Under the pieces are notes generated by a model. That model was not told the DNA's origin, searched no databases, and saw only the letters and a program-made list of their open reading frames with translations. The translations under genes and the position numbers were made by a program. 42,009 bases of DNA, taken from sequence record SRR22947725_1543; one strand, 5' to 3'. Each line of letters starts with the position of its first letter. The first letter of the stretch is position 1. This document shows positions 1-42,009 of the stretch, one piece after another.

Positions 1-139
1 CGACGGCTAATACAGCAACAACTCTGACAATACACCAGCGCAGCTCCTCTAAATGGTCCAGAATGCCCATTTCACCGAGTTGCTCTTCCTCATTTGGCGA
101 TAGTTCTTCCTCATCTAACGATGGATCGTAATCACTCAT
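1..139 (-). CDS. tatC: Twin-arginine translocase subunit TatC, N-terminal part (runs off window start)
   Basis: Manual translation from ATG at 139: MSDYDPSLDEEELSPNEEEQLGEMGILDHLEELRWCIVRVV. The M-x3-DHLEELR motif is typical of the TatC N-terminus, and the gene lies directly downstream of tatA. Confidence 0.9.
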   Translation of the reverse strand, partial: MSDYDPSLDEEELSPNEEEQLGEMGILDHLEELRWCIVRVVAVLAV

Positions 140-162
140 AAATGAAAAACTCTTTGCTTAAA

Positions 163-192
163 TAAAAAAGACCTTCTAAAAGGCCTTTTTAT
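163..192 (-). terminator. Intrinsic terminator-like hairpin between tatA and tatC
   Basis: Minus strand reads AAAAAGGCCTT-TTAG-AAGGTCTTTTTTA: a stem with one G-U pair followed by a U-tract. Confidence 0.6.
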
Positions 193-209
193 GAATTTTT
201 AAGTAGGGA

Positions 210-494
210 TTACTTATCTTCAGCTTTAGGAGCAGCTTCAGCAGTTTCTTTTGAATCTACTTCCAACTCTTCGTCTTCCATTGGAGGAGCAATGTTAGCC
301 TTATTCACCGGAGCTTCCGGTTCATCATGGATAGCATCGTTAAAAGCGCTTTTAGCCTCTTTGAATTCACGTGTTGCTTTACCTAACGAACGAGCCAGTT
401 CGGGAATCTTCTTCGCACCGAACAAAACTAAAACAACTACTAAAATAACTAACATCTCGGGTAAACCTGGCATACCAAAACCTAAAATTAACAT
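210..494 (-). CDS. tatA: Twin-arginine translocase subunit TatA/E
   Basis: GLPEMLVILVVVLVLFGAKKIPELARSLGKATREFK matches the TatA TM helix, FG hinge and amphipathic helix; acidic tail. Confidence 0.95.
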   Translation of the reverse strand: MLILGFGMPGLPEMLVILVVVLVLFGAKKIPELARSLGKATREFKEAKSAFNDAIHDEPEAPVNKANIAPPMEDEELEVDSKETAEAAPKAEDK

Positions 495-762
495 TATTAA
501 CCTCTGTACTCAAATATACTTCTAAAAAATTACAGGCACAATCCTTTTGGCTACTATAGCCTGCTTGAATACAGTATTCAAACTTAGAGGGGGACCTGTT
601 TAGGGGGGAACTCTCGTGAGTTTTATGTAAGCAAAAGGCAATGAATCCTAACTTCACGCCAGAAAACGTTAATGAAAACGTTGATACCACACTACCGTTA
701 GAAAGTTTTTTTTACAAATATTATTCATGTTTTCTGTCTTATTTGTAATAAGTGACCCTTAA

Positions 763-2829
763 CTAATCTTCAATCAATGAAAGAACTTTACGCCCCATTC
801 CGGAAACCTTTTCTCGCTCTATCTCTAATTCAGTTAAAGCTTTAAATTTTGATAGGCCTCGCACATTATTGATCGGTGTATTCTTAATTCTCAAAACCTG
901 TAAGCTATAAGATTTTAATACTGATAAGTCGTGAAAATTCGAGTTATTACCATAAAACCTTTTCAACTTCAAAGATTTTATAGGTTTATATGAATAGATC
1001 TCCAAACCACTAACATTGAGTTCCTCTAAGCCCATAGAACCTAAACCATTCAAAATTCTAACGCCAGTATGAGATAAATTTAAATGATGAATTTTAAACG
1101 AAGATAACACGCCTATTTGTTTCAATTCCGGATTCCCGGAAAGATCTAAGTGCCCCCCTTCTGGCGTCGATTTGTAATCAACCTCGAGTTCACCTTTCAA
1201 AACATTCACTGAACTTAATAGGGCTTTAAAGAATATGGACCTCCCCTTATCCGTCTGAAATCTATTCAACAATGAATGCCCAAAGGAATTCCCAGCTCGA
1301 GTATAGCCTAAATTCTTTAACTGGAGCATCATATCAATCGAATAAGTTAGATCATTATTTCGGTCAGACTCCATACTCATGTAAATGGGTAACAACTTCC
1401 TTCTCAGGTCCAAGACCCTTTCACTCGCGGCGTCTTCCGAATATTTAAAAAAGGCGGCTATTTCTGCACGATATAGATAATAAATCGCCAAGCCATCTTT
1501 TGCCTGACGGTTGTCTTCATCAATATCTTGAATAGCTAATGCAGCCTCATAAATCAACTGTGAGTTATTCACCGCCAGTGCATCTTTTAGTCGAGTTAAC
1601 TGCTTATCGAGGAGTAACTGCTCTTTATTATCCCTTTCATCCTGTAAATTGGTCAAAGCCTGTTGAGCGACCTGCTCTTTATCCTCCAATTGCTTCAATA
1701 GATTCCCCTGAATAACAATGAAGCCAGCAAGAAGGCTTATAAAAACGCCTATAAAGATGAAAATAGAAGCAAAGAATAACTTATTTCGTTTATAGATTAG
1801 TAAGAGTTGCTTAAATAAACCCGCTTCTTCTGCCTCCGTCGCAAAACCGCTCTGCCATGAATCCACTTCGTCGATCATTTCTTCTACTTCTTGATAACGA
1901 TTTTCTGGCATCCGTGCCATTGCCTTCAGGCAAACGGCTTCAAGGCTCGCAGGTATACTGACATTTTTATTTCTCTTTCGAGGCGCGACTATTTTACCTC
2001 GGACTGTTTTGCGAAGTTGATCTGTAGTATTGCGGCCATTAATAGGGATCTCATAAGTCAACAAACTGTACAGCAATGCTCCCAGTGAATAGATATCTGT
2101 CCTTTCATCGCGAATCGAATGTTTTACTTTCACCTGCTCAGGCGCCATAAACCCCGGAGTTCCCTTGATGCGGTCATTGCGGGTCATAGTATGTATTTCT
2201 GAAGCATCTAAAGAATCCATATCCATCAGAGACTCTTCTGCATCAATATCTCGATTGGTTATTTTCCCTAGCCCCCAATCACAAAGAAGCACTTCACCAT
2301 AGTTACTGATTTGAACATTATCGGGTTTAATATCTAAATGAATAACGCCCTTTGAATGGGCATAGGCAACAGCCTCGCAAATCTTTCTAAAAATCTGCAT
2401 CAAAGCCTGTATGGGATAACGACGCAAAGAATCACTATTTCCTTTTTGTAATTCTGTCACCAATGTACTTAAACTTTGGCCCCTATTAAGTTTCATGGTG
2501 AAATAAGGAGTCCCTCCATCATCAATTCCCAAATCGTAAACCGGCATAATATTGGGATGCTGAAGAAAGGCAGTCATGCGAGCCTCGCGCAAAAAATTCT
2601 CTCTAGTCTCAGGAGTTTCTTCATTGATTAAGACTGTCAAAGCTACTAAACGGCCAGTGGTATTATCCTTAACAGAATAAACTTCTTTCATTCCGCCTCG
2701 AGCAATAAACTCTGGTTCGGTATAGCGCGTTCCACCTTGCAATAACTCGTGATATATAGTCCCAGAATTTTCTTTAAACTCTTGGGCCATATGAAAAAGG
2801 CCTTGCCATGCTGAAGGTTCCGATTCCAT
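763..2829 (-). CDS. Membrane Ser/Thr protein kinase with C-terminal leucine-rich repeats and atypical (WNK-like) lysine placement
   Basis: Motifs ARGGMKEVY, FLREA, HPNI, HLDIKPDN, DWG, GTPGFMAPEQ, DIYSLG; TM segment LFFASIFIFIGVFISLLAGFIVI; coiled coil; LRR units (LDLSGN, LNLSHT, LNVSGL, LRIKNT). Confidence 0.92.
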   Translation of the reverse strand: MESEPSAWQGLFHMAQEFKENSGTIYHELLQGGTRYTEPEFIARGGMKEVYSVKDNTTGRLVALTVLINEETPETRENFLREARMTAFLQHPNIMPVYDLGIDDGGTPYFTMKLNRGQSLSTLVTELQKGNSDSLRRYPIQALMQIFRKICEAVAYAHSKGVIHLDIKPDNVQISNYGEVLLCDWGLGKITNRDIDAEESLMDMDSLDASEIHTMTRNDRIKGTPGFMAPEQVKVKHSIRDERTDIYSLGALLYSLLTYEIPINGRNTTDQLRKTVRGKIVAPRKRNKNVSIPASLEAVCLKAMARMPENRYQEVEEMIDEVDSWQSGFATEAEEAGLFKQLLLIYKRNKLFFASIFIFIGVFISLLAGFIVIQGNLLKQLEDKEQVAQQALTNLQDERDNKEQLLLDKQLTRLKDALAVNNSQLIYEAALAIQDIDEDNRQAKDGLAIYYLYRAEIAAFFKYSEDAASERVLDLRRKLLPIYMSMESDRNNDLTYSIDMMLQLKNLGYTRAGNSFGHSLLNRFQTDKGRSIFFKALLSSVNVLKGELEVDYKSTPEGGHLDLSGNPELKQIGVLSSFKIHHLNLSHTGVRILNGLGSMGLEELNVSGLEIYSYKPIKSLKLKRFYGNNSNFHDLSVLKSYSLQVLRIKNTPINNVRGLSKFKALTELEIEREKVSGMGRKVLSLIED

Positions 2830-2836
2830 AAAAACC

Positions 2837-3439
2837 TTAGGAAAGCTCAGCTTCGAGACGAAGGATTTCTTTAAATAATCTTTTTTGAACGCGGTTTTTA
2901 TAGACGATTATGGTATTCTCCGGGAAACCGAGGTCTTGAGCAATACTCCTTACGGCTTCACCTGTCATCAAACGCTCAAAAGTAAGTCTTACACTTTCTG
3001 CTAAATCATCTTGAATGCGATCCCAAGCCATCTTGGATATATAAGTTTCCCACTCTCTCTGTGCTATATCTTCTATATCGGGTAAAGAAACCTGACTTAA
3101 ATAATCCTCCAATTCCTTCTTCTTGGATTCGTCGGCATTTTCAAGTTGACGAGAACTCTTTGACATAAAGCGCTTAACTGTATTTTTCGTCACCGTTGTC
3201 AGCCAACTGCGAAAACGCCCCTTTCCCGGGTCATATTCAAAATCGGGTAAACTTTTCCACGCCTTGAGCAGTACTGCTTGAACAAGATCTTGAGTATCGT
3301 GATAATTGATATTCATGCTTAAGACAACGGCATAAATATAGCCTTGATAATAATCAGTAAATTCCTCCCAGGACTGATCATCATGAGAGTTCTTTATCTT
3401 TTGCAGCAAAGTCTCTCGAGTATTTAAAGGCTTTTTCAT
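2837..3439 (-). CDS. ECF-family RNA polymerase sigma factor
   Basis: Sigma2 motifs (WEEF..YY, DTQDLVQ, GRFRSWL) and a C-terminal sigma4 HTH (SIAQDLGFPENTI..YKNR); ends 7 bp before the kinase start. Confidence 0.92.
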   Translation of the reverse strand: MKKPLNTRETLLQKIKNSHDDQSWEEFTDYYQGYIYAVVLSMNINYHDTQDLVQAVLLKAWKSLPDFEYDPGKGRFRSWLTTVTKNTVKRFMSKSSRQLENADESKKKELEDYLSQVSLPDIEDIAQREWETYISKMAWDRIQDDLAESVRLTFERLMTGEAVRSIAQDLGFPENTIIVYKNRVQKRLFKEILRLEAELS

Positions 3440-3489
3440 GACTCGGTCTATTTCTTGTTAGTTGGCTAATATACGCTACAACAAGTTTA

Positions 3490-3672
3490 TTACTTTCTCT
3501 CTGACTTAGCATTAGAAAAAAAGTAAAAAATCACCGCTAAGCCTCCAAAAAGCAAGCCCGCAAAAAGCCACTTTATTGAATCAGCACTTTCTTTCTTCTG
3601 GACGGCTGCCCACAAAAATAATGCACAAACAACATGGGCAATCGCTGTAATAATTAAAAATTGAATCAGCAC
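3490..3672 (-). CDS. Small two-TM membrane protein, unknown function
   Basis: 60-aa ORF with GTG start, two hydrophobic segments and a basic tail; fills the gap between menG and the ECF gene on the same strand. Confidence 0.6.
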   Translation of the reverse strand: MLIQFLIITAIAHVVCALFLWAAVQKKESADSIKWLFAGLLFGGLAVIFYFFSNAKSERK

Positions 3673-3721
3673 TTTCTATATCCAGTTAATGATATTGCTC
3701 AACCCAAAAATAGGAATAACA

Positions 3722-4444
3722 CTACTTGATAACTTGGGCTGTATAAATGGTGACTGTCCCCATACACTTGCTATCTGTGTGTAAGACTTTAAAACCACAC
3801 TCTTCAAGAAGGTTGTTCATCTCTAATGGTTTGAGGCAATTTTGAATAGAGCGATCCAAGTACTTGTAAGCCTCCACTTTTGAACCGTAAATTTTGGCCC
3901 CTAGGGGTAAAGCAAGTTTCATGTAAAGTGAATGGAAAAAGCTAATGGGCTTAAAGTCAGGAGTTGTTAAATCCAGCATACAAATGATGCCATCTTTCTT
4001 CAGAGTTCTGTGACACTCTAAATAAAAACGCTTTAAGTCTGGTAGGTTCCTCAAAACAAATGCCGATAAGACTGCCGAGAAACTATCATCCTTAAATGGT
4101 AAATCGGATGCAGACACCTGAGCTAAGCTATCTGCATTGCCTGAATTAGCTGCTATCTCTAAAAAGCGCCAAGAAATATCCGTAGAGACAAACTTCGCCT
4201 GAGGAAGTTCTTTCGCGGCCAAAGCTGATAATGAGCCTGGCCCACAGCCTATATCTAAAACTGGGGCATCCTGTAAATAGGTCTCTAATCGCTTAAGTTG
4301 AGAGCGACGCCAACCTTGGTCCATTCCCAGCGAAATGAAAGTATTTATCTTCTCATAAGAGTCGGCAATTTCCTGAAACATGGAAGAAATCCCCTGCTCC
4401 CACTCTTTCCTGGATTCTTTTGTGATACTTTTTAAATCACTCAT
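3722..4444 (-). CDS. menG: Demethylmenaquinone methyltransferase (UbiE/MenG family)
   Basis: MFQEIADSYEKINTFISLGMDQGWR, SAM motif VLDIGCGPG, LPFKDDSF, F.LRN, AYKYL..SI; quinone operon context. Confidence 0.88.
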   Translation of the reverse strand: MSDLKSITKESRKEWEQGISSMFQEIADSYEKINTFISLGMDQGWRRSQLKRLETYLQDAPVLDIGCGPGSLSALAAKELPQAKFVSTDISWRFLEIAANSGNADSLAQVSASDLPFKDDSFSAVLSAFVLRNLPDLKRFYLECHRTLKKDGIICMLDLTTPDFKPISFFHSLYMKLALPLGAKIYGSKVEAYKYLDRSIQNCLKPLEMNNLLEECGFKVLHTDSKCMGTVTIYTAQVIK

Positions 4445-5286
4445 TTTAATTCTCCTTTATCTGCCAACTCCATGAGAGGCTGATAATATTCAGGTGTAAC
4501 CGCCGCTTTTAAAAGGCCATGCTCAAAAGCTTTATTCAAAAAGAAACTCAAATCAGCCAATTCTGTTTGTCCCATACTAAAATGCAAACGATCGAGGTAA
4601 TCTATTGGATCAGCGATATCCGGGTACTGAGTTAAACAGGCTTTCTCAAAGGAAAGCTTATCTCGATAAGATTCTAATGGTGCTGATTGTAATGTTCTGA
4701 TCAAAGATGAAAGTTCGGCTTCCTTCCATTCGATTTGCTTCTTGTTAATAACACAACTGGCAAAAACAATATTGCGAGAAAATTTTTGTTGCCAAATCTC
4801 CCCAAGGTCATAGGTATACGAAAATTCTTGCTTCTGAGTCAAAGCCTCATCACCAATTGTTAAAGCTGCGCTACAATTGGGGATACCCAGCTTCACATCG
4901 TAAGGCAAACATTTATAGTCGTCAATGCCAACTTCTCGCAATAAAATCTCCATCACCGCGACAGATGTTGCAGAAGCGCTAGTAATGCGAATATCTACGC
5001 CCTGAAGTTCTTCTAAAGGCACATCCGACAATAGGCGCACTGAATCCACATAGCCTTTGGAAGAAAGGCCTATACCTGGAACTAATAAGTATTTTTGTGG
5101 ATTTTTGGCATACTCCATAAAGGACACCAGTGACACATCCAATTCATCGTCATGGATCATCTTATTCAAAACCCCGGGGCGCTCAACATGCAATTGCCAA
5201 CCAGTTAACTCTTCCGGCTTCATTTTTTGAAAAGGGTAATAAAAAGGGTAGGCGTTTAGGTATGAAATGAAACCGATTCTAAGCAT
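4441..5286 (-). CDS. mqnA: Chorismate dehydratase MqnA (futalosine menaquinone pathway); start reassigned to ATG at 5286
   Basis: MLRIGFISYLNAYPF, G.V.SV.L, SATS, L.IGDEAL, YDLGE.W motifs of the MqnA/MqnD family. The ATG overlaps the ubiX stop. Confidence 0.85.
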   Translation of the reverse strand: MLRIGFISYLNAYPFYYPFQKMKPEELTGWQLHVERPGVLNKMIHDDELDVSLVSFMEYAKNPQKYLLVPGIGLSSKGYVDSVRLLSDVPLEELQGVDIRITSASATSVAVMEILLREVGIDDYKCLPYDVKLGIPNCSAALTIGDEALTQKQEFSYTYDLGEIWQQKFSRNIVFASCVINKKQIEWKEAELSSLIRTLQSAPLESYRDKLSFEKACLTQYPDIADPIDYLDRLHFSMGQTELADLSFFLNKAFEHGLLKAAVTPEYYQPLMELADKGELK

Positions 5287-5899
5287 CTGAACCTTTCTCA
5301 AAAGTTTCACTTTTCCAACGCGTAAACAAGTCGTGTTCTGTTTCTCCCAATTGATCTAAAGCCTTACCTGCGACAAAATCAATTAAGCCCTGGGCACTCG
5401 TATTGGCATGATAAAACCCTGGAGAGGCCGGCAGAACAACCGCGCCTGCCTGGGTGACCTTGGCCATATTTTCAATATGTATCAAATTGAGTGGAGTCTC
5501 CCTGACAACCAAAATTAAAGGGAAACGCTCTTTGAGAGAAACATCCGCGGCTCTCTCAACTAAACTACCGGCATAACCTGAAGCGATACCTGCTAAACAC
5601 TTAACTGAACAAGGTATGACCAACATACCGTCATGACGAAAACTACCACTGGAAATACCCGCACCGAGATTACTGTTTTTCTCTAAAAAAAGGCGGTCTC
5701 TTTCATCTACAGTTAACTCTTCGACAAATTCTTTTATTGTCTGACCCATTTCATGAAGCCACACCTGCTTCGCTATCTGTGTAAAGACTACGTGAACTTC
5801 TGCCCCAAGTTTTAAAAGAGCTTTTATAGCTGATGCTGCATATGGGCTACCACTAGCGCCAGAAACTCCGATTACGTATTTGCGCTTTTTCTCTTTCAT
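5279..5899 (-). CDS. ubiX: Flavin prenyltransferase UbiX
   Basis: GVSGASG, ISSGSF, PCS, RAADVSLKER, VRETP, PASPGFY motifs. Confidence 0.95.
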   Translation of the reverse strand: MKEKKRKYVIGVSGASGSPYAASAIKALLKLGAEVHVVFTQIAKQVWLHEMGQTIKEFVEELTVDERDRLFLEKNSNLGAGISSGSFRHDGMLVIPCSVKCLAGIASGYAGSLVERAADVSLKERFPLILVVRETPLNLIHIENMAKVTQAGAVVLPASPGFYHANTSAQGLIDFVAGKALDQLGETEHDLFTRWKSETFEKGSDA

Positions 5900-6912
5900 T
5901 CTGACTCCGAGATGCGTCTGAACTCAGCAAAAATAAAATTTAAATAAATCTGCATTTCTGTAGCTACAAAACCCGGTACATTCTTTAAAACATCTTCCGC
6001 CTGTAGCCTGTATGACTGTAATTTACTCTCCACTAGCGATACAACGTCATACTGCTGAGCTAATTGTGAAACAATAGGATGAGAAATACCCGCTGGCTTC
6101 CCTGTCTGGATGACTACGAGTAGCTCTCGTTTTTGTTCATCAGAACACTTCTCTAATAGAAGCAACCATGGAAGAGTAATAAAACCATTAGCTATATCAA
6201 CACCCCGATCCTTGTTGTCATCTTTATTCGCGCGACAAAAATCGGCCCAATCATCAACAATTTGAAAAATCGCACCAAAAAAGCGGCCAAAATCTTTAAA
6301 TTTATTACAGACTTTTAGATCTTGACCTGCAAAACGGGCAGAAGCGTAACAGCAAAACTCTAGAAGAGCCGCGGTCTTTCTGTAGATGACCGATTCATAA
6401 TCTTCTTTGCCCGTATTTTCATTAAAGCGGTACTCTTGCTGTAAAAGCTCGCCTTCGACCAAAAGTCGAACAGTCTGACTGACTTCTTTAACCAACCAAA
6501 TCTCATCTAATTCCGCCGCTAATTGATAAATAGCTACAAAAACAAGATCTCCCAAAAGAATCGCGACACCATCTCCATAAACTTCATTCATCGTCGGCAT
6601 ATTGCGCCGCAAATGACACTTATCAATAACATCATCATGGAGTAAACTGGCGATATGTATAGATTCAAAAACAGCTGCTAAGCTATTTGCTTTTGAGTCT
6701 AATTTATTAAAACCATTAAAAATACTATAAGTAAATAAAGGTCGCAGTTGCTTGCCACGAGAAACATCTAGGGTTTCAATTAGGGTTTGACTTTGAGGAG
6801 CTAGACTCGTAAGTTGTTGGCGAATAAGAAGATTAGTTTCATTCAAAGCATCTTTATACTTATCCTGGATACCAACTAAATCTGCTTGAGCCTGTTCTTT
6901 CAATTGAGTCAT
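5896..6912 (-). CDS. Polyprenyl diphosphate synthase (IspB/HepT-like)
   Basis: GKQLRP, first Asp-rich motif ASLLHDDVID..RR, GD, KTA, second motif FQIVDD..D. Confidence 0.92.
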   Translation of the reverse strand: MTQLKEQAQADLVGIQDKYKDALNETNLLIRQQLTSLAPQSQTLIETLDVSRGKQLRPLFTYSIFNGFNKLDSKANSLAAVFESIHIASLLHDDVIDKCHLRRNMPTMNEVYGDGVAILLGDLVFVAIYQLAAELDEIWLVKEVSQTVRLLVEGELLQQEYRFNENTGKEDYESVIYRKTAALLEFCCYASARFAGQDLKVCNKFKDFGRFFGAIFQIVDDWADFCRANKDDNKDRGVDIANGFITLPWLLLLEKCSDEQKRELLVVIQTGKPAGISHPIVSQLAQQYDVVSLVESKLQSYRLQAEDVLKNVPGFVATEMQIYLNFIFAEFRRISESE

Positions 6913-7140
6913 TATTAATCCTAAAGTTCTAATCGGGCCTAAACTAGTGCATAAGGCAATTGTGGCAAGACTACTAGGACGCTTTTTAACCGGTAAAATC
7001 GTCTTAATGCAATTTTTTCACCTTTAGTAGCAGATACCCCCCAAACTTTTTTAGTGATATTGTAATCAAAGACTTGAAGGACTAGAGTAAGGGCTATTTT
7101 TTAAATTTTAAGACATTACTAAAGTAAATTACGTACTCAT

Positions 7141-7770
7141 ATGGCCAAAAGAACTTTCGCAACTATCTGGCAGCAGATCGAAAAAATGCACTCCAGCCTT
7201 GTAGAAGGCAAAAAAGATGAATCTACAATTGAAGGAACTCTTCAAGAGCTTCTCGCCAAGCCTGATGTTGAGAACATTATCGCTGAACTTGGTCAACTTC
7301 TCATGCTCGACTACGAAGCATTTAACGAGATAGGTTTTCAATTTATCCGCGATAAGGAAGATGAACGCTTTATCAGACCTTCCTTCTACGACAGTAAGAA
7401 GAAAATTATTTTCATGGACCCTTTCAGATTGTTGAGCTTTGCCAAAACAATCAAAGGTTATGCTAAAGAAATGCCCGCGGAAGCCGATTTTGAAAAATAC
7501 CGTAAAAATTCATTCCTCGCTGAAGCAAGTAAACTCCCAGAAAAAAGTATTTTATTCCTCTGTGTCCTCCAGCAAGTTGCTATTTCCGATGGTCTGACTC
7601 ACATAGGCCTCTCTGAAATTCCTCAAGGTGATTTGAGCGACACTTCTTTTTACCAAACTATTCTTTGGGCTTTCAATGAGCTCGAGAAGAAGCTTTATAC
7701 TCTAAACGGCATTAACATTCGCACAGAGTTCAATATTAGTTGGCATGAGTCTGAGTGGATTTCTGCCTAA
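7141..7770 (+). CDS. Hypothetical cytoplasmic protein
   Basis: 209-aa ORF with no competing long ORF; no family recognised. Confidence 0.75.
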   Translation: MAKRTFATIWQQIEKMHSSLVEGKKDESTIEGTLQELLAKPDVENIIAELGQLLMLDYEAFNEIGFQFIRDKEDERFIRPSFYDSKKKIIFMDPFRLLSFAKTIKGYAKEMPAEADFEKYRKNSFLAEASKLPEKSILFLCVLQQVAISDGLTHIGLSEIPQGDLSDTSFYQTILWAFNELEKKLYTLNGINIRTEFNISWHESEWISA

Positions 7771-7777
7771 TGATTTC

Positions 7778-7798
7778 CAGGCAGGTATTCCCTGCCTG
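7778..7798. terminator. Hairpin between convergent genes
   Basis: Perfect 8-bp stem CAGGCAGG-TATTC-CCTGCCTG; no strong U-tract. Confidence 0.5.
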
Positions 7799-7807
7799 AT
7801 TGCCCCC

Positions 7808-9694
7808 TTAAGAAATAAGGTTCGTAGCACCTACTTTGGCCAATTCTTGCATCGCCATAAATACATCCATGGCATTATGCTCACGCATGCATAAAGGCAA
7901 TTCTTCTCCACAAAGCCACTCCTCGGCATTTTGGTACCAGCACTCAGCACATGAAGTTTTTAGAAGCTTGACATGATCCCCTTTTGCACAATAGCCCCAA
8001 TCGGAAGATGCTATGCATAAGCCAACAGTCTTGATCCCCATTGCAGCAGCTAAGTGCTGTGGCCCAGTCGCCACAGATACGACATACTCCGCTGAAGCTA
8101 CAAATTCTCCATATGCCTGTGGGCTTTCAAAATGTTGATCTCCTAGTAAAACTTCGTAACCTTTAAATTCTAAATAATTCTGCAAATCTTTGGTATACGA
8201 CTCTTTCAAAGATCGCTGTGGTGTAGAGCCTGTCGGGAAAATAATAACTCGCCCCTTAACTTCTGCAGCAGGGCGCTTTAGCCTAAATTGAGGATCCTTT
8301 ATGCGAACTCCTAAGGCGGCGCCTATAGACTCTGTCACATTGAGCTTACCAAAACTCTCTGCAATTGAAGGTGAACCCCACTTTCGAACGTGAAATGAGG
8401 CCTTTTTTTCCCCCAATAACTGACTGACAATTGGGCAAACACGTGTTTTCGGCGTAATCTCCCTCGTGACTTCTAAATCCTCATCATCAAGAAGATCGTA
8501 GACCAATTGGCCAACAAAGGTAGGCGGAATATAAAGCCGCATTCCCGTTTGCTTGGCGACAGGAATCGCAAACAACAAGTCACCCATTGGCGTATCTTTT
8601 ACATAAAAATCTTCAAAAGCCTTATTTATCGTTAAAGGTAATAAAGTAAGTTGCACTTCATCCATCACATCTGTCTCAACAGAGCCAGACCCTTTGATAT
8701 ACTCTGGTATTGTTTTGGGCATTAATTTCATCTGCCCTAAGTCATCAATTAACATTAAAGGTGGCGGCTGGAAGTCTTCTAATTGACGAGCTTTTAGGAC
8801 TTCCCAATCTTTCTGCATGATCTCAACTTTAGCATCATATAACTCTTCCTTGGAAATATCCTTCATAAAGCCATTTCCTGCATAGTGTATGATATAGCTC
8901 TTAGAAAAGTCTCTCCCACACATATCCATGTGATTAAAATAATAAGGTAGTCTACAAGTCTTAAAACCAGCCTTCACTAGACGATAATTATATTCACTTT
9001 GTTCGCCTGCAGGAGCTATAATATACTTACCCACTGCTTGTTTAAAAAGAGGCCGATGAATCCATGAATAAACTCCCATCCCTGAATTTAAATACCCCTG
9101 ACGCCAATTGATATCACCCAACTGTTGTTGAGCTTGTACAATTATATTTTCTCGAGAAGCAACTTCATCTTCAAAGAATCCACAGAGGCGATCATAAGGA
9201 AGCATCGCAAATAAATCCGGACAATCTGGAGTTACGAGTATATCACCATCCAAAAATAGAATGCGATCATACTCAAATAAATAAGCAAACATTTGCCACT
9301 TCTCAAAATGTAGCCGAGCCATATTCCATAAAGGCTTATCTATGCAAATATAGTCAGCTCCTACCTTCTCAGCATAAGCCTTAAAAGTCGGCTCTGAAAT
9401 GGCTTTCATGCTATCATATTTTTCACCTATACTCAAAGTAACTACAGCAAGCTTAAGTTTATCTGGAGCCGGAATCGCCTCGGACTTTAAGGTTAAAGAA
9501 GAAAACTCACTGCACGGCCGGTGAAAATCAACATAATTAAACAGGTCAAGCTCTTCACTAAAAACTTGGCTTACACGTTGCCCGTTACTAATTAAAGCTC
9601 TGTCTATTACAGAAACTAATTCTGCTATAATAGTATTTGAATCCAGTGGTATCTCTAATTTATCACCATCTAAATCCACTGTCGGAAAACTCAT
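7808..9694 (-). CDS. Bifunctional glycosyltransferase (GT8-like plus GT9-like); start reassigned to ATG at 9694
   Basis: GT-A motifs ILFLDGDIL, YLNSG, GEQ, IIHYAG. GT9 motifs GDLLFAIP, TGPQHLAAAMGIKTVGL and a Cys cluster CAEC..C..CM. A sigma-54 site lies inside the longer ORF extension, favouring the later start. Confidence 0.8.
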   Translation of the reverse strand: MSFPTVDLDGDKLEIPLDSNTIIAELVSVIDRALISNGQRVSQVFSEELDLFNYVDFHRPCSEFSSLTLKSEAIPAPDKLKLAVVTLSIGEKYDSMKAISEPTFKAYAEKVGADYICIDKPLWNMARLHFEKWQMFAYLFEYDRILFLDGDILVTPDCPDLFAMLPYDRLCGFFEDEVASRENIIVQAQQQLGDINWRQGYLNSGMGVYSWIHRPLFKQAVGKYIIAPAGEQSEYNYRLVKAGFKTCRLPYYFNHMDMCGRDFSKSYIIHYAGNGFMKDISKEELYDAKVEIMQKDWEVLKARQLEDFQPPPLMLIDDLGQMKLMPKTIPEYIKGSGSVETDVMDEVQLTLLPLTINKAFEDFYVKDTPMGDLLFAIPVAKQTGMRLYIPPTFVGQLVYDLLDDEDLEVTREITPKTRVCPIVSQLLGEKKASFHVRKWGSPSIAESFGKLNVTESIGAALGVRIKDPQFRLKRPAAEVKGRVIIFPTGSTPQRSLKESYTKDLQNYLEFKGYEVLLGDQHFESPQAYGEFVASAEYVVSVATGPQHLAAAMGIKTVGLCIASSDWGYCAKGDHVKLLKTSCAECWYQNAEEWLCGEELPLCMREHNAMDVFMAMQELAKVGATNLIS

Positions 9695-9730
9695 ATTATC
9701 ACCCAAAATATTAACACCCGTAAGCAAATC

Positions 9731-9746
9731 GCAATGGACATGCCAA
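9731..9746 (-). promoter_or_regulatory. Sigma-54 (-24/-12) promoter
   Basis: Minus strand TTGGCATGTCCATTGC matches TGGCAYG-N4-TTGC with exact GG-N10-GC spacing, 36 bp upstream of ATG 9694. Confidence 0.7.
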
Positions 9747-9852
9747 TACCCCCAAACTCTATAGAACGGCATTCATGCCAATTGTCCAAAAGATAAAGAA
9801 GAAATAGAATATCCATTAACAAAATTCATGTCAGATATTGAATAATTAACAC

Positions 9853-9875
9853 ATGTGACATATTTATAGTTACAT
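9853..9875. promoter_or_regulatory. Imperfect palindrome, candidate transcription factor or enhancer site
   Basis: ATGTGAC-N9-GTTACAT in the divergent intergenic region. Confidence 0.35.
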
Positions 9876-9901
9876 TATAACATCTAGACAAGGTCGAACT
9901 T

Positions 9902-11173
9902 ATGGATATCAACAGACGACAGGCCCTCAAAGGCGCCGCTGCGATCAGCGCCTTTCAAATCGTACCCAGAAGATTATTAGGCGGGCAAGGCTACATCCCC
10001 CCTAGCGAAGAACTGACAAGAGGCATTATCGGCTGTGGTGGTATTTCTAGAGCTCATCTTGGTTATAGAGGCGCTAGAATTATTGGCCTTTGCGATGTGG
10101 ACCAAGGTCGACTGGCGGGACAGAAGAGCAAATGTGAAAGCCGCGGCAACAAAAGCATTACCGGTCATACTGATTTCCGTGAAATGATCGCCAGAGATGA
10201 CATTGACATCATCACAGTTGCCACCCCTCCTCACTGGCATGCACTCATGTCTATCATGGCAGCGGAAGCCGGCAAAGACGTCTGGTGTGAAAAGCCTATG
10301 ACTCGGACAATTGCCGAAGGTAAAAGAGTTATCGAGGCCTGCCGTAAAAATGGTACAATCTTCAGAATTAATACCTGGTTCCGCTTTACTGGTAACTTCT
10401 ACGGCTTCGGCTCAACTGTAAAAGAAATTAAAAAATTAGTCGACTCAGGACTTCTGGGTGGACCTCTGAAGTTCACTGTTGGTAAAGGGCAAGGCTTTAA
10501 TTGGAAGCATAACTGGAGTGGTAAAGCAGAATTGCCACGCCAAGACATTCCTAAAGGTTTTAACTACGACATGTGGCTTGGACCTGCACCCTACAAGCCT
10601 TACAGTAGACACCGAACTCACGGTACTTTCCGTGGTTATTGGGACTATGATGGCGGCGGCCTAGGAGATATGGGCATGCACTATCTCGATCCCGTCCAAT
10701 ATATCATGGGCAAAGACGAAACTAGTCCTGTTAAAGTTGAAGTTGACACCGACGACCAACACCCGGATGCCGTAGGCAGTTGGCGTCGGATTGTCATGAC
10801 TTATGCTGATGGAACAGAACTCCATCTCGATGGCGATGGCTCTCTTGAAAACAAACCTTTTATCGAAGGACCTAAGGGTAAAGTCTTTAGGGGCTTTAAA
10901 TCCGACATCCCAAATCTTAGAGAGCAACTCAAGGGTTTTCCTGATCCTAAACCTCAAAATGATAACTTCTACCAATGCGTCAGAAGTAGAGAAAAATTTG
11001 CTCTCAACGAGGAAAATGCCCACCGATCTACCACTATTGTCAATATAGGAAAGATTGCTCTACGCCTCAATCGTACCCTAAAGTTTGACCCGGTTAAACA
11101 AGAGTTTATCGGAGATGATGCCGCTAATAGACTTGTCGATCAACCCAATCGATCCCCCTGGAATCTTATTTAA
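9902..11173 (+). CDS. Tat-exported Gfo/Idh/MocA family oxidoreductase
   Basis: Twin-Arg signal INRRQALK, GIIGCGG, ATPPHWH, CEKP, YDMWLGPAP, FRGYWDYDGGGLGDMGMHYLD. Confidence 0.93.
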   Translation: MDINRRQALKGAAAISAFQIVPRRLLGGQGYIPPSEELTRGIIGCGGISRAHLGYRGARIIGLCDVDQGRLAGQKSKCESRGNKSITGHTDFREMIARDDIDIITVATPPHWHALMSIMAAEAGKDVWCEKPMTRTIAEGKRVIEACRKNGTIFRINTWFRFTGNFYGFGSTVKEIKKLVDSGLLGGPLKFTVGKGQGFNWKHNWSGKAELPRQDIPKGFNYDMWLGPAPYKPYSRHRTHGTFRGYWDYDGGGLGDMGMHYLDPVQYIMGKDETSPVKVEVDTDDQHPDAVGSWRRIVMTYADGTELHLDGDGSLENKPFIEGPKGKVFRGFKSDIPNLREQLKGFPDPKPQNDNFYQCVRSREKFALNEENAHRSTTIVNIGKIALRLNRTLKFDPVKQEFIGDDAANRLVDQPNRSPWNLI

Positions 11174-11183
11174 GGAGCCCACT

Positions 11184-13571
11184 ATGCACAAATTTTTACT
11201 CACTGCCCTCTTCATCAATTCTGTCTACGGACAAAGCACTCCTGAACTCTGCCAAAAACTCGCCAATAACGGCTCTGGCAAAGATTCACAAGCACGAACT
11301 GTCCTGATGAAAAAAACACACAATATTGCGTTTAAAAGTCAAAACGAACAAGCAAAGCATGAACTCGCACTTCTTCAGGCACTCATTAAAACGAAAGACC
11401 AAGGACTCGCGACATTTTACCTTCAACAACTCGAGCTGTGCGGTTCTAAAGCCAGTATACCTGTAATCGGTAAGCTTCTTAAGAATAAGTTTTTGGGTTC
11501 TAACGCAGCACGAACTTTAATCGAGTTAGCCCAATACGATCTAAGCACCACTAATGAAATCTTAATAAAAGCTCATAACTCGGCTCAAGACGAAACCAAG
11601 CTCTATATTATTAACGCCATGTCCGTGTTAGGACTAAAAGACTCACGTGCTATGAAAATCTACCATAGCTCTCTTAAGGTTGAGGACTTAAAAAAAGTAG
11701 CCTTACAAGGGCTCGCTATGGCAGGTGATCGTTCAGACCAGAAGACATTCATCTCTGCCTTTGCTAAAGCTGCAAAAACAGCTCGTGGAACAGCATTTCG
11801 CCTCAACCTCGTTTTTGCCAAAAATTTAGCTCGAAGCAACAAAGGTACCGCCAACCAGCACCTCCTAAAACTTCGCACTCTAATTGGTAAAAATGAAGTT
11901 CCTTACCAAGCTGGAATTGTTGCTACTACTATTGAGATAAATGGCATACGTGAACAAACTATCACCTCTCTTTTAGATGCAAACATCCATACTCAAAGTG
12001 CATTCCTTCGCATTCTCAAAATGCACAACTTCAAGAAATCGACTGCACTTTTCAAAAATATTGTAGATAAGAATCCAAACCAGAGTTTTTACCTAGAAGC
12101 CTTCGCTGCGGTTAATCAAGAGGCTGCCAAAAATTACATTTCTTCTGCTCTAAGTAGTCAAAATCAAGAACTCAAAAATAGTGCTGGAAAACTGGCCATT
12201 GACTTTGGGAGTGACTTCACTCCGGCGCTCATTACAACTCTCATGGCAAAAGGCGAATTCAGTAAAGAAGATATTAAAATTGCCAAAAGTATGATTCATC
12301 CGGCAAAAATAAGTGAAGTGACTTCTCTTTGGAAGAATCTTTCACCGACAATAGAACTCGCTTTCATTAGCATGACTGAAAATATCCGCCAACCGGAAGT
12401 CGCTACAAAAGTACTCAGTGCCGCAGAAAGCAAAGATAGCAAAGTCAAAAAAGAAGCTCAAAAGGTTCTTAAAAATGTTGTCTCAGCTCGCGACTTACCA
12501 AAACTAAGAAAACTCTTAGACAAAGAAACAAACTCTAGCGCGGTACGCTATATACAGGCAGGCCTCTCCAGCTCTTTGGCTCAAAGTGATAAAAAAACTA
12601 TTGATCAAATAGCTCGAGAGTTAAGCCAAAAGCGCCATGACAAACTTCTAGTAGCTTTAGCTAAAAGTAATCAACCGCAAGTATTACCTCTTCTCAAGAA
12701 AGACCTCACAAATAGCAAGCCAAACCTACAGAAAGAAGCCATTAAGAGCCTAAGTTCGATGAAAGCTGAGCTCAATTTAGAGGCCCTTGTATTTGCGGTT
12801 GAGAAAGTTTCTGATGAGAGAAATAAAATTCTTGCAGTCCGAGCTTTAGCTAATTCGTTAAATCAAAGTACTCAACCAGTCTCGATGAAAAAAGCTTTTC
12901 TTGAACGCGCCCTAAAGAGCAAACTTCAGCCTAATGAAGCTAAAATGATGCGAGATATTCTTAAAAAGATATCACCAGCTTCTAAAAAGAAGAAAAAAGC
13001 TAAAGCCAAACCATCCGAATCAACAAAAACCTACAGCCCACTTTTTAATGGCAAAGACTTAAATCAGTGGGACAACCAAGGTGATTATAAAGTTGTCGAT
13101 GGCGTCATCTCAGGAGCAAATGGTAAACTATGGAGTAAGAAAACCTATAGTAACTTTAGTTTAAAATTTGAATTTAAACTTGAGCCAGGGACAAACAACG
13201 GCTTAGCAATACGTACCCCTAAAGGACAAAAACCTTTAGAATTACAGATTATCGACAACCCTCATCCAAGATATGCTAAAATTAAAGACTATCAGCGTCA
13301 TGGGTCGATCTACAGCTACGTCCCGGCAAAAATAGGCTTTCTTAAAAAGGCGGGTGAATGGAATAAACAAGAGGTCATATGTGATGGTTCAATGGTCAGC
13401 GTCATCCTCAATGGCACAATAATCCTCGAAGCCGATTTAAGTACCGTCAAACCTCAGCCTGGTAGCCGCTATAAAGTTAAATATATCAATGACGCGAAAG
13501 AAGGTCATATTGGTTTTCTTGGGCATAAAGCTCCTATTCAGTTCAGAGCCATCGAGATTAAGGAATTATAA
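11184..13571 (+). CDS. Secreted HEAT-repeat protein with C-terminal DUF1080 (3-keto-disaccharide hydrolase-like) domain; start reassigned to 11184
   Basis: AAGGAG RBS before ATG 11184; signal peptide; helical repeats; Lys-rich linker; DUF1080 motifs PLFNGKDL..W, NNGL, ELQIID, HGSIY, GEWN..EV, GHIGFLGH, FRAIEIKEL. Confidence 0.88.
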   Translation: MHKFLLTALFINSVYGQSTPELCQKLANNGSGKDSQARTVLMKKTHNIAFKSQNEQAKHELALLQALIKTKDQGLATFYLQQLELCGSKASIPVIGKLLKNKFLGSNAARTLIELAQYDLSTTNEILIKAHNSAQDETKLYIINAMSVLGLKDSRAMKIYHSSLKVEDLKKVALQGLAMAGDRSDQKTFISAFAKAAKTARGTAFRLNLVFAKNLARSNKGTANQHLLKLRTLIGKNEVPYQAGIVATTIEINGIREQTITSLLDANIHTQSAFLRILKMHNFKKSTALFKNIVDKNPNQSFYLEAFAAVNQEAAKNYISSALSSQNQELKNSAGKLAIDFGSDFTPALITTLMAKGEFSKEDIKIAKSMIHPAKISEVTSLWKNLSPTIELAFISMTENIRQPEVATKVLSAAESKDSKVKKEAQKVLKNVVSARDLPKLRKLLDKETNSSAVRYIQAGLSSSLAQSDKKTIDQIARELSQKRHDKLLVALAKSNQPQVLPLLKKDLTNSKPNLQKEAIKSLSSMKAELNLEALVFAVEKVSDERNKILAVRALANSLNQSTQPVSMKKAFLERALKSKLQPNEAKMMRDILKKISPASKKKKKAKAKPSESTKTYSPLFNGKDLNQWDNQGDYKVVDGVISGANGKLWSKKTYSNFSLKFEFKLEPGTNNGLAIRTPKGQKPLELQIIDNPHPRYAKIKDYQRHGSIYSYVPAKIGFLKKAGEWNKQEVICDGSMVSVILNGTIILEADLSTVKPQPGSRYKVKYINDAKEGHIGFLGHKAPIQFRAIEIKEL

Positions 13572-13651
13572 AATAAAGTTTTATATATAAATATGTAACA
13601 TTAAGACAAACAGCAGCGTACTGATACAATATCATAAAACATGAGACTTAA

Positions 13652-14755
13652 ATGAAACTCTTCGTCCTATTATTGTTAGTATCATCATTAGCTGCTGTTG
13701 AACCTGGTTCATTTGAAGAGAAATCTTCTTCTTACAGCTGGAAATGCCAAGAAATTCAAGAATTACCGAATGTCCTCATTCTTGGTGATTCCATCTCCAT
13801 AGGCTACACTCTACAAGTCCGTCAATACCTCAAAAACATTGCCAATGTGCATCGACCCATTACGCCAGAAGGTGGACCTGAAAATTGTGGATCTTCAAGT
13901 AAATCAAGAGAACGTCTAGCGGCATGGTTAGCTGGCAAGAAATGGGATATCGTTCACTTCAATGCAGGCCTGCACGACTTAAAACGAGTCGCCAAATCGG
14001 GTAAATCTACCGCTCAAACTCCCGTTGCCACACCCCTAGAAGATTATAGACAGAATTTACAGGCCATAGTCAGCCTCCTCAAAAAGCACTGTAAAAAAAT
14101 AATCTTTGCATCGACAACGGCCTATCCTCAAGGAGTGACTCCACTTCGCCTCCCTAAAGATGCCAAAATCTATAATGATATTGCGACTGAAGTTATGATT
14201 AAAAATCAAATCCCGATTAATGACCTCTACGCTCTAACCGTTGACCGTCTAGCTGAGATGCAAATGCCAAAAAATGTTCACTTCAAAGAAAAGGGTTCAG
14301 CCATACTCGGCAAACAAGTTGCAAGCGTCATTGCTCGAGACCTCAAATTGGGCTCATTAAAAATCCCACCTTATGATACCGCCTCCGAAGCACAAAAAGC
14401 CGCTCGAGAGCTGCTATCTAAGAAAAAATATAATGATGCAGAACAAGCTTTACTTTTCGCCGCGGCACTCAGCACAAATACCATCAGTAAAGCAAGGTGC
14501 ATAAGCCAAATCTCAAGCATTTATATCAATGACGAAGAATGGGACAGGGCCTGTCAGCTTTTAAAACAAGTCAAAGCACCGACTCACAATCATCCATTTG
14601 GAAACGTCATTCGGCTGAGTCTTTTAAGGTGCTTAATTAAAATGGGAAAACCAGCAGAAGCACATAACCTAGTTAAAGAAATCAAAAAGCTAAAGCTTAC
14701 ACCATCTCAGCTTAAAACCTTAGGGTTTATGGAAAAGGCTCTGGGTCAAATTTAG
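13652..14755 (+). CDS. Secreted SGNH/GDSL hydrolase with C-terminal TPR-like helices
   Basis: Signal peptide; ILGDSISIGY, FNAGLHD, NVHF; helical C-terminus of about 120 aa. Confidence 0.85.
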   Translation: MKLFVLLLLVSSLAAVEPGSFEEKSSSYSWKCQEIQELPNVLILGDSISIGYTLQVRQYLKNIANVHRPITPEGGPENCGSSSKSRERLAAWLAGKKWDIVHFNAGLHDLKRVAKSGKSTAQTPVATPLEDYRQNLQAIVSLLKKHCKKIIFASTTAYPQGVTPLRLPKDAKIYNDIATEVMIKNQIPINDLYALTVDRLAEMQMPKNVHFKEKGSAILGKQVASVIARDLKLGSLKIPPYDTASEAQKAARELLSKKKYNDAEQALLFAAALSTNTISKARCISQISSIYINDEEWDRACQLLKQVKAPTHNHPFGNVIRLSLLRCLIKMGKPAEAHNLVKEIKKLKLTPSQLKTLGFMEKALGQI

Positions 14756-14872
14756 GCCTTTAAAAAATGGCGGGCTTTAATCGCTGGCCATTTTAATTCA
14801 CTTTTCATCAAATGAATACGTCAATTGGTACATCATATGCGCCATCCTAAAATTAGAACAAGGATGGGAAAT

Positions 14873-14971
14873 ATGGTTACCTTAAAACAAAAAATAGCTT
14901 TTGCACTGATGCTTAATCTTCTCTTCATCAGCTATGCTTACTGGTATATGAAATACATCATCAATCAATAA
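14873..14971 (+). CDS. Candidate small membrane protein (32 aa; 44 aa from alternative ATG at 14837)
   Basis: MVTLKQKIAFALMLNLLFISYAYWYMKYIINQ*, preceded by purine-rich AAGGATGGGAAAT; one hydrophobic helix. Below the ORF-track size cut-off. Confidence 0.4.
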   Translation: MVTLKQKIAFALMLNLLFISYAYWYMKYIINQ

Positions 14972-15005
14972 AAAAGCTACTGAATGATTAGATCATCCAG
15001 TAGCT
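14970..15005 (-). terminator. Intrinsic terminator of the GntP-sulfatase-dehydrogenase operon
   Basis: Minus strand AGCTACTGGATGAT-CTA-ATCATTCAGTAGCT followed by TTTTT. Confidence 0.8.
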
Positions 15006-15027
15006 CAGATAAAGACTAAATTAGTAA

Positions 15028-15807
15028 TTATACCGTTGCTTTAGTCGCACCAGTACTGATACCACCATCGACCAACAAAGTCTGACCCGTTACATACTCA
15101 CTTGATTCTGAAGCTAGGAACACAACTGCCCCATCTAAATCATTAGGCTTACCTGGACGGCCAGCAGGAATACGGTCACAAATATACTCAAGCCACTCTT
15201 CGTTTTCATAAAGAACTTTATTCTGCTCAGTCTTAAACCAACCTGGAGCCAAACAATTAACGGTAACACCAGATTTACCCCAATCATCAGCAAGACTCAT
15301 AGTCAACTGCTTGACACCGCCACGACTGGCACAGTAAGGCCCAAGACCGGCATATCCTGCTACACTCGTTACTGAGCCAATATTGATAATGCGTCCATAC
15401 TCGGCGTCTACCATATGACGTCCAACTTCCTGAGCAACGAAAAAAGTACCGCGAAGGTTGGTATTTAAAATAAGATTCCAATCATCCCAAGTCACATCAA
15501 GTGCGGGTTTTCTAACATTACAGCCGGCATTATTCACCAAGATGTCGATTTTACCATAATGCGCCATGGTTTCAGCAACCATATTCTTAATACTATCGTG
15601 ATCATGCACATCTAAAGCAACCGCAAAAGCTTTACGGCCAAGGGCTTCAATTTCCTGCTGAAAGTCGACAAGATCTTCTTTTTTTCTAGCTGTAATAACC
15701 AAATCAGCTCCTGCCTTCGCCAAAGCACGGCCAAAATACTGACCTAAGCCACGGCTGGCGCCAGTCACAATGGCAACGCGACCTGATAAATCAAAAAGTT
15801 CACTCAT
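15028..15807 (-). CDS. SDR oxidoreductase, gluconate 5-dehydrogenase / KduD-like
   Basis: LFDLSGRVAIVTGASRGLG, NNAG, INIGS, Y..S(R)GG, APGWFKT, RIPAGR.G.P.DL.GA.VFLAS. Confidence 0.88.
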   Translation of the reverse strand: MSELFDLSGRVAIVTGASRGLGQYFGRALAKAGADLVITARKKEDLVDFQQEIEALGRKAFAVALDVHDHDSIKNMVAETMAHYGKIDILVNNAGCNVRKPALDVTWDDWNLILNTNLRGTFFVAQEVGRHMVDAEYGRIINIGSVTSVAGYAGLGPYCASRGGVKQLTMSLADDWGKSGVTVNCLAPGWFKTEQNKVLYENEEWLEYICDRIPAGRPGKPNDLDGAVVFLASESSEYVTGQTLLVDGGISTGATKATV

Positions 15808-15816
15808 TTAAATCTC

Positions 15817-16854
15817 CTAAGCGTAAGGTTGTAAAATAACTTTATTTAAACCGGCCTCACGGCTATATAGGCGATCAAACCATTCCTGGCCTTTAGTCAT
15901 CGGTTCTACAGCACTTATGGCGTCACTTACATCGATATCACCACGCTCAAGAAACTCTAAACAGGCAGGATACTCACCAGCAGAAGCGCAAGATCCCTGG
16001 ATCTTTAATTCACGTGTAACGACCTTTTGCAAAGGAAGGTTTATAGTTGGCGAGATATTACCAATGATCGTCATTGCCCCGCCTTTTCTGAGGCAGTCAA
16101 TTCCCATATTAATTGTGGCATCGGCACCAACGGCTTCGATAACGACATCTGCCATCTTTCCACCGGTGATCTTTTCAACTTCAGCAACTACATCGACATT
16201 GCCGCTATTTAGACCATAGTCTGCACCGTGCTTACATGATTTAGCTAAACGATCGTCATCAAGATCAACAACAACAAGTTTAGCAGCGCCTACTAGCCTG
16301 ACCGATTGTACGACCATTTGACCAATAATACCGGCGCCGATGACGACAACTGTGCTACCCAGCTTAATATCTGTAATATTTACGGCATGAAAAGCTATCG
16401 ATAGAGGTTCTACCATACAGGCCTTCGCGAAGTCTAGATTTTTACCAAACTTGTAAAGTACCCGTGGAGGCAAACTTATATATTCGGCAAAAGCTCCAGC
16501 ACTTTTATATTCATCACAAGAAACCCCAATAACGCGGCGATCTTCACAAAGGTTGATATCTCCAGATTGGCAGAATTCACAAACTCCACAGTAAACTGTA
16601 GAATCAAAAGTAACTCTTTCACCAACAGCATAGCCGCTCACATCTGAACCGACTTCAACTATACTTCCTGAAGCTTCATGGCCCATTACCATTGGCGGCT
16701 GACGTCTACCAGTACTGCCATCCATACCGTGAACATCGCTACCGCAAATACCACAGGCCTCTATCTTGATTAAAACTTCGTCTGTAGGACACGACGGCTT
16801 TTCGACGTCCTGTACCTCAAAACTATTATATTTGGTTAAAACTAAAGCTTTCAT
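15817..16854 (-). CDS. Zn-dependent (MDR) polyol/sugar-acid dehydrogenase
   Basis: GICGSDVH, GHEASG, structural Zn motif CGVCEFC..C, GAGIIG. Confidence 0.92.
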   Translation of the reverse strand: MKALVLTKYNSFEVQDVEKPSCPTDEVLIKIEACGICGSDVHGMDGSTGRRQPPMVMGHEASGSIVEVGSDVSGYAVGERVTFDSTVYCGVCEFCQSGDINLCEDRRVIGVSCDEYKSAGAFAEYISLPPRVLYKFGKNLDFAKACMVEPLSIAFHAVNITDIKLGSTVVVIGAGIIGQMVVQSVRLVGAAKLVVVDLDDDRLAKSCKHGADYGLNSGNVDVVAEVEKITGGKMADVVIEAVGADATINMGIDCLRKGGAMTIIGNISPTINLPLQKVVTRELKIQGSCASAGEYPACLEFLERGDIDVSDAISAVEPMTKGQEWFDRLYSREAGLNKVILQPYA

Positions 16855-16888
16855 AAAAAATTCCTCTTCTCTTCACACGCCGAAGTTA

Positions 16889-18397
16889 TTAGTAACGACC
16901 GTCTGTTCCAAACATGTCCGTCTTCGAAGGACGTGGACGTTTGCGAACTGAGTGATCTGGCTCTCCAGTCACACGATCAAATTCATCTGGAGTTCTTTTA
17001 GATGGAATGTAGTCCCCAGTTTTTACATACCACTCTTTCATTTTGCCCTTAAGAGTCTCAAAGACCTCTTTATAAGCAGGATTGCCGACAAGGTTATTAG
17101 TCTCATTGGGATCCTTTTCTAAGTCAAATAATTCATACTTAGGACGAGGAGAATTAAAACAAGCCTGTTGAAGTGGAGTCAATTCATTGGCTTTCTTTAA
17201 CTTCAGCATTGCCTGCCAAGTTAAACTGCGACCCGCATCTGCAGAAGGAGTTGTTGGCAAGTCATTATAAGTATTGCGAATTAATTTATAACGCTGATTA
17301 CCAATAGAACGGGCATGATCTTCGTAATCGTGCCAATGATCTTCACCAAAAGCATATTCGCGCACTTCTTCATTCGGATCTTCAAGAATACCAGTAAAAC
17401 TTACTCCCTCAAAAGAGTCTTCATTATCAAGCCCAGCCAGCTCAAGAATTGTCGGTGCTAAATCAATTGAACTCACCAAACTCTTACTGATGGTACCGGC
17501 TTCAACGCCTGCAGGCCACTTGACGATAAAAGGTGTTTTGATACCGCCGTCATAAAGAGAAGTCTTATCTCTTGGGAAAGGACGACCGTTGTCACTCATA
17601 AAAATGACCACAGTATTTTCTGCCACACCCTGAGCTTCAAGCTCTTTCATGACCTTACCAACATACGAATCCAAGCGACCGATTTCATCATAATATAAAC
17701 GTAGATCTTCGCGAACATCCGGATGGTCCGGTAAATGTGAAGGAATGATAACATCACTTGAACGGTGCGGTGGGTTCAAAGCGCCATCTTCATAGGCTCT
17801 ATGAGGGTCCAAAGCTGCAAACCACATAAAAAATGGCTTATCTTTAGGGCGATTTTTAAGAACTGGTAGCCAATCTTCGCAACCACTCGGCTTTTTATCT
17901 GCGACCATCACAGGCTTAGTTTTCCCGTCTCCAGTTGGCAACTGAAAACCAGCGACATTGGCTTCAAGAACATCATCAAAGCGGTTCTTGACATTTTCTC
18001 CCATATGCCATTTCCCTGATGCAGCGGTGTAATAACCGGCATCTTTCAGCTTTTCTACAAAAGTAACCGACGATTTCGGTAAAGGCCAATGAAGCTGCTC
18101 TGCACCTGTATTGTGCGGGTACCTTCCCGTAATGATACTTGCGCGACTTGGACTACATGAACTGGCAGTCAAATAAGCGTGATCAAAACGCATACCATCT
18201 TCAGCCATCTGATCAATGAAAGGAGTTCTGATAGTGGGGTGCCCATAAGCTCCACTATCATCCCAATTCATGTCATCGGCGATAATCAAAATGACATTAG
18301 GCCTTTCTTCTAGACTCGTTGAACATGATGCTCCAAAAAGAATCACACACAACAAAGATAAAAACTGACACGCAGCAGTTTTGATATTCATATACAT
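16889..18397 (-). CDS. Formylglycine-dependent sulfatase (N-sulfoglucosamine sulfohydrolase-like), probable lipoprotein
   Basis: PNVILIIADD, CSPSRASIITG, GKWH, DPHR, SDNG.PFPR.K..LYD.G; lipobox-like FGASC. Confidence 0.92.
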   Translation of the reverse strand: MYMNIKTAACQFLSLLCVILFGASCSTSLEERPNVILIIADDMNWDDSGAYGHPTIRTPFIDQMAEDGMRFDHAYLTASSCSPSRASIITGRYPHNTGAEQLHWPLPKSSVTFVEKLKDAGYYTAASGKWHMGENVKNRFDDVLEANVAGFQLPTGDGKTKPVMVADKKPSGCEDWLPVLKNRPKDKPFFMWFAALDPHRAYEDGALNPPHRSSDVIIPSHLPDHPDVREDLRLYYDEIGRLDSYVGKVMKELEAQGVAENTVVIFMSDNGRPFPRDKTSLYDGGIKTPFIVKWPAGVEAGTISKSLVSSIDLAPTILELAGLDNEDSFEGVSFTGILEDPNEEVREYAFGEDHWHDYEDHARSIGNQRYKLIRNTYNDLPTTPSADAGRSLTWQAMLKLKKANELTPLQQACFNSPRPKYELFDLEKDPNETNNLVGNPAYKEVFETLKGKMKEWYVKTGDYIPSKRTPDEFDRVTGEPDHSVRKRPRPSKTDMFGTDGRY

Positions 18398-18412
18398 ACC
18401 CTGATTTATTTA

Positions 18413-20140
18413 TTATTTAATGAAAAAACTAAGTGCAAAAACTACACCGAAACCGACAAAACCAATTATTGTTTCAACGACAGTCCAGGTCTTAAGAGTA
18501 TCCTTAACACTCATGCCGAAAAAGCGGTTCACAAGCCAAAAGCCGGAGTCATTTACATGGGAGAATACCGTCGATCCACAGGCAACCGCAATTGCAACTA
18601 AACCAAGAGCCGGAGCACTTGGAGTTATACCGGCACCTGCCATGATACCCGCCATAATCCCACCGCCAGTAACCATGGCTACTGTCGCGGAACCTTGAGC
18701 TACACGTACTAAGGTGGCAATGATAAAGGCCAATAGAACTGGAGGCATAGAAGAATCTTTCATCATATGGCCAAGCATCTGTCCAACTCCCGAATCGATC
18801 AGTACCTGCTTAAAGACACCACCAGCACCAGTGACAAGAATGATAATACCAGCTGGTTCCAAGGCCTTAGTCGCAATCTCCTGAACTTCTTCACGAGAAT
18901 AGCCGCAGAACTTACCGAGAGTATAGAAAGAAAGTATTGTCGCAATCAACATGGCGACAAAAGGGTCACCTAAAAATTTAATGACCAACTTTACATTTTC
19001 ATCTACAGGAAAATAACCGATAACTGTACTGGCTAAAATTAACGTCAATGGTGTTAAAATAAGGAACATAACCAGACCAAAACTTGGCAGTGGCTTCCCT
19101 TCTTCAGGTTCACTAAAATCAACAAATTCAGGAATACCGATGGTCACTCTCTTTGAGATGTAGCGACCAAACATAGGACCGGCAATAATCATCGCTGGTA
19201 GACCTGCTATACAACCAAAAAGAATAACCCAACCCAAATCTGCCCCTAATAAATCGGCAACGGCAATTGGCCCTGGTGTTGGAGGGATCATGGCATGAGT
19301 GACACCTAGACCTGCTAGAAGCGGAATACCATAATAAAGAAGCGGCTTACCTGTCCTATGAGCCAAGCTGTAGACGATAGGAATAATGATGATCAAACCG
19401 ACATCTAGGAATACGGGAATTGAAATTAAAAAGCCAGTCAAACCTAAAGCCCAAGGAGCTTTATCATCACCAAACTTCTCGAGGATGTTTTTGGCTAATC
19501 TCTCAGCTCCCCCAGAAACTTCTAGCATCTTACCGAACATGGCACCAAGTCCAACAACAATAGCGACAAAACCAAGAATACCGCCCATGCCGCCTTTAAC
19601 CGTGTCGATGATACCTTTTTTCTTAAAGCCCACCAAAGTACTACTACTTTGAATATCGCTGTAATTAACTTGAACTTTTTCTACTTTTTCAGCATCAAAA
19701 TCTACATCTACCAGCAAATGATCATCATTGACCTCGAGGATATTTTCGGCTTCAATCGTCTTTTCTGGGGTATCTAGATGAAAGGGACCTTTCAAATCGC
19801 CTTTTTTATGATCGCCACTTGGCTTTTTATAATCAAATACTGCGGAAAAGTGATCTTTCATTTTATTATTTCTGGCGGAGATCTCTTCGGCAGTTTGAGA
19901 GCTGGCCACATCTGGTGCTTCATAGCCTTTTAAAACCACTTTCGTATCCGTCGTCGATAAAATAGGCATTCCTGCACCAATACCGACAAGAAAACTTACA
20001 AGAAGCAAAGTTACAAAAGCATGGAGCTTCATAACAATGATAAGATACAAGATAAGAGCAACGCCAAAAACTGAGGCTAAAATCAACTGAAGATGAGTCG
20101 GAGACGAGCCACCCGCAGCCAGTAACAATGATAAGTTCAT
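18413..20140 (-). CDS. GntP-family gluconate:H+ symporter with a large N-terminal loop insertion
   Basis: KLHAF..L, GGMGGILG, GAMFGKMLEVSGGA, IPVFLDVG, PPTPGP, GAGGVFKQVL, RVAQGSATVA, SHVNDSGFW. Confidence 0.93.
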   Translation of the reverse strand: MNLSLLLAAGGSSPTHLQLILASVFGVALILYLIIVMKLHAFVTLLLVSFLVGIGAGMPILSTTDTKVVLKGYEAPDVASSQTAEEISARNNKMKDHFSAVFDYKKPSGDHKKGDLKGPFHLDTPEKTIEAENILEVNDDHLLVDVDFDAEKVEKVQVNYSDIQSSSTLVGFKKKGIIDTVKGGMGGILGFVAIVVGLGAMFGKMLEVSGGAERLAKNILEKFGDDKAPWALGLTGFLISIPVFLDVGLIIIIPIVYSLAHRTGKPLLYYGIPLLAGLGVTHAMIPPTPGPIAVADLLGADLGWVILFGCIAGLPAMIIAGPMFGRYISKRVTIGIPEFVDFSEPEEGKPLPSFGLVMFLILTPLTLILASTVIGYFPVDENVKLVIKFLGDPFVAMLIATILSFYTLGKFCGYSREEVQEIATKALEPAGIIILVTGAGGVFKQVLIDSGVGQMLGHMMKDSSMPPVLLAFIIATLVRVAQGSATVAMVTGGGIMAGIMAGAGITPSAPALGLVAIAVACGSTVFSHVNDSGFWLVNRFFGMSVKDTLKTWTVVETIIGFVGFGVVFALSFFIK

Positions 20141-20577
20141 ACAATCACTTTTATTAAATTAAACCATACTTACACGCTTCATAGAAGCCACTACACAAAA
20201 AATAACAATAACAACACAATCGTCATATACTAACGACTGTATTCTATGCTTACTGACTATTAACTACCGATTCTTTACACTTCTTACACAAACAGCACAG
20301 AAAAAGACCTAAAAGTACAATTCTGCCAACTGAGTCGGTTGTCTTTTCTTTATACGGGAGAAAAAACTCTTTTCGGACAGCAAAAATATTTTTTAGCTAC
20401 CTTTTCTCCATCTTCGATAAAGTCATTTTCATATAATGGCCTTAGCTTATCTCTGTTATTCGCAGCGCTATTAGAAATCTAGCAGAAAGCACTAAAGAAA
20501 ATTCCTAATTTCTTTTAGTTGAGCAAGATTCTCATAGAAACACAGCTATTCTCCGATAAGAAAAAACGGGACAATAT

Positions 20578-21972
20578 TTGAGCCAAAACACCGACAACTC
20601 CCCATTACTTAACGAAGGCCCCATCCTCAAAGCCATTGGTAGTATCATGATTCCCATGGCTATCATGATGACCACAAATGTTGCCTTTAGCTATCTCGAT
20701 GCCTGGTACATTTCCCGCCTTGGTGCAGATGCCCTCAACGCCATGGACATATCTTTCCCTTTAATTAATTTGTGCAGTGCGGTCCTTTATGGTGGATTAG
20801 GAACTGGAGTCAGTGCCGCTGTCGCCCGCAAGTATGCCGTTAAAGACAATATCAAAAGCGAAAGCTGCCTCAAAATTGGCTTTGCTCTGGCTCTACCTCT
20901 ATCCCTTATCTTCACTTTGGGAATTATACTGGGCAAACCCTACCTTTTCAGTGAAGCCCGAAATTCTGTAAGCCGTGAATTGGCATATGAGTATTGCTTT
21001 TGGTACTTCTTGCCCATTGTGATCATGGCAATAGGGGCCGTCACTAGTTCTGCTATGCGCGGAGCCGGCTATGCTAAAAAGCCCGCAATCTACAGCCTCA
21101 TCTGTATGGCTCTCAATGCTATGCTCACCCCTATATTTACCTTTAATTCATTAAACTTAGGGTTTACTGAAGTCAATATGGGCCTTGGATTGGGAATCAA
21201 AGGGGCCGCCATTTCGACAACTATAGTCTATACAGTCTTCACCCTTTTCCTCATCAAAGATCTTCTCTCAGGATCTCAGGGCATAAAACTCAACTCACTC
21301 AAATGGATTTCAGACAGGCAAATCCTTAAAGACATTTTTTCCGCCAGCGCCATTGCGGCTCTTTTACCGATGATCACAAATATCGTCATCATACTCATTC
21401 TACGAGTCATGAGCCAAAAAAGTGATACTATGGTCGACGCTTTCTCTTTAGCCAAAAGATTTGAGTTATACCTTATTCAACTCACCGTTTGCCTAGGGGC
21501 CGGCACCATGGTGGTCATGGGCGCCAGCCATGCGACTGGGAATCACCAACGCATTTTAGACATACTTAAAGCCGGAATAAAAATCCTTTTCTTGATAGGC
21601 ATACCGATCACACTATTCATGACTTTTGGCAGTGACTATTACTATAAGACCCTGACGCCCAATATTGAGATTCTCAAAGAAGGCCATAAGTACTTCTTAT
21701 TTGGAGGCTTAAATATGCTCTTTACCTGCGCCATCATCCTGATGAATTTCTCATTCCAGGGAATTGGCAAGCCTTCAAAACCGATAATATTTTCGCTCTT
21801 TTCAGTGATCGCCATCCAAGGAATACTAGGGGTATTTCTTATCGAAAATGACTATAACAGCTCAGTCTATTACACTGCCATATCCATCGGGACAACAATA
21901 ACCTTTGGCTTGATTCTAAGGCGCTTTTATAAAACTATTGCTGCTGAATTAAAGCAGACAACTGCTCCTTAA
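20578..21972 (+). CDS. MATE family efflux transporter
   Basis: TTG start; about 12 TM segments; D...ISRLG..ALNA, RGAG.AK.P, G.GIKGAAIST, FQGIGK. Confidence 0.88.
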   Translation: MSQNTDNSPLLNEGPILKAIGSIMIPMAIMMTTNVAFSYLDAWYISRLGADALNAMDISFPLINLCSAVLYGGLGTGVSAAVARKYAVKDNIKSESCLKIGFALALPLSLIFTLGIILGKPYLFSEARNSVSRELAYEYCFWYFLPIVIMAIGAVTSSAMRGAGYAKKPAIYSLICMALNAMLTPIFTFNSLNLGFTEVNMGLGLGIKGAAISTTIVYTVFTLFLIKDLLSGSQGIKLNSLKWISDRQILKDIFSASAIAALLPMITNIVIILILRVMSQKSDTMVDAFSLAKRFELYLIQLTVCLGAGTMVVMGASHATGNHQRILDILKAGIKILFLIGIPITLFMTFGSDYYYKTLTPNIEILKEGHKYFLFGGLNMLFTCAIILMNFSFQGIGKPSKPIIFSLFSVIAIQGILGVFLIENDYNSSVYYTAISIGTTITFGLILRRFYKTIAAELKQTTAP

Positions 21973-22411
21973 AAGACTGAACTCGTTTCCGGTTCACCCC
22001 AAAATCAGAATGGCCAATACGACTGGCTGAACGAAAATGAATCTCTTTAGACTGGCGATCTATATATATCTCAAAATCATCGCGAAAGCGCATTATTAAA
22101 GTTACGCAAACTAAATGAAAGTAATCTTCTGACTGCGCCGCAATCGATGTTCTTTTTTGTTCCTCAATAAGCTTATGAATTATATCATGAAGCGCTTCGT
22201 CATCCAGACTATACTTTAGCGGGGCGATATAATGAGCACTCTCCTCTGTCTCATGAGAACTCACACAATTGGGCGAATTTGGGCAAGGGGCAAAGCGGCC
22301 ATTGCTCATCCCCAAGTTATCTGGCTTATTAAACATTGTATTCCCCGCTATGATACCGCCATAAATTGCTACCAAAATTATAAGCAAGCGGCTGACTTTT
22401 CTTTTCTCCAT
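21935..22411 (-). CDS. DUF1499 domain protein
   Basis: N-terminal TM, PCPNSPNCVSS, F.DD.E, IHFRSASRIGHSDFGVNRKR; ATG at 22411 preferred. Confidence 0.9.
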   Translation of the reverse strand: MEKRKVSRLLIILVAIYGGIIAGNTMFNKPDNLGMSNGRFAPCPNSPNCVSSHETEESAHYIAPLKYSLDDEALHDIIHKLIEEQKRTSIAAQSEDYFHLVCVTLIMRFRDDFEIYIDRQSKEIHFRSASRIGHSDFGVNRKRVQSFKEQLSALIQQQ

Positions 22412-22425
22412 AAGCACCTCTCATT

Positions 22426-23226
22426 TTAAGAATGAAACCACTGCCAAACATCGTTAAATTTACGGTAATCAGCGACAATGGCATCAACGCCGATTTCCAA
22501 CATTAACTGACGCTTCTTAGAACATAGCCCACCGTTATGTTCATCACTAGCGACCCCTAAGGATGGCAATCCGTACTTGGCTGCCGCTCTCATTTCCGTA
22601 CTGCCATCACCGACAATCAACATCTCACTTGCTTTGAGTTTATGCTTAGTCATAATAGCCGTAATGGACTCTTCTTTGTGATTCCCTAAAGTTTTTGCAT
22701 TAGCCCCAAAGACGTCTAAAAAATAATTATCCAGTGACAAGGTTTTAAGTTCTTTAGAAACTGCTACTTCACAGGAGCCGGTGACGACATAGTTCAAAGT
22801 GTTCTTTTCTTCTAAAAAAGATAATAACTCCAGAACTCCAGCAATAAGGTAACCTTCGCTACTCTCATGAAAGGCTTCTAACCTGCGCGCAATTTCATCA
22901 TTGAAAATACGACCAAAATCATGAAGGTAATCCTCTATTGTCCCTGCCTCTCCATGGTACTTTTCAACTAAAGAGACAATGCGCGCCATAAGCTGCCTAG
23001 GAGTCGTTCCTCCAGCGTGAGCAACTAAGTACTGTAAATCATCTTCAAGAACCGGATTTGCAGAAGGCTGGTGATCTTTATTGACCTGATCCCGCACGTA
23101 GGGGTAAAGAATAAACTCCCAGCCTTTCCGTAAAGTCGTCAAAGTGCCATCGTAGTCGAGAACAACACATTTTATCTTTGAGATCGCGGGCTTATTTAGG
23201 TACTCTATAGCATAACTATCAGTCAT
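22426..23226 (-). CDS. HAD-superfamily hydrolase
   Basis: DYDGT motif I, VVTG motif II, K motif III, VGDG..E motif IV. Confidence 0.88.
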   Translation of the reverse strand: MTDSYAIEYLNKPAISKIKCVVLDYDGTLTTLRKGWEFILYPYVRDQVNKDHQPSANPVLEDDLQYLVAHAGGTTPRQLMARIVSLVEKYHGEAGTIEDYLHDFGRIFNDEIARRLEAFHESSEGYLIAGVLELLSFLEEKNTLNYVVTGSCEVAVSKELKTLSLDNYFLDVFGANAKTLGNHKEESITAIMTKHKLKASEMLIVGDGSTEMRAAAKYGLPSLGVASDEHNGGLCSKKRQLMLEIGVDAIVADYRKFNDVWQWFHS

Positions 23227-24067
23227 TTTTATATACTTTTAAAGATGTTGGCGTAAACGTCATAAGATTCATTTTGAGAAGCGGTCTTTGTTTATTCCAC
23301 TCTTGCACATTATTCTTAAAATCGTGCGAAGACCCCATTATAACAAACTTAGTCCGGCGTTCTCTGTAGGGCAACTCTTCATCATTTTTAATAATGTTTT
23401 TAAGAATTTCATTTTCGCGTTGTTCATGGCATTCCTGCAAAAGATCAAACTTAACCTTAGACTGTAAATGCTCATTACTATAAGTCGCCAAAGTAAATTT
23501 CAGGATTCCAGCATGCTCAGCTCCTAACAAGTTCCTATCGCCCTGTTGGTGAATTAAAAATGATGCTCCTAGAAAATAAGATGGCTTAGGTAGTGAATAG
23601 GACCGTTCCTTAGCAAAGCTTAAAATCCCATTTATCTCTTCTAGCCTTTTCTCCTTAAAACTATCAGCGAAGAGGTTTCTGTAGGCATTGGGATAAACCA
23701 TACCTTCAGAGTAAATACGGTGCTTAGGAGTACTAAAGTCCATAAGGAAGTCATAAACTTCTTTCTGCACTTTATTGATTTGCAATAAGTTTTGATAAAA
23801 GGAAGCCACTAAAGACTCTTTATCTGAAGTCGCCTTTAATGATTTTTGAATAAAATCTGTATAAAGCTGCGAGTCGTGCTGCTGCCGTATATGAATGACC
23901 GTGTAAACAGCATCATTAATTTCGATTTGACTCTCAAGCCGAACAGAAGAGTCAATGCCTTTGCAAAGCTCTTGTATTTCCTGCTGACGAAAAGACACTA
24001 AGTCCTGCTGTGAAACACACCCTTGAAACAAGCCAAGAAACAGAAGTATATAAAGACTTTTCTTCAT
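23219..24067 (-). CDS. Hypothetical lipoprotein
   Basis: Lipobox FQGC after a hydrophobic N-terminus; stop overlaps the HAD start. Confidence 0.7.
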   Translation of the reverse strand: MKKSLYILLFLGLFQGCVSQQDLVSFRQQEIQELCKGIDSSVRLESQIEINDAVYTVIHIRQQHDSQLYTDFIQKSLKATSDKESLVASFYQNLLQINKVQKEVYDFLMDFSTPKHRIYSEGMVYPNAYRNLFADSFKEKRLEEINGILSFAKERSYSLPKPSYFLGASFLIHQQGDRNLLGAEHAGILKFTLATYSNEHLQSKVKFDLLQECHEQRENEILKNIIKNDEELPYRERRTKFVIMGSSHDFKNNVQEWNKQRPLLKMNLMTFTPTSLKVYKND

Positions 24068-24163
24068 TACCGTCCTAAGTTAAATCGAGTTCTCAACACT
24101 ACACTATCCATCTTTCGATTCATAACAAAAATAGATTCGTTTAGTTTGAATTAATTTTTCGAG

Positions 24164-24192
24164 TTTACGATAGCCGCGGTTCGTGCTATTAT
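24164..24192 (+). promoter_or_regulatory. Candidate sigma70 promoter
   Basis: TTTACG-N17-TATTAT with extended -10 TG, upstream of AAGGA RBS and ATG 24226. Confidence 0.5.
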
Positions 24193-24225
24193 TAGGGCGG
24201 CAAAGTACATTAATAAGGATACTAC

Positions 24226-25623
24226 ATGTCAGAAACTGAAAGTAAAATCAAAGTCGTCTGTCCCAATTGCTCCACCAAGCAATTCGTGGATGCCGATAGA
24301 GCCTTTACTAAAACTTTCTGTGAAAGTTGCTCGGTTCGTTTCACTATCCCCAAACTTTTTGGGAAAATCCTTCTACATGACGTCATCTCAAATGATGAAT
24401 TCTCAACGACTTACAACGCCACTCAACTCGAAGAGGGCCACAAATGTCACCTCAGAATCTTCGATGAAAAAATTTCTAAGAATGATAGTATTTTAAATGC
24501 TCTCAAAGAACAGATTTATAAAGTCAAAAAAATTAATAATAAAGCCATATGTAAAGTCCTTAGTTATGGCTTCGTCGGTAATGATTTTTTTATAGAGACT
24601 GAAGCCGATGACAACGGTTCACTCAAGTCGCGTATTATGAATGAAAAAATTTCACAGCGTGCCGCATTACAATACTCAATCTCTCTGATTGAATGTCTTA
24701 AGGACATAAGCCGCTCAGGACTCATTTTAGGTAATATTAAAACAAGTACCTTGCGCTGCCTACCCGATAGGCGAATTCGACTTGATGACTGTGGATTCAC
24801 CTGGACCGTCGCTTCTCTCTTATCTCAAACTCACAAAAGTATAGAAGCAATAAATAACCATAATTACGCCGCTCCAGAAACAATCAAAGAACTCGAAACC
24901 AGCCCCAAGTCCGACCTTTATGCCGCTGGTTGTGTCATTTATGAGCTGCTCTGTAAAATCTCCCCATTTGAAGAAAAAGAGACTCCCAAGAAAATCTACA
25001 AAGCGCATCTCGAAGAAGAGGCTATCTCAATTATCAAGAGAAAACCAACAATCCCTATTGAGATAAATACTATGGCGATGAAGATGATTGCCAAAGATAG
25101 CAATGACCGCCCAGACGATCTTAAGCAACTTATTGATTGCTTTGCCATCAATCTTAAACATGTTGAAGAAGTTCGAGTTGATGAAATCAAAAGAGAATTC
25201 GACATGCCGGACCCCAGTCAAACTTTGCGACCGCGGCCACCGACTGAAATTGACCTCGATATTTTCTCTGGTATCTCAAAAGAAGAAACTCAAAACAATC
25301 AAAATACCGAGACCGTTGCAGTGGATAAAGAAGCTACAAATACCGACCACTTACTAGATCCCAATATTAAAGACGTTGAACCAGATATAAAACTGCAAGA
25401 TACTGCTGTCAACATGCAGGACTTCGAAGACCTTGAAGCCGCCTACAACTCACGGCAAAATTTCAAAATGTTGATTATTGCTATCATCATCGTCGTCATA
25501 ATTGTCGCCAGTGGATTATTTTTTGTATTTAATAGTGGTCACACTAACACTACTCCAACAGCGCCAGAAAATATCAATACAGAAACAGAGTCAACAGTAC
25601 CTCAGCTAAAAAGCAGAGAATAA
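24226..25623 (+). CDS. Zn-ribbon plus degenerate protein-kinase-fold membrane protein (probable pseudokinase)
   Basis: CPNC..CESC; retains YAAPE, SDLYAAGCVIYELL and DRP, but catalytic motifs are degenerate; C-terminal TM. Confidence 0.8.
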   Translation: MSETESKIKVVCPNCSTKQFVDADRAFTKTFCESCSVRFTIPKLFGKILLHDVISNDEFSTTYNATQLEEGHKCHLRIFDEKISKNDSILNALKEQIYKVKKINNKAICKVLSYGFVGNDFFIETEADDNGSLKSRIMNEKISQRAALQYSISLIECLKDISRSGLILGNIKTSTLRCLPDRRIRLDDCGFTWTVASLLSQTHKSIEAINNHNYAAPETIKELETSPKSDLYAAGCVIYELLCKISPFEEKETPKKIYKAHLEEEAISIIKRKPTIPIEINTMAMKMIAKDSNDRPDDLKQLIDCFAINLKHVEEVRVDEIKREFDMPDPSQTLRPRPPTEIDLDIFSGISKEETQNNQNTETVAVDKEATNTDHLLDPNIKDVEPDIKLQDTAVNMQDFEDLEAAYNSRQNFKMLIIAIIIVVIIVASGLFFVFNSGHTNTTPTAPENINTETESTVPQLKSRE

Positions 25624-25637
25624 ACACCGGATACTCC

Positions 25638-26399
25638 ATGAAATTTATCACCATTGCTCTAGCCCTATGCCTAGCAAACTTTACTCATGCCCAAGCGACC
25701 TCTTCTAGGCAATTCACATTTAAATCAACGATTGTTAACGGCAGCCAGAACATAAAGGCCCTAAAAAAATCGCTCCAGCTGCAAAATAACCTACAAGCTG
25801 CCATTTATCAGCTTAAGTACGGTAAACAAAAAGATGCAAAAAAGTTAGCTGAAGCTCAACAAAAGCTTAAAGAAACTGAAGCCTACCACGAGAAAAAGTA
25901 TGGCCTCATACCTGGACTCCCTTATCAGATGAAAAATGATAAAGCCTCTGTAGCCCTCCTCCTCAACGAAGATCAACTAAATAAAATATCTGGCGAGTCA
26001 ACTAAAGACACTAAGAAAGAAACTCAACAGAAGCAGTTTAAAAAATATCCACAATTTGAGCTCAAAAGTGCTAAAGAAATTCAGGCATTCATGATGGCCG
26101 CCCAACAAGGCACCCTTATTAAAAATAAAATTGATAAACTCAAAAAAGACCGCAAAACAAAAAGCATTAAAGAACAAAAACGCATCATCGAAGAACTCAA
26201 AAAAGCTGAAGCGAAAAAAGATGAATTCGATGCCGCAATGAATAAAAAGTATGGCATACGAGCTAACCTAGACTATCTCGTTGAAATCACCTCAGTCTCA
26301 CTTTATCTAGTACTTGAGTCTACGGACCTCAAAGAAATCGCCATCAAGCAGAGAGCCAAAACTGAAGCCGCCTTCAAAAAGAAGATAAATGAAAAGTAA
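25638..26399 (+). CDS. Secreted basic hypothetical protein with internal duplication
   Basis: Signal peptide ending in THA; two similar halves each ending in KKYG[LI]-x5-Y. Confidence 0.75.
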   Translation: MKFITIALALCLANFTHAQATSSRQFTFKSTIVNGSQNIKALKKSLQLQNNLQAAIYQLKYGKQKDAKKLAEAQQKLKETEAYHEKKYGLIPGLPYQMKNDKASVALLLNEDQLNKISGESTKDTKKETQQKQFKKYPQFELKSAKEIQAFMMAAQQGTLIKNKIDKLKKDRKTKSIKEQKRIIEELKKAEAKKDEFDAAMNKKYGIRANLDYLVEITSVSLYLVLESTDLKEIAIKQRAKTEAAFKKKINEK

Positions 26400-27426
26400 G
26401 CTCTGGCTTTTATTTCTATTCTTATTTCTAAGCTTCTTAAAAGCCGATTCTACGACCTATCAGTACTACCTTCCGGTAGAAAGTGACAAAGTCGACAAAT
26501 TTATTGAAGCCGCCCTCAAAGAACTCTCTTTCTTTGGCAAAGCGAGTATCCCCATTAAAGAAATACATATAAGGCGCTCTCAAGTTTGTAAGACTCCGCA
26601 ACTATTTAGCAGAGCCGATATCAACGATTGGCCAGCCTTAAAAAAAGCGCTTAATAGTTGGGTTTTAAAAAAGAAGTTTTTACGCCGTTACCTCAATTAT
26701 TCTGCCGTCGAAGTCGACACCAAAAGCCAGAAGCTGAAGTTAATAAAAGCGCTTAATTCCATGCTTAAAGACAAGAAGTTCTACACAACTGAGCGCTTCC
26801 CTGACTTGAAACTCACTAAAGTTCAGGAGAAATATGCTGGCGATGGTTTTTGGGGTGGCTTTTCAAGTAATCCGATCATGCTCAATCGCAGCATAATAGA
26901 AAAACAATTTACTGACCTAATCAACCCTTTTAGATTCATCAAACGCCCTCATAAAAATATGCAGTTTTGCGAACTTGCCGATACCAAGCGTGGTAAATTT
27001 GTCATCTACTTAAAACACGAAGCCGAAAGTGATAAATTTTACAGCGAATTAGCCCATGAACTTTTCCATACAATCGACGCCAAAGTTTACGACTGGCATA
27101 CGGAAGGATTAGCCTCATTATTTTCAGAAGAGTTCATCCACAATCAAGGCAAAAGCTGGGCATACTTCAAAGAGCTTTTAGCAGATCAAGAAAAAGCCTA
27201 TGGGGCAAGCTACCACCTCCTTAAGAATCTTTATCAAAAAAAGCGTCCCCTGTTCAAAGACTTCATGAAGCACGCCACCACCTGGAAAGGCCAAAAGAAA
27301 AAAATCGACATTAACGCCTGGATACAGGATCTCGGCCAAGTAGAGAAAAATGAATATCAGCAAAAATTGAAGATACTTTACCCAGTTATGCGCAAGAACT
27401 CGTCAAATTATATCGAATTTAACTAA
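26389..27426 (+). CDS. Secreted HExxH protein, putative zinc metallopeptidase
   Basis: Signal peptide; ELAHELFH followed by W..EGLA. Confidence 0.65.
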   Translation: MKSKLWLLFLFLFLSFLKADSTTYQYYLPVESDKVDKFIEAALKELSFFGKASIPIKEIHIRRSQVCKTPQLFSRADINDWPALKKALNSWVLKKKFLRRYLNYSAVEVDTKSQKLKLIKALNSMLKDKKFYTTERFPDLKLTKVQEKYAGDGFWGGFSSNPIMLNRSIIEKQFTDLINPFRFIKRPHKNMQFCELADTKRGKFVIYLKHEAESDKFYSELAHELFHTIDAKVYDWHTEGLASLFSEEFIHNQGKSWAYFKELLADQEKAYGASYHLLKNLYQKKRPLFKDFMKHATTWKGQKKKIDINAWIQDLGQVEKNEYQQKLKILYPVMRKNSSNYIEFN

Positions 27427-27595
27427 AGTATCATTTTTAACATTTTATCCCTGCATTTATTTGAAAATTGCCAAATTACCAGTAATCATCATCTGTGCGT
27501 TTTTATATAATGCGCGGAAGCTGGCATTGATTTTAGATCTAAGGCTTCAGTAAAAAAGATTTTTTGACTTATATTTTTTTAGATTTAGGGACTTT

Positions 27596-30500
27596 ATGTT
27601 TATTGGAAAAACCTATCACTTTTTGAAGAAGAGTTTATCTAAGAATTTCCTCCTCCCTTTCACCTTTTACCTCGTATTCTTCCAAAATCCTACCGTCTAC
27701 GCCGGTTTCGTAGTCGATAATGATGACATTTACACTATTCTTGTTCCCGGTGGCCTTACTTATAGTAATAATATCATTGACACTTCAGACGGTGAACCCG
27801 ATGACGGAGCCGTTATCATAATTAAAAATGCTGCAGATAACTTCCTCGTGAATATATGGGGTGGTGCGGATGTAAACGATGTAGCTATTGGAACTATTAC
27901 CGATCCAAATTTAGGTACCTTCTATACGGATGCAGATGGCAGCCACAGTTTCCAAGAGTCAGACGATATTGTTCTCTTAAACCTCGATATGGAAACAAAT
28001 ATGACAGTAGATATTGACTCTGTTTCTGTTGTTCGCGGTAATATTGTTAACTTAGCCGGTGATTTAACATTACAGATTGAATCATTACCGCATCTTTCTA
28101 ATAGACAAGGTCTTGAAGGTGCTGTTGATTCCGGAAATGGCAACGATGAGATAGTATTGGAAGAAGGCATAATTACTTCATATATCAATTTGCGTAATGG
28201 TGACAATGAAATCACTATGAACGGCAACTCAAGAATATTCGGTGATGTTGATACAGGTACAGGTAATGACATAATTACCCTTAATGATCAGTCAACCATT
28301 GGGTCAAACTTTGATAATTCTGCCATTAATGATCCTATAATAATCGCTGATCTAAATACCGGAGATGGCGATGATATTGTCACTCTTGACGGGACATACC
28401 AAGCTTATGATCCGACTATTACTTCAATCATAAATGGAGATGACGAACAGTTTTTACGCACTTATATAAGTGGGGACCTCGACTTAGGAAACGGCGACAA
28501 CCAACTCATCATGACACGTCAAGTAGCAATACACGGAAACGTAACTGCCGGCAGTGGGGATGACACTGTAACTCTTTCTGGCAGTGATGTCGCGGACTAT
28601 GATGCTTTCAATGCTGGAGATCAATTAGCTTCCGGTGCATTCATTCAAGGAAATCTCGATCTGGCTGGTGGCGATGACGACCTCATAATCACTCTTGATT
28701 CAGATATCCTTGGTACTATTGACCTAGGCACTGGAAATGACACCGCCTATTATGCTTCCTCCAAAGACTTTGATACATCAATCGATTTAAATGATGGTGA
28801 TGACATCGTCTTCTTTGACGGAGCTACTATTGATGATGCAGGCCGCATCGTAGGCTCAAGTACTGATACAGGTGGAACGAGCTTAACTGTCAATGGCGAA
28901 ACCTTAACCGTCACCGGTGACTATGTTCTTCTTGATAATTCAACTGTGACTGATATTGACGTTTTCGCCTTAGAAAATGGCACAAACACCATCCACTTAA
29001 GAGAAGGCGCTACTATTACAGATGCCGCTGCAACTTTCAATCTTGGGACCGGTGATGATAATATTATTCTTGAAGATGCATCTACACTAACTGTTACTAC
29101 ACTTGCTCTAGGTGAAGGTAATAACAGCGTCAACATAAGCGGAACAAGTCAGGTTATTGGTGATATAACAACTGGTACTGGAAATAATACTTTCACTTTT
29201 AGTAACACCGCACAAGTAGATGGTGATATAACGACTGGTGTTGGCGAAAATACATTCATCCTCAGTGGCAGTGGAGAGAAATTAACAGGAACAATCACGA
29301 CTGTACTCGGTGCGGGCAATATTCTACAGTTTAATAATTTGACTGGAGATGCGACTACTAATTTTGAAGAGTTCAATATGACCCACTTCAAAACTCTACA
29401 GATCTCTGGAGGAGATACAGTCACTCCTGGGGCTCCTGTTACCCTTGGCGATAACACATTTACAGATATAACTTTTAGTCTCACAAATGGTGCATCTTTC
29501 ACTCAAGACATAACCTTAGCTGATGCAGATGGTGATATTGACATCACTGGTGGATCTACTCTTACAGGAAACCTTACAGGTTCCGCTGGAGATGATAATT
29601 TAAACGTAACAGGTAGTTCCAATATCACTGGTAATGTTAGCTTAGGCGATGGTAATGCTACTGTTAATATTGCTGATTCTGTTATTGGCGGGTTCTTGCA
29701 AACTGTCACTACCGGCGCAGAAACAATTAATATCGATATCTCAAACTCGACTATTACAGGTGAAGTTGACATTGATGGTAGTGGCGATTTAACTCTAGTG
29801 GCTGATTCTGCTACCTTTAATGACGATATTAATTTAAATGATTCGACTGGCACAAATATAGTCACTCTTAGGAATAACACTCGTGTCAATGCAGACTTGA
29901 CAAGTACCGGCGCTGCTGATGATCAAATTAATATAGCAGACTCAGTCATAACCGGGGCTATCGATCTAGGCAATGGCACAAATTCACTCACAATGAATAA
30001 TTCTTCAAGTGCAAGTATTTCCGGTGGTACAGGAGATGATGCCATCACCTTATCTAATGGCTCTTCAACTGGAGCTGTCAACTTAGGCGATGGCACAAAT
30101 TCACTCACAATGAATAACTCTTCCGCAGGTGCAATTACTTTGGGCACAGGAACGAACACTGTTACTCTTAATAGTTCAACTACTGGCATTATTACTGGTG
30201 GCGGCACAGACTCACTCATCCTTCAAGGTACAGGCACTATTGCCAACGCTCATACTGGCTTCGAGAATGTTCAAGTTAACACTAGTGGAAGTTGGACAAT
30301 CAATAGCGCTCTCACACTTGATACTGGCGGAACTTTCGATGTGACCAATGGCACACTTATTATCAACAATGCTGTTACAAGTGCTGGCACAACTACTACT
30401 ACCTTTAATAATGGAACAACTGTCAACATTCTCAATGGAGCCAGTTTTGATGCGGGAGCTGGAGTCATTAGTGTTAATGGTGATTTAACTATGGCAGGAA

Positions 30501-32062
30501 CTGCCGCCCTCGATAGTACCACAGGAATTACCATTGGCACAAATGGCAGCTTACTAGGCACAGGCACTATTACTGGCGACACAGTTGTCAATGGCACAAT
30601 TGGTAATAATTCCGTCACTGATGACCTAGATATCACCGGTACATTAACTCTCAATACAGGTTCAACACTAAATCTAATCGTCAACGATGCCATTGGCGAT
30701 AACCACAGTCGAATTGATGCTACCGGCAACGTAATTACTGCCGGTGGACCTATTGGTGTCAACCTTAATTTCAGTTCCTTACAAAATGATGGCGATACAT
30801 ATGATATTCTAACGGCTGGTGGAGGCCTTACGGCCACTGATTACAGCAGTAACTCTGACACATTTTCATATACCGTAGGTTTTGATGCTCCTGGAGGCAC
30901 AACACTAAATGCCATTGTTAACCGAACTGCCTATCCTGACTTAGATTCAAATGTAGTTCGACAACTCACTGCAATCATGACTGAACTTGAAACTGTTCGT
31001 GCTAGTAACCTTGACAGCCAAGAACTACTCGCCCTAGAATTACTACAAAAAGACGGCTTCGAAAGTGCTGCCAAGAAGATCAACCCTTCAGTCCTTGCCA
31101 ATATGAGTAATTTAGCTATCGCTTCCCACAATACTCTAGGTAACTTTATCAATAAGCGTATGGACTTCATGCAGTTTGGCTTTCAGACCTTCTCTTTAGA
31201 AGGGCCTATGGGACCAGAACATGAAAATTCAGATATCTATGGCAGTGACTTCAGCATGTGGATGGACACCAACTACAAAATGGGTGAACTCGACAATGAC
31301 GGCCTATCTCTCGGTTATGAATTTGGCAGTTACAATTTCACCATTGGTGGCGACATGTGGGTAGGTGACTGGTTACTTGGTACGGCCTTTAATTATGGTA
31401 ATACAGATGTTGACTATAATGATGACGCTGGTAAATCTGAAGTAAGTTCTTATTCAATTGCCGGTTATGCAAAATATGTCAATGGCGACTTCTTCTGGGA
31501 CAATGCGCTTTCACTGAGTATGAGTAATATTGATAGTGAAAGAACTGTCAGTGAGACGAACTCTTCTATGGACTCCAGTAGCGATGGTATGATTTACTCA
31601 CTTAGTTCACAAGTTGGTGTAAATTTTGAAGGAGAAACAACCTACTTCACTCCTATTGCCGGCTTTAGCTACAGCAAAAGCCAAATTGATGGTGCGTCTG
31701 AGTCTGGATCTATATTTGCTGTTACAACTGACGATCAAGACTATGACTCTTTACAATCTAAACTCGGTTTCAGAACTGGCTTTATGAATCTTATGGAGGA
31801 TGAAGATTACTACATCCTTGAACTAAGAGCCTTTTGGTACCATGAATTTATGGATACCGACCGCGACTTTAATGCACGATTTAATGCTGGCGGCAACAAC
31901 TTCAATGTCAGTGGTATTGAAAACGAAACTGAAAGCTTCCTTATCGGTCTTGGTTGGAAGTACGAAATCAATACAACCGAGCTTAAAGTTGACTACGATT
32001 ACGAAATGTCCTCTGGATACACCGCCCACAAACTAGGCGTTTCCTGGGTTATTCACTTCTAA
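27596..32062 (+). CDS. Autotransporter with Gly/Asp/Thr-rich repetitive passenger (adhesin-like)
   Basis: Signal-like N-terminus; many [LT]G.G[DN]D units; C-terminal ~280-aa beta-barrel with alternating residues, W.HEF motif and terminal Phe (VSWVIHF). Confidence 0.9.
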   Translation: MFIGKTYHFLKKSLSKNFLLPFTFYLVFFQNPTVYAGFVVDNDDIYTILVPGGLTYSNNIIDTSDGEPDDGAVIIIKNAADNFLVNIWGGADVNDVAIGTITDPNLGTFYTDADGSHSFQESDDIVLLNLDMETNMTVDIDSVSVVRGNIVNLAGDLTLQIESLPHLSNRQGLEGAVDSGNGNDEIVLEEGIITSYINLRNGDNEITMNGNSRIFGDVDTGTGNDIITLNDQSTIGSNFDNSAINDPIIIADLNTGDGDDIVTLDGTYQAYDPTITSIINGDDEQFLRTYISGDLDLGNGDNQLIMTRQVAIHGNVTAGSGDDTVTLSGSDVADYDAFNAGDQLASGAFIQGNLDLAGGDDDLIITLDSDILGTIDLGTGNDTAYYASSKDFDTSIDLNDGDDIVFFDGATIDDAGRIVGSSTDTGGTSLTVNGETLTVTGDYVLLDNSTVTDIDVFALENGTNTIHLREGATITDAAATFNLGTGDDNIILEDASTLTVTTLALGEGNNSVNISGTSQVIGDITTGTGNNTFTFSNTAQVDGDITTGVGENTFILSGSGEKLTGTITTVLGAGNILQFNNLTGDATTNFEEFNMTHFKTLQISGGDTVTPGAPVTLGDNTFTDITFSLTNGASFTQDITLADADGDIDITGGSTLTGNLTGSAGDDNLNVTGSSNITGNVSLGDGNATVNIADSVIGGFLQTVTTGAETINIDISNSTITGEVDIDGSGDLTLVADSATFNDDINLNDSTGTNIVTLRNNTRVNADLTSTGAADDQINIADSVITGAIDLGNGTNSLTMNNSSSASISGGTGDDAITLSNGSSTGAVNLGDGTNSLTMNNSSAGAITLGTGTNTVTLNSSTTGIITGGGTDSLILQGTGTIANAHTGFENVQVNTSGSWTINSALTLDTGGTFDVTNGTLIINNAVTSAGTTTTTFNNGTTVNILNGASFDAGAGVISVNGDLTMAGTAALDSTTGITIGTNGSLLGTGTITGDTVVNGTIGNNSVTDDLDITGTLTLNTGSTLNLIVNDAIGDNHSRIDATGNVITAGGPIGVNLNFSSLQNDGDTYDILTAGGGLTATDYSSNSDTFSYTVGFDAPGGTTLNAIVNRTAYPDLDSNVVRQLTAIMTELETVRASNLDSQELLALELLQKDGFESAAKKINPSVLANMSNLAIASHNTLGNFINKRMDFMQFGFQTFSLEGPMGPEHENSDIYGSDFSMWMDTNYKMGELDNDGLSLGYEFGSYNFTIGGDMWVGDWLLGTAFNYGNTDVDYNDDAGKSEVSSYSIAGYAKYVNGDFFWDNALSLSMSNIDSERTVSETNSSMDSSSDGMIYSLSSQVGVNFEGETTYFTPIAGFSYSKSQIDGASESGSIFAVTTDDQDYDSLQSKLGFRTGFMNLMEDEDYYILELRAFWYHEFMDTDRDFNARFNAGGNNFNVSGIENETESFLIGLGWKYEINTTELKVDYDYEMSSGYTAHKLGVSWVIHF
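29973..30117 (+). repeat. Intragenic direct repeat with 117-bp (39-aa) period
   Basis: Identical 28-mer ATGGCACAAATTCACTCACAATGAATAA at 29973-30000 and 30090-30117. Confidence 0.85.
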
Positions 32063-32084
32063 AAGCTCAACGACCTCTCAATTG

Positions 32085-32114
32085 AAGCCACGGTATAACT
32101 TCCGTGGCTTTTTT
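32085..32114 (+). terminator. Intrinsic terminator after the autotransporter
   Basis: AAGCCACGG-TATAACTT-CCGTGGCTT followed by TTTT. Confidence 0.85.
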
Positions 32115-32251
32115 ATTTGTAAGGGATCTACTATAGAAAAATTCCATTTCCACTTTAACTTGGCTCAGATCCCAGAAAGTATTTGCAAAAAAATACAGTT
32201 AGAACTAAACTTCAATTCAGCGTTAATAACTTCTCTTCTTAAGAAAACGGC

Positions 32252-33145
32252 ATGACAGAAAATATACACTTCGAACAAGACTTCTTTTCCGCAGCTCAAA
32301 AAGGCCTGCAACTTCTCTCCAAATCAGAGCAAGAAACCCTCAAGGCCTTTACTCAAAGCCAATTTCAAAAAGACGGTTTCTTCTGTAATCCCGAAGGAAA
32401 GAGTGACCTATATTCGACTTCATTTGGAATCTGCCTCAGCCAAGTCCTTGGAATCAACGAAAATAATGAAGCCATCTCAAGCTGTTTACAGCGATTAGAA
32501 AATGGCGAAGGCTTCGACTTTTTGCACGTCAGTGCCCTCACCCGCTGTTGGCGATTTTTTAAAGGCGACTCTCTAGAAGTAGGCCGCCATGCCAAAATTG
32601 CTGAAAGCCTCGAGTACAACCGTACAAGTGAAGGCCTCTGGAACCAGGCATTTGGTACCACTTTTGGCAGTATATACGGGACTTACCTCGCAATATTATC
32701 TTATCAGAACTTAAGCCAAAGTATTCCTGACGAAGGTAAAATTGCTGACGGCCTCAAAACTCTTAAAAGTAATGATCACATTTTCGGTACTGACAAAGGT
32801 GCCCCAACAGGGACAACGCCAGCAACTGCCATGGCGACAACACTACTGTCTTACACCGAAGAGCCTTATGACTTCTGCTTATCCTGGCTTTTGAAGCAGC
32901 AACATAGCGATGGCGGCTTCAGAGCAGTTTCACAAATGCCCTTTAGTGATGTACAGTCAACAGTGTATACTATCCAAGCACTTAAGTATACCGCTCCGGA
33001 TGAACTCAAAAAGATCTCCGGCGAAATCAAAAGATTTCTAATGTCAATGAAAAAGGAGAATGGCTTCACAGGACACTGTAAAGACACAAATACAGATATG
33101 GAAAACACCTATTTTGCCCTGGCTGGCCTCGGCATGATCGACTAA
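32252..33145 (+). CDS. Prenyltransferase/squalene oxidase repeat protein (alpha/alpha barrel)
   Basis: DGFF....G.SDLYST.FG, WLLKQQHSDGGF, GF.GH..D...D.E.TYFAL. Confidence 0.8.
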   Translation: MTENIHFEQDFFSAAQKGLQLLSKSEQETLKAFTQSQFQKDGFFCNPEGKSDLYSTSFGICLSQVLGINENNEAISSCLQRLENGEGFDFLHVSALTRCWRFFKGDSLEVGRHAKIAESLEYNRTSEGLWNQAFGTTFGSIYGTYLAILSYQNLSQSIPDEGKIADGLKTLKSNDHIFGTDKGAPTGTTPATAMATTLLSYTEEPYDFCLSWLLKQQHSDGGFRAVSQMPFSDVQSTVYTIQALKYTAPDELKKISGEIKRFLMSMKKENGFTGHCKDTNTDMENTYFALAGLGMID

Positions 33146-33178
33146 AACAGATAGAGCTGCTTTAGCCCACAAGTTTTG

Positions 33179-33337
33179 GTGAATTGTAAAGATTTACATT
33201 TCACACCTCGCAAAGAGCCCTTGTGACTAAAAAACCTTCTGTTGTGTAATATCTGAATTAATGCAAGACAAAATATAACGGTTCGCAAGACTGGAGTCAC
33301 AGAAAGTGGCGAAGGATGTAAATTCTGGAATTTACAT
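33179..33337. promoter_or_regulatory. Two related TGTAAA/TTTACA inverted repeats upstream of the beta-propeller operon
   Basis: GTGAAtTGTAAAgaTTTACAtTTCAC at 33179-33204 and ATGTAAATTCtgGAATTTACAT at 33316-33337. Confidence 0.5.
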
Positions 33338-33391
33338 TTGGGGTACTCAGTACCGAGTTTAAGCAATTTAATTTTAGAATCGAGAGCATTA

Positions 33392-35698
33392 ATGAAAAAT
33401 TTTCTCTTATTTATCGGCATTCTCTTACTGGCAGCATGTCAGTCTGAGTCCACTACTAAAGTCACCGGCTTCCTCAATTGGCGCGGAGCTGATCAAAATG
33501 GCACATCCCTTGAAAAGGGTCTACCGGACAAGTGGGACGTTCAAAACGGCACACTCTGGAAACACGAAATAAAAGGCAGAGGTTGCCCGGTTATTGCCGG
33601 CAACAGAGTTTTTAGCCTCGGTTATGTCGGGGACAAAGAAACACTCCGAGAAGTCGTCTCCTGCTTTGATCTCGATACCGGAAAAATCATCTGGCAGAAA
33701 TACTACTCTGACTTCATGTCGGACATCATTTACGACCGCTACTCCATCGGTGCCCCAACAATCGATCAAGAAACCGGTCTTCTTTACGTTATAACCACTC
33801 CTGGTCTACTCATTTGTATGAACCCTGAAAATGGCGAAGAGATCTGGAAAGTTTCCCTAATGGAAAAGTTCGGCAAGATGAGCTTCCCTAATGGTCGTAC
33901 AGGTTCTCCTGTCATCTATGGTGACTCAGTCGTCATCCATGGGATATCTGCCAACTGGGGTAAACAAGGCCCTCCTAGAAGCCGCTTTCATGCTTACAGT
34001 AAAAAAGATGGCACGCCTATTTGGACTTCAACTCCTGGTGTAGGCCCTAAAGACAGCTCTTTTTCGACTCCTGTCGTCAGCAACTTCAAAGGTCGCAATG
34101 TTATGTATGCGACAACAGGCTGTGGAAATCTCGTTTGTTTCGATGCCGCAGATGGAACTCCATACTGGCGCTTCCAGATGTGTATTGGCGGTGCGAACTG
34201 TAGTGTTCTCGTCTATAAAGACACTGTAATTGCGATCCATGGTAAAGAGAATCTCGATACATCAACAACCGGCCGTATGGTCGCCATCAAAATGCCAAAA
34301 GAACTTAAAAGAGGCGAAGTTCAGGTTCTCGACAAAAAGTCTGAAGTCTGGCGCTCAAAGATTGATGCCTTCTCTGCCTCGCCAGTCCTGGTTAAAGACA
34401 GAGTTTATATGGTGGATGAAACGGGTAACCTTCACTGCTTGAATGCCGATACGGGAAAAACTCTTTGGACTGAAAAGCTCGGTTCTGCTCAGATTCACGC
34501 ATCTCCTATTTATGCCGATGGTAAACTTTACATTCCAATCCTAATCGACAGTACTGACGAACAGAGTAATTCCGGCCTCTTCTACATCATCAAGCCTTCT
34601 GATAAAGGAGCTGAAATCCTCGAAAAAGTTAGAATTCATGGAAAATGCCTTGGACCTCCGGCGGTCTATAATGGCAAAGTCCTGGTTCACACCACATCGA
34701 CTCTCTACTGCTTTGGAAATAAGTCAGGCATCACAAGCGATTATCTTTGCGACGAACTAACTACCGATAATAAAGCTCCAGCAGGTGCCAAAGTTGCAGT
34801 TCGTCAGATTCTCCCAAATGAAGTTCTACTCAAACCGGGAGAAGCGGCTAAATTCCAATGCCGTGAGTTAGATGCGCAAGGTCGTGTGATTCGCATTGGC
34901 GACCTCCCTCCGGGTGAATGGGCAGGATACATCCCGCCAACGGCTAAGGTAAAAGCCAGTATGAATGGCAAATTCAATTCAAATGGTACTCTTGTCGCTG
35001 ACCCCAAAGTTATTTCGTCTGCCGGCGCTTACCGCTTCTCAGCAAATGATGGCCTTAAATCAGTCATCCGTGGACGTGTCGTCCCTGCTGACTACCAAGA
35101 AGATTTCGAGTCCTATAATCCAACTGTTCCCCGCGAAACAGAGAATACCAAGTTCGCTTGGCCACCACTGGCTTGGATCGGTGCTCGCTTCAAATGGGAA
35201 GTCCGCGAAATTGATGGTAATAAGTGCCTTATCAAAGTTCAGGACCGCCTAATACTCCAAAGAGCTATCACATTTATCGGCAACCCAGATATGTCTGATT
35301 ACACCATTCAGGCAGATGTTATGACTGGGGGTAACCGTCGCGTCATGTCCGACGTTGGCTTAATCAACCAAAGATACATTATCGCTCTAAAAGGCACCCA
35401 CAGAACGCTGGATATAAGCTCCAATTTGGACCGCATGAATGTTTATAAAAAATTCCCGGTTAAAGCCAACACTTGGTACACCCTTAAAACAACTGTTAAA
35501 AAACATAGCGATGGCAGCGGCACAATCTATGTAAAATGCTGGAAGAAAAGTGACTCTGAACCTGCAGAGTGGACAATTGAGCACAAGGTTGAACACGCTC
35601 ATGATAAAGGAGCCCCTGGACTCTTCGGTTTTTCTCCAGGCGGCTTAAAGCCAGTATTTGTTGATAATATTAAAGTTTCCGAAAACGGAGGTCAGTAA
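33392..35698 (+). CDS. PQQ-binding-like (BamB-type) beta-propeller lipoprotein with C-terminal ConA-like domain; start reassigned to 33392
   Basis: Lipobox LAAC, NWRG...NG, repeated D..TGK..W blades, ASP..ADGKLY; C-terminal YQEDFES, WYTLK and FVDNIKV. Confidence 0.88.
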   Translation: MKNFLLFIGILLLAACQSESTTKVTGFLNWRGADQNGTSLEKGLPDKWDVQNGTLWKHEIKGRGCPVIAGNRVFSLGYVGDKETLREVVSCFDLDTGKIIWQKYYSDFMSDIIYDRYSIGAPTIDQETGLLYVITTPGLLICMNPENGEEIWKVSLMEKFGKMSFPNGRTGSPVIYGDSVVIHGISANWGKQGPPRSRFHAYSKKDGTPIWTSTPGVGPKDSSFSTPVVSNFKGRNVMYATTGCGNLVCFDAADGTPYWRFQMCIGGANCSVLVYKDTVIAIHGKENLDTSTTGRMVAIKMPKELKRGEVQVLDKKSEVWRSKIDAFSASPVLVKDRVYMVDETGNLHCLNADTGKTLWTEKLGSAQIHASPIYADGKLYIPILIDSTDEQSNSGLFYIIKPSDKGAEILEKVRIHGKCLGPPAVYNGKVLVHTTSTLYCFGNKSGITSDYLCDELTTDNKAPAGAKVAVRQILPNEVLLKPGEAAKFQCRELDAQGRVIRIGDLPPGEWAGYIPPTAKVKASMNGKFNSNGTLVADPKVISSAGAYRFSANDGLKSVIRGRVVPADYQEDFESYNPTVPRETENTKFAWPPLAWIGARFKWEVREIDGNKCLIKVQDRLILQRAITFIGNPDMSDYTIQADVMTGGNRRVMSDVGLINQRYIIALKGTHRTLDISSNLDRMNVYKKFPVKANTWYTLKTTVKKHSDGSGTIYVKCWKKSDSEPAEWTIEHKVEHAHDKGAPGLFGFSPGGLKPVFVDNIKVSENGGQ

Positions 35699-35699
35699 A

Positions 35700-37220
35700 A
35701 TGAAAAATAAATTTTTAGCTATCACCGCCATAACACTTGGTCTTTGCCTTAATTCAACAGCTCAAGATTGGCCTCAATGGGGACAGACAAACGACCGCAA
35801 TATGGTCTCTCCTGCCAAAAATATCCCTGCTACTTTTAACCCAGGAAAATGGGATGATGACAAAGAAGACTTCACCACTGAAGGACGGAAGAATATTCTA
35901 TGGGTTCACAAACTAGGCTCTCAAACTTATGGTAACCCAACGGTAAAAGATGGCCAAGTCTACATTGGTACTAATAATGAAATCCCTCATAACCCAGCCA
36001 TCAAAGGAGATCGCGGTGTCGTTCTTTGTCTTGATGAGAAAACTGGTGCCTTTAAGTGGCAATTAACCGTACCTAAAATGGATTCCGGTAAAGTAAATGA
36101 CTGGGAATACCTTGGTATTTGTTCATCTCCTACTATCGATGGCGATAAAGTTTACGTCATGACCAATAGATGTGAAATCATTTGTCTCGATGCTAAAGGC
36201 ATGAGCAATGGCAATCAGGGATTCCAAAAGGAAGAAGAGTATATCAACAGCGTTAGTGGTAAAAAAACGAACGTAAAAGTCGGTAACACAGATGCCGATA
36301 TTTTATGGTATTACGATATGCGTGAAGAACTAGGAGTCTTCCCTCACAATGCCACCAGCTCGGCGCCACTAGTTGTCGGCGACAAAGTCTACTGCAATAC
36401 ATCAAACGGTGTAGATTGGTCACATAAAAATATTCCTTCGCCATTTTCACCAGCTGTCATTTGTCTCGATAAAAATACTGGTGAACTCGCGGGTGAAGAG
36501 ATGTCCGGCATTTCCGAAAGAATCATGCACGGTAGCTGGTCGACTCCTACCCACGGTAAAACAAAGAAAGGTGATCTGCTTTTTTATGGGGCTCCTGACG
36601 GTTTTCTCTATGCATTTGACACCAAGCCCGTCATGAATAAAGAAGAAGAGCTCATGCAACTCAAAGAGACTTGGCGCATAGATTGTAATCCCCCAAGCTA
36701 CCGCTTTAAAAATGGCAAAGCGATAAAATATGCTAAGCCAGAAGGCCCAAGCGAGATTATCTCAACACCAGTTTTCTATGACGACAAAGTTTATATTCCT
36801 ATTGGTCAAGACCCTGAACACGGTACTGGTCTAGGCAATTTTGTCTGTGCCGACGCCGTCACCGGTAAAGCTCTTTGGCAAACTCAAAAAATTAATCGCT
36901 CCATTTCGACTCCTTCAATTACAAAAGACTTAATCTTTATTGCCGACTTCAACGGTGTTCTTCATTGCATGGATCGACACACTGGTAAAACATACTGGAC
37001 ACACGATACAGAAAGCCATATCTGGGGCTCTACAATTGTTGTCGATGGTAAAGTTTACATTGGCAATGAAGATGGTGAGCTCTATGTTTTTGAAGCTAAA
37101 AAAGAGAAAAAAGAACTCGCCAACATATATCTAGAAGCTTCTATCTTTGGATCGCCAATTGTTGCCAATGGTGTTCTCTATGTTGCAACGCAAACTCATT
37201 TATTTGCCATAAAGCAATAG
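35700..37220 (+). CDS. Secreted PQQ-binding-like beta-propeller protein; start reassigned to 35700
   Basis: Signal peptide then QDWPQWG...RN, LGSQTYGNP, CLD..TG...W repeats, P.VANGVLYV.T..HLFAI. Confidence 0.9.
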   Translation: MKNKFLAITAITLGLCLNSTAQDWPQWGQTNDRNMVSPAKNIPATFNPGKWDDDKEDFTTEGRKNILWVHKLGSQTYGNPTVKDGQVYIGTNNEIPHNPAIKGDRGVVLCLDEKTGAFKWQLTVPKMDSGKVNDWEYLGICSSPTIDGDKVYVMTNRCEIICLDAKGMSNGNQGFQKEEEYINSVSGKKTNVKVGNTDADILWYYDMREELGVFPHNATSSAPLVVGDKVYCNTSNGVDWSHKNIPSPFSPAVICLDKNTGELAGEEMSGISERIMHGSWSTPTHGKTKKGDLLFYGAPDGFLYAFDTKPVMNKEEELMQLKETWRIDCNPPSYRFKNGKAIKYAKPEGPSEIISTPVFYDDKVYIPIGQDPEHGTGLGNFVCADAVTGKALWQTQKINRSISTPSITKDLIFIADFNGVLHCMDRHTGKTYWTHDTESHIWGSTIVVDGKVYIGNEDGELYVFEAKKEKKELANIYLEASIFGSPIVANGVLYVATQTHLFAIKQ

Positions 37221-37229
37221 GTCACAAAC

Positions 37230-37475
37230 ATGAATAAAAAAGCGCGAAACGCCGTTCTCGCGGGCGTCCTTGTACTTATGGCACTGCATCATGACTTTTG
37301 GCTTTGGGATGATAAAACCTTAGTTTTTGGTTTTCTTCCTTCTGGTCTAGCTTGGCATGCAGCTTATTCCCTTGTTGCCGCAGCATTTTGGATTCTCGTT
37401 ATGAAGTACGCCTGGCCAACGCAAATTGAAGAATTTGCCGAATCTACTGAAGTTAACGATGGAGAGGATAAATGA
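37230..37475 (+). CDS. DUF3311-like small membrane protein (symporter partner)
   Basis: LHHDFWLWD...VFGFLP.GL.WH; two TMs; stop overlaps the symporter start. Confidence 0.8.
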   Translation: MNKKARNAVLAGVLVLMALHHDFWLWDDKTLVFGFLPSGLAWHAAYSLVAAAFWILVMKYAWPTQIEEFAESTEVNDGEDK

Positions 37476-38944
37476 GCACTCCCTTAATTATCGTTTTCAT
37501 TTATCTTGGGCTACTTTTATGCCTTGGAGTTGGCAGTAGCTTTTTCTCTAAGAAAAGCGACTCAAGTGAATATTTCAAAGCCAGTAACTCAGTCGGCCCT
37601 ATTCTACTTTTACTCACTGTCTTTGGCACAACAATGACTGCGTTTGCACTCGTTGGCAGTTCTGGTGAGGCTTACAAAAAAGGTATTGGAGCTTATGGTC
37701 TTATGGCCTCCTGGTCTGGTCTAATCCACTCGGCAGTCTTCTTTTTAGTGGGTATAAAACTATGGGCCTTTGGCAAAAAATATGGTTATAGCACTCAAAT
37801 TCAATTCTTCAGAGAAAGATACGAAAGTCGAGCGCTTGGCTTCATGCTTTTCCCCGTTCTCGTTGGTTTAGTTATTCCTTATCTGCTTATTGGGGTCATT
37901 GCTGGTGGTGGAGCCCTTGCTGGAATTTCTAAAGGGATGTTCTCCCCTGCTGCTGCAGGTGCTTTAATATGTAGTGTAGTCCTTGTCTATGTCTTCTTCG
38001 GAGGGATGCGTGGTACAACATGGGCCAACGCCATGCAAACGCTGGTGTTTATTATCACAGGTATGATCGCTTTCTATATGATATCTGATAAACTTGGTGG
38101 CATGCAAGCCGCTTCCGAAGCAGTCTTAAATTCGGCCAAAGCCTCACATATGGCTCGTGAAGGGCACTATGGTCACGCAGAATTCTTCAGCTATCTGTTA
38201 ATTCCACTATCGGTAGGGATGTTCCCCCACCTCTTTCAACATTGGCTAACAGCTAAATCGGCCCAGTCATTTAAGCTCTCAGTCGGGCTTCATCCCATCT
38301 GTATCATGCTCGTCTGGGTTCCTTGTGTCTTAATTGGAGTATGGGCGACAACAGTTGTTTTGACTCCTCCAAAAGGACCGGTACTTGTCGAAATGATTAA
38401 AATGCTGAAGTCACCTATCATGGGAGGCATACTCAGTGCAGGCATCTTAGCGGCTATTATGTCCTCTTTAGACTCACAGTTTATGTGTGTCGGCACCATG
38501 TTTACCAATGATGTCCTCTTCAATATCAAGGATGAAAAAACGTTTACAGATAAGCAAAAAATATGGGCTGGTAGAGGATTTATTGTTGCCATTGTCATTG
38601 TAACCTGGCTTATTGCTCAGGTAGCTCCTAAAGATGTCTTCAAAATGGCCGTTTGGTGCTTTACTGGCTTTGCGTCACTTTTCCCCATAGTATTTGCAGC
38701 CCTATACTGGAAAAGAGCTACAAAGTTTGGCGCTATGGCTTCACTGATCACAACGGCACTTATCTGGAGCGTGCTCTTTTTCAGAGCAGCTGGTGCCAAA
38801 TTTTCTCACGAAACTCAACTCATTGCCGGAGTTATGCCAGTCACATTTATTTTTAGCGCTTCAGCAATCGCCATGCTTATCGGCTCATTGTTGTCACAAC
38901 CACCAACTGAAGAAACTGTCAAAAAGTTCTTCCCGGAAAAATAA
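37472..38944 (+). CDS. Sodium:solute symporter family protein
   Basis: About 13 TMs; YVFFGGMRG..W....Q, AAIMSSLDSQ, ALYWKRAT..GA. Confidence 0.93.
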   Translation: MSTPLIIVFIYLGLLLCLGVGSSFFSKKSDSSEYFKASNSVGPILLLLTVFGTTMTAFALVGSSGEAYKKGIGAYGLMASWSGLIHSAVFFLVGIKLWAFGKKYGYSTQIQFFRERYESRALGFMLFPVLVGLVIPYLLIGVIAGGGALAGISKGMFSPAAAGALICSVVLVYVFFGGMRGTTWANAMQTLVFIITGMIAFYMISDKLGGMQAASEAVLNSAKASHMAREGHYGHAEFFSYLLIPLSVGMFPHLFQHWLTAKSAQSFKLSVGLHPICIMLVWVPCVLIGVWATTVVLTPPKGPVLVEMIKMLKSPIMGGILSAGILAAIMSSLDSQFMCVGTMFTNDVLFNIKDEKTFTDKQKIWAGRGFIVAIVIVTWLIAQVAPKDVFKMAVWCFTGFASLFPIVFAALYWKRATKFGAMASLITTALIWSVLFFRAAGAKFSHETQLIAGVMPVTFIFSASAIAMLIGSLLSQPPTEETVKKFFPEK

Positions 38945-38949
38945 AATCA

Positions 38950-38971
38950 TGGCCGGACTCTCATCCGGCCA
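38950..38971. terminator. Hairpin between convergent genes
   Basis: TGGCCGGA-CTCTCA-TCCGGCCA. Confidence 0.55.
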
Positions 38972-38977
38972 GTAAGC

Positions 38978-39859
38978 CTAATTATAGTTGATACGAATAT
39001 CGCCAGCAAATTCAATCTTTAGCCACTTAACTTCTGATAAAGGGACTTCAGAGCCTTCGACATCGACATTCATAAGTTTAGTACATTTCGCTAAGGGTTT
39101 TAAACTCTTCATATTTGACGCTAAGCAGGTAAACCTAGTTAAACCACTTAGAGTCGCAAGGACCTCATAGCCATCCGCTTGGATACTGTCGATCATTAAG
39201 TTCTCAATTTGCTTCATGCCAGATAAGCCACTTAGGTCGGTTACTTCGCCATCAGACAGGTTTAAATACTTCAGTTTGCTTAAGTACTGCAAAGCCTTTA
39301 AATCCATCACCTCCGAAAATGACATATCGAGCCAACTTAAATCACGGTAGTTTTTTATCCCGTCCAACTTTTTAATAGATGAACCTGAAATATTGAGTTT
39401 CTTGAGCCCTTTTAACCCTTTAATATCATTTAATGATGTCACATCGACGCTATCTATATTTAAATCTTCTAGTCTTCTCAAACTAGAAAGCCCTTTCAGT
39501 TCCTTAAGATTTTTTGAGCCTTTGACACTTAAGACCTTGAGGTTCCTTAAACTCTTCAAAAAAGAACTACTGGTGACGTTAACATCCTCTAAGTAAAGCT
39601 CTTCTAAATCACGCAAGTATTTTAACGGGCTAAAATCTTTAATATCCTTATTCCCCGAAAGGTGCAGGATTTTCACTTTCTTTAACTTTTTGAAATTGCC
39701 TATGTCTTTGATATTTTTTGAAGCAAAATTGAGTTCTGTTTTTTTTGCATGAGAAGAGATGTCACTCACAACTCCTGATTTATCGACCTTTTGTCCATAA
39801 CAGACCCCACTGATAAAAAATAAGAGGCACAAACAGCAACTGACATTGAGATGTTTCAT
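38978..39859 (-). CDS. Secreted leucine-rich repeat protein (internalin-like)
   Basis: Signal peptide; about ten 22-23-aa repeats of the form LxxLxxLxxLxLxx. Confidence 0.9.
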   Translation of the reverse strand: MKHLNVSCCLCLLFFISGVCYGQKVDKSGVVSDISSHAKKTELNFASKNIKDIGNFKKLKKVKILHLSGNKDIKDFSPLKYLRDLEELYLEDVNVTSSSFLKSLRNLKVLSVKGSKNLKELKGLSSLRRLEDLNIDSVDVTSLNDIKGLKGLKKLNISGSSIKKLDGIKNYRDLSWLDMSFSEVMDLKALQYLSKLKYLNLSDGEVTDLSGLSGMKQIENLMIDSIQADGYEVLATLSGLTRFTCLASNMKSLKPLAKCTKLMNVDVEGSEVPLSEVKWLKIEFAGDIRINYN

Positions 39860-39970
39860 AAAAAACCTTTACTAGAATTCACACACTTCTCTGTAATCAC
39901 GTACATAATTACTTCATAAGAATGTTATACTGAAAAAAATGCCCCTTTTGACAATTCTTAGTAAAAAATT

Positions 39971-40630
39971 ATGCAATATCTTAATAAAAAAAATCAGTCT
40001 AAAGCAGATTTCTCGTGGATGTCCTCCTTCTACGATTGTCTTGGGCATGTTTTTTTAGGTGGAAATTTACATCGTTCACAAATTGCACTTTTAGATCATT
40101 TACCTCAACAGCCAAACTCTGTTCTGATTCTTGGGGGCGGCACAGGAAAATTCCTTATTGATTTAATAAACCATAGTTCGCCACTGCAAATAACTTATGT
40201 AGATATCTCGCCAGGAATGATTCAAAAGGCTAAAAACAAGATTCGGAAGTTGAGTAAAAGCACTCAACAAATTGAGTTTATTTGTGGTGAATTAAAGGAC
40301 ACTCCTGATCATAAGTATGACCTCATCATTACTCATTATTTCCTGGATTGCTTTACACAGAATGAATTTATTATAATCGCCGAAGAAATAAAGGCGAAAA
40401 TGGCCACGAATGCCTACTGGTCTATGGTTGATTTCCATGCCGGCAAAAAGTCTACGCTCTTTAAGAAAGTCGTCATAAAATTTCTATACAGCTTTTTCCA
40501 GATGTCATGTGGAATTCAGGCAACTTCGCTGCCGGATTTTGAGAGTTGGTTTCAAACCCATTTCAAAGAAGACAAAAAGCTGTTCTTCTGTAGAGGGCTT
40601 TTAAAAAGCTCAATATATAAAAATTTTTAG
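39971..40630 (+). CDS. Class I SAM-dependent methyltransferase
   Basis: VLILGGGTG, YVDISPGM, YDLIITHYFLDCF. Confidence 0.85.
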   Translation: MQYLNKKNQSKADFSWMSSFYDCLGHVFLGGNLHRSQIALLDHLPQQPNSVLILGGGTGKFLIDLINHSSPLQITYVDISPGMIQKAKNKIRKLSKSTQQIEFICGELKDTPDHKYDLIITHYFLDCFTQNEFIIIAEEIKAKMATNAYWSMVDFHAGKKSTLFKKVVIKFLYSFFQMSCGIQATSLPDFESWFQTHFKEDKKLFFCRGLLKSSIYKNF

Positions 40631-41031
40631 CAAGTCTCTGCTGCTAGGCGACAACGATAGGCTTTTTCTAAATCATCCGGTAAAACTAATTTAAGGTGAT
40701 CTAGTAGGTCATCTGGTTCAACTTCAAGGCCGCCATCATCAGACACCCAATTTAAGCAGCACACTACATTTTCATCACCCATATTCGGCAACCAATGAAA
40801 CATCAATTCATATAAACTCAAGGCTTCTGTTTCTAAGTCCTCGAATTCACCACTTCTTTCAGTTTCTGCCGCCACGCAATCGGACCATAAAAGAATACTC
40901 ATGCGCCCCTCATACTCAACTGAATTTTGACAGGCCATACCTACATCATTCTGTAAGAGCCATACTTTTTCTTGAGTTAAAGCTTCTTGTAAAAAGGCTT
41001 CGTATTCTTTTTGAATATCTTCGTTGCTCAT
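40627..41031 (-). CDS. DUF2750 domain protein
   Basis: Y..F......KVW.L, L.WS....A, L.EL...WLP.M, NW....G.EVEP. Confidence 0.8.
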   Translation of the reverse strand: MSNEDIQKEYEAFLQEALTQEKVWLLQNDVGMACQNSVEYEGRMSILLWSDCVAAETERSGEFEDLETEALSLYELMFHWLPNMGDENVVCCLNWVSDDGGLEVEPDDLLDHLKLVLPDDLEKAYRCRLAAETC

Positions 41032-41071
41032 GGATTCCTTACTTCTTCTTCAATTCTTACTACGATCTCTT

Positions 41072-41467
41072 TTAATGACTTAACAGAATAGCAGCCCAAA
41101 TGGCGATTGCTGCCAATATACAAAGCATTACTGCTGCAGATCCAAGGTCTTTTGCACGTCCAGACAACTCGTGCTTTTCAGTCCCTATACGATCGACTGT
41201 CGCTTCTAAAGCCGAATTCAAAAGCTCAACAATCATAATCAATAAAACTGAAGAAATCAAAATTATAATCTCAACGGTACCTTGTCCAAAATACAGTGCC
41301 GCCGGTATAGATGCCAAAAACAAAAAGCACTCCTGACGAAACGATTCTTCGTACTTCCAAGCTGCTTTAAGTCCCTTAATCGAATATAAAATTGTATGAA
41401 AACACCGAAACATCCCTTTCGCTGGGGGCTTAGCTTCTGTGAAAGAGTTATCATCTTGCTGTTTCAC
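41072..41467 (-). CDS. dgkA: Diacylglycerol kinase
   Basis: YSIKGLKAAWKYEESFRQE and VELLNSALEATVDRIGTEKHELSGRAKDLGSAAV. Confidence 0.95.
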   Translation of the reverse strand: MKQQDDNSFTEAKPPAKGMFRCFHTILYSIKGLKAAWKYEESFRQECFLFLASIPAALYFGQGTVEIIILISSVLLIMIVELLNSALEATVDRIGTEKHELSGRAKDLGSAAVMLCILAAIAIWAAILLSH

Positions 41468-41675
41468 TTCAGTCTCACAAAATCAATTAAAAACCTTCTC
41501 CTAATTAATCCTAAATCTTTCATATACCACCACTTCAATCATTTAAATTATAAATTCATCTCATTTTATTGAACTCTTTGTAAATAATTGTCCTTGGCAA
41601 TCTACAAAAATGACTAGATCTCGCCCTACTTTTTCTTTACAATTAAAAAGCTTATTTTTTAGCTGCGGGAGGCTC

Positions 41676-41990
41676 ATGGATTTTAACAAAATAAAAAACA
41701 AACCACTTATTACCAGTATCATATTCATACTGGTCTATCTCTTTGTTGCCAGATTAAGCCTAACACTCGCCTTTGAAAATAGCAATGCTTCTCCCATTTG
41801 GCCCCCATCCGGTTTAGCCGTCGCCCTTATTTTTCTTTGCGGCAAGCGATTTTACCCTGCTATTTTCATCGCCGCCTTCATCGCCAATCTTATCACATTT
41901 TTAGATCAACACTCTTTTGGGCCGAATATCTTTTTTAGTTCAGCTTTTATCGGGTTAGGCAACACCATCGAAGCTATAATAGCTTTTTAA
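41676..41990 (+). CDS. MASE1-domain membrane sensor, N-terminal part (apparently truncated or frameshifted near window end)
   Basis: GGGAGG RBS before ATG 41676; Y...ARLSL, SPIWPPSGLAVA, PAIFIAAFIAN, GNTIEA. The stop falls in a T-run mid-domain. Confidence 0.8.
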   Translation: MDFNKIKNKPLITSIIFILVYLFVARLSLTLAFENSNASPIWPPSGLAVALIFLCGKRFYPAIFIAAFIANLITFLDQHSFGPNIFFSSAFIGLGNTIEAIIAF

Positions 41991-42009
41991 TTGTAAAGAA
42001 AAAGTAGGG

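Follow-up and report, generated by a model that had tools for sequence, protein, structure and literature searches.

The open reading frame at positions 763..2829 (minus strand) of the window, by which we mean the whole stretch of 42,009 nucleotides analysed here, comes from a marine bacterium of the Lentisphaerae and encodes a membrane sensor kinase with no lysine in strand beta-3 but one in its glycine-rich loop. Our main reading, to which we give a probability of roughly 70%, is that the protein is an active Hanks-type transmembrane Ser/Thr kinase that uses Lys48 of strand beta-2 as its ATP lysine, resembles the WNK kinases by convergence and signals to the sigma factor encoded next to it. 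In the mechanism we propose, the ATP-anchoring lysine would have moved from beta-3, where Thr65 now stands, to the third-glycine position at the start of beta-2, where Lys48 would bind the ATP phosphates and pair with Glu82. A periplasmic signal would act on the extracytoplasmic domain, which is LRR-like in this protein, the cytoplasmic kinase domain would then be activated, and it would in turn regulate the neighbouring sigma factor, probably through a direct phosphotransfer.

Position of the lysine in sequence and fold

The product comprises an N-terminal helix, the kinase domain, one transmembrane helix and an extracytoplasmic region with LRR-like repeats at its C-terminal end, and its features are located in Table 1. 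The Pfam search of the product returned a Pkinase match (PF00069) over residues 38-311, with 123.5 bits against a curated cut-off of 31.7 (E 1.3e-35), and a weak LRR match (LRR_4, under the Pfam cut-off), and no other domain.

Table 1. Location of the receptor kinase gene, its motifs and the neighbouring sigma factor gene in the window
Feature	Position	Strand	Basis or remark
Receptor Ser/Thr kinase gene, 688 aa	763..2829	-	Open frame, Hanks-type
Predicted transmembrane helix, residues 351-375	1705..1779	-	Hydropathy peaks at residue 355 (2.8)
Juxtamembrane motif GFATEAEEA, residues 328-336, family-specific	1822..1848	-	Family alignment
Kinase catalytic domain, about residues 36-330	1840..2724	-	Pfam, PknB alignment, AF2
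APE motif, end of activation segment	2137..2145	-	P and E 203/203
DWG, metal-binding DFG equivalent	2272..2280	-	D 203/203; W 202/203
Catalytic loop HLDIKPDN, non-RD type	2317..2340	-	H, D, N 203/203; L 201/203
alphaC Glu82	2584..2586	-	Invariant, 203/203 relatives
beta-3 segment LVALTVL	2629..2649	-	Translation
Thr65 codon ACA, where canonical kinases have the beta-3 (VAIK) lysine	2635..2637	-	PknB/PknA alignment
Glycine-rich loop ARGGMKEVY	2677..2703	-	Translation, alignment
Lys48 codon AAA, third-Gly position of GxGxxG; proposed ATP-anchoring lysine	2686..2688	-	Alignment, AF2
ECF sigma factor gene, 200 aa, ends 8 bases upstream of kinase start; probable output partner	2837..3439	-	Pfam, TIGR02937

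The sequence-only reading had placed a lysine in the P-loop ARGGMKEVY (codon 2688-2686), had seen Thr65 (2637-2635) in place of the beta-3 lysine, and had described the alphaC Glu, HLDIKPDN, DWG and APE as intact, all of which the alignments bear out. In HMMER alignments with solved structures, where PknB was covered by residues 34-329 of the product and the PknA alignment was ungapped, Lys48 lay opposite the Ser in the GFGGMS of PknB and the third Gly in the ATGGMG of PknA, and Thr65 lay opposite the VAVK lysine of PknB (Lys40) and of PknA. Judged by its sequence, the kinase is a variant and not a typical Hanks-type member, because Thr65 replaces the beta-3 (VAIK) lysine.

The AF2 model of the kinase (pLDDT 86, pTM 0.85) had a bilobal kinase fold, with residue 48 as the first residue of strand beta-2 (48-55) and residue 65 inside beta-3 (61-67). 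The top Foldseek matches of this model were Mycobacterium tuberculosis PknB (E 1.1e-20, TM 0.87 on the target), which was also the closest solved sequence by HMMER (E 1.1e-32), while WNK3 appeared at rank 46 with a TM of 0.74 and 23% identity. WNK kinases were absent among the 60 best PDB sequence matches to the full kinase domain, and a search with residues 36-70 alone matched only PknA and PknE, and no WNK. With PknB as the nearest fold and WNK3 only 46th, we attribute the likeness to convergence and not to WNK ancestry, as had been supposed from the sequence, and the nesting of these kinases among bacterial ones (see the next section) points the same way; descent from the WNK family is ruled out by the Foldseek rank, the absence from the best 60 matches and the tree.

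The likeness to WNK1-4 (e.g. the WNK3 structure 5o26) consists in the missing beta-3 lysine, for which a glycine-loop lysine of beta-2 is proposed as the substitute, and in the retention of the alphaC Glu, the catalytic loop and the metal-binding Asp. The WNK P-loop reads GRGSFK, and we take Lys233 of WNK1 to hold the same P-loop position as Lys48. WNKs have HRD and a chloride-binding DLG, whereas the present kinase has HLD and DWG; its family has Ala or Thr at beta-3 in contrast to the Cys of WNK1, and the protein is a transmembrane receptor with a periplasmic domain. The Pfam search of the product gave no autoinhibitory/CCT-like (PF2) domain of the WNK kind. WNK1 is described in the accessible part of PMC4718504 as a chloride sensor that is active through Lys233 of strand beta-2 and has no beta-3 lysine, and we regard Lys48 as the equivalent of Lys233 because of this description and the shared GxGxxG register. 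With PknB and PknA the protein shares the order of N-terminal kinase, one transmembrane helix and extracytoplasmic sensor, and its activation-loop TxT aligns with the TQT of PknB. It differs from them in that they keep the VAVK lysine, with Ser or Gly at the third P-loop position, and are RD kinases, whereas the swapped family has HLD in 201/203 members; the sensor of the present kinase is also not of the PASTA type.

Conservation and single origin of the exchange

Among 288 related kinase domains, 203 had the P-loop lysine without a beta-3 lysine (swapped), 83 had the reverse (canonical), two had neither and none had both, and because of this split the Lys48/Thr65 pair is not a product of chance. 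A set of 121 sequences contained 116 with Lys/non-Lys and four with Gly/Lys at the P-loop and beta-3 positions, respectively, and one that was unaligned; 93 ORFs comprised 42 swapped and 48 canonical ones and none with both lysines; and 117 of 118 proteins were swapped, the lone exception (P0256) having Asn at the Lys48 position. The co-variation by which the sequence-only reading could be judged, that is, a beta-2 lysine wherever the beta-3 lysine is lost, held in 116/116, 203/203 and 117/118 cases, and the beta-2 lysine was found in no homologue that keeps the beta-3 lysine.

Glu82, His164, Asp166, Asn171, Asp184, Gly186, Pro230 and Glu231 were each present in 203/203 swapped domains, in which the catalytic residues varied less than they did among the 83 canonical domains from the 288. 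The beta-3 residue was Ala in 197/203 swapped relatives; orthologues at 79-90% identity, plus those at the loci L001 and L002, carried the same Lys/Thr pair, and on this alignment Thr at beta-3 is local to the orthologue group of the present gene, Ala being the usual residue. As far as the compared sequences go, the relocated lysine is a family trait found in hundreds of relatives and not the quirk of a single gene. The paralogue census was based on the Lentisphaera marina genome (locus L017) and a related metagenome-assembled genome. The swap was found in 54 of the ~84 kinase genes of L. marina, and among its paralogues the Lys48 codon was AAA in 42 instances and AAG in 13, with all four codons used for Ala65.

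All of the swapped rows (41/41) fell on one side of a branch in a tree (SH-aLRT 98), as did 58/58 swapped sequences in a tree for which both trait columns were masked (SH-aLRT 94), and in both trees the swapped clade was nested among canonical bacterial kinases. The whole clade shares the swap, which has one origin, and since the trees show one event, the co-variation of the two lysine positions reflects what was conserved once the exchange had happened, not a correlated change that recurred. It would have arisen in a PknB-like ancestor in the Lentisphaerae/Kiritimatiellae lineage, and the clade would then have expanded to dozens of paralogues in each genome, mostly receptor kinases beside an ECF sigma gene without an anti-sigma gene.

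The adjacent ECF sigma factor

The product of the sigma gene matched Sigma70_r2 (E 4.3e-15) and TIGR02937 (63 bits against a cut-off of 42.9). The other genes flanking the sigma-kinase pair were TatA and UbiE-like, and no anti-sigma gene was found by Pfam among the flanking genes. In L. marina, an ECF sigma ORF lay within 300 bp (<=300 bp) in 44/55 swapped rows vs 3/29 canonical rows (Fisher p 6e-10), with no sigma ORF at that distance in the other 11/55 swapped rows; in the phylum sample, 15 other genomes had 17 swapped kinases, none of them with a sigma ORF nearby. The gene order UbiX-MqnA-UbiE-sigma-kinase-TatA was kept at locus L002 and, from UbiX to the kinase, at locus L001, which ends before any TatA. 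The L002 orthologue, from one metagenome-assembled genome, has an in-frame stop after residue 494.

This arrangement resembles those of the ECF43 pairs Vibrio parahaemolyticus PknT/EcfP and Xanthomonas citri PknS/EcfK, in which, according to the accessible parts of PMC13147305 and PMC7826278, a transmembrane Hanks kinase is also encoded beside an ECF sigma without an anti-sigma. The Hanks kinases PknS and PknT reportedly act on the ECF sigmas EcfK and EcfP by direct phosphorylation (PMC13147305), but PknS, by its description, belongs to the typical Hanks kinases. The sigma factors differ as well: in ECF43 the acidic DxxD of region 2.2 is replaced by an uncharged QTTA-type sequence with a phospho-Thr (the same part of PMC13147305), whereas the region reads DTQD here and the family consensus keeps D48, D51 and Q54 (acidic DxxDxxQ), together with an invariant N-terminal TRxTLL motif that sets the family apart from ECF43. 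We rejected membership of the sigma factor in ECF43 on the basis of its region 2.2. Since the acidic region is retained, the protein lacks what renders ECF43 sigmas phosphorylation-dependent, and for this reason the pathway would differ from the ECF43 model. No account of a sigma-kinase expansion in Lentisphaerae or Kiritimatiellae was found in the literature searched, including the accessible part of PMC11032199; the supplement of the ECF reclassification may list these proteins.

Activity, alternative explanations and related kinases

Loss of the VAIK lysine defines a pseudokinase by the usual sequence definition, as given in the accessible parts of two surveys (10.1101/2025.01.12.632604; PMC12599244), and the product of ORF 763..2829 is a pseudokinase by that definition only. 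A protein that folds and may bind nucleotide without phosphotransfer could govern the adjacent sigma factor from the membrane, either as a scaffold resembling an anti-sigma or by switching conformation, a role that the kinase could fill since no anti-sigma gene lies beside the sigma gene, and with its acidic region 2.2 kept the sigma may not need phosphorylation in the manner of ECF43. We consider this unlikely. The other catalytic residues did not show the relaxed constraint of a pseudokinase, as Asp166, Asn171, Asp184, Glu82 and APE are all invariant in the swapped domains and kept more tightly than in the canonical ones; truly decayed relatives (L130, P0149, P0236 and the window ORF 24226..25623) drop several motifs together; and an invariant lysine at the third-glycine position has no known use in a scaffold. 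Invariant catalytic residues combined with the use of both lysine codons form the pattern predicted by an active and not by a dead enzyme.

We are equally doubtful of an active kinase for which Lys48 is not the stand-in, catalysis proceeding without an equivalent lysine and Lys48 serving in loop gating, substrate binding or regulation: Lys48 lies in the beta-2 strand like WNK1 Lys233, presumably at the same P-loop position, it is perfectly exclusive with the beta-3 lysine, and Glu82, with which the ATP lysine forms its salt bridge, is invariant. The accessible part of PMC4718504 notes reports of several canonical kinases that bind nucleotide without needing the beta-3 lysine, which would suit such an arrangement, but it holds that this lysine, or a spatial equivalent, is absolutely required for catalysis. 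An artefact, be it an error of sequencing, a pseudogene or a substitution that one gene acquired by chance, is refuted by the frame being open over its full length, by the same residues in the 79-90% orthologues, L001 and L002, and by the equivalent residues in hundreds of relatives; nothing was found in its favour, the in-frame stop concerning only the L002 orthologue.

WNK kinases are the textbook case of a relocated catalytic lysine, which counts as a eukaryotic trait in the literature searched; here it defines a whole bacterial clade that accounts for about two thirds of the kinase genes in the cultured marine L. marina and shows a tight linkage to ECF sigma factors. WNK is cited just as a eukaryotic analogy in the accessible parts of two surveys from 2025 that covered more than 300,000 bacterial Ser/Thr kinases (10.1101/2025.01.12.632604; PMC12599244). 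No published description of the swap in bacteria was found in the literature, and this very large family of swapped bacterial kinases is apparently undescribed; the Atlas supplement may list these proteins. If the kinases are active, as we favour, motif-based pipelines that equate a missing VAIK lysine with a pseudokinase would assign the wrong label to the main signalling system of the Lentisphaerae and Kiritimatiellae, the clade would provide a natural independent replicate for the question of why kinases move their ATP lysine, and its kinase-to-sigma pathway would be distinct from the ECF43 model.

A further extension of this reading is highly speculative, and we think it very improbable. 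The small Ala or Thr at beta-3 might open a pocket behind ATP in which a cytoplasmic anion or metabolite gates autophosphorylation, as chloride does in WNK1, so that about 50 receptor kinases per genome could join a periplasmic ligand with an ionic or osmotic cue and then switch their own ECF sigma factors through the threonines of TRxTLL, in a mode unlike that of ECF43. Chloride sensing itself was considered and no support for it was found, the motif being DWG and not DLG.

The bacterial pseudokinase families ActPs1-3, DLHK, GLW, CP1 and DYD of the bSTK Atlas are likewise without the VAIK lysine, and compensatory ATP-binding modes have been proposed for DYD and DLHK (accessible part of PMC12599244). 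Unlike the present family, they come from actinobacteria, proteobacteria, cyanobacteria and firmicutes and have Arg, Leu, Trp or Thr at beta-3 plus further motif losses, and none is described with a glycine-loop lysine in the accessible parts of the surveys, to which the comparison is confined. POMK also differs: it is a eukaryotic sugar kinase without an alphaC Glu, whose lysine is paired with the Glu of a DLD motif, whereas the swapped family keeps both Glu82 and the DWG Asp invariant.

Residues and conservation of the swapped kinases

All of the residues that the sequence-only reading had named in the query kinase (Lys48, Thr65, Glu82, HLDIKPDN, DWG and APE) were found in place. In HMMER alignments to the solved structures of PknB and PknA, whose register was ungapped across the P-loop/β3 region, Lys48 aligned with the Ser of PknB GFGGMS and the third Gly of PknA ATGGMG, and Thr65 aligned with the VAVK lysine in both. 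An AlphaFold2 model of the kinase domain (input, 66 family sequences; pLDDT 86, pTM 0.85) placed residue 48 at the opening of β2 (48-55) and residue 65 within β3 (61-67). Below, 'swapped' denotes a Lys at the third Gly position of GxGxxG without the β3 Lys, and 'canonical' the reverse. The GFATxAExA motif was not found in canonical relatives, and the C-terminus gave weak LRR matches below the Pfam cut-off.

Features of the window discussed in the text
Feature	Position	Strand	Details
Receptor kinase gene	763..2829	-	688 aa; Pfam Pkinase E 1.3e-35
Lys48 codon in P-loop ARGGMKEVY	2686..2688	-	Lys48 codon AAA
Thr65 codon in β3 LVALTVL	2635..2637	-	Thr65 codon ACA
Family-specific motif GFATxAExA	1822..1848	-	After kinase domain, just before TM helix
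Single TM helix	Residues 351-375		Query kinase
ECF sigma factor gene	2837..3439	-	200 aa; Sigma70_r2 4.3e-15; TIGR02937 63 bits vs cut-off 42.9
60-aa ORF	3490..3672	-	Two hydrophobic stretches; between UbiE-like gene and sigma gene
18-nt direct repeat AGAAAGTGCTGATTCAAT	Within 3440..3721	-	Two copies ~86 nt apart; upstream of sigma gene
Second kinase-like ORF	24226..25623	+	465 aa; Pkinase 1.3e-19
GFO/IDH/MocA oxidoreductase, 3-keto-disaccharide hydrolase/HEAT protein, sulfatase, GntP permease, 1488-aa autotransporter	9902..20140 and 27596..32062		

The nearest public loci belonged to Lentisphaeraceae and Lentisphaerales metagenome-assembled genomes (81% and 78% identity in the kinase domain). 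The query shared 60-65% identity with its orthologues at loci L001 and L002 over the whole protein and 78-81% over the kinase domain; its extracytoplasmic part has evolved faster than its kinase domain. The L002 orthologue (3992..5473; also fetched as L039), from a metagenome-assembled genome, is open for just 494 aa, and similarity in that frame runs on to residue 687; the in-frame stop implied by this is either genuine or due to misassembly.

A word-indexed search with the query gave 3755 matches at E ≤ 0.001. Among the best 120 of these and the query, positions 48/65 were Lys/Ala in 111, Lys/Thr in 5 and canonical Gly/Lys in 4, and one sequence was unaligned, its kinase domain lying beyond the first 420 residues, the part compared. 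The five Lys/Thr sequences were the query and, among the matches listed, the four nearest to it (79-90% identity). An exhaustive search of 1.84 billion representatives detected 875,765 kinases at E ≤ 0.001, with 42,154 of these reaching E ≤ 1e-30; the best 150 were listed. From a pooled set of 249 proteins with 313 domain matches, the 288 domains spanning the P-loop to DFG were kept and 25 non-spanning ones dropped; 203 were swapped (β3 residue Ala in 197, Thr in 4 and Gly in 2), 83 were canonical, 2 had neither lysine and none of the 288 had both. The co-variation that the sequence-only reading had put forward as a test was borne out, with the β2 Lys in every domain lacking the β3 Lys except those two, which also lacked Glu82 and the DFG Asp. 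Glu82, His164, Asp166, Asn171, Asp184, Gly186, Pro230 and Glu231 were each present in 203/203 swapped domains, HLD in 201 and DWG in 202. Lys48 was encoded by AAA in 42 and AAG in 13 Lentisphaera marina paralogues and Ala65 by all four Ala codons, so the amino acids have been held through synonymous turnover. As judged from these alignments, the swap is a trait of the family and not a quirk of a single gene. Artefact was excluded as its cause.

Origin and distribution of the swap

Maximum-likelihood analysis of 89 distinct kinase domains from the fetched loci put all 41 swapped rows on one side of one branch (SH-aLRT 98); they were nested among canonical kinases, and the closest of those came from the same L. 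marina genome. With 18 loci added and the two trait columns masked, 58/58 swapped rows fell on one side of a branch (SH-aLRT 94), both trees being unrooted products of quick searches without bootstraps. The 'co-variation' thus amounts to one swap that was then strictly retained and does not reflect repeated correlated change. The best structural matches of the model were to Mycobacterium tuberculosis PknB (E 1.1e-20, TM 0.87 on target), with WNK3 (5o26) at rank 46 (TM 0.74, 23% identity). The WNK resemblance is thus convergent, as the sequence-only reading had proposed.

The L. marina genome, the source of locus L017, gave 91 matches at E ≤ 1e-5, for which 84 regions were fetched and 7 rows of less than 60 bits were omitted (4 further pieces of covered genes and 3 elsewhere). 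The resulting 85 kinase ORF rows comprised 55 swapped, 29 canonical and one with a broken N-lobe; the 55 swapped rows represent 54 genes, one row being a truncated duplicate of another locus. The 54 include a decayed paralogue with HEK for HLD and EWA for DWG (L130, 2596..4458), and in the broken row a TAA stop cuts off the N-lobe (L076, 2492..4075); both illustrate loss of function in the family.

The search of a related metagenome-assembled genome (G002) yielded 106 matches with E ≤ 1e-10. Of 61 genomes sampled evenly from the same phylum, 16 had a match at E ≤ 1e-66, with one or two matches per genome outside L. marina (18 loci), and 17 of these 18 loci carried Lys/Ala with HLD and DWG. Such low-copy swapped kinases, found in 15 other genomes of the sample (L138-L153 and L155, from G004-G060), fell into two size classes of open frame, short (366-418 aa) and long (817-1405 aa). 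Among 8000 candidates scored, 1340 homologues of the short form were detected at E ≤ 1e-40, those with names being assigned to Victivallis, Victivallales, Victivallaceae or Lentisphaerota. Of 118 new short-form sequences, 117 were Lys/Ala and one was Asn/Ala (P0256, 406 aa), in which the P-loop Asn is a one-base change from Lys and the other motifs are intact. The source names of the listed matches also included Pontiella and Pontiellaceae (Kiritimatiellae), whose loop has the sequence GGEK.

Proposed catalytic role of Lys48

We consider it probable (about 0.7) that the query is catalytically active and that Lys48 takes over from the β3 lysine, because of the position of Lys48, its perfect mutual exclusivity with the β3 Lys, the invariant Glu82 and catalytic machinery, and the precedent of WNK1, where a relocated lysine does this job (PMC4718504). 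Lys48 would substitute for the β3 lysine in catalysis, with Glu82 as its presumed partner. That the protein is instead a pseudokinase or scaffold seems improbable: swapped kinases do fall under the formal definition of a pseudokinase, and the lack of an anti-sigma gene at the query sigma-kinase locus is in favor of a scaffold, but such a role leaves the invariant catalytic residues unexplained, and truly decayed relatives drop several motifs together. Among the latter is the window ORF 24226..25623, in which a zinc-ribbon-like CxxC...CxxC lies at the N-terminus and a TM helix at the C-terminus, GxGxxG is missing and HRD is replaced by LGN. Apparently a pseudokinase that has truly decayed, it contrasts usefully with the query gene. 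An active enzyme in which Lys48 has some other role is similarly unlikely.

The swapped clade belongs to the Hanks superfamily yet fails one of its defining features, and shares with WNK the defining active-site feature but not family membership. Seven bacterial pseudokinase families are described in the accessible parts of a 2025 Atlas preprint (10.1101/2025.01.12.632604) and a 2025 review (PMC12599244); there, supplementary tables apart, none comes from the swapped-kinase lineage or has a glycine-loop lysine, and WNK appears as a eukaryotic analogy only. Our search of the literature on WNK and bacteria found no description of a bacterial swap.

The sigma factor gene and its surroundings

The sigma gene stops 8 bases before the query kinase start, and the pair is flanked by TatA and menaquinone-pathway genes (UbiE-like, MqnA-like, UbiX-like and polyprenyl synthase) in an order also found in L001 and L002 over the extent of those loci. 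An ECF sigma ORF lay within 300 bp of 44/55 swapped and 3/29 canonical L. marina rows (Fisher p 6e-10, which overstates the case because paralogues are not independent). In the wider phylum sample, the 2.5-kb flanks of the 17 swapped kinases contained no such ORF, and it is therefore the expanded receptor subfamily, rather than the swap per se, that is coupled to sigma factors.

Phosphorylation of an adjacent ECF sigma factor by a Hanks kinase is established for PknT/EcfP and PknS/EcfK (PMC13147305 and PMC7826278). These ECF43 sigmas carry an uncharged Thr-bearing motif in place of the acidic DxxD of region 2.2 (PMC13147305). Unlike these, the query sigma and its family keep an acidic region 2.2, DTQD in the query, with D..D..Q retained in 33- to 39-member sigma alignments. 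The sigmas beside swapped kinases (window and L001-L088) shared a TRxTLL motif at the N-terminus, before region 2, in which motif Thr7 was invariant and Thr10 nearly invariant in the same alignments; both are candidate phospho-acceptor sites. The literature on sigma-kinase systems of these phyla yielded no description of such a system.

Aligned intergenic regions of L001 and L002 showed conservation of a coding-like type over the 60-aa ORF, which may be a small membrane protein of the sigma-kinase operon. The window, L001 and L002 also share a conserved block, AACTTGTT, some 40 nt ahead of the sigma start, which is a candidate for the -35 element of an ECF promoter. The gene content of 9902..20140 and 27596..32062 is ordinary for a polysaccharide-degrading marine PVC bacterium.
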